Positions 1 through 64,000 of a DNA stretch of 64,000 nt are shown piece by piece (the stretch's first letter is position 1; each line of letters begins with the position of its first letter). A model generated the notes under the pieces. The model ran no database searches and was not told where the DNA came from. It saw only the letters and a list, made by a program, of their open reading frames with translations. The DNA is from an uncultured Pseudomonadota bacterium (GTDB lineage Bacteria; Pseudomonadota; Gammaproteobacteria; Steroidobacterales; Steroidobacteraceae). A program made the translations under genes and the position numbers. The stretch spans positions 177,737 through 241,736 of the forward strand of contig CAIRLC010000022.1 in the NCBI GenBank assembly GCA_903879335.1. The letters run 5' to 3'.

Positions 1-530
1 ACCCTCCTGCGGATACGGCACCGGAACCAACCATTGTTTGGCTCGATCCTGGGCTTGCCTTCGGCACCGGAACGCACGCCACAACCGCCTTGTGCTTGGA
101 ATGGCTAGACCGCGAAAAGCCCGTGGATCACCGCGTACTCGACGTCGGCTGTGGGTCGGGGATTCTGGCCATCGCCGCATTACTGCTGGGCGCCAAGACC
201 GCCCACGGTCTCGACATCGACCCGCAAGCACTGATCGCCTCCACCGACAATGCCAATCGCAACGGAGTGATGGATCGCCTGACGCTCGCGGACGCTGACG
301 CGCCATGGGCGGCGGGTTACGACACGGTATTGGCAAACATCCTTGCGGAACCGTTAATTGCACTGGCACCGCGCATTGCCGCGGCCATTCGTCCCGGTGG
401 CGGACTCGTGCTTGCGGGCTTGCTGAACGAGCAGGCTGAAGCAGTGACCGCGGCTTACCTTCCGTGGTTCCGCATGGACACGCCGAGGTCCAGAGACGGT
501 TGGACGGGTCTCTCCGGAAGACGCCTCTGA
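1..530 (+). CDS. prmA: ribosomal protein L11 methyltransferase, C-terminal part (5' end lies outside the window)
   Basis: Frame 3 is open from the window edge. The translation reads ...[26 protein letters not shown]...[15 protein letters not shown]..., which is the PrmA SAM-binding core. The prmA-dusB-fis synteny supports the call. Confidence 0.9.
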
Positions 531-539
531 GCTTGTCGC

Positions 540-1661
540 ATGTATACCCAATGCCCTGAGTGTGACACCATCTTCCGCGTCAACGCGGCTGTTCTGCGCG
601 CCGCTCAAGGGCAGGTTCGCTGTGGCGTCTGTGACGCAACGTTTGATGCGATCCGGACCCTTTCGGACGAGATTGAGGCCGGTGTCAACGCCGCGTCGGC
701 ATCACGGATCCATTACGATCCCCCTCCACCCCCAGCGCCTCTGCCGCCCGTTGAGGGTCCAGTGAGGGAGCCGGCAGAGAACGCGCACGCAGAACCTTTC
801 AGGCCTAGCCCATCGCTGCCGCTAGTTGCTTTTGAGGTGGCCGAGGCCTCGAACGAATGGTGGGCGACCCCCGTAACGGAGTGGGAGCCTCCAGCAGCAT
901 CCGATCCGGCAGATTCCGCGGCCGACGAGCCATCCGACACCGACGAATGGACCGAGACCGTGGCACACGGTCCCGAGGAGCCGCTATCCGCCGCCACAGA
1001 GGCGGTCAGAATTGAGCCGATCGAGGACAGTACGCCGCGCGGCACGCTTGAGCGCATCACCGCGTTCGATGCCGAAATCGCGCCGACGATCGCGACCGAG
1101 CCGGATGAGCGAGAGGGGCCCTCGCGCGGCCCACGCTCAAAGCCTGCAGGCGCGATGCTCGCCGCCGTCCTCGCTCTACTGATCCTATTAACCGCCCAAG
1201 TCGTGGATCACTATCGCCAACAGTTAGCGACAATCCCGGCGTTAACACCCACACTCACGGCCGTATACAGCGCCTTCGGTCGCTCGTTGGAGCCGCAGTG
1301 GGATATCTCCGCCTATGACATCCGGGAGTGGGTGGCGGACCCAGACCCGCAGACGAAAGCCATTCACCTGCGCGCAAAGATTCTCAACCGGGGCCCGAGA
1401 CCGCATCCATGGCCATTGCTCAGAGTCGTGTTTGAGGATAGGTACGGCGCGCTCGTTGCCCGTCGCGATTTCAGCCCGACCGAGTATCTGACGCACCCGG
1501 CAAACGACAAAGGCATGATTGCGCCAGGCGCCCGGATCGATGCAGACCTGACACTGGCCGATCCAGGTCCGCAGGTCGTCGGCTATGAAATCGACACCTG
1601 CCTGCCTCGCGCCAGCACCATCGGCTGCGGCAGCGATTACAAAGGAACGCACGCCGAGTGA
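540..1661 (+). CDS. zinc-ribbon / DUF3426-type membrane protein
   Basis: The N-terminus has a double CxxC zinc ribbon (CPECDTIF...CGVCDATF, MJ0042 type). This is followed by a Pro/acidic linker, one TM helix (AMLAAVLALLILLTAQVV) and a C-terminal DUF3426-like domain. The position between prmA and dusB is conserved for this family. Confidence 0.8.
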   Translation: MYTQCPECDTIFRVNAAVLRAAQGQVRCGVCDATFDAIRTLSDEIEAGVNAASASRIHYDPPPPPAPLPPVEGPVREPAENAHAEPFRPSPSLPLVAFEVAEASNEWWATPVTEWEPPAASDPADSAADEPSDTDEWTETVAHGPEEPLSAATEAVRIEPIEDSTPRGTLERITAFDAEIAPTIATEPDEREGPSRGPRSKPAGAMLAAVLALLILLTAQVVDHYRQQLATIPALTPTLTAVYSAFGRSLEPQWDISAYDIREWVADPDPQTKAIHLRAKILNRGPRPHPWPLLRVVFEDRYGALVARRDFSPTEYLTHPANDKGMIAPGARIDADLTLADPGPQVVGYEIDTCLPRASTIGCGSDYKGTHAE

Positions 1662-2746
1662 CTGCAATCGGCCCGTTTCAGTTCCAACGCCCCTTAGCGC
1701 TGGCTCCGATGGCTGGAGTGACCGATCGGCCGTTCCGTCTTTTGTGTCGTACTCTGGGTGCCGATTTGGCCGCGTCAGAAATGGTGACCTCAGACACACG
1801 GTTGTGGCACACCGCCAAGTCCCGCTTGCGCATGGATCATCGCGGCGAACCTGATCCGCGCATCGTACAAATCGCCGGCGGCGAACCGGAGATGATGGTG
1901 GAGGCGGCGCGCCGCAATCGGGATTTAGGCGCCCAGATCATCGACATCAACATGGGCTGCCCCGCCAAAAAGGTCTGCAATCGGGCGGCCGGCTCCGCGC
2001 TCCTGAAAGACGAGCCCCTCGTCGCCTCAATTTTGGCGGCCGTGGTGGCGGCCGTCGACATACCGGTCACGCTGAAGATGCGCACCGGCTGGGATCGGGA
2101 CCATCGAAATGGACCGAGAATCGCCCGTATCGCCGAAGATGTTGGTATTGCCGCCTTGGCCATTCATGGCCGCACTCGGGCCGACCATTACCAAGGCGAG
2201 GCCGAATACGCGACGATCCGGACGATCAAAGAGTCGGTCCGGATTCCTGTTTTTGCCAACGGGGACATCCGTTCGGGCGAAAAAGCAGCCGCGGTTCTAG
2301 CCGCCACGGGTGCCGACGGGCTGATGATTGGTCGCGGCGCCCAAGGCAGGCCTTGGATTTTCCGAGAAATCCGTGCTTTTCTGGACGGTGCGGGCCCAGT
2401 CGGGCCGCCAGACGCCGAGGAAGTCCGTGATATCATGCTAGGCCACTTAGATCAGTTGTACGCCTTCTACGGCGAGCACGCCGGACTTCGCGTCGCTCGC
2501 AAGCATCTCGGTTGGTATCGCGATTCCACACTCGAGGATATCGGTGTGGTCGGCGAAGCTGTCGCAGACGCTGAGGAGAGTCTCTTCCGCGCCTTGCGCA
2601 CGGTAGAAAGCGCACCAGCACAACGGGACTTGGTGGGTGAGTGGTTAGCGACGATCAATGCGCAATCGTCGTTTTCGGTATCGGATACGGAGCCGACGCC
2701 GGCGATGCCGCCCCAGAGCGAGCCACGTCGGACTACAACGGGATAG
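1658..2746 (+). CDS. dusB: tRNA-dihydrouridine synthase B
   Basis: Dus motifs are present: LAPMAGVTDRPFR, IDINMGCPAKKV and AIHGRTR. The GTG start overlaps the upstream stop as GTGA. It sits immediately upstream of fis, as in enterobacteria. Confidence 0.92.
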   Translation: MTAIGPFQFQRPLALAPMAGVTDRPFRLLCRTLGADLAASEMVTSDTRLWHTAKSRLRMDHRGEPDPRIVQIAGGEPEMMVEAARRNRDLGAQIIDINMGCPAKKVCNRAAGSALLKDEPLVASILAAVVAAVDIPVTLKMRTGWDRDHRNGPRIARIAEDVGIAALAIHGRTRADHYQGEAEYATIRTIKESVRIPVFANGDIRSGEKAAAVLAATGADGLMIGRGAQGRPWIFREIRAFLDGAGPVGPPDAEEVRDIMLGHLDQLYAFYGEHAGLRVARKHLGWYRDSTLEDIGVVGEAVADAEESLFRALRTVESAPAQRDLVGEWLATINAQSSFSVSDTEPTPAMPPQSEPRRTTTG

Positions 2747-2796
2747 ATCTTAACGATCGTCCCACCGGCGCAGTCGGTGCACGACGGGGATGTACG

Positions 2797-3099
2797 ATGA
2801 GTATTGGTCGCAAGACAACGCCCAACGGGCGTGCCGGTTCCGCCGCCGCCAAATCTGAGCCGCAAGGCGCCGTTTCACTTCGCGCCCACGCGGAGTGCAC
2901 GCTCACCAATTACTTTGAAAGTCTCAATGGCCATCGTCCAGCCGGTCTTTACCAACTGGTGATCCGAGAGGTGGAAGAACCGCTCTTCCGTGCAGTCTTG
3001 AAATACACCGACGGCAATCAAGTACGTGCGGCCGAGGTGCTCGGCATCAACCGCGGCACGCTACGTCGTAAATTAGAGGATTACGGCCTTGTCGACTGA
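2797..3099 (+). CDS. fis: DNA-binding protein Fis
   Basis: The C-terminal helix-turn-helix reads ...[31 protein letters not shown]. The ATG at 2797 gives 100 aa. The longer ORF-track start at 2641 would overlap dusB. Confidence 0.9.
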
Positions 3100-4660
3100 T
3101 ATGCCCCCAAAGGTGCCTGTGCGTCGCGCGCTGTTAAGCGTGTCCGACAAGCAGGGAATCGTTGCATTAGCGCAGTCGCTCGCCGACCGCGGCGTTGAAC
3201 TGCTCTCTACAGGAGGCACGGCCAAACTGCTCGCCGACGCCGGCCTCGCAGTGACTGAAGTCTCGCGGCACACGGGCTTTCCAGAAATCATGGACGGTCG
3301 TGTCAAAACGTTACATCCCAAAATTCACGGCGGCCTGCTAGGTCGCCGCGGGCAGGATGACGACGTCATGCTCGCTCACGGCATTGCGCCGATTGATCTA
3401 CTGATCGTCAACTTGTACCCCTTCGCCGCTACGATCGCACGCAGTGACGCCACCTACGACGACGGGGTCGAAAACATTGATATTGGCGGACCCGCCATGT
3501 TGCGCGCCGCAGCCAAGAATCATGCGCATGTCGCGGTGGTCGTTGATCCGGCGCACTACCCCGAGTTGCTGGCGGCATTGGATGCCGGCGGCACTGATTT
3601 CGCTTTCCGTCAGCGTCTTGCGGCGCTGACGTATGCCCACACGGCCCGCTACGACACCATGGTGGCCGATTGGATGTTGCAGGCTGCCGGTCACGGCGAG
3701 CGCCACCCACAGACCTTAGAACTGCGTTTTACTAAAAAGCTCGAATTGCGCTACGGCGAGAACCCGCATCAGTCCGGAGCCTTTTATATCGACAGTTCCG
3801 GTGGCGCGAGCGTCGGCACGAGCCGTCAGGTGCAGGGCAAAGACCTGTCCTACAACAACATCGCCGATGCGGACACCGCACTGGAATGCGTGCGGCAATT
3901 TGATGAGCCTGCTTGCGTCATCGTGAAGCACGCGAATCCTTGCGGTGTAGCGCTAGCCTCATCGATACGAGGCGCTTATGAGCAGGCTTACCGCACGGAT
4001 CCGACGTCTGCGTTTGGCGGAATCATCGCAATCAACCGTCCTCTGGACGAGGACACGGCGCGCGCGATACTGGATCGCCAGTTTGTGGAAGTCATCATCG
4101 CGCCCGGCGCCACTGACGCGGCTTTGGCGATCACAGCGGCTAAAACCAATGTGCGCGTGCTACTGACCACACCACTCGCTGGTCCAAGCCCAACTGCGAG
4201 TGAATACCGAAGCGTCAACGGTGGCTTGTTGGTGCAGGATCGAGATACGGGCATCCGGACGATCGCAGATCTGACGGTGGTCACGCAGCGAGCGCCCACC
4301 GACAGCGAACTGGCGGATCTACTGTTTGCATGGCGCGTATGCAAGTTCGTGAAGTCTAACGCGATCATTTACGCGAAAAATCAATTGACCTTAGGCATCG
4401 GCGCTGGACAAATGAGTCGCGTGGTCTCCAGTCGCATTGCGGCGATGAAAGCGGCTGATGCGGGATTTCAAGTAGCAGGTGCCGCTATGGCGTCCGACGC
4501 ATTCTTCCCGTTCCGCGACGGACTCGATGTTGCCGCTGAGTACGGCATTACAGCGGTCATCCAACCCGGCGGATCGCTCCGTGACGACGAAGTTGTCGCA
4601 GCGGCCAATGAGCACGGCATGACCATGGTGTACACCAGCATGCGCCACTTCCGCCACTAA
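3089..4660 (+). CDS. purH: bifunctional AICAR transformylase / IMP cyclohydrolase
   Basis: The full-length PurH pattern is present (LLSVSDKQG..., [11 protein letters not shown], ends ...MRHFRH). The TTG at 3089 has GAGGA 8 nt upstream. An alternative ATG lies at 3101, just after the fis stop. Confidence 0.95.
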
Positions 4661-4672
4661 CCAGGAACTCCC

Positions 4673-5956
4673 ATGCGCGTTCTCATCATTGGATCAGGCG
4701 GTCGCGAGCATGCGCTCGCATGGAAAATCGCAGCCTCGCCGCGAGTCACTGACGTATTAGTCGCTCCGGGCAACGCGGGTACCGCGCTGGAACCCGGCTG
4801 TCGAAACGTGGCTGTCGCGGCCGACGACATTGACGGCTTGCTAGCACTGGCGCGGCGCGAGGCTGTCGACTTGACGGTGGTTGGACCCGAAGCACCGCTG
4901 GTGCTGGGCCTTGTCGACGCGTTCACCGCTGCGGGGCTGCGCTGCTTCGGCCCAAGCAAAGCCTGCGCACGACTGGAAGGTTCTAAGGCCTTCAGCAAGG
5001 AATTCCTCACCCGCCATCGCATTCCCACCGCCGCCTATGGCCGGTTCACGCGCGAGACCTTTGACCCGACCTTCGTGCAAAGCCAACGGCTACCGGTCGT
5101 GGTGAAGGCGGACGGCCTCGCGGCTGGCAAGGGCGTCGTTATCGCGCAAAGTCATCAAGAAGCGATCGACACCATCAACTCGATGTTCGATGGCACCTTC
5201 GGTATCGCCGGCGATACGGTGGTCGTCGAAGAGTTTCTCGAAGGCGAAGAGGCCAGTTTCATTGTCATGGTCGACGGCCAACATGTACTGCCGTTGGCGT
5301 CGTCCCAAGATCATAAACGCCTGCTCGATGCCGATCGCGGCCCAAATACGGGCGGCATGGGCGCCTACTCTCCAGCCCCCGTGGTCACGATGGATATGCA
5401 TGACCGGATCATGCGCGAAGTGATCGCCCCCACTGTCGTGGGCTTAGCGGCTGAAGGCACGCCGTACACCGGCTTTTTGTATGCCGGCATCATGGTGGCG
5501 GCAGACGGCACACCGAACGTCCTTGAGTTTAATTGCCGCTTTGGCGATCCTGAGACTCAACCGGTCCTGATGCGTCTAGAGTCCGACCTGGTTGACTTGA
5601 TTGAAGCGGCGTTAATGGGTCGCTTGGATGAAGTCGAAGCGCGCTGGGACCCTCGCCCCGCCGTGGGCGTCGTGCTCGCCGCAGAAGGTTATCCCGACGC
5701 GCCGCTTAAAGGCGCCGTCATCGAAGGGCTGGAAGCTGCCGCTGCACTGCCGGGCAAGGTTTTCCATGCCGGTACCGCAACGCGTGACGGAGAGGTGGTC
5801 GTGACCGGCGGCCGCGTTCTCTGCGCAGTCGGCCGCGGCTCAAGCGTGGCCAGTGCATGCCGTGAGGCCTACGCCCTCGTCGATGCAATTCACTGGCCGG
5901 GCATGCAAGCTCGCCGCGACATCGGGTATCGAGCGATCGCTCGAGAGCGAAGTTGA
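4673..5956 (+). CDS. purD: phosphoribosylamine-glycine ligase
   Basis: The protein begins MRVLIIGSGGREHALAWK... and contains the ATP-grasp core ...EFNCRFGDPETQ.... The purH-purD pairing supports the call. Confidence 0.95.
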   Translation: MRVLIIGSGGREHALAWKIAASPRVTDVLVAPGNAGTALEPGCRNVAVAADDIDGLLALARREAVDLTVVGPEAPLVLGLVDAFTAAGLRCFGPSKACARLEGSKAFSKEFLTRHRIPTAAYGRFTRETFDPTFVQSQRLPVVVKADGLAAGKGVVIAQSHQEAIDTINSMFDGTFGIAGDTVVVEEFLEGEEASFIVMVDGQHVLPLASSQDHKRLLDADRGPNTGGMGAYSPAPVVTMDMHDRIMREVIAPTVVGLAAEGTPYTGFLYAGIMVAADGTPNVLEFNCRFGDPETQPVLMRLESDLVDLIEAALMGRLDEVEARWDPRPAVGVVLAAEGYPDAPLKGAVIEGLEAAAALPGKVFHAGTATRDGEVVVTGGRVLCAVGRGSSVASACREAYALVDAIHWPGMQARRDIGYRAIARERS

Positions 5957-5960
5957 GCTC

Positions 5961-6236
5961 GTGAAGATCAGTCGGGTACGTGAGCATGCGCTCAGCGCGA
6001 CTGATGCCCGTGCGCGCGTCGAACGGATCGCCGCAAAACTGGCCGAACGCTTTGGGGCTCGTTGTCGTTGGGATGGTGAGTGCCTGCGCGTCGAACACGC
6101 TGCGGTCAAAGGATCGCTCACGCTGGCGGCCAATGAAGTCCGCCTAGTGGCCGATTTGAGTTTTCCCGTGTCGCTCATGCGTGCTCAAATCGAAACAGAA
6201 ATCGATCGGCTAATGGAGCGAGAACTAATCCCATGA
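5961..6236 (+). CDS. small polyhydroxyalkanoic-acid-system family protein (about 91 aa)
   Basis: A GTG at 5961 lies just after the purD stop. The sequence VKISRVREHALSATDARARVERIAAKLAERFG...SLTLAANEVRLVADLSFP... resembles the roughly 90-aa putative PHA system protein family. Recognition is by pattern only. Confidence 0.55.
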   Translation: MKISRVREHALSATDARARVERIAAKLAERFGARCRWDGECLRVEHAAVKGSLTLAANEVRLVADLSFPVSLMRAQIETEIDRLMERELIP

Positions 6237-6775
6237 ACGTATCTTTCCGTCTTGCGACTCCGGACGATGCCCTTAACCTGAGCCGCTTCGGCGCTGAGGC
6301 ATTCACGGATTGGTATCTACCGGACAATAATCCGGCGGATGTCCACCTGCACGTGCAGGAGACCTATAGTCCGACACGACAAGCTGCCGAAATCGCAGAA
6401 GCTGGCCAGGTCGCCATGCTGGCCGAAGTGGACGGCCAACTCGCCGGCTATAGCCTGTTGCGCACACAGTCGCCGTGTCCGGGCTTGGAAAGGCCGAACA
6501 TGGCGGAAATTCGTCGTTTCTATGTGGCGCGCCCTTGGCATGGGACCGGGCTTGCCAAACGCCTTATGCAGGCAGTGACAACGCAGGCCGAGCGTATGGG
6601 CGCGTTTGGCGTGTGGTTGACTTGCTGGGAGCGCAATCCGCGCGCCCTCTCGTTCTATGCAAAGAGCGGGTTTGAACGGGTTGGGCTGACGACCTTTACT
6701 GTCGGTACTGACGTCCAAACGGATCACCTGTTGGCCCGAAATCTATCCTTAACGGCGGACCCCGCCCGGAGTTAA
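6233..6775 (+). CDS. GNAT family N-acetyltransferase
   Basis: An acetyl-CoA binding motif is present (...RRFYVARPWHGTGLAKRLM...). The ATGA overlap with the upstream gene suggests coupling. Confidence 0.8.
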   Translation: MNVSFRLATPDDALNLSRFGAEAFTDWYLPDNNPADVHLHVQETYSPTRQAAEIAEAGQVAMLAEVDGQLAGYSLLRTQSPCPGLERPNMAEIRRFYVARPWHGTGLAKRLMQAVTTQAERMGAFGVWLTCWERNPRALSFYAKSGFERVGLTTFTVGTDVQTDHLLARNLSLTADPARS

Positions 6776-6779
6776 ACCG

Positions 6780-7574
6780 ATGCGTCTGACACCCTGGATT
6801 GTGCTCTCTGCCCTTCTGATAGGTACTCAAGTGAGTGCAGCTGTCGATCCAGCGCTCACGCGCTCGATCGCCGACCCCGCCCGCACGCCCGCCTTCATCG
6901 CTCGCGACTCCAGTCGGCATCCAGCCGAAGAACTGACCTTCTTTGGGGTCGAGCCGACGATGACCGTTGTGGAATTTTGGCCCGGAGGTGGTTACTGGAC
7001 GGAAATTCTCGGCCCTTATCTCAAGGGGCACGGCCACTACATCGTAGCCTTCGAGCCGAGCACGAACGAACCCGACGTCGACGATGCTTGGCATGGTCGC
7101 GTACGCGCGCAGGCGGCTCGGCTTGGCCCGATTAAAGAAACGCTTGTCGGCCCAGGTCATTACGACTTCGCGCCGGCGAATAGCGTCGACCGAGTCCTGA
7201 CCTTCCGTAATTTGCATAATTGGATGGAAGGCGGCTATGCGGAAGAAATGCTGCGCGCAGCATTCCACGCATTAAAACCCGGCGGCATCTTAGGCATCGA
7301 AGCCCATCGCGGTCGTACCGATCGCCCGCAAGATCCAAAGGCTGCGGATGGTTACGTGCGCGAGGACTTCGCCATTGCTTTGGCCGAGAAAGCCGGCTTT
7401 AAACTGGTCGGCAAAAGCGAGATCAACGCCAACCCTCGAGACACCAAGGACTGGGTCGACGGAGTCTGGACGCTTCCTCCTACACTCTCTCAAAAAGAGA
7501 AAGATCGTGACGTCTACTTAGCGATCGGGGAAGCCGACAATTTCGTCATTAAATTTGTGAAGCCGCGCCGCTGA
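6780..7574 (+). CDS. exported class I SAM-dependent methyltransferase-fold protein (COG4798-like)
   Basis: There is a Sec signal peptide (MRLTPWIVLSALLIGTQVSAAVDP). The core reads ...VVEFWPGGGYWTEIL...LTFRNLHNW...ALKPGGILGI.... It is a paralogue of 44358-45272. Confidence 0.75.
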   Translation: MRLTPWIVLSALLIGTQVSAAVDPALTRSIADPARTPAFIARDSSRHPAEELTFFGVEPTMTVVEFWPGGGYWTEILGPYLKGHGHYIVAFEPSTNEPDVDDAWHGRVRAQAARLGPIKETLVGPGHYDFAPANSVDRVLTFRNLHNWMEGGYAEEMLRAAFHALKPGGILGIEAHRGRTDRPQDPKAADGYVREDFAIALAEKAGFKLVGKSEINANPRDTKDWVDGVWTLPPTLSQKEKDRDVYLAIGEADNFVIKFVKPRR

Positions 7575-8961
7575 GCGCGGCTGGCCCATCTGCCTTCGGA
7601 AACCACAAGCGGATCAGCAAGCCGCCACCCTCGCGGGATTCAGCGACGGCGTGGCCGCCGTGCAGTTGCATGACTCGGGCGGTAATGGCCAATCCAATGC
7701 CATCGCCGCCCGACTCGCGCTCTCGCGCGGCAGCAACACGATAGAAGGGCTCAAAGATTCGGATCAAGTCGGCCTCAGGCACGCCGCAACCTCGGTCTGC
7801 AACCTCAATCACTGTGCCGTCGGCACTGGCTCGCAGGTTTACCTCAACGACAGAATCGGCCTCCGAATACCGAACCGCATTACGCACGACATTTTCAACG
7901 GCGCTCGCTATCCAAGCCTCGCGACCGAGAATCACGATAGGCTCGTCTGGGTATTTCGCGGTCACGCTGACTCGGCGCGACTGCCCCTCGAATTCGGCAT
8001 CTCGCGCAATGACATCGATGAGGTGGGTCAAATCGACGGGGTGCGCAATTGCTTCTCCGAGACTTGAATTTAGCCGCGCAAGGTTGAGTACCTGGCCGAT
8101 CAGATGATCCAGCCTCGCGATCTCCGTCTCGAGTCTTTTCAAGATCAAGTCGGTATCAGCGTCGCTCGGGTTGACGAGCCCCAATGCCACTCGCATTCGG
8201 GCCAATGGTGAAAGCAGTTCGTGCGACACATCCCGAAGCAGTTGCTCACGGACCTGCACGAGTGACTGCAAGCGAGCCGCCATTGCGTTGAAATCTCGCG
8301 CTAGCTCACCAAGTTCATCACTGCGCTTTACGAGGTCACCGGTCACGCGCGTAGCTAGCGCTCCCGTCGAAAGGTGTCGAGCAGCTTGCCGTAAAGCATG
8401 GACCGGTCGTGTAATCGATCGCGTGAGCAGCGAACTCACGGTCGCGGTGATCACCAATGCCAACAGCACGACGAAGGATCGTGCCTGAATAGGTAACAAC
8501 GGGAATAGATGCACACGCGACTGACGCTGCCATCCGCGTGTCACGACGGCGTAGTGATGGCCTTCAGGGTCAACCAATTCAGGAACCGGACGCGACGGCA
8601 GTACCGCGACAGTACCGGTATGCGAGTCACCGAGATCTGATGCCGCTAAGACTTTGGCCAATGAACTTGGAAGTTCACGACCCAGTAATTCACGGCCATC
8701 CGACCGAATCACGAGTAAGCGGGAGGAGTTGCGAGTCGATTGATTGGTGCGCAACCAGTTAACAAGCTCTTCCTCGCCTCCATGATCCAAAATTTGAGCG
8801 AGTTGGGTCAAAACCACGCGTGACTCCGCCTCGGTGTTATCCGCACGATCAGCGACTAAAAGCCACGTGAGTCCGATAGCGCCGCCAACAATCAGCGTCG
8901 TGATCGTCCATAACGATGCAAAAATTCGACCATATAGAGACTGCAGAAAGCGAATTGGCAC
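7549..8961 (-). CDS. two-component sensor histidine kinase (CpxA/RstB-like)
   Basis: The protein has two TM segments, a HAMP domain and an H-box (VSHELLSPLARM). N, G1 and G2 boxes are present (NAVRYS, DRGCGVP, GGDGIGLAI). It lies downstream of an OmpR-type regulator. Confidence 0.9.
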   Translation of the reverse strand: MPIRFLQSLYGRIFASLWTITTLIVGGAIGLTWLLVADRADNTEAESRVVLTQLAQILDHGGEEELVNWLRTNQSTRNSSRLLVIRSDGRELLGRELPSSLAKVLAASDLGDSHTGTVAVLPSRPVPELVDPEGHHYAVVTRGWQRQSRVHLFPLLPIQARSFVVLLALVITATVSSLLTRSITRPVHALRQAARHLSTGALATRVTGDLVKRSDELGELARDFNAMAARLQSLVQVREQLLRDVSHELLSPLARMRVALGLVNPSDADTDLILKRLETEIARLDHLIGQVLNLARLNSSLGEAIAHPVDLTHLIDVIARDAEFEGQSRRVSVTAKYPDEPIVILGREAWIASAVENVVRNAVRYSEADSVVEVNLRASADGTVIEVADRGCGVPEADLIRIFEPFYRVAAARERESGGDGIGLAITARVMQLHGGHAVAESREGGGLLIRLWFPKADGPAALSGAASQI

Positions 8962-9032
8962 AACAATCCTCTTGCGATTCCGCGATGGGCTAACGCATGC
9001 GCGCCCAGTATCCGTTGACGCTATTTTCGCGT

Positions 9033-9056
9033 CCGTTCGAATAAAAAATCGAACGG
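9033..9056 (-). other. intercistronic hairpin between the response regulator and kinase genes
   Basis: CCGTTCGA (9033-9040) pairs perfectly with TCGAACGG (9049-9056) around an 8-nt A/T loop. The hairpin begins 1 nt after the regulator stop codon. No U-tract follows it. Confidence 0.3.
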
Positions 9057-9057
9057 T

Positions 9058-9789
9058 CTATGACGGTTTCAAAGGTGACGCCGGACGGGCCAACTGATAG
9101 CCAACACCGCGAACACCTCGTATTTCGAAGCCGTGGACGCCGGTGAGGTTCATTTTCCGACGCAAGTTACTAACATGGGTATCGATACTGCGATCGTAAA
9201 GTTCTAATTTTCGGGCGAGCGCATGCTCTGTGAGATCGCTACGCGTGACCACTTGACCGAGATGCCGAGCCAAGAACTCCAGAATCCGAAACTCGGCCGC
9301 TGTAAGCATCATCGTGATACCCGCCAGTTGAGCCTCGATGCGCGCAGGATCAAGCGACAAAGATCCAACGACGAATGGCTCTTGGGATGGGCCAGCGGGC
9401 TCGGTAATCCGCCTCAGAATCGCACGCACTCGAGCCACCAACTCGCGCGGATTAAATGGCTTAGGCAAATAATCATCTGCACCGAGCTCTAGGCCCGCAA
9501 TCCGGTCGTCGTCATCGCCGCGCGCAGTCAGCATCAGCACCGGTGGTGATGCGATGGAATCACGCATACCCTTTAGGACACCAAAGCCGTCCAAGCGCGG
9601 CAGCATGACGTCCAAAATCACAAGGTCCGGCCGAGTCGGTGAAGTCGTCATTGCGGTGAGGCCAGACACGCCGTCGTGATAAACATCGACCGAGAAACCC
9701 TCCCGATTCAAGTATGCCGAGAGCATTTCGGCCAGCTCAACATCATCATCGATGAGTAAAATGCGCACAGCGTCCGTTCCCATGATCAT
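9058..9789 (-). CDS. OmpR/PhoB-family response regulator
   Basis: The receiver domain reads ...RILLIDDDVELAEML...DLVILDVMLPRLDG.... The winged-helix C-terminus reads ...IRGVRGVGYQL. The start is taken at MIMGTD... because the 282-aa ORF-track start adds a non-conserved leader. Confidence 0.9.
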   Translation of the reverse strand: MIMGTDAVRILLIDDDVELAEMLSAYLNREGFSVDVYHDGVSGLTAMTTSPTRPDLVILDVMLPRLDGFGVLKGMRDSIASPPVLMLTARGDDDDRIAGLELGADDYLPKPFNPRELVARVRAILRRITEPAGPSQEPFVVGSLSLDPARIEAQLAGITMMLTAAEFRILEFLARHLGQVVTRSDLTEHALARKLELYDRSIDTHVSNLRRKMNLTGVHGFEIRGVRGVGYQLARPASPLKPS

Positions 9790-9851
9790 GTCACCGAGTG
9801 TGGAGGCGCCCTCATGACTTGTCATCCGGGACAACCGTGCTTGACGGAACT

Positions 9852-10478
9852 TTACTTGGAGCGTGTCTGCTGCCGCACGTGATCGACGTATCGCCACAGA
9901 TACCAACTGGCTGTCGTACGGTAAGGCGCCCAGCGTTGGCCATACTCCGCCAGCGCGCGGGGCTTCGGCTGCTCTTTCAGACCGTATAACAGCTTGAATC
10001 CCTCGCGCACGCCGAAATCATCCACCGGAAGAATATCGGGCCGGTTGAGCGTGAACATCAGGAGCATTTCGGCCGTCCAACGCCCAACGCCGCGCACGGA
10101 GACCAATCTCTCAATGATCGCTTCATCCGTGAGACGGCGTAGCGTACGCCGATCGGCGACCGTGCCGTCTATCGCTTTAGCCGCCACATCGCGCATGGCC
10201 ATCTGCTTAGAGGCGGATAACCCGCAGGCTCTCAAGGTCGCCTCGGGCACGTCGAGCAATTCTTGCGGCGTTGGATAACGCCCACCCTGGAGCGCTTTAA
10301 AGCGGCCTAAGATCGCCGCTGCTGCATTGCCATGGATCTGTTGATGAACGATGGCAGAGAGCAGTGACTCATAAGGCGAACCTCGGCCCCGCTTTAAGGT
10401 GCAGGGACCGAGGATCTTGATGGCCGATCCAAGCGTAGGGTCGGCACGAGACAGGGTCCTGAGCGCGTTTTCGGGCAT
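9852..10478 (-). CDS. HhH-GPD DNA-3-methyladenine glycosylase II family protein
   Basis: The HhH-GPD region is present (...VRGVGRWTAEMLLMFTLNRPDILPVDDFGVREGFKLLYG...), including the catalytic Asp context. Confidence 0.8.
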   Translation of the reverse strand: MPENALRTLSRADPTLGSAIKILGPCTLKRGRGSPYESLLSAIVHQQIHGNAAAAILGRFKALQGGRYPTPQELLDVPEATLRACGLSASKQMAMRDVAAKAIDGTVADRRTLRRLTDEAIIERLVSVRGVGRWTAEMLLMFTLNRPDILPVDDFGVREGFKLLYGLKEQPKPRALAEYGQRWAPYRTTASWYLWRYVDHVRQQTRSK

Positions 10479-10491
10479 CGGACCCCTCCGA

Positions 10492-11748
10492 CTAGCGCTT
10501 CATCGACAGGAAGAAGTCGTCGTTGGTCTTCGTGTCCTTCATCTTATCGATGAGGAACTCGATGGCCGCCAACTCATCCATGGGGTGAAGCAACTTGCGC
10601 AGAATCCAAATCTTCTGCAGCTCTTCTGACGACGTGATCAGCTCTTCACGCCGCGTGCCTGAACGATTGATGTTGACTGCCGGGAAGATGCGCTTCTCGG
10701 CAATGCGGCGATCCAAATGGATTTCCGAGTTACCGGTTCCCTTGAATTCTTCGAAGATCACATCGTCCATGCGGGATCCCGTATCGATCAATGCCGTTGC
10801 AATGATCGTCAAAGATCCGCCTTCTTCCACATTGCGGGCCGCACCGAAAAACCGCTTTGGACGCTGCAACGCGTTAGCGTCGACACCGCCAGTTAACACC
10901 TTGCCGGAACTCGGTACAACCGTGTTGTAGGCGCGTGCCAAACGCGTAATCGAATCGAGCAGGATGACCACGTCACGCTTGTGCTCAACGAGGCGCTTTG
11001 CCTTCTCGATCACCATTTCAGCGACTTGGACGTGCCGGCTGGCCGGCTCGTCGAAGGTCGAGGCGACCACTTCGCCCTTGACCGTGCGCGACATTTCGGT
11101 GACTTCCTCGGGCCGCTCGTCGATGAGCAGCACGATCAGGTACACCTCAGGATGGTTGTACGTGATGCTGGTCGCAATGTTCTGCAACAGCATGGTCTTA
11201 CCCGCCTTCGGTGGCGAGACGATCAGACCACGTTGCCCTTTACCGATTGGCGAACATAGGTCGATGACTCGGGCGGTCATGTCCTCGGTGCTACCCGTGC
11301 CGCGCTCAAGCTTGAGTCGCTTAGTGGGATGCAGTGGCGTCAAGTTCTCGAACAGCGATTTGTTACGCGAACTTTCGGGAGCATCGAAATTGATTTGCCC
11401 AAGTTTCACGAGCGCAAAGTAACGCTCACCTTCCTTAGGGGGACGAACGAGTCCGGAGATCGAGTCGCCGGTGCGCAGGTTGAACCGCCGAATTTGGCTC
11501 GGGCTGACGTAAATGTCGTCCGGGCCAGCGAGGTAAGAACCATCCGCTGAACGCAGGAAGCCGAAACCGTCCTGCAAGATCTCGAGGACGCCATCACCGT
11601 GTATCAACTCACCATTGCGGGCATGAGCCTTCAGCAGCGAGAAAATGACGTCCTGCTTGCGCTGGCGAGCCACATTTTCAATGCCGAGCCCCTCAGCCAC
11701 CTGCAGCAACTCGTGAATTGGCTTTTTCTTCAGCTCAGTCAGGCTCAT
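10492..11748 (-). CDS. rho: transcription termination factor Rho (conserved 418-aa core; the frame stays open 69 codons further upstream to 11955)
   Basis: The protein is near-colinear with E. coli Rho from [15 protein letters not shown]... to ...DDFFLSMKR, including Walker A (PPKAGKT). See the finding on the in-frame RGG-rich extension. Confidence 0.95.
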
Positions 11749-11951
11749 CGAGCGGCGTACCGCCTCGAGTTCAGCCATCGAAATCACACTGAGATCATCA
11801 ATCTCGGGGAAATCGTCCTGCGGTTGATCTCGCGATCCACGCCAGTTCGGGTCGCGATTGCCGTCGACGTTACCGCCGCCGCCACCACCACCGCGATGCT
11901 TAGGGCCTTTCTGACGGTTACGGCCTTGACCGCCGCCACCGAGATAGCCCC

Positions 11952-12281
11952 TCACAGGTGGGCATCCAAGAAGGCCGCCAACTGTGCCTTAGAGACGACA
12001 CCGACTTTCTGGGCCTCGACGACGCCGTTCTTGAACAGGATCAGTGTCGGGATACCACGAATGCCGAACTTCGGCGGTGTGCCGGGGTTCTCGTCGATAT
12101 TGAGCTTGGCGATTTGGACTCGGCCGGCGTATTCGCCAGAAACGTCGTCCAGAATCGGCGCGATCGCTTTACAGGGCCCGCACCACTCGGCCCAAAAGTC
12201 GAGAAGTACAGGAACGGCCGACTTCAGGACGTCTCGTTCGAAGTTGGCATCGGTGGTGTGGATGATGTTGGAGCCGCTCAC
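11952..12281 (-). CDS. trxA: thioredoxin 1
   Basis: The protein is 109 aa with the WCGPC active site. It lies between divergent rhlB and downstream rho, as in E. coli. Confidence 0.95.
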
Positions 12282-12684
12282 GCGGGGGACCCTCCTAAAG
12301 GGTTTGAGGTGGTTATGGAAACGCTGAAAGTCGCGGTTAGGTGAAAAAAGATTTTTGGTTTCAAGCAGGTTCGGGGGTTAAGTGCTGGGCCGGGTTAATC
12401 AAGCGGCCGTGACGGCGAGGGCTGCTTGCGGCAGAATGGGGGGGTTCGAGGAAGCCGGAACACGCCTAAAGGGCGGTTTGCTCCACGGGTAGACCGTTCG
12501 CGGTTAGCCTAAATTCTCCGAAGTGAGGCTTTGACGCCCTGGTGCTCGTCCGCTGCGGGATCCGTTCTGGACCGCTGTCTTGCGGTTCGACGGTCAACCC
12601 AGTGCGGCGGGGCTATCTGGTTAGTTTTTATTTTTAGCTGATCCTCGCCCGCTTCGCAAGTCTTGCGATGGATTAGCGCCCAAT

Positions 12685-14355
12685 GTGAGTGTGAACTACG
12701 TGACGCAACAGACCCCGGTAACCGACATCAGCTACGCCAGCCTGCACCTTCCCGAGCCGCTTTTTCGCGGTATTGCGGATGCTGGCTTTGAGCGTTGCAC
12801 GCCGATTCAGGCTGGCACCCTCCCCCGCGCGCTCGCCGGACTGGACGTCGCCGGACAGGCGCAGACCGGCACCGGCAAGACCGCAGCCTTCCTCGTGGCC
12901 ATGTTTGCGCAGTTGCTGCGCAACCCGCCCCCGGCCGACCGGCCGCTCACCTCTCCGCGTGGCTTCATTCTCGCCCCGACTCGGGAATTGGCTGTCCAGA
13001 TCCACCGCGATGCGGAGCTGCTGGGTCAATACACCGGACTGACGCTTGGACTGGCGTTCGGCGGGGTTGATTACGAAAAGCAGCGCCGGCAACTGGAATC
13101 CGGCGTCGACATCCTGATCGGCACGCCGGGCCGAATCATCGATTTCTACAAGCAGCATGTCTTTGATCTCAAACATGTACGCGTCATGGTGTTGGATGAA
13201 GCCGATCGGATGTTTGATCTCGGCTTCATCGCCGATATCCGCTATTTGATGCGGCGCTTGCCGGAACCGGCGGCCCGCCTATCCATGCTGTTCTCTGCAA
13301 CCCTCTCGCAGCGGGTGTTAGAGCTCGCCTACGAGCATATGAATGATCCTGAGTTGGTTCGGATCGAACCCGACAAGGTCACCGCAGATCGCGTGAGCCA
13401 GGTGATCTATTACCCGGCCATGGAAGAAAAGGCGCGCCTGCTGGTCGGCCTCCTGCGCAAACACGAGGTATTGCGCAGCATCGTGTTCGTCAACATGAAG
13501 CGCACCGCCGAACGGCTCGAAGCCACGCTAAAGGCGAACGACATTCATGCCGAAGCGATGAGCGGCGATGTGCCGCAAAATAAACGCTTGCGCATGCTCC
13601 GCGACTTCCATGATGGTCGCCTGCCGGTGCTGATTGCGACCGACGTCGCGGCGCGCGGCTTGCACATTCCAGATGTGTCGCACGTCTTTAATTTCGACCT
13701 GCCGCAAGACCCTGAAGATTATGTCCATCGCATCGGGCGTACAGCACGAGCGGGCGCCACGGGCGCGGCCGTCAGTTTTGGTTGCGAAGACTACGTCCAG
13801 TCGCTACCGGACATTGAGGCGTATATCGGCAGCAAAATCCCTGTCGAGTCCGTGGACAGCACCCTACTCCCGGATATTGTGCGGCCTGCTTATCACAGCC
13901 ACAGTCACGGCGGCGGCGATCGCGGTGGTCGCGGACGCGGCGGCCCAGGCGGTCGTCGCGATGGCGGACCTCGCGGCGGTCGCCGCGACAGCGGTCAGAG
14001 CGATGGCCAATCGAAGGATGATGCCCAAACCGCAACCGCCGACGTCCGACCGGCAGGAACCTCTGGCGCACGCGGACCACAGGGTCCACGTCGAGATCGC
14101 GGCCCACGCCGGCCTGACGGCGCGGCTCGGGATACCGCAACACCCGTCGCGGCAGCTCCGGCCGAGAACGTTCCTGCCACCGGTGATGAGGTTCAAAAGA
14201 AGCGGCGTCGCCGCCGTCGCCGTGGCGGTAAGGGACGGCAGCCGGAAGTCGGCGCAGCTCAAGTAGCCACGTCCAGCACAGTGACGCGGTGGACGGTGAT
14301 CGGCGCCGTCGTCGCCGGAGCGGCGGCTCTCGCCGCGTGGCTCGCGCTGCACTAA
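12685..14355 (+). CDS. rhlB: ATP-dependent DEAD-box RNA helicase RhlB with a long Arg/Gly-rich C-terminal tail
   Basis: The Q motif, AQTGTGKT, PTRELA, DEAD (VLDEADRM), SAT and HRIGRTARAG motifs are present. The core is colinear with E. coli RhlB. The start codon is GTG. It is divergent from trxA. Confidence 0.9.
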   Translation: MSVNYVTQQTPVTDISYASLHLPEPLFRGIADAGFERCTPIQAGTLPRALAGLDVAGQAQTGTGKTAAFLVAMFAQLLRNPPPADRPLTSPRGFILAPTRELAVQIHRDAELLGQYTGLTLGLAFGGVDYEKQRRQLESGVDILIGTPGRIIDFYKQHVFDLKHVRVMVLDEADRMFDLGFIADIRYLMRRLPEPAARLSMLFSATLSQRVLELAYEHMNDPELVRIEPDKVTADRVSQVIYYPAMEEKARLLVGLLRKHEVLRSIVFVNMKRTAERLEATLKANDIHAEAMSGDVPQNKRLRMLRDFHDGRLPVLIATDVAARGLHIPDVSHVFNFDLPQDPEDYVHRIGRTARAGATGAAVSFGCEDYVQSLPDIEAYIGSKIPVESVDSTLLPDIVRPAYHSHSHGGGDRGGRGRGGPGGRRDGGPRGGRRDSGQSDGQSKDDAQTATADVRPAGTSGARGPQGPRRDRGPRRPDGAARDTATPVAAAPAENVPATGDEVQKKRRRRRRRGGKGRQPEVGAAQVATSSTVTRWTVIGAVVAGAAALAAWLALH

Positions 14356-14367
14356 GGCCATCTGCAA

Positions 14368-15030
14368 CTAAAGGTCGGCGATCGTCTCAATCGAGGGGAA
14401 ATCGCCGACCGGTCGAGCTGGCTGTCCCGAGTCTGGGCGCCGGATGGCCCGCAACCAGGCAATGCCATAGGCCCGGGCGGCTGTCAGGACCGGCAAGCTG
14501 TCATCCACAAACAGCGTACGTGCACGGTCAAACGGCTCGTGGCTCGCAAAGGCCGGCCAAAACGCGGCCACCTCTTTGGGCGCGCCGAACGCGTGCGTGG
14601 AGTAGACCGCATCGAGATGACCGATCAAGTCCGAATGAGCGTCCTTGATCGCGAGTGTCTCTGGATGCGCGTTCGTCACCAGCACCAAGCGCTTACCCAA
14701 GCCACGGAGACGGCCAAGGAGCGCTTCCGCGCCGGGGAGCCACGCGACGTTCTCACGGACGGCATTTTTGATCGCGCGCACGTCCAAGTTGAGCTCACGG
14801 CTCCAGAAATCAATGCAGTACCACTCCAAACTGCCGCGTGCAGCCTCAAATCGGGGCGCCAGCACACGCAGCGCATCCGCGATCGCCATCTGTTCTCGCT
14901 GCGCCCATAAAGAGGGCAAGTGCTCTTGCCAAAACCAGTTATCAAAACGCAAATCGAGCAATGTGCCGTCCATATCGAGCAGCACGGTATCGATTTGCGA
15001 CCAATCAAGGGGCGGGGCAGGTGTAGTCAC
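14368..15030 (-). CDS. yrfG: HAD-family GMP/IMP nucleotidase YrfG-like
   Basis: The motifs ...IDTVLLDMDGTLLDLRFDNWFWQEHLP...LEWYCIDFWSRELNLD... closely mirror E. coli YrfG. Confidence 0.85.
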   Translation of the reverse strand: MTTPAPPLDWSQIDTVLLDMDGTLLDLRFDNWFWQEHLPSLWAQREQMAIADALRVLAPRFEAARGSLEWYCIDFWSRELNLDVRAIKNAVRENVAWLPGAEALLGRLRGLGKRLVLVTNAHPETLAIKDAHSDLIGHLDAVYSTHAFGAPKEVAAFWPAFASHEPFDRARTLFVDDSLPVLTAARAYGIAWLRAIRRPDSGQPARPVGDFPSIETIADL

Positions 15031-15068
15031 CGAGATATGATATACCGGCTCGCAGAGGATCGAACTTC

Positions 15069-15866
15069 ATGAACTTATGTACACGCGCCACCCTAGACGC
15101 TCTGGTGGATTTGGCCCGCGAAGCGGGCCGGGTCATCCTTGAGGTCTATCATGGCCCTTTCGATGTGACCCTAAAGGGCGATTCGTCCCCACTGACGATC
15201 GCCGATCTGCGCTCACACACAGTCATTGCGGCCGGACTGAAGGCCCTCGCGCCCAACGTGCCCTTGATCTCCGAAGAGGCCGTAGTGCCGCCGCTGGCTG
15301 ATCGCGCGGACTGGCCCCTGCTCTGGCTCGTCGATCCGCTGGATGGCACGAAGGAGTTCGTCAATCGAAATGGCGAATTCACGGTCAATATCGCCCTGAT
15401 TGAACGTGGCATACCGGTTCTCGGGATTCTGCATGTGCCCTTGAGCGGCATCACCTATTTAGCCGCGGCCGGCGTCGGCGCGTATCGACGCGAAGCCGAT
15501 GGCCAGGAAGCTCCGATTCAAGTCTGCTCAACGATCGCGGCGCAGCCGCGCGTCGTGGGCAGTCGATCGCATCGCGACGACCGCTTAACAGCCGTTCTAG
15601 AAGCGATTGGGCCGCATAACTTCCGCCCCCTGGGGAGCGCGTCTAAATTTGGACTGGTTGCCGAAGGCGCAGCGGATATTTACCCACGCGTGGGCCCCAC
15701 GTCCGAATGGGACACGGCGGCCGGGCAAGCCATTGTTGAAGTGGCGGGCGGTCATGTGGTCGGCCGGGACGGCGCACCGTTGCGCTATAACCAGCGCGAC
15801 ACGCTGTTGAATGAAGACTTTATCGTCTACGGCGACGCCTCGCGCGCCTGGCACGAGCTGCTCTGA
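15069..15866 (+). CDS. cysQ: 3'(2'),5'-bisphosphate nucleotidase
   Basis: Inositol-monophosphatase-fold motifs are present (...LISEE..., WLVDPLDGTKEF, WDTAAGQAIV). Confidence 0.9.
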   Translation: MNLCTRATLDALVDLAREAGRVILEVYHGPFDVTLKGDSSPLTIADLRSHTVIAAGLKALAPNVPLISEEAVVPPLADRADWPLLWLVDPLDGTKEFVNRNGEFTVNIALIERGIPVLGILHVPLSGITYLAAAGVGAYRREADGQEAPIQVCSTIAAQPRVVGSRSHRDDRLTAVLEAIGPHNFRPLGSASKFGLVAEGAADIYPRVGPTSEWDTAAGQAIVEVAGGHVVGRDGAPLRYNQRDTLLNEDFIVYGDASRAWHELL

Positions 15867-15873
15867 GTCCGCT

Positions 15874-16197
15874 ATGGAAGAAGCCCTGTGGTTCGCGCTT
15901 GGCATGGGGGCCTTGGCCCTTTTGTGGCAAGCCAACGTCGAAGCTCGCACGACCGCCAATGACGCGGCCCTCGCAGCCTGCGCGGAGGCTGGCGCCCAAT
16001 TACTCGATGGAACCGTAGCGTTCCGCTCCTGGCGCTTCACCCGCGGCAGTGATGACCGCCTTGGCCTGCGCCGTCAGTATGTCTTTGACTACAGCGATGA
16101 TGGCGTTTCTCGACGCCAAGGCTTTGTTGTTTTGCGTGGGCGTGAAGTCGAACTGGTGGGCCTTGGGCCCACGCTCGTACGGACGACCCTCCATTGA
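15874..16197 (+). CDS. DUF3301-like small membrane protein
   Basis: The ATG at 15874 follows the cysQ stop. There is an N-terminal TM helix (ALWFALGMGALALLW), and the rest resembles the DUF3301 family by pattern only. Confidence 0.55.
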   Translation: MEEALWFALGMGALALLWQANVEARTTANDAALAACAEAGAQLLDGTVAFRSWRFTRGSDDRLGLRRQYVFDYSDDGVSRRQGFVVLRGREVELVGLGPTLVRTTLH

Positions 16198-17051
16198 ACG
16201 ACGCGGTCGATTTTCACCTGCATTCGACGGCTTCCGACGGCGTATTAACCCCCACCGCGCTCGCTCAGTGTGTCCACGCTGCGGGCGTGAAACTCTGCGC
16301 CTTAACGGATCACGACACCACGTCCGGCTTAGAAGAGATGGCCTGTGCGGCAACGGCGCTAGGCCTCTCGACAGTCACCGGAATTGAGTTGTCCTCCGGT
16401 TGGCACGGACGCGACATTCACATCGTCGGGCTCGGATTCGACCCAGCGCATGAAGCGATAGAGGCCGCCATCACGACGCGCGCTACCTTACGCCAAGCGC
16501 GGATGGGTGCGATCGCCGCTAGGCTTGATCGCGCTGGCGCACCCGGTAGCGAGGCGCTGGCTCGGCTTGACGGGGTGGCGAACCCTACGCGAACCCACCT
16601 TGCCCGGGCATTGGTCGATCTTGGCGCCGTCGCCAACCTCCCCGCGGCGTTTACCCGATGGCTCGGGCGCGGACGTCCTGGCCATATCCCCACGGAGTGG
16701 CCGAGCCTCGAGGCGACCGTGACCGCAATCGCACGCGCAGGCGGCGTTGCGGTGCTCGCGCATCCCATGCGGTATATGCTCTCGGCCGGCCAGCGCCGGA
16801 CCCTCATGAAGCATTTCCGTGACCTTGGCGGCGGTGCTATCGAAGTGGTGACCGGTGGCATGGCACCGCACCAAATCGAGACCTCCGTCGGGCTCGCCTT
16901 ACGGGCAGGGCTGGAGGGATCGGTTGGCTCTGATTGTCATGATCCATCGCTGCCATGGCATCGGCCCGGACGATTGGCTACCCTACCCAAGGCCGTCGCG
17001 CCGGTCTGGCACCGGTGGGGCGCGACTTGGGCTACAGCACGCGAACTATGA
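16194..17051 (+). CDS. yciV: PHP-domain phosphoesterase (YciV/TrpH, RNase AM type; 3',5'-bisphosphonucleotide phosphatase family)
   Basis: The protein reads DFHLHSTASDGVLTP...LTDHDTTSGL...IHIVGLGFD...VLAHPMRY...GSDCH. It is colinear with E. coli YciV. Confidence 0.85.
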   Translation: MNDAVDFHLHSTASDGVLTPTALAQCVHAAGVKLCALTDHDTTSGLEEMACAATALGLSTVTGIELSSGWHGRDIHIVGLGFDPAHEAIEAAITTRATLRQARMGAIAARLDRAGAPGSEALARLDGVANPTRTHLARALVDLGAVANLPAAFTRWLGRGRPGHIPTEWPSLEATVTAIARAGGVAVLAHPMRYMLSAGQRRTLMKHFRDLGGGAIEVVTGGMAPHQIETSVGLALRAGLEGSVGSDCHDPSLPWHRPGRLATLPKAVAPVWHRWGATWATAREL

Positions 17052-17278
17052 CTGATACGCCGACCACCGAGAACGTCAACCAAGAGCTGCTCCAGCGACT
17101 GCAGAAGTTGCGCTCGCTACGAATTGAGCATCGCGACCTAGATGACGTCATTACTCGGCTACAGCTGGATTACAGTGTAGACGAGTTACAGCTCAAACGA
17201 CTCAAGCGTCGCAAGCTCATGCTCAAGGACCAGATCGCTCGCTTGGAGAGCGAACTCATCCCGGACCTTAACGCCTAG
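17048..17278 (+). CDS. YdcH/DUF465 family small coiled-coil protein
   Basis: The start forms an ATGA overlap with the yciV stop. The 76-aa product contains ...LRIEHRDLDDVI...ELQLKRLKRRKLMLKDQIARLE.... Confidence 0.7.
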   Translation: MTDTPTTENVNQELLQRLQKLRSLRIEHRDLDDVITRLQLDYSVDELQLKRLKRRKLMLKDQIARLESELIPDLNA

Positions 17279-17300
17279 ACGACCGGGAACTACTGCGACC

Positions 17301-18692
17301 ATGGACAATTGGCTCAACGCAATCTTCGACGCAGCAAAGAGTGGTCTTGAACCGCCCTACATCGCCGCGTTAGTGAGCGGCGTTGCCGCGTATATCGCAG
17401 GCTCAGTGACGGCCACCGTCCTCGCCGCCGTTATGCGCCACTCGCGCTCGCGCGAGGAACTGCGCCCGCGGGGATTCTTGCTAGCGGCGACGCCTTATGC
17501 GGTCGGCATTCTGACGTTACTCCTCATCCGGGTCGCGGTTGGACTGTTAGGGATTGATATCACCGCCGTCAGTATTGTGCTGCGACTCGCCGTCTCGCTC
17601 ACCATTATTCGAGCGGCGGCCTATTTATTGCGACTCTCGTTTGGTCGAACTCCGCGCCTCCGTGCGTGGGAGGTTCGGGCTACCGTCGTGATCTGGTTCT
17701 TTGTCGCCATGCATCAGTTGGGATGGGGTGAAGACCTCGTCACATTCCTTGATGGCGTGACGGTCACCGCGGGCAAAAATGGCGAGGCCGGCGTGACGGT
17801 CTGGTCGCTGATTCGCGCCCTATTCACTGTCATTGCATTCATTATTGCCAGCGCATGGTTCGGTCGTTACATCGAACGGCATGTTGCCGATTTGAAGGCG
17901 CTAGCCCCGAATACCCGCATCGCGATCGGTAAGTTTGCCTACGCCTTCCTGATTTCAATCGGCGGATTACTCGGCTTATCCGCTTCTGGCTTCAACTTAG
18001 GGGCGCTCAGCATCTTCGGCGGCGCTCTTGGCCTGGGTCTCGGATTTGGCCTGCAGTCCATTGCCGCCAACTTTGTCAGTGGTTTTGTGCTCTTGATGGA
18101 CAAGTCGATCAAGCCCGGCGACGTCATCAGCTTCACTGGCAGTATCGGCACCAGCACTGAAGGTTTCGGTTGGGTCCAGGAACTGCGCGGGCGCTACGTG
18201 GTCGTGCGGGACCGGGATGGCGTCGAAACGCTAGTGCCTAATCAAACACTGATTACGAACCAGGTCATCAACTGGAGCTATAGCGACAAACGGGTGCGTC
18301 TGAAACTCCCTGTGAGAGTCTCCTATAACGATGACCCGGAACATGCGATGGCCGTGCTACTGAAAGCGGCCACCTGCTCTGCGCGCATACTGCAGGACCC
18401 TACGCCGGTTGTCCGTCTCATGGGCTTTCATGATTATGGCCTTGATTTGGAACTGAGGTTTTGGATCGCCGACCCTGAAGCTGGCGTCAATAATGTCCGC
18501 TCCGACGTTAACCGGGCGATCTGGCGTTTATTCAAGGAAGCTGGGATCACCATCCCGCGCGCGCAGTTGGACGTGCGCATGTACGACGCAGCCGGCAAGA
18601 TCATCGGTGGTGGCGCTCTACCTTCTGCTCAACACGAAGAACGAAGCAAGTCCGGCGGGCACTCGATCACTCCTAAGCCTTTCGGCACTTGA
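17301..18692 (+). CDS. mechanosensitive ion channel family protein (MscS-like)
   Basis: There are multiple N-terminal TM helices followed by an MscS core (...LGLGLGFGLQSIAANFVSGFVLLMDKSIKPGDVI...). Confidence 0.85.
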   Translation: MDNWLNAIFDAAKSGLEPPYIAALVSGVAAYIAGSVTATVLAAVMRHSRSREELRPRGFLLAATPYAVGILTLLLIRVAVGLLGIDITAVSIVLRLAVSLTIIRAAAYLLRLSFGRTPRLRAWEVRATVVIWFFVAMHQLGWGEDLVTFLDGVTVTAGKNGEAGVTVWSLIRALFTVIAFIIASAWFGRYIERHVADLKALAPNTRIAIGKFAYAFLISIGGLLGLSASGFNLGALSIFGGALGLGLGFGLQSIAANFVSGFVLLMDKSIKPGDVISFTGSIGTSTEGFGWVQELRGRYVVVRDRDGVETLVPNQTLITNQVINWSYSDKRVRLKLPVRVSYNDDPEHAMAVLLKAATCSARILQDPTPVVRLMGFHDYGLDLELRFWIADPEAGVNNVRSDVNRAIWRLFKEAGITIPRAQLDVRMYDAAGKIIGGGALPSAQHEERSKSGGHSITPKPFGT

Positions 18693-18696
18693 TCTC

Positions 18697-19116
18697 GTGG
18701 ACGTTGAGATCGCACCAGGCCTATTTCTTCCGGAGGCGGACGTCGTCCTTGAATTCATCCGCTCACCAGGGCCGGGCGGCCAAAACGTCAACAAGGTGGC
18801 TAGCGCTGTTCAGTTGCGGTTCAACACGGCCTGTGAACGACTGGATGACTGGACGCGTCAGCGCTTAGCCACATTGGCGGGACGGCGACTCACGAAGGAC
18901 GGTTGGATTGTGATTGCCGCCCATCGATTGCGCACCCAGGAAGGCAACCGCCGCGATGCTTACGATCGCCTTGCCGAATTACTCATCGCCGCGCGTGAGC
19001 GCCCCAAAACACGGCGCCCCACTCGCCCGACCCGCGGCTCAAAAGAACGTCGGCTGGAAGGTAAGCGACAGCGAACCGAAACCAAATCGATGCGCCGCCG
19101 ACCCAGTGACGACTGA
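18697..19116 (+). CDS. arfB: alternative ribosome-rescue factor ArfB (peptidyl-tRNA hydrolase)
   Basis: A GGQ motif (RSPGPGGQNVNKV) and a basic C-terminal tail are present. The GTG at 18697 gives 139 aa, versus 140 aa in E. coli. The longer ORF-track start overlaps the mscS-like gene. Confidence 0.88.
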   Translation: MDVEIAPGLFLPEADVVLEFIRSPGPGGQNVNKVASAVQLRFNTACERLDDWTRQRLATLAGRRLTKDGWIVIAAHRLRTQEGNRRDAYDRLAELLIAARERPKTRRPTRPTRGSKERRLEGKRQRTETKSMRRRPSDD

Positions 19117-19127
19117 CCGTTCCGCAG

Positions 19128-21497
19128 TCAATTACACGCTGTGGAGTTAACGGGCCGAATTAGCCAATAGGCAAACACCGGGATCAACGTCATTGCGGCG
19201 AGCATATTCACCACGAACATGAACGTCAGCATCAGGCCAACATCCGCTTGAAACTGCAGTGGCGAAAACACCCAAGTCGCCACACCCAATGCAAGCGTGA
19301 CACCCGTGAAAAACACACTCGCGCCCGTCACCCGCAATGCCTGATGGTAGGCCTCGCGCACCGTCGCTCCAGCGGCGAGCGCCACCTGCATTCGGCTATA
19401 GAGATAGATGCCGTAGTCAACACCGATGCCGGCGCCAAGGGCCACCATCGGCAATGTCGTGACTTTAAGACCAATGCCAACGATCGCCATCGTGGTGTAA
19501 GCGAGCACCGACACCAATATCAGCGGCAACATCACCACCACGGTGCCCACCACCGAACGGAAGGTCATCAAACACATTAAAGCGATCACCGCGAACAGGC
19601 CGAAAAGAATCGGCAGTTCTTTGGCCCGCACCTCAGCCATCTGCGCCGCCATCACACCGACGTTACCGGTCGCTAAACGCAGGCGAACACCCGCCACCGG
19701 ATGTGGCGCGCGATAGTGCTGAACCTCGTTGATGACACGGTCTATCGTTTGGGCGCGATGATCGGCTAAAAAAAGCATGATTGGCATCACGCTGCAGTCG
19801 CCGTTGAGCAGCCCACTGCTGGTATCGACAAAGCCTTGAGCCTGTACGAGGCTGCGCTGGTCCCGCGGCAGGCTACGCCACTTTAAACTTCCCTCGCTCC
19901 AGCCAGCACTGATGATTTTGGCGACTCCAGGCAAGCTCATCACATTCCGCACGCCCTCGACATTCGCCATTTGGTAGGCGAAATCATCGATGTAACGCAT
20001 CACGGCATGATCAACACAACCATTCGGTGACGTTTCCGCGATCACGTTCAGCACATCCGTACCGATAGAGAACTTATGCGTGATGACGTCCGTATCGACG
20101 TTGTAACGCGATTCAGGTCGTAGCTCGGGAACACCGGCCATGGTGTCTCCAACCGGAGTATGGCGCCCGATGGCAAAACCAACAATGCCGACGGCAATCG
20201 CGACTACGACGGCAATCGCTGCGGGACGCGGCTGCGCAATTCGGGCAAGCACTGACCATACCCGACTGAGCGCCAATTGCCGTGTGCGGACACACGCGGC
20301 GTATTCGGCGTGCGGACGCACATAAGACACGACAATCGGCAACAACACCAGGTCCGTCAGAATTACCACACCGACACCGACACTCGCGGTGACTGCCATT
20401 TCCCGGATCACGCCCACCGGAATAGCGAGAATCGTCACGAAGCCCATCAAGTCGGCCAGTAACGCCACGATGGCCGGTACAAAAAGGAGTCGGAATGTTC
20501 GTCGAGCAGCCTCTAAGGCATCGGCACCGTCCATCGCTGCATCGCCAACGGCGCTGATCTTCTGCACGCCATGCGATACGCCGATCGCAAAGATCACAAA
20601 AGGCACCAAGATCCCGATCGGGTCGACGCCGTACCCCAGCACAACCAGCAAGCCCAATTGCCAGATCACGGCGACGAGCGAACAGATCACCGGAACTAAC
20701 GCAATTTTGATGGACTGAATGTAAATCCAAACTAGCAGTAGCGTCAGCGCTACAGTGATCACGGCAAACAGAATCACGGATAGCGCACCGGAGGCGATAT
20801 CACTGACGACCTTTGCGTAGCCGATAACTCGCACGTCGATCAGGTGGGGCGGAATGCCGAGTTGAACGTCGCCTTCCTCAATATGCGCGCGTACGGCTTC
20901 AAGCGCATTGCCGATCGCGATCAGATCAACTGGTTTTCCTGTCGCTGGATCCTTCTCTAGCAATTGGGCCGACACGATTGCGCCACTGAAGTCATTAGCG
21001 ACAAGTCGACCGACGACGTTGGCTTTGAGGACGTTCTCACGAACTTGCGCGAGCCCGTCTACGGTCGGGCTGAAGCCTGACGGAATGACGTCCCCTGCTC
21101 TAATCCCGCCCTCAACCACTTCACTGAAACGCGTATTCGGCGTCCAGAGTGACTGCACGCGAGCACGATCGACGCCAGGGATGAAAAAAACCTCATCCGT
21201 CGCTTTCTTTAATGCCGCGAGAAATGCGGGTGTGTAGATGGTGCCGTCACGGACCATCAAGGCGATCAGTACACGATTGGCTCCACCGAATTCGTCGTAA
21301 TGCGCCAAATAGGTCTGCATATACGGGTGTTGTAGCGGCAATTGTTTGGTGAAGCGCGTGTCGATGTGCAGGCCGCGCATGGCCAAGCCGGCAAACAATA
21401 CGGTCAAGAGCGCAAACACCGCCAACACGGTCCGCCGCGCCCCAAACACAAAGTGCTCCAAAGGACGCACAAATCGCGGTTCTCGTGGCGCGTGCAC
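19128..21497 (-). CDS. RND-superfamily (COG1033 / MMPL-HpnN-like) inner-membrane transporter
   Basis: The 789-aa protein has two blocks of 5-6 TM helices separated by soluble loops. It is the last gene of the DUF1302-DUF1329-propeller-RND cluster. Confidence 0.85.
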   Translation of the reverse strand: MHAPREPRFVRPLEHFVFGARRTVLAVFALLTVLFAGLAMRGLHIDTRFTKQLPLQHPYMQTYLAHYDEFGGANRVLIALMVRDGTIYTPAFLAALKKATDEVFFIPGVDRARVQSLWTPNTRFSEVVEGGIRAGDVIPSGFSPTVDGLAQVRENVLKANVVGRLVANDFSGAIVSAQLLEKDPATGKPVDLIAIGNALEAVRAHIEEGDVQLGIPPHLIDVRVIGYAKVVSDIASGALSVILFAVITVALTLLLVWIYIQSIKIALVPVICSLVAVIWQLGLLVVLGYGVDPIGILVPFVIFAIGVSHGVQKISAVGDAAMDGADALEAARRTFRLLFVPAIVALLADLMGFVTILAIPVGVIREMAVTASVGVGVVILTDLVLLPIVVSYVRPHAEYAACVRTRQLALSRVWSVLARIAQPRPAAIAVVVAIAVGIVGFAIGRHTPVGDTMAGVPELRPESRYNVDTDVITHKFSIGTDVLNVIAETSPNGCVDHAVMRYIDDFAYQMANVEGVRNVMSLPGVAKIISAGWSEGSLKWRSLPRDQRSLVQAQGFVDTSSGLLNGDCSVMPIMLFLADHRAQTIDRVINEVQHYRAPHPVAGVRLRLATGNVGVMAAQMAEVRAKELPILFGLFAVIALMCLMTFRSVVGTVVVMLPLILVSVLAYTTMAIVGIGLKVTTLPMVALGAGIGVDYGIYLYSRMQVALAAGATVREAYHQALRVTGASVFFTGVTLALGVATWVFSPLQFQADVGLMLTFMFVVNMLAAMTLIPVFAYWLIRPVNSTACN

Positions 21498-21500
21498 GGT

Positions 21501-22535
21501 CTACTCCCGAGAATTAAGGGATAGCCGTCGCACCCCATTCTCACCGACGATGATAGGCCCTGCAGGGCCCGCAACGACGGCAGCCATCCCTTTTCGATCA
21601 GCCATGCGCGAGGAACTAAAGGTCTGCGCGCCGTCCGTGCTAATGAGGACGACGCCTGCCAGCCCCACAATCACGACCCGCCCGTCCGGCAAGATGGTTG
21701 CACCATCCAGCAAGGCATCCACTCCGGAGCGGATATCCACCCAGTGTTGGCCGCGGTCTGCCGAGCGAAATAGGTGGCCACGCAAGCCGGCAGCAATCAC
21801 CCCTGCCTCCCCGATAGGCTGAACGGCGAAGAAGGATCCGGCATACGGCGATGGTAAGGCCACCCACTGGTGACCGTGATCATCGGACCGATAGAGGTGC
21901 CCTGCTTCACCGGCAATATAGACGGTGCCGTCTGATGATCTCGCGATTGCATTGAGGTGCGGTTGCTCAAGATCTGCATCGTCATCCATGCGCGCAGGAC
22001 GTTTTTTTTCTTTTAAGGGTGCCGCACTGAGCTCAGTGATGGCAAAGGTCTGGCCATGATCTGTGGAGCGTGCGAGCGTGGCGTACGCACCCACGGCGAT
22101 GACATCCCCTGAGCGATCGCAGGCGACACTCAAGAAGGGCTGCGCCGTATCTGGCGCAAAGTGAGCGATACGCCAGTGCGAACCACCATCAGCAGTCGCC
22201 AAAATAGTCTCATCATGACCCACGACATAACCGACTTGGTCGTCCACGAAACAGGCCGCCGTCAATAACGCATCGACCGGAACGCTGGATTGCCTCCAAT
22301 GCGCTCCCCCGTCTCGACTCAAGAGGATGTGACCTCGCTCACCTGCCGCCAGCAATTGACCTGACGGGGAAACCGCCAACGCCGTCAGTAACGATCGTGC
22401 TGCGAGCGCCGCCACCCTTGCTGGCACGGGCGCCTCGGCCGCTCCGACCGACGCAACACTCGCGAGGCTCCAATAGACGAACGCCCAACCGACAAAACGG
22501 TTGGGCGTCCGCGACCTAGTCATTTTCACACGCAC
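21501..22535 (-). CDS. exported BNR/Ycf48-like beta-propeller protein (COG4447 type)
   Basis: A signal peptide is present. Repeated S/T-x-D-G-G-x-x-W-like blades occur (SRDGGAHW, TADGGSHW, STDHGQTF, SDDHGHQW, SADRGQHW, STDGAQTF). Confidence 0.75.
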   Translation of the reverse strand: MRVKMTRSRTPNRFVGWAFVYWSLASVASVGAAEAPVPARVAALAARSLLTALAVSPSGQLLAAGERGHILLSRDGGAHWRQSSVPVDALLTAACFVDDQVGYVVGHDETILATADGGSHWRIAHFAPDTAQPFLSVACDRSGDVIAVGAYATLARSTDHGQTFAITELSAAPLKEKKRPARMDDDADLEQPHLNAIARSSDGTVYIAGEAGHLYRSDDHGHQWVALPSPYAGSFFAVQPIGEAGVIAAGLRGHLFRSADRGQHWVDIRSGVDALLDGATILPDGRVVIVGLAGVVLISTDGAQTFSSSRMADRKGMAAVVAGPAGPIIVGENGVRRLSLNSRE

Positions 22536-22548
22536 TCAGTCAGTCAAA

Positions 22549-23928
22549 TCAACGCGTACCGCGGGTGCGCAGGGCTGCGGCAGTGTAATCCGTCAGGCTA
22601 CGCTTGATGCCAAAGTCGTAGGAGCGATCGGCATGGTCCTCAAAGCCCAGCGCAAGATAACGACGTGACTGCAGATCGTAGGTCAGTTCCATCGTGGTCC
22701 AGAACGTCGGCACATTAAAGTAATTGATGCCGTGCCCTTCCTGGACGCGCCAGAGTTGGTCGCGTGCGTCATAGCAGTCGACCGCGACGATCTGCCACGA
22801 GTCTTCATCAATGTAGAGCGTGCGGCGCTTGTAGATGTGGCGCTGACCGGGCTTTAAGACCGAGTCCACAACCCAAACGCGATGCAATTCATAGCGCGCG
22901 AGATCTTGGTTGATGTGTAGCGGCCGGATGACGTCATCCGGCTTTACTTTCGCCTGATGGAGCCGATAAGCGTTGTACGGAACGTAGATCTCTTTTTTGC
23001 CGACCAATTTCCAGTCATAGCGCTCTGGACTGCCGTTGTACATATCAAACTGATCCGATGTCCGCAGCCCGTCAGCGGCCGTGCCTGGATTATCGAATGC
23101 CACATCCGGCGCACGGCGTACCCGTCTCTGGCCCGCGTTATAAATCCACGCGCGGCGATTTTCTTTGGACTGATCAAGGGTCTCGTGCACCAGCAGAATG
23201 TCACCGGCAAGGCGGGCTGGTGCGACTGTTTCTTCAATGAAATACAAAATCACATTATCGAGATCAGCTTCTTTCACATTCGGCTGCGAGTAGGCAACGT
23301 AAAACTCATCGTGGAATTTCACCATGTTGTACGTGCCAGACGGAGACACCGCGGCTTGTCCGATCTCGCGCGCAGCGGCATCGGCACGATAGCGCAAAAC
23401 GTGATTCCAAAAGGCTTCTACGCCCGATTTCGGGATCGGGAACGGAATACCCTCAGTGGCCCCATTAACGCCGTTCCCGCCTGCCGCTAACTGCGCGCTC
23501 GTGGCATTACGCTTAGTGGCGTCGTAAATACGTTGTGGTGATGAGGCGCTTCGATGAGTCGGGTACACATTCATGAAGAACGTGTCTTTGTACTGCTTGA
23601 GAAGCGCCTTATCGCCTTCCGTGAGGTGATCGGCGTATTGAGCCATATTGGCTGCGGTGATTTTCAACGTCGGCTTGTCAGTCGCGTACGGATCGGGAGC
23701 TCGACCCGGCGAAGCAAAGCTCGGAAACCCTGCCTTGGCTGGCGATGACAAACCGCCGTCCCAAGCAGGAATGGTACCGGCGGCATTGCCCGCCTTTTCA
23801 CCGCCCAACGGCGTCAAATCGACGCCTAGTCGAGCTGCGTCTTGCGCACTCACGCCGGCAATGACAAGACCAAACGGTGCCAGCGCCAAGCTGAACGCCG
23901 CGATGGCCGCTATTTTTTTAATGTTCAT
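22549..23928 (-). CDS. DUF1329 family exported protein (LolA-like fold family)
   Basis: A signal peptide is present (MNIKKIAAIAAFSLALAPFGLVIAG). The length and sequence pattern fit DUF1329, and it is always paired with DUF1302. Confidence 0.8.
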   Translation of the reverse strand: MNIKKIAAIAAFSLALAPFGLVIAGVSAQDAARLGVDLTPLGGEKAGNAAGTIPAWDGGLSSPAKAGFPSFASPGRAPDPYATDKPTLKITAANMAQYADHLTEGDKALLKQYKDTFFMNVYPTHRSASSPQRIYDATKRNATSAQLAAGGNGVNGATEGIPFPIPKSGVEAFWNHVLRYRADAAAREIGQAAVSPSGTYNMVKFHDEFYVAYSQPNVKEADLDNVILYFIEETVAPARLAGDILLVHETLDQSKENRRAWIYNAGQRRVRRAPDVAFDNPGTAADGLRTSDQFDMYNGSPERYDWKLVGKKEIYVPYNAYRLHQAKVKPDDVIRPLHINQDLARYELHRVWVVDSVLKPGQRHIYKRRTLYIDEDSWQIVAVDCYDARDQLWRVQEGHGINYFNVPTFWTTMELTYDLQSRRYLALGFEDHADRSYDFGIKRSLTDYTAAALRTRGTR

Positions 23929-23957
23929 GTCCGCTACCCCTCAGGACAATCGTTCGA

Positions 23958-26060
23958 TCAGAACGAGTATTTCAGCGCTGCCGCCACCCAGTCACGGTCG
24001 ATGAGATCGTTGAATCGGCCGGCGCCTGCATACTTTGTATAGGTCAGGTCGATCTGCCAACGGTTCTGAAGACTGGCCCCAACTCCCAGACCCAGAGCTT
24101 CGCGACCCTCAACGAAGTTACCGCCAGGACCCGGAGTCGTGCCTTTGACGTCCTGTTGCCAGGTGAGCTTCGGACTTACCGTCCAAGAGCCCAGTAAGTT
24201 CGGGTATTCAAGTTTCGCCGCGACGCGATAGCCCCACGAGAATGGATCGGCAAATCGGTTCTGCGGCTCGACCTCCCCGTAATGGAGATAAGACAACGCG
24301 GTGTTGCCGGAGACCGATGTGCCCGGCCCGTTGAAGCGCAGCCCTTGGCCGTTAGGGCCGCCAGTCGTCTTATCGGGCATACCAACCACGTTGGTCGCAC
24401 CGACTTCAGCCAAGAAAACCAACTGTTGCGCACCCAGAATCTGGGAGAAGGCCTTCGTGGCGGTCAGTTGCTCCTGCCAAACGTTATAGCGTCCCCAGCC
24501 ATGAACCGTTCCGCCCGGAATGGTGGCGCCGAGTTGACCGCAGCGCGACAGCGTCGGCACCGCCGGGTTGCAGCTACCCGGAAATGGCGCACCGGGATAC
24601 TGAAGACCATAAAGCGCCTGTTCCAATGGCGTGAGTGCAGAGAACAGCAGTTCCACGTCATCAAATTGCAGTGGCGTATCTTTGCGGTATTCAACCTGCC
24701 CCTGCAAGGCGACGCCCGAGGTGCCGATTTGCGTATTAAAGGCGACAGCAAAAGTTTGGAGATTATCTGGATATTCAACGAAGTAGGACGCCGTCTGGGC
24801 GAACTCGTGAGTGGCAAAGTTATTGACCTGACTGGCGAGGTTGCCGCCACCCAGGTAGGTATTGGCCCCAACCGTCGCGTAGCTTGCCAAGGTAGCCGGG
24901 GTAATCGTGCCGCCTGATGCGTGCGCGGCTTGATAGCCGGCCGCCGTGCCTACTTGGATGGCTGCGGCTTCCGGCAGACCCGCCACTAAGGCTTGGGCGG
25001 TCGCTTCCATCGCGGTCGCCGTCGCAGCCGCATTTGCAATGCCGGTCGTTGTGCCGGCCCGACCACTGATTAACGGCAGATGGCTCGCGTAATTCGTGAA
25101 ATAGAAGCTGAGCTCAGTGCCGCTACCTAAGTTGGGCAGGAACCACCGCAATGCAAAACCGAACTGACCGCTGTCCTTCGGATCAATGCGCGGACCTTGT
25201 GGGACACCTTGGAAGTTCGGAATTAGAGGACCGCCCAACGACCGGAAATCCACGCCTTGATCCGAAAACCCGCCAAAGCCGAGGAAGACCTGCTTGCCGC
25301 CAGCAGAAACGTAATCATTCGTCGAAAAATACGTTCCAGCCGGTTCCGGCTCGGTACGGCGCCAGCCCAACAAGTAGAAAGCCTCGATTGAGGTATTTTC
25401 CGAAATGCCGAGAGATCCCTTCACCATCTGTTGCGGCGTAAACGCCTCTTTCAGCTCAGATCCGGGAATTCGAAGTGCTGACACGTCGACCGGATTCACG
25501 CCGGACAAGCCACCCTGAATGAAGGTGCTCTCGCCCCAACTGACGATCTGTTTACCGACACGCAGTTCGACCGGATGTCCCTGACCTATGTCCCATTTAC
25601 CGTAGGCAAACGCGTCCAACAGTCGCACGTAATGGCCAGCGAGATCCTTAGCTGCGGCACTCAGCGGCGTGCGACGCGTGGCCATATCCATGACGGCAAC
25701 GTCGTACAAACCCGATCCACGGGCGAAAAAGCCGTAATTCTTATACTTCAGAGACAACTCACTGGTGATCTTGAAGGCTTCACTGAACTGGTCATTCTTC
25801 TGATAGTTCGCATCGCCATCATCAATATTGACGGAACGCCCAGTGCCGCCGTCGGCAACACCGACCAAGGCTGGGTTCTGCGCGGCCACGCGCCATGCGC
25901 CACCGAGCGAAATAGTGGTGTCCAAGTTCCCGGTGAGACCGCCGTCACTACCAAAGTCGAACGCTATTGCGTTCGATGACGTTGCTAGCGCTGCAGCGGC
26001 CAATACTCCGCTGATTGCTGCGCTCAGAAAGGAGGCCCGGTGTTTTAATTGAGTCTTCAT
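23958..26060 (-). CDS. DUF1302 family outer-membrane protein (predicted large beta-barrel)
   Basis: A signal peptide is present (…AAAALATSSNAIAFDF). The 700-aa protein has alternating beta-strand character and the C-terminal aromatic signature ...AALKYSF typical of OMPs. Confidence 0.8.
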   Translation of the reverse strand: MKTQLKHRASFLSAAISGVLAAAALATSSNAIAFDFGSDGGLTGNLDTTISLGGAWRVAAQNPALVGVADGGTGRSVNIDDGDANYQKNDQFSEAFKITSELSLKYKNYGFFARGSGLYDVAVMDMATRRTPLSAAAKDLAGHYVRLLDAFAYGKWDIGQGHPVELRVGKQIVSWGESTFIQGGLSGVNPVDVSALRIPGSELKEAFTPQQMVKGSLGISENTSIEAFYLLGWRRTEPEPAGTYFSTNDYVSAGGKQVFLGFGGFSDQGVDFRSLGGPLIPNFQGVPQGPRIDPKDSGQFGFALRWFLPNLGSGTELSFYFTNYASHLPLISGRAGTTTGIANAAATATAMEATAQALVAGLPEAAAIQVGTAAGYQAAHASGGTITPATLASYATVGANTYLGGGNLASQVNNFATHEFAQTASYFVEYPDNLQTFAVAFNTQIGTSGVALQGQVEYRKDTPLQFDDVELLFSALTPLEQALYGLQYPGAPFPGSCNPAVPTLSRCGQLGATIPGGTVHGWGRYNVWQEQLTATKAFSQILGAQQLVFLAEVGATNVVGMPDKTTGGPNGQGLRFNGPGTSVSGNTALSYLHYGEVEPQNRFADPFSWGYRVAAKLEYPNLLGSWTVSPKLTWQQDVKGTTPGPGGNFVEGREALGLGVGASLQNRWQIDLTYTKYAGAGRFNDLIDRDWVAAALKYSF

Positions 26061-26237
26061 TTCCGCTCCCTAGAAGTCAGGACACCCGCGTGAGATTCGC
26101 TGGTGCTTCCGCCAATCAATCTAATCAACTTGTCGATCAATTGCGCGCTCGATCCCGAGTATAGCCGGGACGGCTCATTGCGCACGTCCCTACACTCATC
26201 TGCAGTTGTGCGCCGCAACATAAACGGCTGGATTCGC

Positions 26238-28691
26238 TCATCCGTGCGTGACCTGCAGGACCGAGTGTCGGATCTGTTCCGACAACACCAGCCGCGCATC
26301 AGCCGCTACGGCCAGTAAAGCCGTCTCATAGGTGAGGCGCCCTGCCGAATCAGTGCCGATTACCCCACGACGGCGTAACAAGTCTAAAAACTGACGGAAC
26401 ATACCTTTATCGAAAAACTCTGGCGAGCGCAGTTCGTAGAGCAAAGCCATTCGGCTCGCCATGAGGTGGCAACGCCGCTCTAAGGCGTCTTGGGTAATCT
26501 GCCCAGAACCCGACTGGAGCAGTAACGCGATCGCCAGGTAGTAGCGCTCTACCACCTCAAGCGTTGTGTGGGCGAGCACCGACAATTGCACCGCCTCACT
26601 CGATCCGGTCGCCGGTCGACGCCAGACATCGCCAGCAGAGTCTCTCTCCAGCAGTCTTAACTCGCCTAAGGTTGCCAAGACCCCATCGACGGCGGCCGAT
26701 AACTCGTCTTCGCCCCAACGCAGAAAAAGATCCTGAGCCACATAGGGATAGATTCGCCACGCTAATCGCTGCACATCCTCCCGACTGATGGCTGCGTTAT
26801 TTAAGAACGCGCAGGCGATCAACGAAGGCAACGCATAGGCATGCAAAATACTATTGCGATAATAGGCCGATGTGACGGCCGTTCCGGCTGTGAAGCGAAC
26901 CACATCGCCCAACGCATGCGGCGCAGTTTCGATCATGCCCAAATCACGGGCGTGAGCCAAAATTTGCGCCCCATCGAGCGCCGTACAAGTCGAGTCTGGG
27001 GCATACGGCAATTTCGCCGCTAAAGCTCGACATAAATCCAACTGGCGAATCAGATCTGACTCAACCATGGCTTGTCGCGGCGTGGCCAGCAACACCATGC
27101 TGACCAGGCCAGCCGGGGAAATCGCAACGGCGGAATTCACGCGTCTTTGAATAGACTCAGCCAACGTGTCAACGGCGTGATTCAACCAGTCAGGCTTTCC
27201 ATCGCCGGAGGCCGCGCGCCACTCCGGCGCAACTTGATCTAAATGGGTCGATAGGTCCAGAGGTTCGCCAAAACTGACGTACACACGGCCATAGCGCCGA
27301 CGCAAAATCCGCAGCGCGCCAACCAAACCACGGACGCTCTCAGTCTGTTTGGGACGACCGGACAATTCACCGACATAGGTATCGGCTTCCACTAATTTTT
27401 CGTAGCCGAAATAGACTGGTACAAAAACAACGGGTCTAGATGAGTCCTGTAAGTACGAGCGCATCGTCATCGACAGCATTCCCGTCTTCGGCTTCAGCAA
27501 GCGCCCTGTGCGACTGCGTCCGCCTTCGATGAAATACTCAATGGGGTGACCGCGTCGCATCATCACGCTGAGATAACTCATGAATACGACCGGATACAGC
27601 GGATGACCTTTAAAGCTGCGCCGCAAATAAAACGCGCCGCACTTGCGCAATACTCGACCAATCAATGGCAAATTGAGGTTGATACCCGCTGCGATGTGCG
27701 GAACCGCGAAACCTCGGCCATAAATCACATACGACAGCAGCAGATAATCCATGTGGCTGCGATGGGACGGCACGTAAACCAATTGCGCCCCGCCGGCCGC
27801 CAATTCGAGTCGCTCGCCATGCAAAACTTCAACGCCGTCGTACAAGCGATTCCATAACCAAGTGAAGGGATTCCACATCAGCGCAACTGCGCGTGGCGAG
27901 TAATCCGCCGCAATCTCCAAAGCGTAGCGACGCGCAGTCAATAGTGCTTCTCGTCGAGACTTCTTGCCGTCGCGAATTTCCAAAGCCACTGCGGACCGTA
28001 CCGAACGCCGCGCGAGAACGGCCGCGACAATGCTACGACGCAAAGCCAAATCAGGGCCAAGCACGGCGGCCCGTGAATTACGAAACTCCTGTCGCATCTG
28101 ACGAACCAAGCGACGGACAAGCCGGATGGGATCTCCTTCGTGCGAAAATCCCGCTGGCGCTATCGGCTCACCGAAGCGAACGAGTGTTTGCCGCCCGTTC
28201 ACCAGCGTGGCAAAGAAACGTCTAAGCGGGCCCGCGATCGTCCAACCTTCGCCGAAAAGTAGACCAAGACGAGTCGACTCTTTACCCGGTGCGCGCCCCC
28301 AGTAGACTGAAACTGGGATGAGATCCACGTGGTCGCCTTGCGTCGCAAGCGTTGCATCAATCACTCGCGTCAGACGGCCGGGAAGGCGCCGGTCTCGCCG
28401 GGATCGCAGCCAGCCCTGGCGCCGCTCAAGTGCGACAGAGGATCGCAATTCACTGGCATCACCAACCTTAAAGCGGCGTACCGGTGACGGCAAACCCAAT
28501 GCGCGACAGACGCGCATCAGCGCAAGTAAATCAGTCAACGCTGCGTGCTCAAGCACATACAGAACTTGGCGACCACGACCACGCAATTGTTCTGCCGTAT
28601 CAATCGGCAAGGCCCGTGGCCTAACCCACAGAGAGAGGATCCCAGATAGGGCGGACAGCGTCAGACGATCCAGACCGAGCAGGAGATTCAT
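26238..28691 (-). CDS. plsB: glycerol-3-phosphate 1-O-acyltransferase
   Basis: The 817-aa protein carries the HxxxxD acyltransferase motif (VPSHRSHMDYLLL) and the downstream blocks YFIEGGRSRTGR and VPVYFGYE. Confidence 0.92.
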   Translation of the reverse strand: MNLLLGLDRLTLSALSGILSLWVRPRALPIDTAEQLRGRGRQVLYVLEHAALTDLLALMRVCRALGLPSPVRRFKVGDASELRSSVALERRQGWLRSRRDRRLPGRLTRVIDATLATQGDHVDLIPVSVYWGRAPGKESTRLGLLFGEGWTIAGPLRRFFATLVNGRQTLVRFGEPIAPAGFSHEGDPIRLVRRLVRQMRQEFRNSRAAVLGPDLALRRSIVAAVLARRSVRSAVALEIRDGKKSRREALLTARRYALEIAADYSPRAVALMWNPFTWLWNRLYDGVEVLHGERLELAAGGAQLVYVPSHRSHMDYLLLSYVIYGRGFAVPHIAAGINLNLPLIGRVLRKCGAFYLRRSFKGHPLYPVVFMSYLSVMMRRGHPIEYFIEGGRSRTGRLLKPKTGMLSMTMRSYLQDSSRPVVFVPVYFGYEKLVEADTYVGELSGRPKQTESVRGLVGALRILRRRYGRVYVSFGEPLDLSTHLDQVAPEWRAASGDGKPDWLNHAVDTLAESIQRRVNSAVAISPAGLVSMVLLATPRQAMVESDLIRQLDLCRALAAKLPYAPDSTCTALDGAQILAHARDLGMIETAPHALGDVVRFTAGTAVTSAYYRNSILHAYALPSLIACAFLNNAAISREDVQRLAWRIYPYVAQDLFLRWGEDELSAAVDGVLATLGELRLLERDSAGDVWRRPATGSSEAVQLSVLAHTTLEVVERYYLAIALLLQSGSGQITQDALERRCHLMASRMALLYELRSPEFFDKGMFRQFLDLLRRRGVIGTDSAGRLTYETALLAVAADARLVLSEQIRHSVLQVTHG

Positions 28692-28957
28692 GGAGCCAGG
28701 GCTCGTTGGGCAGCTATTAAGGCAAGCTTACGCGTTCGAGCGAAGCGCTTGATCTCAGCTTCACGGCGCAATGCGCCGCCTCGATCAGCAGCAACTTCAA
28801 CATAGACCAGATCTCTAGGTGACTGCGTACGAAAAAAGCGAGCACCACGACCACGAAGTCCCGAATGTTCCGCCCAACGACGAGCCACCGACGTCGTAAT
28901 CCCGGTGTAGAGCGCCCCGCGCTCTCCTTCAACAATATAGACGGTCCAGCCAAGCAT
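28688..28957 (-). CDS. GIY-YIG nuclease-superfamily protein (UPF0213/YhbQ-like)
   Basis: The protein reads ...WTVYIVEGERGALYTGITTSVARRWAEH...REAEIKR.... The start is taken at MLGWTVY. Its stop overlaps the plsB start as ATGA. Confidence 0.8.
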   Translation of the reverse strand: MLGWTVYIVEGERGALYTGITTSVARRWAEHSGLRGRGARFFRTQSPRDLVYVEVAADRGGALRREAEIKRFARTRKLALIAAQRALAP

Positions 28958-28964
28958 GCGCGAA

Positions 28965-29477
28965 TCAAGCCTCCGGTGACCCAATATCCAACAAGAACAG
29001 TCGGAACAAATCACACAATGCACTCAATTGGTCCTGCATCCGATGGTCTGTATCCAAAATATGCAGCGTTGCCCGACAGGCCCGCGCCCAGCGGATACTG
29101 TTCTCAATCGGCACGATCTCATCGCCCCAACCATGTGCGATATGCATCGGGCAAGCGTGCGGCGTGGGCGTCAGGTGTTCATAGCCCGGCATGTAGAAGG
29201 CGGGCGCCATCAAAAATAGACCGCCGCACGCCAAAACTTTCGATGCAGCGGTCGCTACATGCCCACCCATACTTGAACCCACAAGCACAGGCGCTCTCCC
29301 TATGAAGGGACCAGCGGCGACTAATTTGCTCACCCGCTCAGCCGGATCGTCCAGTCCTTGATAATCAATAGACTCGACCTGCCAGCCTAACTCGCGAGCC
29401 ACTTCCGCCAACGCGACAATCTTTGTCCCCCACGGGCCTGATTCCTTACCGTGGGAAAAAACTACATACCGGGTCAT
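28965..29477 (-). CDS. small alpha/beta-fold hydrolase (YqiA-like esterase type)
   Basis: The 170-aa protein reads ...VVFSHGKESGPWG..., has a nucleophile-elbow-like GSSMGG, and a late ...HGWGDEIVP.... Confidence 0.65.
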   Translation of the reverse strand: MTRYVVFSHGKESGPWGTKIVALAEVARELGWQVESIDYQGLDDPAERVSKLVAAGPFIGRAPVLVGSSMGGHVATAASKVLACGGLFLMAPAFYMPGYEHLTPTPHACPMHIAHGWGDEIVPIENSIRWARACRATLHILDTDHRMQDQLSALCDLFRLFLLDIGSPEA

Positions 29478-29866
29478 CGGTTCCTGCTCTTGGCACTCAG
29501 CGACATCTTATCAGCGCTCGGCGCACCCCAAAGCAGCGCATCCAGATTGTCCGCGATCGGCATTTGCACCCGTTGCCCAGTCACCTGCACCCCCTCCATA
29601 GCCAATAACGTTGCCTGGCGGGATGCCGCATCACTCCCGGCAGGAAAGACGATTCTGCCGCCGGCGCCCACTACACGGTGCCATGGCAGATTAAGCCCGT
29701 CGGGTGCCGTGCGAAGCGCTAGCCCGACAAGGCGCGCACGCCCGGGGAGCCCCGCCCGAGCGGCAACATGCCCATAGGTCGAGACCTCTCCGGGACGCAG
29801 CGCGGCTACAACGGATCGGATAGCCATCAAATGAGGGTCCCCGTCGTGCTCTTTGGCTGTGTTCAT
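29474..29866 (-). CDS. alkyltransferase-like (ATL) DNA-damage sensor, MGMT-fold protein lacking the acceptor Cys
   Basis: The DNA-binding domain reads ...VSTYGHVAARAGLPGRARLVG.... The active-site motif reads PWHRVV instead of PCHRV, as in E. coli YbaZ and S. pombe Atl1. Confidence 0.8.
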   Translation of the reverse strand: MNTAKEHDGDPHLMAIRSVVAALRPGEVSTYGHVAARAGLPGRARLVGLALRTAPDGLNLPWHRVVGAGGRIVFPAGSDAASRQATLLAMEGVQVTGQRVQMPIADNLDALLWGAPSADKMSLSAKSRNR

Positions 29867-29964
29867 CCTCTAATTGTGCACCAACGGGCTGGCACAACGC
29901 CTAGGCGTAGGCAGATGTTAATCTGTACTTTCTTCAGAATGCATTAGACGGCGCAGCAGACTCA

Positions 29965-32900
29965 ATGGATAGCGGGCAAGGGTGGCAGTTTTGGGTGGAT
30001 CGTGGCGGCACATTCACCGACGTCGTCGGGCGGGCACCCGACGGCACGCTACACGCACACAAACTACTGTCCTTTGTGCCGGGCCGGTATGAAGATGCTA
30101 CGAAGCCCGGCATTGAAGCGGTCTTGCGGCGAGCGAATGCCGAGCGTGCAACCATTGAGCGAGTTCGGGTAGGCACCACCGTTGCGACCAACGCGCTACT
30201 TGAGCGCCGGGGCGCGCGCACCCTGCTTGTGACCAACCGCGGGCTTGGTGACGCTCTGGCGATTGGCACGCAGGAGCGACCAGAATTATTTCGGCGCCGG
30301 ATAGATTTGCCGAAACCGCTGTATGACCGGGTCATTGAATGTGGGGGTCGTATTAGCGTCGGCGGGGATGTCCTCGAGCCGCTCGATGAATCGGCGCTTC
30401 GGGAAGCGCTCGCTGCCGCTCGGGCAGATGGCTATACCAGTGTTGCCATCATATTTATGCACGGATGGCGGTACACCGAGCATGAGCGATGCGCCGCCGA
30501 AATAGCGCGCGAACTGGGTTACTCGGCCGTGGCCGTTTCTCACGACATTAGTCCGACTCAGGGGTATGTCAGCCGCGGCCAAACCACCGCTGCTGACGGC
30601 TATCTTGCGCCGCTCATTGGCCGCTACATAGCCAACTTAGTCGCGGATCTCGAGACTTTAGGTCGAAACATTCAACTCGAGCTCATGCAAAGTCACGGCG
30701 GTCTCGCTCCAGCGCGATCTTTCCGCGGCACCAATGGCGTGCTGTCCGGTCCCGCCGGAGGCCTCGTTGGCATGGTCAAAACCGGCCTCGAAGCGGGCTT
30801 CAATCGCTTGATTGGCTTTGACATGGGCGGCACCTCAACGGATGTGTCGCTTTACGATGGCGCATATCCTCGCCGTAATGAGTTGAAGATTGCGGGCGTC
30901 AGGCTCGTCGTTCCCTCCCTTGATGTGCACACTGTGGCCGCCGGCGGAGGCTCCGTATTGCGTTACCGAGATGGCCGTTTTTCCGTTGGCCCAGACTCCG
31001 CGGGCGCCGCGCCCGGCCCGGCCAGTTACGGCCGTGGGGGTCCACTGGCCGTCACGGATTGCCATGTCGCTCTCGGTAGGCTTGCGGCAGATTTTTTGCC
31101 GGCGGTTTTTGGCCCGGAAGGCAACCAATCACTCAATCACTCGGCGGCATTGTCGGGGTTTAGCGATCTCGCTCAGCAATTGAGCGCTGACGGATCGCCC
31201 ATATCGGCTGAAAATATCGCCGAGGGATTCCTAACGGTCGCGGTCGACACGATGGCCAACGCGATCAAACAAGTCAGCTTGCGCATTGGCCTTGATCCAG
31301 CCGACTTTGCACTCGCGAGTTTCGGCGGCGCTGCCGGCCAAGTCGCTTGTCGAGTGGCTGACGCGCTTGGCATTCAGTCCGTTCTCATTCATCCCTTGGG
31401 CGGCGTTCTCTCCGCGCTCGGGATTGGCCTCGCGGAAGCACGCGCGTTACGACGGGGCACTTTGAGCGTTGCGCTGAATGAGAACGGCCTGCAAGCCGCA
31501 CGCGCTCTAGCCGAGACGCTGGCAACAGCGGCTCGAATTAGTGTGTCGGAGGACGAGCTCTGCCATGTCGAATATATCGCAGAGATCCGCACAGCCCGTT
31601 CCGAGGTGGCGTTGAGCGTAGCACTGGCTGATTTAACGACGATGCGCGGGCAATTCATCGCGCAATACCGTCGACGTTTTGGCTACGACCCAGAGGCAGG
31701 CTGCGAATGGATCATCGCCGCGGTCACAGCAGAAGCCATAGGACCATCCCCCCCGCTCGGCATTGCAACGCAACCCGCTTTTGCGGCGGAGATTCCGCAA
31801 TCGGTGCGCGCTTGGTTTGACGGTGAATGGCAAGAAGTGCCGGCCCGTCGCCGCGATCAGCTATCGCCCGACGCGATTGTGGAGGGGCCAGCACTGATCG
31901 TTGAGCACACGGCAACAACCGTCATCGAGCCTGGCTGGCAAGGGCATCATCAACCCGATGGAATCCTCATTCTGCAGCGTTCAACCACGAAGCCGCCCGC
32001 TCGCACGGCAAACCTCCAACAGGCTGATCCGGTGCTACTGGAGGTCTTCAATGGACTCTATATGCACGTCGCGGAACAAATGGGATCTGTACTGCAGCAA
32101 TCCGCTAGCTCGGTGAATATCCGCGAGCGACTCGATTACTCGTGCGCCATTTTCGACGCGAAGGGCCGCCTCGTGGCTAACGCCCCGCACATGCCGGTAC
32201 ATTTGGGATCGATGGGCGCGAGCGTACGAGCGGTCATGACGCGCCACGCTGGACGCGTAACGCCCGGCGACGCTTATCTCGTCAATTCGCCTTACGCGGG
32301 TGGCACTCATCTACCCGATCTCACGGTCGTCAGTCCGGTGTATATGCCGAATACATCCGAACCAAAATTCTGGGTAGCATCCCGCGCGCATCACGCCGAC
32401 ATTGGCGGCGTCACACCTGGCTCTATGCCGCCTTTCAGTCGATCCATCGATCAGGAGGGAGCGTTATTTGACGGCGAACGCATTGTCCGTCACGGCGTTC
32501 TTGACCGATCCTTGATCGAAGGAATGCTGAGCAGCGGCCCTTACCCAGCTCGTAACATCCCACAAAACCTTGCAGACCTGTCGGCCCAACTAGCCGCCAA
32601 TGTGCGCGGCAGCGCGGAACTGGCACGATTGGTCGATCAGCATGGTGCGCCGGTGGTGGAAGCCTACCTCGACCATGTCCAACGCCACGCAGAAGATCGA
32701 GTCCGTGCTGCCCTAAGGGCGCTGCCAATCGCGGGTCGAGGCCCTATTCATCAAGTCGTCGAAATGGACGGCGGCGAGCAGATCGCTGTCGAAGTCGACG
32801 TCAATGCAGACACCGGCACCGTCAGAATCGATTTCTCAGGTACGTCTGGTCAATCGGCAACCAATTTCAACGCGCCGCGCGCGGTGTGTACCGCCGCCGT

Positions 32901-33573
32901 CCTATATGTACTCAGAACACTCGTCGAGGACGACATACCGCTTAATGAAGGGTGCATGGCACCGCTCGAACTGATTGTTCCGGTGGGTTCTTTACTCGAC
33001 CCTCAATTTCCAGCCGCTGTGGTGGCCGGTAACGTTGAGACTTCTCAGGTGATCGTCGACTTGTTATTCGGTGCGCTCGGCGTACTCGCGGACTCCCAAG
33101 GCACCATGAACAATCTCACCTTCGGGGACGAGGAATATCAGTATTACGAGACCATTGCTGGCGGCGCCGGTGCAGGCCCTGGATTCAGTGGAGCCAGCGG
33201 TGTGCAAACTCACATGACCAATTCGCGGCTCACCGATCCCGAGATTTTGGAGGCGAGGCTTCCGGTGCGTTTGGATGCATTCCGCTATCGGCTCGACTCA
33301 GGCGGCTTAGGCATATACGGCGGCGGCAATGGCCTCGTTCGTCGGATTCGCTTCTTGCGCCCCCTCCAAGTTGCCATTTTATCTAACCACCGTCGTTTTG
33401 CGCCACGCGGCCTAAACGGCGGTGGCGACGCAGCACGAGGAATCACTCGCATCCTGCGAGCCAATGGACACGTTGAGGTGTTGGCCGCTGCGGATTCAGC
33501 CTTCGTGTCGGTGGGGGATGCCGTAGAAGTCGAAACGCCTGGCGGCGGTGGTTGGGGAATACCGCAACATTAG
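29965..33573 (+). CDS. fused hydantoinase A/B-type 5-oxoprolinase (ATP-hydrolysing)
   Basis: The 1202-aa protein has an N-terminal HyuA part ([15 protein letters not shown]...) and a C-terminal HyuB part (...[12 protein letters not shown]..., ...TPGGGGWG). Confidence 0.9.
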
Positions 33574-35219
33574 GCCTTGAAGTGTTCATGCAACAGTGTC
33601 GCCACATCGAAGTCCGGATCGAGCGGCGGCTTTCCACCGGCAGACTGCAGCTGATTGAGGCTGGTCTGTTGCACGGTTGTACCGGCAGCCTCGTGCGTTA
33701 GAAGCCAGCAGATCCAAACGCCATCGCGGCCCACGTTATAGCCAAACAATACGCTCGTGCTCGGAGTCTGCCGCGGCGGATTGACGCGCTCATCGCAGAC
33801 AACGAACCAGGCCGAGCCCGGTGCGGCGTCCGGGAAGGCGCCATCGATCTCGTACTGAGCGAGGAATTGACCTATCTGACGGGCTAGCCGCCGCCAGACC
33901 ACCGGCACGGAGGCCTCAAATAATACCCAGCGGGTACCACGGACAATGCTGTCCACCATCTGCAGCGCGAGTCGACGGCGGGCAAGGTAACGCCATTCTG
34001 GAATGGTGGCGCGGGCAGCCGCCAGCGTACGGGCCGAGGTAGGTCGCGCTTGCCGCACAGATTGCAATACATTAACGCCTGCAACAGCCAAGCGAATGCG
34101 CTGCTCTTCCGTCACCGTACAGGCTGGCCTAAAGCCTGGCCTTAGAGGCGCATCACCTTCGGTAGTCGGCGACCAGGGCTCGCTTGAAGCCGCCAGCCGC
34201 GACAACACGCCAAGCGCGGCGGGGCCTGGTGGAAATTGCTCAATACGGCCCCGAAGTCGGTCGTAGACCTGCACCCAAGGAAAGTACATCACCGCTTGAT
34301 CACTCGAGTACGGTGTTTCACGGACGCCAGTCAACGCTGCCATCGGCGTAGTCCATTCGACTGGTGGATCAACCATCAACATCGCATGGCGCGCTCGACA
34401 CAACCGCGCCGCCACGAGCAATGCGCTTGCCCCAACCGCATGGTCACGGGAAAGCGCCGGCAAATACAGGAAGTGGAATGAATCTTGTTCGCCAAAAGCA
34501 AACAAGCCCGTCGATTCCGTCGCAGAACCAATCAGGTCATAGTCAGATAATGGACGGCCGTCATCGCCATCCGGATTCGATGCGACGTAGGCTGCGAATG
34601 AGCGGAGATCTCCGCGCTCAGTCTGCAGGGGCCGCAATCGAGGCACCGGTCCACGCAACCGGACTAATGATGACTCCGCCAAAAGCACACCGATGTTCCG
34701 AGGGGACTCCGGATGCACGGACGCCGCCGAGAATATCTCCTGATCCTCAACGTGCTCAGAACCGGGCGAGCGCAAACGATGAACGACGAGATTAAAACTC
34801 GGCGTCTCTGCGCCGTTGTTGGGAATATTGTCGTAATCGACCGAAGCCCGCAGAAATTCGCGCGTCCCGGGACTGCGCGCTTCGAGCACTAAGGCCCCGC
34901 CATCGATCGTCGGCAATTGGATTGTCGCCGGTTTAGCGGCATTGGCAACTCGCACCACTCGTGCCGCGCGGCCGCCATTTTCGAAATATTGTTCTATGGC
35001 ATACGACAAGGCGCTGGGCTGCCACAGGCCACCGAATACCGCCTGATATTCGGCAAAACTTTTAACGCAGACTGGGCGATTGAGAGGGCCGCGTAGAGTG
35101 CGCCCTATAAAGGCAACCACGCCGGTACCGACACGGACTATCGGATCAGTTGCACCAGTTTCACTGGCGACCTGTATGCCCTGTAACGACGATGTGAGCA
35201 ACCGGCCCCCTCCAATCAT
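33570..35219 (-). CDS. phage tail sheath family protein homologue (orphan)
   Basis: Sheath-like blocks appear in canonical order: VAFIGRTLRGPLNRPVCVKSFAEYQAVFGG, AIEQYFENGG, STGLFAFGEQDSFHFLYLP, YFPWVQV, GVNVL, WRYLARRRLALQMVDSIVRGTRWVLFE and FVVCDE. An alternative TTG start at 35201 has GGAGG 7 nt upstream. Confidence 0.7.
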   Translation of the reverse strand: MIGGGRLLTSSLQGIQVASETGATDPIVRVGTGVVAFIGRTLRGPLNRPVCVKSFAEYQAVFGGLWQPSALSYAIEQYFENGGRAARVVRVANAAKPATIQLPTIDGGALVLEARSPGTREFLRASVDYDNIPNNGAETPSFNLVVHRLRSPGSEHVEDQEIFSAASVHPESPRNIGVLLAESSLVRLRGPVPRLRPLQTERGDLRSFAAYVASNPDGDDGRPLSDYDLIGSATESTGLFAFGEQDSFHFLYLPALSRDHAVGASALLVAARLCRARHAMLMVDPPVEWTTPMAALTGVRETPYSSDQAVMYFPWVQVYDRLRGRIEQFPPGPAALGVLSRLAASSEPWSPTTEGDAPLRPGFRPACTVTEEQRIRLAVAGVNVLQSVRQARPTSARTLAAARATIPEWRYLARRRLALQMVDSIVRGTRWVLFEASVPVVWRRLARQIGQFLAQYEIDGAFPDAAPGSAWFVVCDERVNPPRQTPSTSVLFGYNVGRDGVWICWLLTHEAAGTTVQQTSLNQLQSAGGKPPLDPDFDVATLLHEHFKA

Positions 35220-35253
35220 TCCTCAAGGAGCGTAGCACAGAGCGATCTGGGGA

Positions 35254-35397
35254 TCAGCGAGACTGGGACCGATGGATTGCTTTGAGCTGCGAAGCCTCTT
35301 GATCCCGTCGCGCAGATTCCACACGCGCTTCAGCCGCATCACGACGTTTACGCTCGATCTCCTCGAGCATGAGCTGAATCCATGCCGTTGTACCCAT
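35254..35397 (-). CDS. hypothetical 47-aa charged helical protein (below the ORF-track cutoff)
   Basis: The ORF runs ATG to TGA and encodes MGTTAWIQLMLEEIERKRRDAAEARVESARRDQEASQLKAIHRSQSR. A GAGAGGG sequence ends 5 nt upstream of the ATG. It fills the gap between the GT4 gene and the sheath-like gene. Confidence 0.3.
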   Translation of the reverse strand: MGTTAWIQLMLEEIERKRRDAAEARVESARRDQEASQLKAIHRSQSR

Positions 35398-35447
35398 AAA
35401 AGCCCTCTCGAGCGCAGTTTGCGCTCTCGCTCATACTATATCGCTCT

Positions 35448-36596
35448 CTAGGCTTTCAAGCTTGCGTACAACTTTACTAATCGTTCGGCCATCGCGAGTG
35501 CAGACCAAGACTGCGCATCGGCCGGCGCTTTTGCCGCCAGTTCAGATCGCAACTGAGGCGTATGCAATACGCGAATGACGGCTTCGGCGAATGCCGCCTC
35601 GTTCTCTTCAACTACCAGTGCACCTTGCGCATCCTTTAAGACATCGGCGGTACCCATCACCGCCGTCGAAATCACGGGCGTTCCTAAGGCCAGCGCCTCC
35701 AGGAGGACCAGGCCTTGCGTTTCTGTGCGGGAAGCGAAGACGAAGGCATGTCCGGCCCGATAGCAATCCAGCAGTGTCGTACTGCGATCTAGATAACCCA
35801 CGAACTGTACGTTTGCCCGCAGACCGAGCCGCCCGACCATCGCCTTTAAGTGACCCAGTGCCGGCCCCTCACCTGCGATCACCAGCAAAACATCGGGTAC
35901 CGTACGCACCACATGACTCAACATGCGCAGAATAAAGTCGATGTTCTTTTCGTGGGCGACTCGAGAGATGTGGACCAGCATCGGCCGATCTGCCGGGATG
36001 CCATGTGCCGCACGGAATCGTGCCCCATCACCACCCCGGAAACGGGCCGCGTCAATGCCCGTTGGCAGCACCTCAGCCGGCGTCTCTACGCCGTACTCGC
36101 GCAATTTGCTCAGCATCTGGGGAGAAGGCACGACCAGCGAGTCCACCGCACGGCATTGCGAGACCGTCATCGAGCGAGCGATCCGCCGCGTCAACCAGCC
36201 CGGCAAGAACGGCGCGTAATGGTGAAAATACTCTTCGAAGAACGTGTGATAGGTCTCTATGACTGGCAAGCCTAAACGTCGCGCTAAGGCCACCCCCGCA
36301 TAATGGGCGACAAAGGGGGTGTGGATATGCACGACGTCATAACTCCCCTCCCGCAAGGTGGCCTCGAGCCGACGCAACGCGCGACTGCTCATCAATCGGT
36401 CTTCGGGGTCTAAGGGGACGGCCCGGGCGGGTATCCGGAGGATGTCGGCAGGGTCCGGAGCGGTGCCTCGGTATTCGGGGGCGATCAACGTGGATGGATG
36501 GCCGAGCTCACTTAGAGTTTGGCGAAACGTTGCGATCGACGTAGAGACACCATTGACGCGCGGAAACGACACGTCCGAAACCATCAAAATACGCAC
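35448..36596 (-). CDS. GT4-family glycosyltransferase
   Basis: The protein reads MRILMVSDVSFPRVNGVSTS... and carries the C-terminal GT1/GT4 signature ...FVFASRTETQGLVLLEALALGTPVI.... Confidence 0.85.
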   Translation of the reverse strand: MRILMVSDVSFPRVNGVSTSIATFRQTLSELGHPSTLIAPEYRGTAPDPADILRIPARAVPLDPEDRLMSSRALRRLEATLREGSYDVVHIHTPFVAHYAGVALARRLGLPVIETYHTFFEEYFHHYAPFLPGWLTRRIARSMTVSQCRAVDSLVVPSPQMLSKLREYGVETPAEVLPTGIDAARFRGGDGARFRAAHGIPADRPMLVHISRVAHEKNIDFILRMLSHVVRTVPDVLLVIAGEGPALGHLKAMVGRLGLRANVQFVGYLDRSTTLLDCYRAGHAFVFASRTETQGLVLLEALALGTPVISTAVMGTADVLKDAQGALVVEENEAAFAEAVIRVLHTPQLRSELAAKAPADAQSWSALAMAERLVKLYASLKA

Positions 36597-36663
36597 GCTA
36601 GCGCCCCACCGATGTCTTGGAGAATCGTCACGATATTGCAGTCAGGTGACGCTTCTGTGACAG

Positions 36664-37842
36664 TCAGTGGCTATTCGTACCCGGTTCCTGCTCGTGAAGC
36701 ATTTCGGCGTATTGCCGCTCGTCGTCTAACGAACCGCCGCGCCCGTCCCAAGTTGCGCCATTCGGCAAGGCATTGGCGACTCTTGGCGCTGCAGCGATCG
36801 AAGCCCATAAGCTTGCGTCGCGACCCGCACTGACGGGCAACGGCAAACCCGAGGCCGCGACCGATTCGTGCGCGATTTGAGACCAACTCAGCGCCACACC
36901 CCGCGCGTCAAATCGCGCCTTGAATGTATCTTGCATGGCCGCCGCCGACGGCACCGGTCTTGACGCGGCTTTTTGGTCATCTTCCAGATGTCCAAAAGAT
37001 TGCACATAGGCGACACCGCCGCGCCATCCCAACACAGTGGGCTGATTCACGACCTGCACTTTGGTGCCGATCGGTATCAGATCGAACAGTACCTTGATGT
37101 CCTCAGGATATAGACGCAGGCACCCATGGCTTGACCGCATCCCAACTCCGTAGGGCTTATTCGTGCCGTGAATCAGATAGGTGGGCCAGCCGAGTCGAAA
37201 CAAATGAGCGCCGAGCGGATTATCGGGACCGGCGGCGACCGTTGCCGGCAATGGGTCGCCGTTCTCCGCATGCTCACGGCGCACCGAATCTGGAGGGATC
37301 CAGACAGGATCTTTTTGCCGGGCAACGATGCGAGTCACACCTTCAGGCGTCTTCCAACCGACCTTGCCGATACCGATCGGATGGGTAATGACAACCTTGG
37401 GCGCGCCCTTGGGCACAATCGGGTAGTAATAGAGCCGCATCGCGGCAATATTCACCACCACACCTTCTCGGGGGGCATTCGGCAGCACGAAAGCGGTCGG
37501 GACTACGATTTCCCTACCCCGGCCAGGCAACCAGGGGTCGACCGAGGGATTGGCCCGAACGATCTCCTCGTAGCCGACGTTAAAACGTCGCGCGATATCA
37601 GGCAGCGTATCCTCGGCACTGGCCGCCACAACGACTACCCGCCCAACAACGCTATCACCCGCGGATAAGACAAAACGGTCGGAGGCTTGCGTACGCACCA
37701 AAACCGGCGGCGCAGGCGCAAAGGGCACTTCGGGAACAGTGGCCACCGGAATGGACGGTTGCACCGAAGAACACGCGGCAACAATAACCGCAGCGATGAG
37801 CGTGATAAGCCTAGAGCAATAACGGACGATCAGACAATTCAT
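36664..37842 (-). CDS. L,D-transpeptidase lipoprotein with LysM domain (YkuD family)
   Basis: A lipobox is present (LIAAVIVAAC|SS). A LysM-like segment (...EDTLPDIARRFNVGYEEIVRANP...) and the catalytic motif ...MRSSHGCLRLYPEDI are present. The start is taken at MNCLIV. The ORF-track start at 38061 runs through the upstream gene. Confidence 0.85.
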   Translation of the reverse strand: MNCLIVRYCSRLITLIAAVIVAACSSVQPSIPVATVPEVPFAPAPPVLVRTQASDRFVLSAGDSVVGRVVVVAASAEDTLPDIARRFNVGYEEIVRANPSVDPWLPGRGREIVVPTAFVLPNAPREGVVVNIAAMRLYYYPIVPKGAPKVVITHPIGIGKVGWKTPEGVTRIVARQKDPVWIPPDSVRREHAENGDPLPATVAAGPDNPLGAHLFRLGWPTYLIHGTNKPYGVGMRSSHGCLRLYPEDIKVLFDLIPIGTKVQVVNQPTVLGWRGGVAYVQSFGHLEDDQKAASRPVPSAAAMQDTFKARFDARGVALSWSQIAHESVAASGLPLPVSAGRDASLWASIAAAPRVANALPNGATWDGRGGSLDDERQYAEMLHEQEPGTNSH

Positions 37843-38311
37843 TCGATTCCGCCGTACGCGCCGGGAAATGGCGATCCAGCAGTCTACCGATTGCTTGGAC
37901 TCCCGACACGGCTCCAGCATGCCACGCGCCTGCTGCAAAAGCCGTTTCCATCCCCTGACTGACGTCGCCCCATTCGGCTGCGGTGACAACGTCATTGAAG
38001 CCACGATCCGCAATGATCTCAACAGCGCGGTCTGCCCAGAGGACATACACGAGCACACCATTATTGTCGGCGGTATCCCAGACTCGATTCATTGCAAATA
38101 ATTCGATCGCCCGTTCACGCGGAGTGCGCCGACTCCAAAGTGCTGCGATTGATAAATCGGTCTCTACAATGAAACGAATCTCACATCGATGTCCACGCTC
38201 CGCTTCCGCGACCGCTGCCTCAATGGATTGCAAGACTGCGGCGTTAAAACGCCTTCGAACAGCCATCGGGCTCTGCAGCAGATGTCGCAAGAGTCTGCGC
38301 ATGAACGCCAT
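37811..38311 (-). CDS. TPM-domain protein (second TPM gene of the lemA operon)
   Basis: The start MAFMRRLL... lies 1 nt after the upstream stop. The core reads ...EIRFIVETDL...NNGVLVYVLWADRAVEIIADRGF.... Confidence 0.75.
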   Translation of the reverse strand: MAFMRRLLRHLLQSPMAVRRRFNAAVLQSIEAAVAEAERGHRCEIRFIVETDLSIAALWSRRTPRERAIELFAMNRVWDTADNNGVLVYVLWADRAVEIIADRGFNDVVTAAEWGDVSQGMETAFAAGAWHAGAVSGVQAIGRLLDRHFPARTAESNELSDRPLLL

Positions 38312-38312
38312 G

Positions 38313-39206
38313 TCACCAACTCCCCGACGAACCGCCGCCACTGAATCCACCGCCGCCACCACCAAACCCTCCACCACCGAAGCCACCGCCACCCATCCCA
38401 CCGCGATACGCTCCGCGCCCAATGCTCCCGCCCACGAACCCCCATAACCCACCAATACCGGCCAACAACGTGAGCACAAATGAGAGAACTGCCGCGGCAG
38501 TCGACAGGCTCCAGAGGCCGATCGTCACCTGAGCGATGACGCCAGCAAGCACGGCGCCGGTCACGGCACCGCCTAATCGCCCTAAAAAAGTGCGAACAAA
38601 AATACCGGCAAAGACAGCGAAAGCCAGTACGCCGAGTAATCCATGGATGGCATCCATCGAGTCGCTGCTGGATGACTCCGGCGGCGGTGGCAGCGGCTCG
38701 CCATCAATCAATCCAATTAATTTATCCAGCGCGCGATCAATGCCGCCGTAGTAATCTTTTTCGCGAAAAGCACGGCGGAGATATTCATCCGAGATTCGCG
38801 CGGAACCCAAATCGGTAATCGCCCCCTCTAAACCGCGCCCAACTTCCCAGCGAAAGCGGTGATCCTCGGTGGCAATAATCAGCAACGCGCCGTCATCAAT
38901 GCCTTTGCGCCCGAGTTTCCAAGAATCTGCGAGCCGAATACCAAATTGTTCGATCGCCTCCGGCTCGGTGGTCCGCACAATGACCACCGCAACCTGACTG
39001 CCTTTTCGCATCTCCAACGCCGCTAACTTGTCGTTCAGCGCTGCAGCCTGGGGCGGCGTCAGTAGTCCGGCCTCATCAACGACTCGAGCAATGACTGGCA
39101 GCGCGCGTGGCGCAAGACGGTCTTCGGCACCACCGGCCACCCCGCTGCCAATCATCATCATGCCGAGAAATACGGCGACGAGGATTCGGGCGAAAAGACC
39201 GCACAT
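38313..39206 (-). CDS. TPM-domain (YgcG-like) membrane protein with Gly-rich C-terminal tail
   Basis: A signal/TM segment is followed by a TPM core (...VVDEAGLLTPPQAAALNDKLAALEMRKGSQVAVVIV...). TM helices follow, and the tail reads GGMGGGGFGGGGFGGGGGGFSGGGSSGSW. Confidence 0.8.
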   Translation of the reverse strand: MCGLFARILVAVFLGMMMIGSGVAGGAEDRLAPRALPVIARVVDEAGLLTPPQAAALNDKLAALEMRKGSQVAVVIVRTTEPEAIEQFGIRLADSWKLGRKGIDDGALLIIATEDHRFRWEVGRGLEGAITDLGSARISDEYLRRAFREKDYYGGIDRALDKLIGLIDGEPLPPPPESSSSDSMDAIHGLLGVLAFAVFAGIFVRTFLGRLGGAVTGAVLAGVIAQVTIGLWSLSTAAAVLSFVLTLLAGIGGLWGFVGGSIGRGAYRGGMGGGGFGGGGFGGGGGGFSGGGSSGSW

Positions 39207-39207
39207 G

Positions 39208-39813
39208 TTATTTGGCCGGTGCGGAGCCGAAATCTACGACTGGAGGCTTCTCGAGGACGGCTTCATTCTCGACCGTAAAATTTGGCTTGATTGATGCGTG
39301 GAACATCATCGCCGTCAAATTCGTCGGGAACTGACGAATCGTAGTGTTGTATTCCTGAACAGACTGAATATAGCGATTACGCGCCACAGTAATACGATTT
39401 TCCGTGCCTTCGAGCTGCACCTGCAGGTCGCGGAAATTCTGGTCCGACTTCAATTGTGGGTAATTCTCCGACACGACTAGAAGTCGCGACAAAGCGCTGG
39501 ATACCTCACCTTGAGCGCGCTGAAAGCTGCGCAGTGACGCCTCATCGTCCGGCTTTACCGTGATTGAGGTCGCCTTAGCCCGAGCCTCGGTCACGCCAAT
39601 CAGCACAGCTTGCTCCTGCTGCGCATAGCCTTTTACCGTGTTCACCAAATTCGGGATCAGATCTGCGCGACGCTGATACTGATTGAGCACTTCAGACCAA
39701 TTGGCTTTGGTCTGCTCGTCTAAAGATTGGATCTGGTTATAACCGCAACCGGCTAGTGGCGCTAACAACAGCAACATGCACAGACGAACAATCATTCGGG
39801 ACGCGGTAAACAT
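39208..39813 (-). CDS. lemA: LemA family lipoprotein
   Basis: A lipobox is present (LLLLAPLAGC|GYN). The LemA core reads ...QRRADLIPNLVNTVKGYAQQEQ...LLVVSENYPQLKSDQNFRDLQVQLEGTENRI.... The start is taken at MFTASRM. Confidence 0.88.
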   Translation of the reverse strand: MFTASRMIVRLCMLLLLAPLAGCGYNQIQSLDEQTKANWSEVLNQYQRRADLIPNLVNTVKGYAQQEQAVLIGVTEARAKATSITVKPDDEASLRSFQRAQGEVSSALSRLLVVSENYPQLKSDQNFRDLQVQLEGTENRITVARNRYIQSVQEYNTTIRQFPTNLTAMMFHASIKPNFTVENEAVLEKPPVVDFGSAPAK

Positions 39814-40093
39814 GAGGACTCCTTCCTGCCATGAATTACAGTCACACCGAGTATATGCGTCCACCGGTACGGCAACACAAGAGCCACGAATCGAAAGCTT
39901 TGGGCCGGGTTCCTTTCGCGTTGGGAACCGTCGTGGTCAATTTGCAGCCTACTGGATGGATCACCCTGCGCAATCGCCTTTAACCATGAACATTTTGGGC
40001 AAGGCCCGGACGACGAAGAACGAGCTTGCGTAAGAACGCACCAATGCAGCGCAGCGGACACTGCATAGGAAGTCGTAGCAAGTGCATTCGGTC

Positions 40094-40123
40094 AAAAAAA
40101 AACCCCGGATCTTAGATCCGAGG
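40094..40123 (-). terminator. Rho-independent terminator (minus strand)
   Basis: On the minus strand the sequence is CCTCGGATC-TAA-GATCCGGGG followed by nine U. It lies 47 nt downstream of the 40170 stop codon. Confidence 0.7.
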
Positions 40124-40169
40124 TTCAGAAAGCGGACTCCGATTACGTGAGGACAGTCCGCCAGGGGAT

Positions 40170-40364
40170 TCAGTGCAACCTTGACCAGTGCGTGACCTGT
40201 ACCGATTCCGCGTCCAAAGAAAGTTCCCGCGCGATTAATCGACCCAGTGAGTTCGGGCTAGTGGTCTCCCGATCCTTGCCATTCAGTTCAATAATCCCGC
40301 CGTATTCGCATTGGCCTCGATTTTCGAGATCAGCGATGAAGCGGGCGTATAACTTCAGGCTCAT
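40170..40364 (-). CDS. hypothetical 64-aa protein, or alternatively the body of a small RNA
   Basis: The ORF encodes MSLKLYARFIADLENRGQCEYGGIIELNGKDRETTSPNSLGRLIARELSLDAESVQVTHWSRLH and has no obvious SD. It is followed by a 7-bp hairpin (GCGGACT...AGTCCGC) and the terminator at 40094-40123. No family was recognised. Confidence 0.3.
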   Translation of the reverse strand: MSLKLYARFIADLENRGQCEYGGIIELNGKDRETTSPNSLGRLIARELSLDAESVQVTHWSRLH

Positions 40365-40420
40365 GGGATTAGGTTAAGGCCGCCACGGCGTAGAATCTGT
40401 GATCTAGATCGCAAAGTCAG

Positions 40421-40939
40421 ATGGAGACCATCATGGGTCGTTGGCGACCACCCCAGCCTCAGGGTTCTCAATACAGCACGCCGGCGGGCGCAGAGCGGAT
40501 GCGGATGGAGCTAGACATGCTTTGGCGAGTTGAGCGCCCGCAGGTGACGCAAGCGGTATCTGAGGCCGCCGCCCAGGGCGATCGCTCAGAGAACGCCGAG
40601 TACACCTATGGGAAGAAGCGTTTGCGCGAGATTGATCGTCGAGTTCGTTTCCTACGCAAACGGTTAGATGGACTCGTCATTGTCGACGCCCCGCCGTCGA
40701 ATCGTAGCCGGGTTTATTTCGGCGCATGGATCGATCTGGAGGATTCCGCAGGGGCCTTTCACACCTATCGGATCGTCGGTCCCGATGAATTCGATATGGA
40801 TCCTTGCTTCATCAGCATGGATGCCCCATTGGCCCGCGCCTTGCTTGGGAAGCAGCTCGACGACGAAATCGAGGTTCCCATTGCAGGTCGGCCGCGCTAC
40901 ACCATCGTTGATGTGCGCTATACCGAACCTGGGACCTGA
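40421..40939 (+). CDS. greB: transcription elongation factor GreB
   Basis: The sequence ...LWRVERPQVTQAVSEAAAQGDRSENAEYTYGKKRLREIDRRVRFL...FGAWIDLED...YRIVGPDE... is colinear with E. coli GreB. An alternative ATG lies at 40433. Confidence 0.9.
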   Translation: METIMGRWRPPQPQGSQYSTPAGAERMRMELDMLWRVERPQVTQAVSEAAAQGDRSENAEYTYGKKRLREIDRRVRFLRKRLDGLVIVDAPPSNRSRVYFGAWIDLEDSAGAFHTYRIVGPDEFDMDPCFISMDAPLARALLGKQLDDEIEVPIAGRPRYTIVDVRYTEPGT

Positions 40940-40947
40940 AAAGCAAA

Positions 40948-40979
40948 ACGGCCGCCATGGCAATGACCATGGCGGCCGT
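40948..40979 (-). terminator. perfect 13-bp hairpin between convergent greB and the homospermidine synthase gene
   Basis: ACGGCCGCCATGG (40948-40960) and CCATGGCGGCCGT (40967-40979) flank a 6-nt loop. On the minus strand it is followed by UUUGCUUUUC. The plus-strand side lacks a U-tract. Confidence 0.55.
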
Positions 40980-40995
40980 CTGGACTCGGTTCAGA

Positions 40996-42426
40996 TCAAA
41001 CGCGAACGTTCTTGAACTGCCACGGATCCGAGGTGTCCAACTCCTCCGGGAAGAGCCGCGCGCGATCCACCAATGGATTCCAGTCAGTGTATTCGCCGAC
41101 CACTTTTCCGAGGTAAGGCAAGCAAATCTCAAGGTTCCGCTTGTAGTCCATCTCGTCTGGCTCGACGAGGCCACGCTGCGGATTCTCGATTGCCCAGACC
41201 ATACCGGACAAGACGGCAACGGTAACTTGCAGGCTAGTTGCGTTGTTATACGGCGCGAGTTCGCGGGCCTCATCGATCGACAACTGTGATCCATACCAGT
41301 AGGCATTTTTGGCATGGCCGGCGACCAGCACACCTAACTCATCCATGCCGCCTGGCAAGATCTCGTTGAGGAGAATCCGCTTTTCCGGCTGGTCGCGCCA
41401 GTTGCGCCCGGCAAACTCATGGATCGACATGACCGCAGAATCGGACGGGTGATAGGAATAGTGGCAGGTTGGACGATAAACGACCTGCTCTCCATCCCGC
41501 ACGGTGTAGTAATCGGAGATGGAGATGGCTTCGCTGTGCGTAATCAGAAAGCCATGAATGTGTCCGGCCTTCGGCGCCCACGTGCGCACCTTGGTCGCAG
41601 CGCCCGGCTGCATCAAATAAATGGCCGCGCCGGTCCCGAAGTTATGGGTACGTCCATCGGGCGGCAGGCTCTTCTCGTGCGTGCCCCACCCCAGTTCGGC
41701 GGGCTGGCTACCTTCGCTGATGAAGCCGTCGACCGACCAGGTGTTGACGAACTCGCCAACCTTTTTCGGGATGCTCGGCACTTGAGTGTCGCGTTCGGCC
41801 ACATGCACGACTTTGACGCCCAGCTTATGCGCCAAATTCGCCCAATCCTCACGACTGGTCGGCTCACCGGCCTCAACCCCCGTGTCGCGGGCAATATTCA
41901 GCAGCGCCTGCTTCAGGAAGTGTGAGACCAACCCGGGGTTCGCACCATGGGTGAGCACCGCCGTCGGATGCGAGGCGGTGTCTGCACCGTCGTGTCGCAA
42001 CTGCAGGGCGGCATGGCGCATGGCGTAGTTGCTACGGGCGGCCGGATCGACCGCGGTATCCACGTAACCGCCGGCCCAAGGCTCGATGCAGGTGTCGAGA
42101 TATAGAGCGCCGCGCTCACGCGCGAACTTCACCAACTCGATCGAGGACACATCCACCGACAGGTTCAGCAAGAAGTCACCCGGACCCAGCAGCGGCTCCA
42201 ATACAGCGCGGTAATTGTCCGGCTTGATGGGCTGAACGACGTATTTCACGCCGAAATCAGCGGCGCAGCCGATACCTGCTTCATCAGCAGTCACGATCGT
42301 AATTCGATCCGACGTGAGGCCGCCGATATGGCGAAGGATAAGCGGCAATACGCCACGCCCGATGCTGCCGAAACCGACGAATACAAGACGACCACTAAAC
42401 TGTGTATGGACCGTGTGGTTGGTCAT
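40996..42426 (-). CDS. hss: homospermidine synthase
   Basis: The start MTNHTVHTQFSGRLVFVGFGSIGRG... includes a Rossmann motif and gives 476 aa. The pattern ...LNLSVDVSS...ALYLDTCIEPWAGGY... is typical of bacterial Hss. Confidence 0.82.
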   Translation of the reverse strand: MTNHTVHTQFSGRLVFVGFGSIGRGVLPLILRHIGGLTSDRITIVTADEAGIGCAADFGVKYVVQPIKPDNYRAVLEPLLGPGDFLLNLSVDVSSIELVKFARERGALYLDTCIEPWAGGYVDTAVDPAARSNYAMRHAALQLRHDGADTASHPTAVLTHGANPGLVSHFLKQALLNIARDTGVEAGEPTSREDWANLAHKLGVKVVHVAERDTQVPSIPKKVGEFVNTWSVDGFISEGSQPAELGWGTHEKSLPPDGRTHNFGTGAAIYLMQPGAATKVRTWAPKAGHIHGFLITHSEAISISDYYTVRDGEQVVYRPTCHYSYHPSDSAVMSIHEFAGRNWRDQPEKRILLNEILPGGMDELGVLVAGHAKNAYWYGSQLSIDEARELAPYNNATSLQVTVAVLSGMVWAIENPQRGLVEPDEMDYKRNLEICLPYLGKVVGEYTDWNPLVDRARLFPEELDTSDPWQFKNVRV

Positions 42427-42608
42427 AATTGTGTGAACCCTACCTAGACTGTGCAAAGGCGCCAAAACGGAGACCCGGACGTGCCGGCGCAATCCCGCAG
42501 GGGCGCTGCCGCCCAAGGGGGGCGTCACTGTACCTGATTAGTGCGGGTGATGCCGACCTCAAGCAGCGCTTCAGGCTACACTGGGTCGTTGAGCTCGTGG
42601 AGGCCCAA

Positions 42609-43457
42609 ATGGACTATCAAACGCTGATCGACGTCGCAACGCTGCGCGGCAGGCTTGCGCAGCCGCTGACCCGGGTCATTGATTGCCGCTTTGAACTCGG
42701 TCAACCCGAGGTCGGACTCAGTTTGTACCTCGGCGGACACATCCCCGGCGCGCTGTATGCGCACTTGGACGAAGATCTCGCGGGGCCACGAACGCCATGG
42801 AGCGGACGTCATCCGCTACCGGATCCATCTCAACTGGCCGCCACATTTTGCCGTTTTGGCATCGATGCGGACGTCCAAGTGGTGGCGTACGATGATTCGG
42901 GCGGCGCCTACGCGGCCCGCCTTTGGTGGCTTTTGCGCTGGCTAGGACACCGCCGAGTGGCCGTGCTCGATGGCGGTTTCGGCGCATGGAAAACGGCGGG
43001 ACTGCCCACTTCGGTACCCGCCCCAACGGTAGCGGCCAGGAATTTTCAGGCGCAGCCCAGCACGGTCGCGCACGTCACGGGCGACGAGTTAGCGGAATTA
43101 CTGGCGGAGCAACGCTGCACTTTGCTGGATGCTCGCTCGGCAGAGCGGTTTGAAGGCCGCGTGGAGCCCTTAGATCCTCGCGCCGGACACATCCCGGGCG
43201 CCCAGAGCTTCCACTTCGCCCGCAATCTGGACGGCGCAGGGCATTTCCTGCCGGCCAATGAGTTGGCAGAACGATTTCGTCGCGCTCTTCGAGGCCGACC
43301 CGCCGAATCCGTGGTCGCCATGTGCGGATCGGGGGTGACTGCTTGTCACAATCTATTAGCCCTCGAGATTGCCGGGCTCGGCGGCGGCAGGCTGTACGCC
43401 GGCAGCTTCAGCGAATGGTCACGCGATGCCGCACGCCCGGTGGCCACTGGCCCTTAG
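42609..43457 (+). CDS. sseA: 3-mercaptopyruvate / thiosulfate sulfurtransferase (tandem rhodanese)
   Basis: Two rhodanese domains are present, with the active-site loop MCGSGVTACH. The start is taken at MDYQTLID. The ORF-track start at 42429 lies in the divergent promoter region. Confidence 0.88.
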   Translation: MDYQTLIDVATLRGRLAQPLTRVIDCRFELGQPEVGLSLYLGGHIPGALYAHLDEDLAGPRTPWSGRHPLPDPSQLAATFCRFGIDADVQVVAYDDSGGAYAARLWWLLRWLGHRRVAVLDGGFGAWKTAGLPTSVPAPTVAARNFQAQPSTVAHVTGDELAELLAEQRCTLLDARSAERFEGRVEPLDPRAGHIPGAQSFHFARNLDGAGHFLPANELAERFRRALRGRPAESVVAMCGSGVTACHNLLALEIAGLGGGRLYAGSFSEWSRDAARPVATGP

Positions 43458-43832
43458 CTCACGGCATGGAATTTTAAGTGTTCATTGCAGTCTCGGCAGT
43501 GGCGAGGCCCACTTAACCCGACGGGGGTCTTGTGCAGCGCACGAAAAAAGTCATTGACTTTTTGATCAAAAATTGCGCGCCGGAAATTCCCGGCGTAGGA
43601 TCAGGTGCGGTTGTATTCGCGACGTCTGATTCTGGAGGGGGGTTCGGGCTAGCTGATTGGGCGAAATCACGCTCAGTGCGGCAGGCCTTGCACGATTCCC
43701 CCGCACGAGTTAAACCAGCGCACGACCTACGGTTCGGGCAAAGCCGGCTTGCTGGCAAGTCCGTGTGAAGAGGGACGCGATGCGGCTGGGCTCACGCCCG
43801 AGCCCACGCCTGCAAGTGAGTGAGAAGACTCG

Positions 43833-44201
43833 ATGACGACCATTTACGTGGGTAATCTTCCGTTCTCAGCGACCGAAGATGAAGTGCGCTCGCTGTTCGA
43901 GGGTCACGGGAAAGTAGAATCGGTGAAGATCATCATGGATCGCGAAACAGGCCGCCCCCGCGGCTTCGCGTTCGTAGAGATGTCGAGCACCGACGCGCAA
44001 ACCGCGATCGCTCAAACTAACGGCTTCAACATGGGCGGCCGCCCGCTGCGCGTGAACGAAGCGCAAGAACGGCCTCGTGGTCCACGCCCCGGTGGTGGCG
44101 GCGGCGGTCGTGGTGGCTATGGCGGCGGCGGCTACGGTGGTGGCGGCGGCGGTGGCGGCTACGGTGGCGGTGGCGGCTACGGTGGCGGCAACAGCTACTG
44201 A
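43833..44201 (+). CDS. RRM-type RNA-binding protein with Gly/Tyr-rich tail
   Basis: RNP2 (IYVGNL) and RNP1 (RGFAFVEM) are present. The C-terminus reads GGGGGRGGYGGGGYGGGGGGGGYGGGGGYGGGNSY. Confidence 0.9.
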   Translation: MTTIYVGNLPFSATEDEVRSLFEGHGKVESVKIIMDRETGRPRGFAFVEMSSTDAQTAIAQTNGFNMGGRPLRVNEAQERPRGPRPGGGGGGRGGYGGGGYGGGGGGGGYGGGGGYGGGNSY

Positions 44202-44220
44202 CCTCCTCGGGCCACGCAGC

Positions 44221-44252
44221 AAAAAAACCCCGCACTTTGGCGGGGTTTTTTT
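44221..44252 (+). terminator. Rho-independent terminator, potentially bidirectional
   Basis: The sequence is A7-CCCCGC-ACTTTG-GCGGGG-T7. It begins 20 nt after the RRM gene stop. Confidence 0.85.
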
Positions 44253-44357
44253 ATATCAGAATCCCAAAAATCTTATGGACACGCGGCCCAGAACGATATG
44301 GGGCCCAATACAGTGCGTCGCCGGCCTAGAATCTACAGAGTCCTCCGGAGTCTGACC

Positions 44358-45272
44358 ATGCGAACCCTACCGATTCGTCTTGCCATCGCCACCGCCGCCC
44401 TAGCGGTCGCTGCCTGCACTCATACCCCTGCACCCTCGCAATCCACCACCGCCACGCCGACGGCTTTACCGTCGCCCGTTAAGCGCAGCCAGGCACCTGC
44501 TGTGAGCGACGCAGAGACACTGACGGCGCTGGATAGAGCCATCAGTAGCCCATCGCGATCGGAAAATAACCGCGCGCGGGACGGGGCCCGACATCCGCGC
44601 GAAACCTTGCAGTTTTTTGGACTGCGCGCGGATATGACGGTGATGGAAGTCTGGCCCGGTGGCAGTGGCTGGTATGCAGAGATCCTCGCGCCGGTCTTGC
44701 GCGATCACGGTCACTACATCGCCGCCGAGCACGACCCGCAAAGCAGCGCGTATGCACAAGAAAATGTGCGCGCCCTACGCGCAAAGTTTGATGCCACTCC
44801 GGAGATCTACGGAAAAGCCACGATCGTGGCGCTGCAGGCACCGAATGCGCTAACACCCGTGCCGGCGGGGTCCGTCGATCTCGTACTAACCTTCCGCAAT
44901 TTACACAACTGGCTATGGAAAGCGGATGCCACGCCCGCCATGCTCAAGGCCATGTATACGGCACTCAAGCCCGGCGGCATTTTAGGTATCGTCGATCATC
45001 GCGCGGATCCAATGGCCCCCGTCGATGTCACTGCCAAACTCGGCTACGTCAACGAACACTTAGCGATCGAACTGGCTGAACAAGCGGGCTTCGAATTCTT
45101 GGGATCGTCTGAAGTGAACGCCAATCCGCGAGATACGCGGGACTATGATCAAGGTGTGTGGACACTGCCACCCACGTATCGACTCGGCGACAAAGATCGA
45201 GAACGCTACACAGCCATCGGTGAGTCGGATAGATTCACTTTACGCTTCCGAAAGCCGTTAACTGCAAAATAA
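44358..45272 (+). CDS. lipoprotein-type exported class I SAM-methyltransferase-fold protein (paralogue of 6780-7574)
   Basis: A lipobox is present (LAVAAC|THTP). The core reads ...VMEVWPGGSGWYAEIL...LTFRNLHNW...ALKPGGILGI...EVNANPRDTRDY...GVWTLPP..., which aligns block for block with the 6780 gene. Confidence 0.75.
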   Translation: MRTLPIRLAIATAALAVAACTHTPAPSQSTTATPTALPSPVKRSQAPAVSDAETLTALDRAISSPSRSENNRARDGARHPRETLQFFGLRADMTVMEVWPGGSGWYAEILAPVLRDHGHYIAAEHDPQSSAYAQENVRALRAKFDATPEIYGKATIVALQAPNALTPVPAGSVDLVLTFRNLHNWLWKADATPAMLKAMYTALKPGGILGIVDHRADPMAPVDVTAKLGYVNEHLAIELAEQAGFEFLGSSEVNANPRDTRDYDQGVWTLPPTYRLGDKDRERYTAIGESDRFTLRFRKPLTAK

Positions 45273-45285
45273 AACAAGTCCAGCT

Positions 45286-47349
45286 TCAGTCCCAGAAACT
45301 GCGCAATTTAGCAGCAACGTCTACGACTACGGCCGCCCCACTCGCATCAGTGGGTTCGGCCAGCAGCGGCGCTGATGCGATGCCTGCATTAATGCACTCC
45401 AAGGTTTCCAATACCGGCGCGGTTAAGAAACGGCTGCGAGCTCCATACACATGAGCATCGCCATATTTAGGCTGCTGAGTCACGTAGTACTTCAGTGGAG
45501 CAACCAGATGCAGCGACTCTCGGGCTCTAGTCATCGCGACATACAGTAAGCGACGCTCCTCATCGATTAACTCACTCGAGGCACCGGCGAATTCAGATGG
45601 GAAATTGCCGTCGTTTACGTTGAGAACAAAAACATCATTCCATTCCTGCCCTTTGGCAGAATGAACCGTTGATAGCACCAGATAATCTTCATCCAGCAAG
45701 GGCGGACCTGACTCGTCGCCGCTGGCTTGTGGCGGATCGAGCGCCAATTCCGTCAGAAATTTCTCGCGTGAAGTATAGCCTCCAGCAATACGCGTCAATT
45801 GTTCTAAGTCACCGGCGCGCACGGCAGCTGCGTCATACAAACGCTCAAGATGCGGCCGATACCAATCACGCACGGCTTCCACCTGACCGAGCCAAGGCGT
45901 CCGTGGGTCCGCCAGTCTCTCGAGGAGTAGGCAGAAGATTTGCCAATACGCCCGCGCGGCAGGAGGCGCTGAAAATGTTGCGAGTGCTTCATGCAAAGTG
46001 CGGCCGGCCGCGATCGGCTCTAGACAGCGCGCGCTGTATCCAGGACCCATGCCCGGCAATAACTGTAAGGCGCGAAAAGCTGCAATCTGATGGCGGGGGT
46101 TATCGGCCCAGCGAAGCACTGAGAGTAGATCTTTGACGTGCGCGGCCTCGAGAAATTTAAGACCCCCATATTTGACGAAGGGGATATTCCTTCGAGTCAG
46201 TTCCAGCTCCAGCAGGTCACTGTGATGACTAGAACGGAATAAAACAGCTTGTCGCTTGAGGGGTATGCCGGCTTCCCGGGATGCGAGCACTGAGTCGATG
46301 ACATAGTCCGCTTGCGCCCGATCATCCATCACTGTGACCAGGCGCGGCCGAGCCTGACCGAGCCGATGTGCTCGCAGCGACTTATCATGCCGACGCTCGG
46401 CTTCGCGTAACAAAGCATTGGCGGCATCGAGAATGGGCTGCGTGGATCGGTAGTTCTCCTCCAAGGCGACCACTCGGGCAGGAGGACTGAAACGGTTCGG
46501 GAAGTCGAGAATGTTCTCCACAGTGGCCGCACGAAACGAGTAGATCGACTGGGCATCATCGCCGACGACCGTCAACCCTCGACCGTCGGGGCGCAGCGCA
46601 TGCAAGATTTCGGCTTGCAGGCGGTTTGTATCCTGATATTCGTCAACCAAGACATGGTCAAAGCGAGCCGCCATGTCACGAGCGAGTGCGGGCTCAGTCA
46701 CGAGCCCATGCCAGTAGAGCAATAGGTCGTCGTAGTCGAGCACTTGGTCGGCTTGTTTGCGTGCCACATAGGCACGGAACAAGCGCAGCAAGTCATCTTC
46801 ATAGGGCAAGCACCACGGCCATTGCGTCTGCAGCGTGTTTGTCAGCGAGCCTTGCGTATTGACCCGATGCGAGTAGATGGCGAGACATGTGTCTTTACGT
46901 GGGAAGCGTTTATCCTTACCGGCAAAACCCAACTCATGGCGGACGACATCAAGCAAATCTGCGCTATCGGCCCGGTCCATGACACTGAAGGCTGGATCCA
47001 ATCCCACCGAGCGCCCGTGTAAGCGCAGCAATCGATTACCCATCGCGTGGAAGGTACCCGCCCAAGGCAACCGCACCGGACCAGCCCCCAAGCCTGATCC
47101 AATCCGCTCAACCCGTCGCGTCATCTCCTGAGCCGCCCGGCGGGAAAAAGTCAGCAACAGAATCCGGCCGGGGTCGACGCCAGACAAAACCAAGTGCGCG
47201 ACACGGTGGGCCAGTGTCGCAGTCTTTCCAGTGCCTGCGCCCGCAATCACCAGGAGGGGCCCTGCCTCGACGGCACGACCAACGACCCGGCCATGGGTCG
47301 CAGCCGCTCTTTGCGCTAGGTTCAGTGCGTCAAAAGGATCTACCGCCAT
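45286..47349 (-). CDS. UvrD/Rep-family ATP-dependent DNA helicase
   Basis: Walker A (AGAGTGKT), DEYQDTN, ...ENYRST... and the C-terminal ...STVHSAKGQEW...YVAMTRAR... are present. The ATG at 47349 is preferred because the longer GTG start at 47397 lies in AT-rich, promoter-like sequence. Confidence 0.85.
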   Translation of the reverse strand: MAVDPFDALNLAQRAAATHGRVVGRAVEAGPLLVIAGAGTGKTATLAHRVAHLVLSGVDPGRILLLTFSRRAAQEMTRRVERIGSGLGAGPVRLPWAGTFHAMGNRLLRLHGRSVGLDPAFSVMDRADSADLLDVVRHELGFAGKDKRFPRKDTCLAIYSHRVNTQGSLTNTLQTQWPWCLPYEDDLLRLFRAYVARKQADQVLDYDDLLLYWHGLVTEPALARDMAARFDHVLVDEYQDTNRLQAEILHALRPDGRGLTVVGDDAQSIYSFRAATVENILDFPNRFSPPARVVALEENYRSTQPILDAANALLREAERRHDKSLRAHRLGQARPRLVTVMDDRAQADYVIDSVLASREAGIPLKRQAVLFRSSHHSDLLELELTRRNIPFVKYGGLKFLEAAHVKDLLSVLRWADNPRHQIAAFRALQLLPGMGPGYSARCLEPIAAGRTLHEALATFSAPPAARAYWQIFCLLLERLADPRTPWLGQVEAVRDWYRPHLERLYDAAAVRAGDLEQLTRIAGGYTSREKFLTELALDPPQASGDESGPPLLDEDYLVLSTVHSAKGQEWNDVFVLNVNDGNFPSEFAGASSELIDEERRLLYVAMTRARESLHLVAPLKYYVTQQPKYGDAHVYGARSRFLTAPVLETLECINAGIASAPLLAEPTDASGAAVVVDVAAKLRSFWD

Positions 47350-47447
47350 AGTCGTGATTATCCCGTCGAACTGTATACTTATCCAGTTATTCTCCACTGA
47401 TACACTGCGCCTGCGGCATTTGGCCGCCTGCTCCCGGATTCCTGACG

Positions 47448-47864
47448 ATGGAACGCCTAACCTTCACTGGATTTCTATTGCGATTGGCGAGCTCATTATT
47501 GCTGGTCGGCCTGACGTGGAACCCCACCGGAACCAGTTATCTGCACTGGCTCGCCTCAACATTCCCGCACATCGAGCCAACGGAAGCCGTCGTCGGACTG
47601 ATTCTCATCGGTGGCTGGACCTTCTCGATTCATGCCACTTGGCGCTCGCTTGGCCAATTCGGCGTGCTCCTTGGCATCGCGTTTTTTGGCGCTCTCGTCT
47701 GGCTACTGGCCAGTTATGACTGGATCGATCTGTCGCACGGCGGCGTGATTGAATGGTTAATGGTGGTGTTGCTGGGTTCCTTGCTCGCCGTTGGCCTGTC
47801 ATGGTCTCTGGTGCAGCGACGCATCACCGGCCAAGTTGACGTCGAAGAAGCGGGCGGACGCTAA
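47448..47864 (+). CDS. small integral membrane protein (4 predicted TM helices)
   Basis: Hydrophobic helices are present: FLLRLASSLLLVGL, VVGLILIGGW, VLLGIAFFGALVWLL and LMVVLLGSLLAVGL. The family was not confidently recognised. Confidence 0.6.
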   Translation: MERLTFTGFLLRLASSLLLVGLTWNPTGTSYLHWLASTFPHIEPTEAVVGLILIGGWTFSIHATWRSLGQFGVLLGIAFFGALVWLLASYDWIDLSHGGVIEWLMVVLLGSLLAVGLSWSLVQRRITGQVDVEEAGGR

Positions 47865-47869
47865 TTCGC

Positions 47870-48391
47870 ATGACTAAGCCAACTCGGCTGTACACCGGAC
47901 GCATCATCACACTAGACGTGGAACAGGTGACGCTCCCCAATGGCGCGAATGCACGTTTCGAAATCGTAGGCCACCCTGGAGGTGCCGCCGTTGTACCGGT
48001 TGATGACCGAGGTCGCGTCTGCATGGTTCGCCAGTATCGCCACGTGACTGGCGGCTGGCTCTGGGAAGTGCCGGCGGGCAAGTTGGATGGCCGGGAACCG
48101 ATTGATACAGCGATCAATGAACTCGCTGAAGAAGCAGGGTTGGTTGCCGGCCACCTTGAGCCACTCGGTCCGATGTGGGCATCACCCGGAATATTTACGG
48201 AAATCGTGCATCTATTTTTAGCGACGGATTTGCATGCGGTCACCGCCCGACCCGAGTACGACGAAGTCATCGAAGTACACTGGATGCCCATGCAAACAGC
48301 GATCGCCGCGGCACTCGACGGCTCCTTTTGCGATGCTAAAACAGTGATCGCGATCTTACGCGCCGCTCATCACCTCGGTTTCAGTCGCTAG
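47870..48391 (+). CDS. NUDIX hydrolase (ADP-ribose pyrophosphatase-like)
   Basis: The Nudix box reads GKLDGREPIDTAINELAEEAGLV. Confidence 0.85.
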   Translation: MTKPTRLYTGRIITLDVEQVTLPNGANARFEIVGHPGGAAVVPVDDRGRVCMVRQYRHVTGGWLWEVPAGKLDGREPIDTAINELAEEAGLVAGHLEPLGPMWASPGIFTEIVHLFLATDLHAVTARPEYDEVIEVHWMPMQTAIAAALDGSFCDAKTVIAILRAAHHLGFSR

Positions 48392-49083
48392 AGCGCAGAC
48401 TCCACGCGAGAGACCAAATCGTTCATGTCCTTGATTTCGATATCGGGCTTAGCAAATTCGCGCGGCCACTGGGCTTCGGTTCGGTTCATCCAGACCGATA
48501 CAAGGCCCGCCCGTTGGGCGCCCACAACGTCCGCCTCCGGATCATCTCCGACATGCCAAATCTCAGCTGGCGCAACACCCGCAGCCGCGACAAGCGCCGA
48601 AAAGATCCGCGGATCTGGCTTTGCATACCCGATGGCTGCAGGCTCGAAGGACCCCACGAAATGCTCCCCTAAACCGACCCGATGCACACAGGCATTTCCA
48701 TTCGTGAGGGCATAGACCGGCAACCGGCGCGCCAGCCAAGCTAGCGCGCCCGGAACTTCGGCAAACGGATCGATTCGATTGCGCGCGGCTATAAAGACCT
48801 CGAAGGCATCGGACGCCAGCGATTCTGGATAGCCCAGATCCATCGCCACCCGCCGCAAAGATTCAGTGCGAATAAAGGTGAAATCGTGGGATCGATGCGG
48901 CAACTCCGCGACCACCGCAGCCCGCAACTGAGCCAATGAGGCCCGATCATGCCGCTCGGCGATACGCGGGGCATGCGCCTCCAACCAGCGCTGCAAGCTG
49001 GCTTCGGCCTGCTCCAGTACAGGCGGGGTATCCCAGAGGGTATTGTCTAAGTCGAGCGAAATAGCCCGTGGCGGTCGTGTCAT
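48388..49083 (-). CDS. HAD-superfamily hydrolase
   Basis: Motif I is ISLDLDNTLWD. The late motif is ...WHVGDDPEADVVGAQRAG.... The start is taken at MTRPPRA. Confidence 0.8.
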   Translation of the reverse strand: MTRPPRAISLDLDNTLWDTPPVLEQAEASLQRWLEAHAPRIAERHDRASLAQLRAAVVAELPHRSHDFTFIRTESLRRVAMDLGYPESLASDAFEVFIAARNRIDPFAEVPGALAWLARRLPVYALTNGNACVHRVGLGEHFVGSFEPAAIGYAKPDPRIFSALVAAAGVAPAEIWHVGDDPEADVVGAQRAGLVSVWMNRTEAQWPREFAKPDIEIKDMNDLVSRVESAL

Positions 49084-49105
49084 GGAGGGATTATCCTGCC
49101 CCCGC

Positions 49106-50068
49106 ATGACTACCGCCATCTCTATCCGCAAGTCCCCGATCGTCATCGCACACCGCGGCGCCTCGGGCTACCTTCCTGAACACACCTTGGTTGCCAAAGC
49201 GTATGCCCACGCCGCCGGCGCAGACTATCTTGAACAGGACGTCGTACTGACACGGGACGACATTCCCGTGGTATTCCACGACCTCGTTCTCGAAGAAGTC
49301 ACAAACGTCGCCGAGCGCTTTGCGGACCGGCGTAGGGCCGATGGTCACTGGTATGTCATTGACCTCGATTTTGCGGAACTGCAAACGTTGCAAGTCCACG
49401 AACGGGTGATCCCATCAACCGGGGACGCGGTATACCTGAAACGATTTCATGAACGTCTAGACCTTCGTATCCGCTCACTGGCGGAAGAATTAAGTTTCAT
49501 CCGCGGCTTGAACGCGGCAACGGGCCGCCACGCGGGGATCTACACGGAAGTTAAAAGTCCCGCTTGGCACCGCGCTGAGGGTAAAGACTCGAGCCCAATC
49601 ATTCTCAAGACTCTCGCAGAATTCGGCTACGTTGGTCCCGACGATGACGTATGGCTGCAGTGCTTCGATGCCAAAGAACTCTTACGCATCAAACATGAAC
49701 TCGGATGCCGTCTGAAGCTGGTGCAACTGATCGGCGAAAATGACTGGCTTGAGTCAGACAATGATTACGATGCAATGCGCTCACCTGCCGGGCTTGCCGA
49801 CATTGCCCGCTATGCCAGCGGCATCGGCCCGTGGATCCCCCATATCGTCACCTGGGCACAGAGCGGCGCGCAGCCTGAATACTCGACGTTGGTCCGCGAT
49901 GCCCATGGGGTCGGTCTTGAAGTCCATCCGTATACGTTCCGCATCGATGATTTGCCGGAAGGTGCGCCCGATGTTGAATCGGCACATCGATCGCTATTCG
50001 ATGTGGCGGGCATCGATGGACTCTTTACCGATTTCAGTGATGTCACGCTGCGCTTGTTAGGACGCTGA
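49106..50068 (+). CDS. glpQ: glycerophosphodiester phosphodiesterase (GlpQ type, no signal peptide seen)
   Basis: The sequence IVIAHRGASGYLPEHTLVAKAYAHAAGADYLEQDVVLTRDDIPVVFHD...DGHWYVIDLDFAELQTL matches the E. coli GlpQ core closely. Confidence 0.85.
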   Translation: MTTAISIRKSPIVIAHRGASGYLPEHTLVAKAYAHAAGADYLEQDVVLTRDDIPVVFHDLVLEEVTNVAERFADRRRADGHWYVIDLDFAELQTLQVHERVIPSTGDAVYLKRFHERLDLRIRSLAEELSFIRGLNAATGRHAGIYTEVKSPAWHRAEGKDSSPIILKTLAEFGYVGPDDDVWLQCFDAKELLRIKHELGCRLKLVQLIGENDWLESDNDYDAMRSPAGLADIARYASGIGPWIPHIVTWAQSGAQPEYSTLVRDAHGVGLEVHPYTFRIDDLPEGAPDVESAHRSLFDVAGIDGLFTDFSDVTLRLLGR

Positions 50069-50070
50069 CG

Positions 50071-50730
50071 ATGAGTGACCGTCCATTACTGGTCATCGGC
50101 AATCGCAATTACAGTTCGTGGTCGTTGCGCCCTTGGATTTTGGCGCAGCATCTCGAGTTGGCGCTTGATGTCCATCGAATCGAACTGGACACACCGAACT
50201 TCCGCTCGGAGGCCTTAAGGCACTCACCAACCGGACGCGTACCTGTGCTCATCCACGGCGATCTGGTCATCCCTGAATCGATTGCGATCATGGAGTACTT
50301 GTCCGAACTTGCCGAAGCAAGGGGCTGGCCCGCATCTCGTGTGCAACGTGCCGAAGCACGATCGGTGGCTGCAGAAATGCACGGCGGCTTTGCCGCACTC
50401 CGCGCAAGCTATCCGATGAATATCAGGGCTCCCCAACGACGGATCGCGATGACCCCAGCACTTGCAAAAGACATCTCGCGCGTGAGCGAGATCCTTGAGC
50501 GCGCCAACTTAGGGCATGACGAGGCGCCCTGGCTATTCGGTCGCTACTGTGCCGCCGATGCCATGTTCTTACCCGTGGCTTTCCGTTTTAAAACCTATGG
50601 AATGAACGGGCTGTCCGCCGAGGCGGCGGCCTATGTCGAACAGGCCACCGCTGACCCAAGGGCAGCTGAATGGGTCGCAATGGCTCACGCTGAAGTGGAA
50701 ACACTAGAGCAGGAAGAAGTCGGGTGCTAA
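50071..50730 (+). CDS. glutathione S-transferase family protein
   Basis: The N-terminal thioredoxin-like region reads ...NYSSWSLRPW...GRVPVLIHGDLVIPESIAIMEYL. Confidence 0.8.
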   Translation: MSDRPLLVIGNRNYSSWSLRPWILAQHLELALDVHRIELDTPNFRSEALRHSPTGRVPVLIHGDLVIPESIAIMEYLSELAEARGWPASRVQRAEARSVAAEMHGGFAALRASYPMNIRAPQRRIAMTPALAKDISRVSEILERANLGHDEAPWLFGRYCAADAMFLPVAFRFKTYGMNGLSAEAAAYVEQATADPRAAEWVAMAHAEVETLEQEEVGC

Positions 50731-51539
50731 TCGAGCACCTGCACCGAATCACCCAGCGCCAATCGTGACGCTGATTGGCCTAAGACTAACGCGTTCACGC
50801 CGAACGTGACGCCCTTCAAGGTTCGATCGTAACGAAAAGACTTCAAGACCGGCGTTGGATCAAGCGCCCACTCGCCACTCAAATGATCGCGCGCTGGGAT
50901 GCTACAGCGTGTGCACGGCTTCACCAATAACAGTTCCACCTCACCACAACGAATGTGGCGGATATCGTCCTCGGCAAAGGCCGGCCAGCCCTCGATCACA
51001 AGATTCGGTCGGAAGCGCGCCATCGGAATCGGAGACGGCAGTCGTTGGTTCAAATCGTCGAGCGAGGCCTGATTCGCGATCAATATTGGGAAGCCATCGG
51101 CAAAAGAAATCGGCAGGTCTTCACGACTTGCATAGGTCGGATCGACCGGTCGGATCGTTTCAGGCGGCATCCAAACCAGGCGCAATTGAGCCTTAAGTGC
51201 AGCCGAAAGGAAGCGTGCTGCGACATCACCGGCATCCCGGGCTCGCACGGGATCTCCCCAAACGTCGACATCGCACCAATCGCCGAATTGCGGGATGGCC
51301 ACCTCTATAGAACCGTGGCCGTCGAACGTCAGGGCGAGACCTTTAAGCGTGTAGACAGCGATCAATTGTGCCATCTGCGGCAACGTGCGCTGCGATGCGA
51401 AACGACCTCGCGTGTCGACCAGCATCCAATCGCGATCACCCATGAGCCCCCGCTGCCCGACCGCGCTCGTTTTCAGCGCAATAGCACGGGCAGATTTAAC
51501 TGGGTAAATCGACAGCTCCGTGAGACGCGCGATAGCCAT
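50727..51539 (-). CDS. MOSC-domain protein (YcbX-like, no ferredoxin domain)
   Basis: The N-terminal beta-barrel reads ...LSIYPVKSARA.... The MOSC core contains the conserved Cys (...KPCTRCSIP...). The start overlaps the apt stop as TGATG. Confidence 0.8.
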   Translation of the reverse strand: MAIARLTELSIYPVKSARAIALKTSAVGQRGLMGDRDWMLVDTRGRFASQRTLPQMAQLIAVYTLKGLALTFDGHGSIEVAIPQFGDWCDVDVWGDPVRARDAGDVAARFLSAALKAQLRLVWMPPETIRPVDPTYASREDLPISFADGFPILIANQASLDDLNQRLPSPIPMARFRPNLVIEGWPAFAEDDIRHIRCGEVELLLVKPCTRCSIPARDHLSGEWALDPTPVLKSFRYDRTLKGVTFGVNALVLGQSASRLALGDSVQVLD

Positions 51540-52051
51540 CAGATCGACAATACGGATTGAATTCGACGGCCAGGCAATCGAGAGCGTCCGTCCAAAAACA
51601 CCAATTCCAATAAGAAAGCACAACCCACGACTTCACCGCCCAGTTTTTCAATCAACTCAAGCGCGGCGGACGCGGTCCCTCCAGTAGCCAGTACGTCGTC
51701 GACAACCAGAATGCGCCGTTTCCCTTTAAACGCGTCCCGGTGCGCTTCGAGAGTCGCGTGACCGTATTCCAAGTCGTAACTGACCGCTGCCGTCGCACCG
51801 GGTAACTTGCCCGGCTTACGGAGCGGCACAAAACCGCAAGCCAACTCTTTGGCGGCTAAGGCGCCGAAGATAAACCCGCGCGCCTCCATCCCAGCGACCA
51901 GGTCGATTGGTTCGCCACGAAACGGCGCGACCAGGCGCGCAATAGAGTCATCCAGGGCCGCCGGATCGGCCATCAAGGGCGTCAGATCCTTGAACATGAC
52001 CCCGGGCTTCGGGAAGTCCGGCACATCACGAATGTATTCGAATAACTTCAT
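51539..52051 (-). CDS. apt: adenine phosphoribosyltransferase
   Basis: The protein reads ...IRDVPDFPKPGVMFKDLTPL... and carries the PRPP loop VLVVDDVLATGGTA. Confidence 0.93.
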   Translation of the reverse strand: MKLFEYIRDVPDFPKPGVMFKDLTPLMADPAALDDSIARLVAPFRGEPIDLVAGMEARGFIFGALAAKELACGFVPLRKPGKLPGATAAVSYDLEYGHATLEAHRDAFKGKRRILVVDDVLATGGTASAALELIEKLGGEVVGCAFLLELVFLDGRSRLPGRRIQSVLSI

Positions 52052-52054
52052 TGA

Positions 52055-53089
52055 TCAATCTCCGCCCACCCGCCAGGTGGCCTGATAACCCATCCCTAAA
52101 GACAGGATCCGCGCCAGCAGCGCATCGTAACTGAGCCCCGCCGTTTGGGCAGCGCGTGCATAAACCTCTTCCTGCGACAAAATCGGATTGGCATTCGCCT
52201 CCAGGGCAAAAATTCGGCCGTCACGACGCACTCGAAAATCGACTCGTGCGTAGCCCGTCAGATGCAAAGCACGACAAATTCGTCGCGCAAGCCGATGTAG
52301 TTCCGCAATCACCGAATCCGGAAGATCTTGCGCCGCTTCCGTGAAAATTCCGTGACGAGCCTGATACCGTCGATCCCACTTCACGCGTCGTGTCGCGATC
52401 GGGGCGCGGCCATCACTCAATAGGCCGAATTTCAGCTCCCAAATGGGAAGCGTTGTCAGCCGATCGTTCCCTAGAACGCCGACATAGATCTCACGACCCT
52501 CTATGTATTCCTCAACCAATGCATCACTTGAGTTCTGCTCGTGCACAAATTCGATGCGCTGGCGCAAACTCGATGCGTCATGACAGATTGATGCTTGCGC
52601 GATGCCGAGTGACGCATCATCAGTCGCCGATTTTACAAAAAGGGGATAGCGCAACTTCGCCGGCACTTGGATGCGCTTACCACGCGGAAAGATCGCGAAC
52701 TTTGGACTTGGAATACGGTGATAAGACAGGAGCTGTTTCGTCAGCACCTTGTCGCGTGAGAGCATCAGTCCGCGCGGATTGCAGCCGGTGTAGGGCTGCC
52801 TCATCAGCTCAAGAAATGAGACGACATGATGATCTTGTTCGACCAACCCGTCGAATTCCTCAAGCAAGTTAAAAACCACGTCTGGACGCCACTCCTGAAT
52901 AGTGGATTTCAACGAGGTCAGACTGTCATATACTCCCAAACACCGCACATCATGCCCCGCAGCTTTTAGGTGCGTCACGACGTCGTATTCCGTTCGCCAT
53001 TCGTCAACCACTCGCTGCGCCAGCCCATCAATCGAGTCGGGGGGCACGAGACTTTCGTGCATGATCATCAGGATTTTTTGTTTTTTCAT
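52055..53089 (-). CDS. D-Ala-D-Ala-ligase-like ATP-grasp protein of unknown substrate
   Basis: The ATP-grasp core reads ...PLFVKSATDDASLGI..., ...EEYIEGREIYVGVLG... and ...RVDFRVRRDGRIFALEANANP.... The start is taken at MKKQKILMIM. A GTG alternative lies at 53116. Confidence 0.75.
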   Translation of the reverse strand: MKKQKILMIMHESLVPPDSIDGLAQRVVDEWRTEYDVVTHLKAAGHDVRCLGVYDSLTSLKSTIQEWRPDVVFNLLEEFDGLVEQDHHVVSFLELMRQPYTGCNPRGLMLSRDKVLTKQLLSYHRIPSPKFAIFPRGKRIQVPAKLRYPLFVKSATDDASLGIAQASICHDASSLRQRIEFVHEQNSSDALVEEYIEGREIYVGVLGNDRLTTLPIWELKFGLLSDGRAPIATRRVKWDRRYQARHGIFTEAAQDLPDSVIAELHRLARRICRALHLTGYARVDFRVRRDGRIFALEANANPILSQEEVYARAAQTAGLSYDALLARILSLGMGYQATWRVGGD

Positions 53090-53150
53090 AAGCTCGGCGT
53101 GCGCAGTAGCGTGCACGACGGGCCTATCGAAAGGCCATGGCCGAGATCAA

Positions 53151-54131
53151 TCATCGCGAAACCTCCAAAGACTCATCGAGTAGCCGAGTCAATGAAGACA
53201 CGAGCAGACGATCCGCAATGACTTCGATGCGCTCCCGCTCAAACAACGCGTCCAGCCAATGCGATGGAAGTGAACGTGCTCCGTACAAGGCGCCAGCCAG
53301 TGCGCCCGTCGCGGCGCCTTGGATGTCGGACTGGCCACCGGTATTAATGGCGGCGAGTAAGTGCGCTTTGAATGACGATCCCGCGGTGAGCGATCCACAG
53401 ACGACCCAATACGTGCCCACGGCGTCCCCGCGCGCACTTCCGGCTTGAACGGGATCCACCTGCTGACGCCACTGTTGCAGCGGGCTTTCCGCTTTTTCAC
53501 CCACGGCAGATTGAGCGTCGATGGTGTCAGAGGACGTGAGCGGCGGCGCCAACAACCGATCATGCGACACGCCGTCTAAAGCATTCAAAATTAAACTCAT
53601 ATAGGCATCGGCCGCGTGTAGCACTAAGGCGGATGGGTGCGTCAGCCGAGTCAAGTCACCGACCATGTGGCGCGCAGACTCAGCATCACCCAGACCAAAG
53701 GCCGCAGCAATGGCTACTCGCGGGAACGGCTCTCCATCCATCGCATTGATGTCGGCCATTCCAGGCCGCCGGGATAGCGCAGAGGCAAGTGCAGCTGAGA
53801 TTCCCAAGCATTGCGCAGTAGCCGCTCCCTCCCCTGACTGTCGCCAGCGAGTCCATCGAGCCCCAATATCCTCCACGCTAAATCGACCCATAGCGATGAA
53901 GGACTCTGCGCAGTGCAAGGCCGTCGCTGCGTCATCAGTCCACGCTCCTCGAGGTATATCGAAGGGCCCACCTCCCAAGAGGTCCGCCACCCGATTAAAG
54001 GTCCCCGGTCGTCGATGCTGCAGCGTAGATCCTAATGCATCCCCTAAGGCCAAGCCGAGAAGCAGGCCGCGGAACCGGTCGCGAAGCTGCTCGGCCGCTT
54101 CGTGATCGGACAACGACGTGGCAAGGCTCAT
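53151..54131 (-). CDS. ADP-ribosylglycohydrolase family protein (atypical C-terminal metal motif)
   Basis: The motifs [21 protein letters not shown] and a C-terminal ...[22 protein letters not shown]... are present. The start overlaps the ttcA stop as ATGA. Confidence 0.8.
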
Positions 54132-54988
54132 AACGGCTCAGCCGCCTCACGCCGGGCATCAAGCCCGAGGAAATCAAACAGATTGGGATCTGCCAACTGG
54201 GACGGCTGCACATCACGTAAAGCTGCGAAGATCGATTCGATTCGGCCCGGAAATTCGCGCTCCCAAGATGTCAGCATGCGCCCAATCACCTCACGCTGTA
54301 AGTTGGTTTGTGAACCACACAGCGTGCATGGAATGATCGGAAATTCGCGCGCTCGTGCGTATCGGGCGATGTCGCGCTCAGGCACATAAGCCATTGGCCG
54401 GATCACGATGTGACGCCCGTCGTCGGAGAGCAACTTGGGCGGCATCGCTTTAAGCTTGCCGCCGTGAAAGAGATTGAGGAATAGCGTTTCGAGAATGTCA
54501 TCGCGATGATGACCGAGCGCGATTTTCGTAATCCCGTTTTCATCAGCCCACCGGTATAAGGCGCCACGACGCATTCGTGAGCAAAGGCTGCACATCGTGC
54601 GCCCCTCAGGGATGAGTCGCTTCACGACAGAATAGGTGTCTTGCTCGATGACGTGCCATGACACCCCAAGCGAGGTGAGGTAGTCGGGCAAAACATGCTC
54701 CGGGAAGCCGGGCTGCTTTTGATCGAGATTGACCGCAATCAAGTCGAACTTAACCGGCGCACTGCGCTGCAGCGACAGCAAAAGATCCAGCATCGTGTAC
54801 GAGTCTTTGCCGCCCGAGAGACAGACCATCACTCGGTCGCCGTCTTGAATCATGCCGTACTCTGAAATGGCCTTACCCACGAGACCGCGCAATTCGGCTT
54901 GGAGCTTTTTGAAGGTTTTCGATGGACGGGTCTCGACGGCTGGACCCTTCTGCGAATCGTCTTGCGCTCGTATATCCACGATCGGCAT
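54128..54988 (-). CDS. ttcA: tRNA 2-thiocytidine(32) synthetase
   Basis: The PP-loop ([10 protein letters not shown]) and Cys motifs ([16 protein letters not shown]) are present. The protein is colinear with E. coli TtcA. Confidence 0.9.
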
Positions 54989-56487
54989 CAGCGTGGCTCG
55001 AGGTACTTTGCTTCGAGATAGCGCAGCGCCGGTAGCGCCGACAACGGCTGCCCCGTCGCGTCCTTCACCAGATCTTGTACGTTAGAGCGAGCGCCGACGC
55101 CATGGACGTTCATGCGCAACCATTGATTGAGTGCCGTGAAATCGCCGCAGGCAATGGCGGCATCCAAATCGTCTACATCGTTGCGGATCGCCTCCCATAA
55201 TTGCATGGCGATCAGTCCGCCGAGCGCGTGGGCTGGGAAGTATGCGAATTGGCCGACGGCCCAATGGTCGTCCTGCAGGCATCCGTCGCCGTCGTCTTTA
55301 GGCCGCACGCCTAAGCGCGATTCTGCTGCCGTGTTCCAAGCCTCGGCCAGGTGCGCCACATCCAACTTCCCAGAAATCAAATCCCGCTCTAAATCGCAAC
55401 GCAGCAGCACATGTGGCAAGTAAGTCAACTCATCGGCATCGATTCGCAACGGACTCGCATGAACGCGCGTTAAGTGTCGGTACAGATTGTCGACTTCCCA
55501 CGCCGCGCCGCTGGCACCGAGATGTCGGTCGATCATTGGTTTGAGGAAAGTCAGAAATGGGCGGCCGCGGACCACACACATTTCAAGCAGCAGAGACTGG
55601 CTCTCCTCCAGCGCCAAGCCGCGACTTCGTCCCACCGGCTGATCGCGCCATTCAGGAGGGAGTCCCAGTTGGTATAGCGCATGGCCAGTCTCATGTAGCG
55701 CGGCCAGCAAGCCGTGAAACGGATCGGCCAACTCAAAATGCGTCGTGACCCGCAGGTCACCGGACACGCCTTCGGTGAATGAATGCTCGGACTCATCCAA
55801 CCGGCCGCGCTCAAATGGGAACCCAAGCGCCTTCATGGCTTCGACGCACAGCGCTCGCTGGCGACTTGAGCTGAACCGGCCTTCGATTGGCAGCGGTGCA
55901 GCGTTTGTTTGGAGCTGAAGACTCTCTTGGATCAAGGCGGGTAGCCGACGCCCGAGGGTCTTGAATAAGGGGTCGATGGCCGCTGTTAGAACGCCAGGAC
56001 TGAACTCATCCAATAAGGCGTCGTACGGATCAAGCCCAAGATGCTGTCCAAGGAGAGCGGCTCTGTCGCGCGTCAGCGCAACGACTTCCGCGAGATACGG
56101 CGCGACCTCAGCGTATCGGCGATTGCGGCGAGCTTCTGCCCAGTGCACTTCGGCGCGCGCCGTCGCCTTGGCGAGGCGTGAGATCAGCGCGTTCGGCATG
56201 GCCAAGGAGTGGTCTCGTTGGCGCCGCATCTCGCGCAAGTTCGCCACCTGCCAATCCTCAAGCCCATCGACGCTGGCCTGCGCCCGGTCAATCAACCGAG
56301 ACACTTTGGGGGAGGTGAGGATGAGGTGACACTCAGTCTCAAGAGCGGCTAACTGTTCACCGCGGACATCAGCGCTCCCACTCGGCATGACGACCGCCGC
56401 ATCCCAGCGCAGGATAGCGAGTGCGCCCCGAAAGGCGTGTAGGCGTCTGAACTCGTCCTCGAGTTGCTGATAGGGACTGGCAGCCAT
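54988..56487 (-). CDS. M32 family (Taq-type) metallocarboxypeptidase
   Basis: The motif HETGHALY (HExxH) is present. The M32 blocks ...[10 protein letters not shown]... and ...[17 protein letters not shown]... are also present. Confidence 0.88.
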
Positions 56488-56686
56488 GATTCCTCGTCAT
56501 CCAATCACTCGCCCATCGGGGGCACCGCCCCTCGCGGGAGGGTTTCGGCTGGATTGAAGACCCAGAGAGTCTACCTCAAGCGCCGCAAAAACGCCCCCTG
56601 CACACACTCAATAGACTGTTTTTTATAAAGAATTGTGCGTTGCGCCCGCTTATCGCGGACGCAAGCCAGACATCAATACGGACACT

Positions 56687-57154
56687 TCAGAAGTAGTAGC
56701 GCATCAGAATTTCAGCGATGCACGCCGGCTTACGCTCTCCCTCGATCTCCATCGTGAATTCTTCAGTGAGCATGAAACCACCCTTAAAATCGTCGATGGC
56801 CACCAACTTAGAGCGACCACGAACTCGAGCGCCCACTTTGACGGCGTTCGTGAAGCGCAGTTTATTCAGACCGTAGTTGATCACTTGCCGAAGTCCCGGA
56901 AAGGCCGGGCGGCCTTCTTCAACAATCCCGCGAATCATCGGATAAAGCGACAGCGTGAGATAGCCGTGCGCGATCGTTGTCTGCCAAGGCGACTCAGCCG
57001 CAGCACGGACCGGATCGGTATGAATCCATTGATGGTCGTCCGTCGCAGTCGCAAAGGCATTCACCCGCTCTTGGGTAATCTCAACCCAGTCGCTGACATG
57101 CAGATCGTGCCCAATTTGATGGTCCAGTTCTGCTCGCACGGTTTCTAGGGACAT
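56687..57154 (-). CDS. MaoC-like (R)-specific enoyl-CoA hydratase, PhaJ-like
   Basis: The hot-dog fold motif reads ...FATATDDHQWIHTDP...IAHGYLTLS.... It lies directly downstream of phaC. Confidence 0.8.
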   Translation of the reverse strand: MSLETVRAELDHQIGHDLHVSDWVEITQERVNAFATATDDHQWIHTDPVRAAAESPWQTTIAHGYLTLSLYPMIRGIVEEGRPAFPGLRQVINYGLNKLRFTNAVKVGARVRGRSKLVAIDDFKGGFMLTEEFTMEIEGERKPACIAEILMRYYF

Positions 57155-57201
57155 GAGACACCTCCAACAAATAAGGCGTGGATCATAGCCGATGCCTTTG
57201 A

Positions 57202-58530
57202 TCAGCGCCGCGCCAGCCAGTGTGCGATGCGCTCAGGCAACCCAACCGCCCGTGTGCTCACGAACACACCAATGTGGCCGGTCGGCACGGCAATTTCCTC
57301 GTAACGCCTAGAGGCGGTCAGGCCGGCTAAAGCCTGGGAAGACCTCGGGGGCACAATATGGTCCTCCAGCCCATAAATATTGAGGATCGGCATGGTGAGT
57401 TTGCTCAATTCCACTGGCCGGCCGTCCAACAGCAAGCCTCCTCGCATGAAGCGATTGTCCAGGTAAAAGGCACGGGTAAAGTCAACCAACAACTGCCTCG
57501 GCTGGTCAGGACCGTCGTGCACCCAGCGCTCCATACGTCGAAATCGCGCGACCCATGCTGGATCTGCCGCATGATCGAGCAGGTCGACGTATTTACCCAA
57601 GACCAGCCGATAGGGCGCAAGTAATTGAAATATATAACCTAAAACCTCACCCGAAATGATTGTGTCAGACGCTTCCAACAGGCCTACGTCGAGACGCCGC
57701 GCCCACTGCGACAGCAAATCGTCATCCGTCTGGAAGTCGACGGGGGTGACCATGGTGATGAGCCTACGAATACGCCTTGGCTCAAGCGCGGCGTAGAGCA
57801 GCGAGAAGACTCCGCCCTGACAGACGCCCAAGACATCTATAGCCCGACGCCCGCCAACGACCTTCACCACCTGGTGGAGCGTCCCGCAAATCAATTCCGC
57901 CAAGCCGCGCGCCTGTTCGGCAGGACCCGGATCGCCCCAATCAAGCAGGTATACCTCACGCCCACTTTCCACCAATCCACGAATCAGCGATCGCTCAGGC
58001 TCCAAATCTAAAATCGTTGGCCGGTTCACCATCGCATAGACCACAAGCAGTGGCACCCCACGGGTGGAACCGGCCTTGCCATAGCGATATAGCCGAGCGG
58101 CACCGATCTCGGTCACGAGCGTGCGTGCTAATCCCTCGGCCGGAAGCCCAAGCGCCCCCAAGGCGGCCGCTCTCGGACCGAAGCTGCCGAGCAGTTCGGC
58201 TGGGAGTTGCGCCGCCGCTGCCGTCCAATGCCGAGCAAGCGTCGTCACGAGCCCAGCAGCCACCGGTGACCTCGCCCATTGCTGATAAGCCGATTCCGCC
58301 GCCACGAGCCATGGTCCAAGGAGGTCGCGCAAACGGCCGGCCGCTAGCCCCTCAGGCGACGGCGTAAGTCCCTGCGCCGTGGCGATTGCGCTAGCAGCCA
58401 ACAGACGCATGAGATCGTCAGCCAATGGGCCGCTCGCCTGTGCGAGTTCGCCGGTACAGACCCGCTCGACAAAGCGCGCATAGAACACCGCAAAGGCGTC
58501 AGCGCCCGGGAGGTCAGCAAAAGCCGTCAC
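57202..58530 (-). CDS. phaC: class III/IV-type poly(3-hydroxyalkanoate) synthase catalytic subunit PhaC, with extended N-terminus
   Basis: From ...RLYRYGK...PLLVVYAMVNRP... through the lipase-like box GVCQGG to ...TGHIGVFVS... the protein is colinear with Allochromatium-type PhaC. Confidence 0.85.
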   Translation of the reverse strand: MTAFADLPGADAFAVFYARFVERVCTGELAQASGPLADDLMRLLAASAIATAQGLTPSPEGLAAGRLRDLLGPWLVAAESAYQQWARSPVAAGLVTTLARHWTAAAAQLPAELLGSFGPRAAALGALGLPAEGLARTLVTEIGAARLYRYGKAGSTRGVPLLVVYAMVNRPTILDLEPERSLIRGLVESGREVYLLDWGDPGPAEQARGLAELICGTLHQVVKVVGGRRAIDVLGVCQGGVFSLLYAALEPRRIRRLITMVTPVDFQTDDDLLSQWARRLDVGLLEASDTIISGEVLGYIFQLLAPYRLVLGKYVDLLDHAADPAWVARFRRMERWVHDGPDQPRQLLVDFTRAFYLDNRFMRGGLLLDGRPVELSKLTMPILNIYGLEDHIVPPRSSQALAGLTASRRYEEIAVPTGHIGVFVSTRAVGLPERIAHWLARR

Positions 58531-58622
58531 TGAGGCGTCCGCCTTAACGTCACTACGGCAAAGGACTGCTCGACCAAATCACAACTCACTGTTTAATAAA
58601 GGTATAAAAGAGGATTAGGATT

Positions 58623-58665
58623 TTGTTGCAATGCAAAATAAAGTGTTTATACTGCACTGCAACAA
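58623..58665 (+). promoter_or_regulatory. phasin promoter with overlapping inverted repeat (candidate PhaR operator)
   Basis: TTGTTGCAaTGCA (58623-58635) and TGCAcTGCAACAA (58653-58665) form a 13-bp inverted repeat with one mismatch. The repeat brackets a -35 TTGCAA (58626-31), a 16-nt spacer and a -10 TATACT (58648-53). An AGGAG SD lies 8 nt before the 58685 ATG. Confidence 0.45.
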
Positions 58666-58684
58666 GACCGTAGGAGTATCCACG

Positions 58685-59053
58685 ATGACGAACCCCACCG
58701 CTGAAATCAATGCCCTCATCGAGCAGAGCAAGAAGTTTGCCGAGCCGATGACTCGCCTCACGGCTTTCTCGGTTGCATCGTTCGAAAAACTCGCACGTCA
58801 CAGCTACGGCGTCGCCGGCGATGCGTTGGAGTACTCGCTCGCGGCGATGCAGACGTCGGCCGCTTCGCGCGAAGCGCCGGAGGCCTTTAAATCACAGACC
58901 GCACTGGCGCAGCATTTTGTCGAGCGCCAGACGCAGCGCACGCATGAGTTCAGCAAGTTGGCTGAAGAAATCCGCGCCGGCTACACCGCGTGGTTCGAGC
59001 AAGCTTCGACTGATTTCAAGAGCAAGAGCCACAAGGTCGCAGACGCCGCTTAA
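58685..59053 (+). CDS. phasin family protein
   Basis: The 122-aa Ala-rich helical protein lies between phaC and phaR. A strong SD favours the ATG at 58685 over the ORF-track start at 58631. Confidence 0.8.
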   Translation: MTNPTAEINALIEQSKKFAEPMTRLTAFSVASFEKLARHSYGVAGDALEYSLAAMQTSAASREAPEAFKSQTALAQHFVERQTQRTHEFSKLAEEIRAGYTAWFEQASTDFKSKSHKVADAA

Positions 59054-59107
59054 GGCGCAGCACCGGGTCGGTCGATGGGACCGACGGCTAAGCTACAGAC
59101 CCCCTCG

Positions 59108-59141
59108 GGACGGGTTCGCCGCGTGCGACCCGTCCTTTTTT
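59108..59141 (+). terminator. Rho-independent terminator after the phasin gene
   Basis: GGACGGGT (59108-15) pairs with ACCCGTCC (59128-35) and is followed by TTTTTT. Confidence 0.8.
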
Positions 59142-59220
59142 AATGGCGGGGCCGCAACAGCCGGCAAAGGCCAGTTTTGCAGTGCGAGAAAACCGGGCCA
59201 GAACCCGCTAGACTCTAGGG

Positions 59221-59742
59221 ATGAGCCAGCCTGAACGACTGATCAAGAAGTACGCAAACCGGCGACTTTATGATGCCTCACAGTCGCGACATGTCACGTT
59301 GGAGGACATTCGCGAATTCATCGTGCAAGGCGAGAAGGTCCGGGTCGTTGAAGATAAGACGGGTGATGACATCACTCGACTGATTCTGTTGCAGGTCATT
59401 GCTGAACAAGAGCAGTTTGGTAAACCCATCCTGTCGACTCAGGTCTTGGAGTCGATCATCCGCTTCTACGGCAACGGACTGCAGGAATTGATGACCCGCT
59501 ACCTTGAAAACAGCGTCGAGGCGTTTTCGAGTCAACAGGAAAAACTGCAGTCTCAGGTCGCGAAAATCCTGGCCCAGTCGCCCGTCGGCTCACTTGCCGA
59601 AATCGCGAAGCAGAATCTCGACTACTGGACCAAGATGCAGGAGCAAATGCTCTCCGCGTTTGTCCCCAGCAACCGTCGGCCATCGTCCACAGCCGCGCCC
59701 GGCGCGCCGACTGAAAAGACAGCCTCCAAGTCCGCGGAGTGA
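59221..59742 (+). CDS. phaR: polyhydroxyalkanoate synthesis repressor PhaR
   Basis: The protein reads ...IKKYANRRLYDASQSRHVTLEDIREFI...DITRLILLQVIAEQE.... Confidence 0.9.
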   Translation: MSQPERLIKKYANRRLYDASQSRHVTLEDIREFIVQGEKVRVVEDKTGDDITRLILLQVIAEQEQFGKPILSTQVLESIIRFYGNGLQELMTRYLENSVEAFSSQQEKLQSQVAKILAQSPVGSLAEIAKQNLDYWTKMQEQMLSAFVPSNRRPSSTAAPGAPTEKTASKSAE

Positions 59743-59748
59743 CGAACG

Positions 59749-60105
59749 ATGTCGATACCTGCGATCGTTACTTTCTCGGCAGGCGGCCACGCTGAAGCCT
59801 CGCCGATCGATCCATCGCGGATCGTCCATGGGCAGCCGTCGGCTACAGTCGATAATCGTTACTCGTCGTCCGACGGCCGCTTTCACGCCGGTCTATGGAC
59901 GAGCACCCCCGGGCGTTGGCGGGTGCATTACACCGAGCAGGAATACTGCACGCTCGTCAAAGGACGCGTTCGACTCGAAGCCGATGATGGAGCAACCGCA
60001 ACATTCACCGCCGGTGACGCATTTGTGATCCCCGCTGGCTTTGTCGGCACCTGGGAAACCATCGAAGATTGCGTGAAGCACTACGTCATCTACGATCCGG
60101 CCTAA
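59749..60105 (+). CDS. cupin-domain protein (DUF861 / EutQ-like)
   Basis: The sequence ...GLWTSTPGRWRVHYTEQEYCTLVKGRVRLE...GDAFVIPAGFVGTWE... indicates a single cupin barrel. The gene starts 6 nt after phaR. Confidence 0.7.
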   Translation: MSIPAIVTFSAGGHAEASPIDPSRIVHGQPSATVDNRYSSSDGRFHAGLWTSTPGRWRVHYTEQEYCTLVKGRVRLEADDGATATFTAGDAFVIPAGFVGTWETIEDCVKHYVIYDPA

Positions 60106-60156
60106 GACCACCGTCACGACAGGACGGCTGCCATCTTCCGTCGCTATACTCCATAG

Positions 60157-61611
60157 ATGCCCTATCGAGTTCTTTTTATCTCCGCTGAATACGCCCCTCT
60201 CGCCAAAACAGGTGGATTGGGTGACGTCAGCTCGGCCCTGTGCGAATACTTGCACTCGCAGGGCCATGACGTGCGGGTCTTTCTGCCGTGGTACCGCGAC
60301 CTCAACCGCGAGGGGCTCGACGTCAGCCCAGTGCCGGGGTTAGAAGACCTCTTTCTCGACATCGGGCCTCACCGATACGAGTACCGCATTTTAGTCGGGA
60401 CCCCACTGGGCTACCGCCAACCTGTACATTTTATCGACTGCCCGGCGCTCTATGATCGGCCCGGCATTTACGGCCATGCCGATGACCATCGACGCTTTCT
60501 ACTGCTGACGAGAGCGGCGTTTGAAGTCGCGCAGCGGATGGCTTTTGCGCCACATATTCTGCATTGCAACGACTGGCATACCGCCTTTGCGCCGCTTTAC
60601 TTGCGCACCAACTACGCGTGGGACCGCTTGTTCGCCGCCACTCGGTCGGTGCTGACGATCCATAATATTGGCTATCAAGGCGTGTTCTGGTCGATGGAAG
60701 TTGGTGACCTCTCGCTTGGGGATGCGCAGTGGATGCTGCACCAAGATGATCTGCGCGAAGGACGCGTCAATCCCATGTTGCATGGGATCATGTATGCAGA
60801 TCTGGTATCGACGGTCAGTCCGACCTACGCCCGCGAGATTTGCACACCGGAGTATGGGGCAGGACTCGATCCGTTCCTGCGCCGCCGCGGAGCGCAATTG
60901 ATCGGCATCCTCAACGGCGTGGACTACGACGAGTGGGACCCGCGCCACGATCGACATCTGGGCTTCGAGTACTCGGCTGACGATTTATCGGGCAAAGCCT
61001 TGGCGAAACGGACGCTAGCCAGCGAATTCTCGCTCTCAGTCGGACCACGTACGCTCTTATTGGGCATTGCCTCGCGCTTGGTGGCGCAAAAAGGTATCGA
61101 CCTACTCGAAACCGTCTTGCCTGATCTGCTGAGCCAAGCCGATTGTGCGCTGGTTGCCGTCGGTTCAGGCGAACCTCGGTACGAACAGTTTCTGACCCGC
61201 CTCGCGGTAGAGTTTCCGGGCCGAGTTCATTTTACACGCGGCTACAGCGAGAGACTCGCCCACTGGATTGAAGCCGCAGCAGACGCGTTTCTCATGCCGT
61301 CACGCTATGAACCCTGCGGGCTCAACCAGATGTACAGCCTGCGCTATGGAACGGTGCCTATCGTTCGACATACCGGCGGCTTGGCCGATTCAGTGACGCC
61401 GTATTCCAAAACCGACCGCACAGGGGATGGATTCGTTTTCCATGAGTATTCGCCGGGAGCTTTGCGCGCGGCCATTGATCAAGCACTCGCGCTCTACGGC
61501 ACAGCACACTGGGCGCGCATGATTCAAAATGGCATGGCGCAAGACTACTCATGGAAGAATCAAGGCCAACTCTATCTGGACGCCTACCGCGATCTCGTGG
61601 GCTCAGCCTGA
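60157..61611 (+). CDS. glgA: glycogen synthase (ADP-glucose type)
   Basis: The protein begins ...LFISAEYAPLAKTGGLGDV.... The C-terminal region reads ...PSRYEPCGLNQMYSLRYGTVPIVRHTGGLADSV. Confidence 0.93.
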   Translation: MPYRVLFISAEYAPLAKTGGLGDVSSALCEYLHSQGHDVRVFLPWYRDLNREGLDVSPVPGLEDLFLDIGPHRYEYRILVGTPLGYRQPVHFIDCPALYDRPGIYGHADDHRRFLLLTRAAFEVAQRMAFAPHILHCNDWHTAFAPLYLRTNYAWDRLFAATRSVLTIHNIGYQGVFWSMEVGDLSLGDAQWMLHQDDLREGRVNPMLHGIMYADLVSTVSPTYAREICTPEYGAGLDPFLRRRGAQLIGILNGVDYDEWDPRHDRHLGFEYSADDLSGKALAKRTLASEFSLSVGPRTLLLGIASRLVAQKGIDLLETVLPDLLSQADCALVAVGSGEPRYEQFLTRLAVEFPGRVHFTRGYSERLAHWIEAAADAFLMPSRYEPCGLNQMYSLRYGTVPIVRHTGGLADSVTPYSKTDRTGDGFVFHEYSPGALRAAIDQALALYGTAHWARMIQNGMAQDYSWKNQGQLYLDAYRDLVGSA

Positions 61612-61618
61612 GCGTGGG

Positions 61619-62071
61619 CTAAAATTTACCGCGCTCATCGAACGGAAATTCTGAGAAAAACGCGAGCCGCGTTTGGACCTTGCCCGTCACTCGATATTCT
61701 AGTCCACGCCCCCCATCCTTCAAGCGCGGAAGCAACTTGAGCACGATGGGTCCTAGATGGGTTGTGACCGTCATCGAAAAATCAGCATCGCCCCGCCCAG
61801 GCACCACAAATACCGCATCGGTCTGGCCATGCCCGAGCGACTCGCCACCGACCTCAAGGTCGTAATCAATCGAGCGAATCGGCAAATCAGTCGCGTTCGG
61901 GTTATGCGCACGCACCCGGACGCGCACATGCTGTTCGACAAAATTTCCGTCGACCAGATCAACTCCCGCGACGGTCAGGGTGGGCTTCTCGAAGTGAGGC
62001 GCGATGGCGCATCCACTCGCCAACAGCGCGACGAGCGACAGACTCAGCATTGGGGGGTAGAGGCGCTTCAT
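61619..62071 (-). CDS. LEA type 2 (WHy-domain) lipoprotein
   Basis: A lipobox is present (LVALLASGC|AI), followed by an LEA_2-like beta-sandwich pattern (...VRVRAHNPNATDLPIRSIDYDLEVGG...). The ATG at 62071 overlaps the malQ stop as ATGA. Confidence 0.7.
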   Translation of the reverse strand: MKRLYPPMLSLSLVALLASGCAIAPHFEKPTLTVAGVDLVDGNFVEQHVRVRVRAHNPNATDLPIRSIDYDLEVGGESLGHGQTDAVFVVPGRGDADFSMTVTTHLGPIVLKLLPRLKDGGRGLEYRVTGKVQTRLAFFSEFPFDERGKF

Positions 62072-63525
62072 GTGCGACCGTACAACTGATTCCAACGCAA
62101 ACAGCGCGCAGCCAGCCAATGGGGCACCTCATGCCACGAGAACTTCCATAGCCAATTACCGACAACGGTGCCTGGCAGATTCATGCGTGCTTCAGTGCCG
62201 AGTATCAATAAGTCCTGCATGGGAACGATCGCCAACTGCGCGACCGAGCCGAGCACCGCACGCGTTAAGCCGACCACCACCTCGTCCTGAATGGAACCGA
62301 CATAGTCCGCTACAAACTGCCGCGCACCGTCGTCCAGATGATGGAACCACCCTAAGGTCGTGTCGTTGTCGTGCGTGCCGGTATATCCCACGGAGTGCGC
62401 GGTCCAGTTGTGTAAAACATGGACGTTCGTATCGGCGCCATCAAATCCAAATTGAGCGATTCGCATACCCGGCAAGTGGTATCCATCGCGCAGCGCTTCA
62501 ACCGCGGGCGTGATCACGCCGAGATCTTCGGCGACAACCTCCAGTCGGCCAAAAGCCTTACGCGCGGCCGCGAGCAAGGCCTCGCCTGGCGCTTTGCGCC
62601 ACTCGCCCGTAGCAGCCGTAGGAGCGTCCGCCGGAACTGCCCAATAGGCTTCAAGGCCCCTGAAATGATCGATTCGAACCAAGTCGAACAAGGCGAACTG
62701 CGCGCGCAGGCGTTCGATCCACCACTGGTAGCGCGTGCGCTGGTGCTCTTCCCAGCGATAGAGCGGGTTGCCCCAGAGCTGTCCATCAACGGAAAAATAA
62801 TCGGGCGGTACGCCAGCGACGGCGGTTGGGCGGCCGGCATCGTCCAATTGAAATAGCTTGCGATGCGCCCAGACTTCGACGCTATCTGGAGCGAGATAGA
62901 TGGGGACGTCGCCGAATAACAACACGCCACGCTCGGACGCATATTTGCGCAGTTCGCCCCATTGGGCATAGAAGAAATACTGGCAGGCCTCGATGCGCGC
63001 GATGTCAATCGCAAGTTCCTTGCGCGCCTTACGCATGGCTGATGCATTGCGGTCGCGCAGCGGTTCGGGCCACTCCCACCAGGGTCGTCCGGATTCCCGA
63101 GCCTGAATCGCCATAAACAACGAATAGTCCGGCAACCAGTGAGCGGACTCGTCGCGAAACTTCTCATAGGCCTCGTGGCGAGGTCCCGGCTGACTCAATC
63201 GCAGGGCCGCTTCAGCGAGATGTTCTTCGCGGCCGAGTTGTTCCAAGCGGGTAGCGTCGATCAGTCCCTCATGGGCTAAGGTCACCAAGTCCACGAGCCC
63301 GGGATCACCGGCATGATTGGAGCGAGCAAAATACGGCGAGCGATCTGACCCTACAGGGCCCAAGGGCAGAAACTGCCATACGCTAAAACCACCGACGTGT
63401 AACCAGTCGACAAAACTGCGTGCCGCTTGACCCAGCGCACCATGGTCGGCATCAGGCAATGATGTCGGGTGGAGTAAAACTCCTGCACGGCGACGATCAA
63501 ACACCTTCGACTTCACATTCGTCAT
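62068..63525 (-). CDS. malQ: 4-alpha-glucanotransferase (amylomaltase)
   Basis: GH77 blocks are present: ...RAGVLLHPTSLP..., ...VRIDHFRGL..., ...VAEDLGVIT... and ...YTGTHDNDT.... Confidence 0.92.
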   Translation of the reverse strand: MTNVKSKVFDRRRAGVLLHPTSLPDADHGALGQAARSFVDWLHVGGFSVWQFLPLGPVGSDRSPYFARSNHAGDPGLVDLVTLAHEGLIDATRLEQLGREEHLAEAALRLSQPGPRHEAYEKFRDESAHWLPDYSLFMAIQARESGRPWWEWPEPLRDRNASAMRKARKELAIDIARIEACQYFFYAQWGELRKYASERGVLLFGDVPIYLAPDSVEVWAHRKLFQLDDAGRPTAVAGVPPDYFSVDGQLWGNPLYRWEEHQRTRYQWWIERLRAQFALFDLVRIDHFRGLEAYWAVPADAPTAATGEWRKAPGEALLAAARKAFGRLEVVAEDLGVITPAVEALRDGYHLPGMRIAQFGFDGADTNVHVLHNWTAHSVGYTGTHDNDTTLGWFHHLDDGARQFVADYVGSIQDEVVVGLTRAVLGSVAQLAIVPMQDLLILGTEARMNLPGTVVGNWLWKFSWHEVPHWLAARCLRWNQLYGRT

Positions 63526-63614
63526 TCACACTTCCTCAACTCTTCGTACTCGGCGCAGGATCCATCCATCGGGATAACAGCGATATCGCTACCGATAGAG
63601 GCGCCCGTTCGGCT

Positions 63615-64000
63615 TCAGACCAGCGCTTGCAGCATCTGGGCAGTGACCAGCACTACCCCTTTCTCGGTGACCTCAAAACGACTCGCATCGGTGTAGGCGT
63701 CTACTCCGATCTGCATATCATCGGGAACGATACAGCCTTCATCGAGAATCGCGCGCCGGATCACGCAACCGCGACCGATCGAGACCCGCGGCAACAGGAC
63801 AGATTGCTCAACGACCGAGCATTCTTCGACCCGAACATCCGAGAACAGCAGCGATGAGCGAACACTCGCGCCGGAAATGATGCAGCCCGCCGAAACCATC
63901 GAGTTGAGCGCCGAACCGACGCGACCGGTTGACGGGTCATCCAAAATGAACTTAGCCGGAGGACGCTGCAGTTGATACGTCCAGATCGGCCATTCGTCAT
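63615..64000 (-). CDS. glgC: glucose-1-phosphate adenylyltransferase, C-terminal part (5' end outside the window)
   Basis: The frame stays open to the window edge (...DEWPIWTYQLQRPPAKFILDDPSTGR...). The left-handed beta-helix C-terminus reads ...SVVSAGCIISGASVRSSLLFSDVRV.... Confidence 0.9.
   Translation of the reverse strand, partial: DEWPIWTYQLQRPPAKFILDDPSTGRVGSALNSMVSAGCIISGASVRSSLLFSDVRVEECSVVEQSVLLPRVSIGRGCVIRRAILDEGCIVPDDMQIGVDAYTDASRFEVTEKGVVLVTAQMLQALV

What the first reader, a model, noticed from the sequence alone, without database searches (positions are those of the whole stretch)
33570..35219. Solitary phage-tail-sheath homologue in a housekeeping neighbourhood
The 549-aa minus-strand ORF carries the blocks I associate with contractile tail/CIS sheath proteins, in canonical order. 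The N-terminus reads ...GVVAFIGRTLRGPLNRPVCVKSFAEYQAVFGG...SYAIEQYFENGG. The centre reads ...ESTGLFAFGEQDSFHFLYLP..., ...AVMYFPWVQV... and FPPGPAALGVLSR. The C-terminus reads ...AGVNVLQSV...EWRYLARRRLALQMVDSIVRGTRWVLFE...WFVVCDERVN.

Nothing else of a contractile machine is visible anywhere in the 64 kb. There is no tube, baseplate, spike, tape measure, ClpV-like ATPase, integrase or other phage structural gene. Its stop overlaps, convergently by 4 nt, the stop of a 5-oxoprolinase gene. Upstream lie a glycosyltransferase and cell-wall genes. Composition and codon style look like the rest of the window, judged by eye and not computed, so it does not resemble a recent prophage scar.

Sheath proteins normally polymerise around a tube. 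An intact, native-looking stand-alone sheath therefore suggests exaptation, for example into a self-assembling tubule or an envelope-associated scaffold.
Basis: partly seen in the sequence, partly recalled or inferred. Interest (0 to 1): 0.8.

Follow-up and report, generated by a model that had tools for sequence, protein, structure and literature searches.

The report
Tube-less domesticated contractile-sheath gene family
A gene for the outer "sheath" of a phage-tail-like injection machine has been kept alone, without the other machine parts nearby, as an ordinary conserved chromosomal gene across a whole group of soil and sediment Gammaproteobacteria, which suggests the protein now does a different and still unknown job.

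Summary
The minus-strand ORF 33570..35219 (likely true start TTG 35201, 543 aa) is a full-length contractile-sheath homologue. Evidence: PHROG tail sheath 1.9e-30, PDB Streptomyces CIS sheath 2e-34, and an AF2 model whose top Foldseek hit is the Halogeometricum CIS sheath (7.6e-29). Pfam and NCBIfam do not recognise it.

All other 64-kb ORFs of at least 150 aa that were scanned either match non-phage Pfam families or match nothing. Composition is native. dN/dS is about 0.13, like the neighbours.

The gene is not a one-off. At least 571 species-level genomes encode relatives. The best 80 are all Steroidobacteraceae or unclassified gammaproteobacterial MAGs. Nearly all those with enough flank keep the same neighbourhood (LemA-TPM-YkuD upstream, oxoprolinase downstream).

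Deeper sub-clades at 34-45% identity are tube-less too. A tube HMM built from the nearest true CIS relatives finds a tube in 56 of 60 CIS loci. It finds none in the window plus 92 orphan loci.

The tube-less proteins form one clade (100/100 bootstrap). They have lost hallmark sheath motifs and gained invariant residues around the outer insertion domain.

Exaptation is well supported. The new function, most likely tube-independent self-assembly or scaffolding, is inferred only. Whether tube and baseplate genes are absent genome-wide was not testable.

The parts
33570..35201 (-). Sheath-like gene, 543 aa plus stop. The alternative upstream ATG at 35219 gives 549 aa.
   Evidence: ORF. PHROG tail sheath 1.9e-30. 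PDB CIS sheaths 2e-34. AF2 plus Foldseek sheath fold. End-to-end profile alignment to canonical CIS sheaths, E 2e-110. dN/dS 0.13.
35206..35213 (-). Shine-Dalgarno-like GGAGGGGG ahead of the TTG start at 35201
   Evidence: Read directly from the sequence. Orthologues P0001-P0003 are 543 aa.
35121..35201 (-). N-terminal arm (residues 1-27). It corresponds to the TYPGVYVEE 'handshake' strand of canonical sheaths but has diverged to T-x-G-I-x-V-A-x-E.
   Evidence: hhalign. Disordered in the monomer model. Conservation 0.37 against 0.47 overall in orphans, compared with 0.59 against 0.54 in CIS sheaths.
34587..34940 (-). Beta-rich insertion domain (residues 88-205). It is relatively the best conserved region in the orphan clade and carries orphan-specific invariant residues E115, R118, D124, R142 and Q154. 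D220 and D222 lie just after it.
   Evidence: Secondary structure. Conservation analysis. Aligned to the equivalent domain of CIS sheaths.
34137..34184 (-). Loop (residues 340-355) where the hallmark sheath motif RGVWKAPAG is replaced by P-W-S-P-T-T-E-G-D-A-P-L-R-P-G
   Evidence: This probably explains why the Pfam models miss the protein.
33573..33662 (-). C-terminal tail (residues 514-543), specific to the window's Steroidobacteraceae-type clade. It is conserved there (…SLNRLQSAGGRPPLDP..DVAT.L) and has low pLDDT.
   Evidence: A1 consensus, pLDDT, C-terminal alignment.
33570..33573 (.). 4-nt tail-to-tail overlap with the convergent hydantoinase/oxoprolinase gene (29965..33573, +)
   Evidence: The same overlap occurs in L001-L003. 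There is a 31-nt overlap in L085 and a 15-nt overlap in L090.
35254..35397 (-). Conserved 47-aa micro-protein gene directly upstream. It is a conserved neighbour and probably not an obligate partner.
   Evidence: Core-motif HMM finds it in 48 of 92 loci, always upstream on the same strand, including deep outgroups. dN/dS 0.28-0.45. Called as a gene on 36 contigs. No Pfam or PADLOC hit.
35448..39864 (-). Co-directional upstream cluster LemA, TPM, TPM, YkuD (L,D-transpeptidase), GT4 glycosyltransferase, with gaps of 80 nt or less. A possible operon with the sheath-like gene in this lineage.
   Evidence: Pfam. No promoter-like or terminator-like site between GT4 and the sheath gene. Conserved synteny. 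In other clades divergent genes intervene.

Best explanation
This is an anciently domesticated contractile-injection-system (CIS) sheath gene.

An ancestor of the Steroidobacteraceae/Woeseiaceae-type Gammaproteobacteria kept the sheath gene of a CIS. That CIS belonged to the lineage that includes the Streptomyces and haloarchaeal systems. No tube, baseplate, cap or ATPase gene now lies near the sheath gene. It has since been inherited vertically as a single-gene unit in a stable housekeeping neighbourhood, under purifying selection. These steps are shown.

The protein is cytoplasmic: it has no signal peptide and no hydrophobic segment. It keeps the complete sheath fold, including both terminal arms. 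It has lost hallmark motifs of working sheaths and acquired new invariant charged residues in and next to the outward-facing insertion domain. These steps are also shown.

The most likely mechanism is inferred. Sheath proteins expressed without a tube self-assemble into polysheath-like tubules or rings, and this protein probably does the same. In that case it acts as a static, non-injecting scaffold whose conserved outer domain binds a conserved cellular partner or ligand. In the window's lineage it is probably co-transcribed with the envelope-related LemA-TPM-YkuD-GT4 cluster.

Sub-confidences: domesticated tube-less gene under selection, about 0.85. Polymer or scaffold mechanism, about 0.4.
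For: Sheath identity.

Orphan status: the scanned window ORFs hit non-phage Pfam families or nothing. The clean tube HMM gives 0 hits (best E 4.9) in the window plus 92 orphan loci (1.58 Mb, six frames). It finds a tube in 56 of 60 of the closest CIS loci. Cap and baseplate-like HMMs also give nothing, and the ATPase HMM gives only one generic AAA hit.

Vertical inheritance: at least 571 species-level genomes have relatives. The best 80 are all Steroidobacteraceae or gammaproteobacterial MAGs with conserved synteny, and sheath identity tracks that of the neighbours. Deeper sub-clades at 34-45% identity are also tube-less, with YkuD upstream and/or oxoprolinase downstream.

Single origin: the split between CIS-embedded sheaths and all tube-less groups has 100/100 NJ bootstrap support.

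Selection: dN/dS is 0.126 at dS 0.15, against 0.04-0.09 for neighbours. Codon usage is native.

Not phage: only 2 of 50,697 phage records match, at 21-27% identity. There is no tRNA gene.

Shifted constraint: 43 of 107 canonical conserved columns are kept. Losses cluster in the GVWKAPAG loop and the C-terminal strand. All 7 orphan-specific invariant residues lie in or next to the insertion domain.

Tube-independent self-assembly of sheath proteins is established for phage FV3 gp053 (PMC6357053) and T6SS HsiB1C1 (PMC3597794).

No transmembrane or signal feature: maximum KD(19) is 1.13.
Against: Polymerisation was not tested.

The terminal handshake arms are less conserved than the protein average in orphans (0.37-0.38 against 0.47). 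In real sheaths they are at or above average. That fits loss of the polymer mesh as well as it fits a changed mesh.

Absence of tube and baseplate genes was shown only for 64 kb here and for up to 10 kb each side in other genomes, not genome-wide.

No expression data were available.

Co-transcription with the YkuD cluster is not conserved. EamA or PALP genes lie divergently upstream in other clades.

Sub-clades g6 and g8 have no sampled context.
Confidence: 0.5

Rival explanations
1. Neofunctionalised non-polymerising protein. The sheath fold is reused as a soluble monomer or small oligomer. Its conserved insertion domain binds a ligand or partner, or has gained a catalytic site, and it no longer forms a helical assembly.
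For: Constraint has moved away from the handshake arms and inner loops and towards the insertion domain. Seven new invariant charged or polar residues appear (E115, R118, D124, R142, Q154, D220, D222). The hallmark GVWKAPAG and VWGARTL motifs are lost.
Against: The whole sheath architecture, including both arms, is retained and aligns end-to-end with working sheaths. Conserved N-arm positions G8, V11, I21 and T26 persist in the family. No enzyme or ligand-binding family matches. Foldseek returns only sheaths.
Confidence: 0.27
2. It is still a working sheath that acts in trans. The tube, baseplate, spike and ATPase genes are encoded elsewhere in the same genomes, and only the sheath gene has been relocated.
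For: Whole genomes could not be scanned. The fold and both arms are complete.
Against: In the nearest CIS relatives the tube gene starts 18-101 nt after the sheath gene in most of the 25 loci inspected, and 56 of 60 loci with enough downstream sequence have a tube hit. All sampled sub-clades of the orphan group lack a tube gene nearby. Sporadically distributed CIS loci would not be expected in every one of at least 571 species (general knowledge, not tested here). Hallmark motifs conserved in all working sheaths of the sister group are lost.
Confidence: 0.1
3. Anti-phage decoy or sensor. A host-encoded sheath copy poisons the tail assembly of infecting myophages, or senses phage tail proteins.
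For: The protein derives from phage-tail-like machinery. The neighbouring GT4 weakly hits a 'conflict system' glycosyltransferase model. In one genome a TA/RM/Fic island lies nearby.
Against: No PADLOC model matches the protein or its neighbours. The gene sits in a stable core region, not a variable island. It evolves slowly (dN/dS 0.08-0.17), unlike arms-race genes. It is of CIS type and only 21-27% identical to any sequenced phage sheath.
Confidence: 0.06
4. Decaying remnant of a prophage or CIS locus with no function.
For: Curated sheath HMMs (Pfam, NCBIfam) no longer recognise it.
Against: The ORF matches the sheath HMM in all loci across a divergence down to about 34% identity. dN/dS is about 0.1. 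Composition is native. Synteny is conserved and the clade is monophyletic. There is no integrase, tRNA or phage gene.
Confidence: 0.02

Closest known systems
Sheath proteins of Streptomyces coelicolor CIS (PDB 8bky, 8bl4, 9gtp, 9gts) and the Halogeometricum borinquense archaeal CIS/T6SS-like system (PDB 9ezm; PMC11566945)
   Same: These are the best sequence matches (2e-34 and 2.6e-28) and fold matches (9ezm E 7.6e-29, TM 0.62/0.68). They share the domain layout, including the beta-rich insertion domain.
   Different: Both are components of complete contractile machines. The gene here has no machine genes nearby and differs in hallmark motifs. Identity is only about 20-23% over the structural alignment.
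Uncharacterised metagenomic CIS operons (group 2; loci L093-L172): sheath, gp19-type tube, baseplate-like protein, Pvc16_N cap, AAA+ ATPase
   Same: These are the closest CIS-embedded relatives (32-36% identity). The profile-profile alignment runs end-to-end at E 2e-110.
   Different: They keep TYPGVYVEE, RGVWKAPAG, VVWGARTL and GFAPLKPAEFV, and they have a tube gene immediately downstream in 56 of 60 loci. The orphan clade has lost these motifs and has no tube gene in 93 loci.
Polysheaths: tube-independent assemblies of phage or T6SS sheath proteins (phage FV3 gp053, PMC6357053; P. aeruginosa HsiB1C1, PMC3597794)
   Same: They show that a sheath protein alone can self-assemble into stable tubules. 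This is the basis of the proposed mechanism.
   Different: They are by-products or artefacts of expressing machine components alone. No natural, selected, stand-alone sheath has been described in the literature searched.
Whole-tail domestications (T6SS, tailocins/R-pyocins, eCIS such as PVC/AFP)
   Same: All are exaptations of phage-tail-derived proteins for host benefit, with vertical inheritance and purifying selection (PMC8987985).
   Different: Those retain the full contractile module of sheath, tube, baseplate and spike. Here only the sheath survives in the loci examined.

Membership tests
Contractile sheath superfamily (phage tail sheath / CIS sheath) | Significant match to curated sheath HMMs (Pfam PF04984 Phage_sheath_1, PF17482 Phage_sheath_1C) | tested here: not met
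   No Pfam-A or NCBIfam hit for the window protein even at E<=1. Some family members have weak precomputed PF04984 or PF17482 hits.
Contractile sheath superfamily (phage tail sheath / CIS sheath) | Significant sequence similarity to bona fide sheath proteins | tested here: met
   phrog_23 at 1.9e-30. PDB 8bky 2.4e-34, 9ezm 2.6e-28, plus PVC, AFP and Anabaena sheaths. hhalign to the CIS sheath profile at E 2e-110 over 500 columns.
Contractile sheath superfamily (phage tail sheath / CIS sheath) | Sheath fold | tested here: met
   AF2 model pLDDT 80.5. All of the top 50 listed Foldseek PDB hits are CIS or myophage sheaths, with the best at E 7.6e-29.
Contractile sheath superfamily (phage tail sheath / CIS sheath) | Conserved hallmark motifs of working sheaths (N-terminal PGVYVEE, central GVWKAPAG, VWGARTL, C-terminal GFAPLKPAEF) | tested here: not met
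   The motifs are replaced or degenerate. Only 43 of 107 columns that are >=93% conserved in the sister CIS group are retained.
Contractile sheath superfamily (phage tail sheath / CIS sheath) | Polymerises into a six-start helical sheath through exchange of N- and C-terminal strands | not testable with these tools
   The arms are present and alignable but relatively relaxed. No multimer prediction or experiment was possible.
Functional CIS / eCIS / T6SS locus | Tube gene adjacent to the sheath gene | tested here: not met
   The clean tube HMM gives 0 hits in the window plus 92 orphan loci, against 56 of 60 in the positive control. The window has a convergent oxoprolinase gene where a tube gene would be.
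Functional CIS / eCIS / T6SS locus | Baseplate, spike, cap (Pvc16) and AAA+ ATPase genes in the locus | tested here: not met
   Pfam annotation of the window. HMMs c3, c5, c6 and c12 from CIS loci give no specific hit in orphan loci. Pfam contexts agree.
Functional CIS / eCIS / T6SS locus | Machine genes present elsewhere in the same genome | not testable with these tools
Only up to 10 kb each side of each genome was retrievable.
Prophage or CIS remnant (pseudogenising scar) | Sporadic distribution, foreign composition, relaxed selection, and flanking phage, integrase or tRNA genes | tested here: not met
   Conserved synteny in at least 80 species. Native codon usage. dN/dS 0.13. No phage genes or tRNA.
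Known anti-phage defence systems (PADLOC-DB) | Match to a defence-system protein model, or location in a defence island | tested here: not met
   No PADLOC hit for the protein or 8 neighbours. The gene lies in a stable core neighbourhood.

The most novel reading that the evidence does not exclude
A previously unrecognised class of bacterial cytoplasmic polymer or scaffold. It would be a contractile-sheath protein that has been freed of its tube and baseplate, assembles on its own, and uses its conserved outer domain to organise cellular partners. That would be a cytoskeleton-like element derived from a phage-tail-like machine, present as a core gene throughout Steroidobacteraceae/Woeseiaceae-type Gammaproteobacteria.
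Probability: 0.35. Interest if true: 0.85.

Novelty: new variant of a known kind. Interest (0 to 1): 0.72.

Why it matters
All described domestications of contractile phage tails (T6SS, tailocins, eCIS, cytoplasmic CIS) keep the whole sheath, tube and baseplate module. Surveys of CIS diversity generally define loci by the presence of several core genes, so they would overlook solitary sheath genes (my recollection of those methods, not checked here).

A large, monophyletic, vertically inherited, purifying-selected clade of sheath genes with no tube nearby would show that the sheath protein alone can be recruited for a cellular function. It would provide a natural system for studying tube-independent sheath assembly. 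It would also flag hundreds of 'phage tail sheath' annotations in abundant soil and sediment bacteria as misleading evidence of prophages.

The family is covered by no Pfam or NCBIfam model. It has clear diagnostic features: an FGGLWQPS motif, loss of GVWKAPAG, and invariant E115, R118, D124, R142, Q154, D220 and D222.

Tried and rejected
- **Curated family models.** Pfam-A and NCBIfam scans of the protein gave no hit. This reflects divergence of hallmark motifs, not absence of homology.
- **Defence models.** PADLOC gave nothing.
- **Micro-protein as obligate partner.** I considered this and rejected it. Where genes are inserted the micro-protein stays with the YkuD/GT4 block, and it is undetected in 44 of 92 loci.
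- **Polluted micro-protein HMM.** A second-round HMM was contaminated by Arg-rich out-of-frame flanks and was discarded. I rebuilt it from the core motif only.
- **Contaminated tube cluster.** The automatic CIS 'tube' cluster c1 gave 11 apparent hits in orphan loci. These were alternative-frame shadow ORFs inside the sheath genes. A clean tube HMM gave none.
- **Tree building.** The first NJ tree attempt timed out and was redone.
- **Group 7 context.** The contig is only 1.7 kb. The stub after the gene proved to be the MGMT-like neighbour, not a tube.
- **Unsampled sub-clades.** Groups g6 and g8 could not be sampled because look-ups were exhausted.
- **Upstream genes in other clades.** EamA, rhomboid, PhoX-like and DUF4442 are unrelated to CIS.
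- **Literature.** Searches for orphan or domesticated sheaths found no precedent.
- **Source organism.** It could not be named. The exact protein occurs only in metagenome assemblies.
- **Regulatory RNA.** No Rfam or tRNA features were found.
- **Tandem-dimer AF2 trick.** I considered it and did not run it. The input rules would reject it, and without coordinates or PAE it could not be interpreted.
Full report
**1. The observation**

Its stop codon overlaps, tail-to-tail by 4 nt, the stop of a 1202-aa fused hydantoinase A/B (5-oxoprolinase-type) gene at 29965..33573.

The more plausible start is TTG at 35201. GGAGG lies 7 nt upstream of it, whereas the ATG at 35219 has GAGGA directly abutting it. 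The TTG start gives 543 aa, the length of the closest orthologues. Both gene calls occur in public data. Residue numbers below use the 543-aa form.

**2. Is it a sheath?**

Pfam-A and NCBIfam give no hit at all, even at E<=1.

Other evidence is unambiguous:
- PHROG phrog_23 'tail sheath' scores 1.9e-30 over residues 10-484.
- phmmer against PDB sequences finds the Streptomyces coelicolor CIS sheath (8bky/8bl4, 2e-34) and the Halogeometricum borinquense CIS sheath (9ezm, 2.6e-28). More distant matches are the Anabaena, PVC and AFP sheaths.
- An AlphaFold2 model built on 30 family members is confident (pLDDT 80.5, pTM 0.75). Only residues 1-14 and 517-543 are disordered.
- Foldseek against the PDB returns only sheath proteins. 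The best is 9ezm_A (E 7.6e-29, TM 0.62/0.68), followed by Streptomyces CIS, phages P1, T4 and KP1, R-pyocin, PVC and AFP.

The protein has no hydrophobic segment or signal-like N-terminus, so it is presumably cytoplasmic.

**3. The neighbourhood**

The non-overlapping ORFs of at least 150 aa were scanned with Pfam. They match non-phage families or, for a few, nothing. Matches include purine synthesis, Rho, a DEAD helicase, PlsB, oxoprolinase, GreA, a UvrD-family helicase, a D-Ala-D-Ala ligase-type protein and glycogen genes.

Directly upstream on the same strand, with gaps of 80 nt or less, lie LemA, TPM, TPM, YkuD (L,D-transpeptidase), a GT4 glycosyltransferase and a 47-aa ORF. The simple scan finds no promoter-like or terminator-like site between GT4 and the sheath-like gene.

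There are no tRNA genes and no Rfam matches in the 64 kb. PADLOC defence models match neither the protein nor its neighbours.

GC z is +0.23, GC3 z is -0.87, and codon usage is the 4th most typical of 45 genes.

**4. Relatives and their contexts**

The protein has thousands of relatives: 8184 cluster representatives at E<=1e-3 and 752 at E<=1e-30.

The 120 best hits are all about 516-580 aa and 51-96% identical. Contexts at 96%, 75% and 64% identity show the same gene order: LemA-TPM-TPM-YkuD-GT4-small ORF-sheath, then the convergent oxoprolinase with the same 4-nt overlap.

A scan of one genome per GTDB species found at least 571 genomes encoding a relative. The best 80 (47-63% identity) are all Steroidobacteraceae or unclassified gammaproteobacterial MAGs.

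tblastn of the window's neighbours against these loci shows that nearly all with enough flank keep the LemA-TPM-YkuD block upstream and oxoprolinase/abhydrolase/PlsB downstream. GT4 is present only in a subset. The identity of the sheath-like gene tracks that of its neighbours.

Where the spacing differs, the inserted genes are an EamA transporter, rhomboid, a PhoX-like protein and DUF4442. None is CIS-related.

**5. Selection**

Against the 96% orthologue, with unsaturated dS of 0.15, dN/dS is 0.126. The neighbours give 0.092 (oxoprolinase), 0.062 (GT4), 0.064 (PlsB) and 0.042 (LemA). Against the 75% and 64% orthologues the values are 0.08-0.17, with dS near saturation.

The six-frame stretch covering the gene matches the CIS-sheath HMM in the window and all 92 loci (95 hits at E<=1e-3). 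This is a gene under purifying selection, not a decaying remnant.

**6. How deep does the tube-less state go?**

Clustering the representatives separates two sets. One is the window's clade plus several other groups of 505-528 aa at 34-41% identity. The other is a large group of 500-850-aa proteins at 32-36% identity (group 2).

Contexts of deeper sub-clades are all tube-less:
- P0273, P0278 and P0280 have PALP or EamA upstream. P0278 and P0280 also have the convergent oxoprolinase downstream, while the downstream gene of P0273 is cut off and unidentified.
- P0387 (Woeseiaceae-type group; a related hit is labelled Woeseiaceae) has YkuD and PALP upstream.
- P0398 and P0370 have YkuD … DUF3429 upstream and oxoprolinase downstream.
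- P0147 has M48-YkuD-rhomboid upstream, and no CIS HMM hits its unannotated downstream ORFs.
- P0144 sits on a 1.7-kb contig. The next gene starts 6 nt after the stop and is the MGMT-like DNA_binding_1 gene of the conserved neighbourhood, not a tube.

Two sub-clades (g6, g8) remain unsampled.

**7. The nearest machine-embedded relatives, and a direct tube test**

Eighty metagenomic loci of group 2 show a stereotyped operon. The sheath gene is followed, 18-101 nt later in most loci, by an ORF of about 175 aa, then ORFs of about 240, 300, 440 and 700 aa.

Pfam identifies these as a gp19-type tube (PF06841, 1e-43 to 1e-46), a T4_baseplate-like protein, an unannotated protein, Pvc16_N (cap) and an AAA+ ATPase. 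This is a canonical CIS.

I built an HMM from 21 of these tube proteins. It detects a tube in 56 of the 60 CIS loci that have enough downstream sequence. It finds nothing (best E 4.9) in the six-frame translation of the window plus 92 orphan loci, 1.58 Mb in total, with filters off.

HMMs for the other conserved CIS genes also find nothing specific in those loci. Apparent hits of the automatically built clusters were alternative-frame shadow ORFs inside the sheath genes.

A neighbour-joining tree places all tube-less groups on one side and the CIS-embedded group 2 on the other, with 100/100 bootstrap support. This fits a single ancient origin of the stand-alone state.

Sequenced phages contain no close relative. 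Only 2 of 50,697 records match, at 21-27% identity.

**8. What changed in the protein**

The orphan profile aligns end-to-end with the CIS sheath profile (500 columns, 32% identity, probability 100%, E 2e-110). The whole architecture survives, including the N-terminal arm, the insertion domain and the C-terminal strands. Hallmark motifs have diverged:

| Canonical CIS sheath | Orphan clade |
|---|---|
| TYPGVYVEE | T-x-G-I-x-V-A-x-E |
| RGVWKAPAG | P-x-W-S…P-L-R-P-G |
| VVWGARTL | …ARTLAG |
| GFAPLKPAEFV | GFAAxRxGEWHCWL |

The window's own clade also has an extra conserved tail of about 30 residues.

Of 107 columns that are >=93% conserved in group 2, 43 are retained in the orphans and 35 have lost their majority residue. 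The losses cluster at residues 340-355, 372-395 and 490-495.

Regional conservation has shifted, as this table shows:

| Region | Orphan clade | CIS sheaths (group 2) |
|---|---|---|
| Insertion domain (88-205) | 0.52 | 0.40 |
| N-terminal arm | 0.37 | 0.59 |
| C-terminal strands | 0.38 | 0.57 |
| Whole protein | 0.47 | 0.54 |

In the orphans the insertion domain is above the protein average and the terminal arms are below it. In CIS sheaths the pattern is the reverse.

All seven orphan-specific invariant residues (E115, R118, D124, R142, Q154, D220, D222) lie in or just after the insertion domain. I could not test whether they cluster in 3D, because model coordinates are not exposed.

**9. 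Mechanism**

Shown:
- This is a sheath-fold protein of CIS ancestry.
- It is encoded alone, with no tube or other CIS gene nearby.
- It is vertically inherited across a broad gammaproteobacterial clade.
- It is under purifying selection with a changed pattern of constraint.

Inferred:
- Sheath proteins expressed without tube or baseplate self-assemble into polysheath tubules (FV3 gp053, PMC6357053; HsiB1C1, PMC3597794). The default expectation is therefore a tube-independent assembly that cannot inject anything.
- The conservation of the outward-facing domain suggests it presents a binding surface, meaning a scaffold.
- The relaxed arms and lost inner motifs equally allow a non-polymerising binding protein, which is the main rival.
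- Co-transcription with the envelope-related YkuD/GT4 cluster is plausible in this lineage. It is not conserved in other clades, so an envelope link is weak.

**10. Comparison with what is known, and novelty**

The protein belongs to the contractile sheath superfamily by sequence and fold. It fails the curated Pfam models and the hallmark motifs. It also fails the defining context of a CIS, T6SS or phage tail, because it has no adjacent tube, baseplate, cap or ATPase gene.

Reviews and papers searched describe only whole-tail domestications, and none mentions a stand-alone sheath. I therefore rate it a new variant of a known kind.

The main limits are three. Genome-wide absence of tube and baseplate genes was not tested. 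There are no expression data. The function is inferred only.

**11. Side observation**

The 47-aa ORF at 35254..35397 encodes a conserved micro-protein. It has a core motif S/T-E-W-L-x-x-M-L-x-E-I-x-R-K-R/Q followed by a basic, Pro-rich tail.

- It is found in 48 of 92 loci, always upstream on the same strand, including deep outgroups.
- Its dN/dS is 0.28-0.45.
- It has no family match.
- It stays with the YkuD/GT4 block when other genes are inserted, so it is a conserved neighbour and not a demonstrated partner.

Noticed in passing
window 35254..35397 (-): A conserved 47-aa micro-protein gene (MGTTAWIQLMLEEIERKRRDAAEARVESARRDQEASQLKAIHRSQSR). It has a core motif [ST]-E/D-W-[LM]-x-x-M-[LIM]-x-E-[IV]-x-R-K-[RQ] followed by a basic, Pro-rich tail. 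It is present in 48 of 92 related loci including deep outgroups, has no Pfam or PADLOC match, and is called as a hypothetical protein on 36 contigs.
   Followed up: partly
window 33570..33573; L001-L003, L085, L090: The sheath-like gene and the convergent oxoprolinase gene overlap tail-to-tail: 4 nt here and in L001-L003, 31 nt in L085, 15 nt in L090. This leaves no room for terminators, so the two transcripts must overlap. The arrangement is conserved over deep divergence.
   Followed up: partly
window 35448..39864 (-): A tightly packed co-directional cluster LemA-TPM-TPM-YkuD-GT4 lies upstream of the sheath-like gene. LemA-TPM-YkuD is conserved in most of the Steroidobacteraceae-type loci; GT4 is present only in a subset of loci. 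The GT4 also weakly hits PF20706 'GT4 in conflict systems' (1.8e-10), far below its generic GT4 scores.
   Followed up: partly
L087 1..8520: In one sister-clade genome, an island sits just upstream of the PALP and sheath-like gene pair. It contains toxin-antitoxin genes (PIN/VapB, FitA-like), two N6/N4 DNA methylases, a ResIII helicase and a Fic protein.
   Followed up: no
L001-L172 (sheath genes), e.g. L087 11200..11394: Antisense and alternative-frame 'shadow' ORFs inside the GC-rich sheath genes are conserved enough to cluster as pseudo-families (c0, c7, c8, c17 and part of c1). They produced spurious 'tube' hits until the HMM was cleaned.
   Followed up: yes
window 19128..26060 (-): A cluster of an MMPL/RND-like transporter, a BNR/YCF48-like protein, DUF1329 and DUF1302. 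It is conserved next to PlsB in related genomes.
   Followed up: no
window 1..64000: No tRNA gene and no Rfam family at gathering threshold anywhere in the 64 kb.
   Followed up: yes
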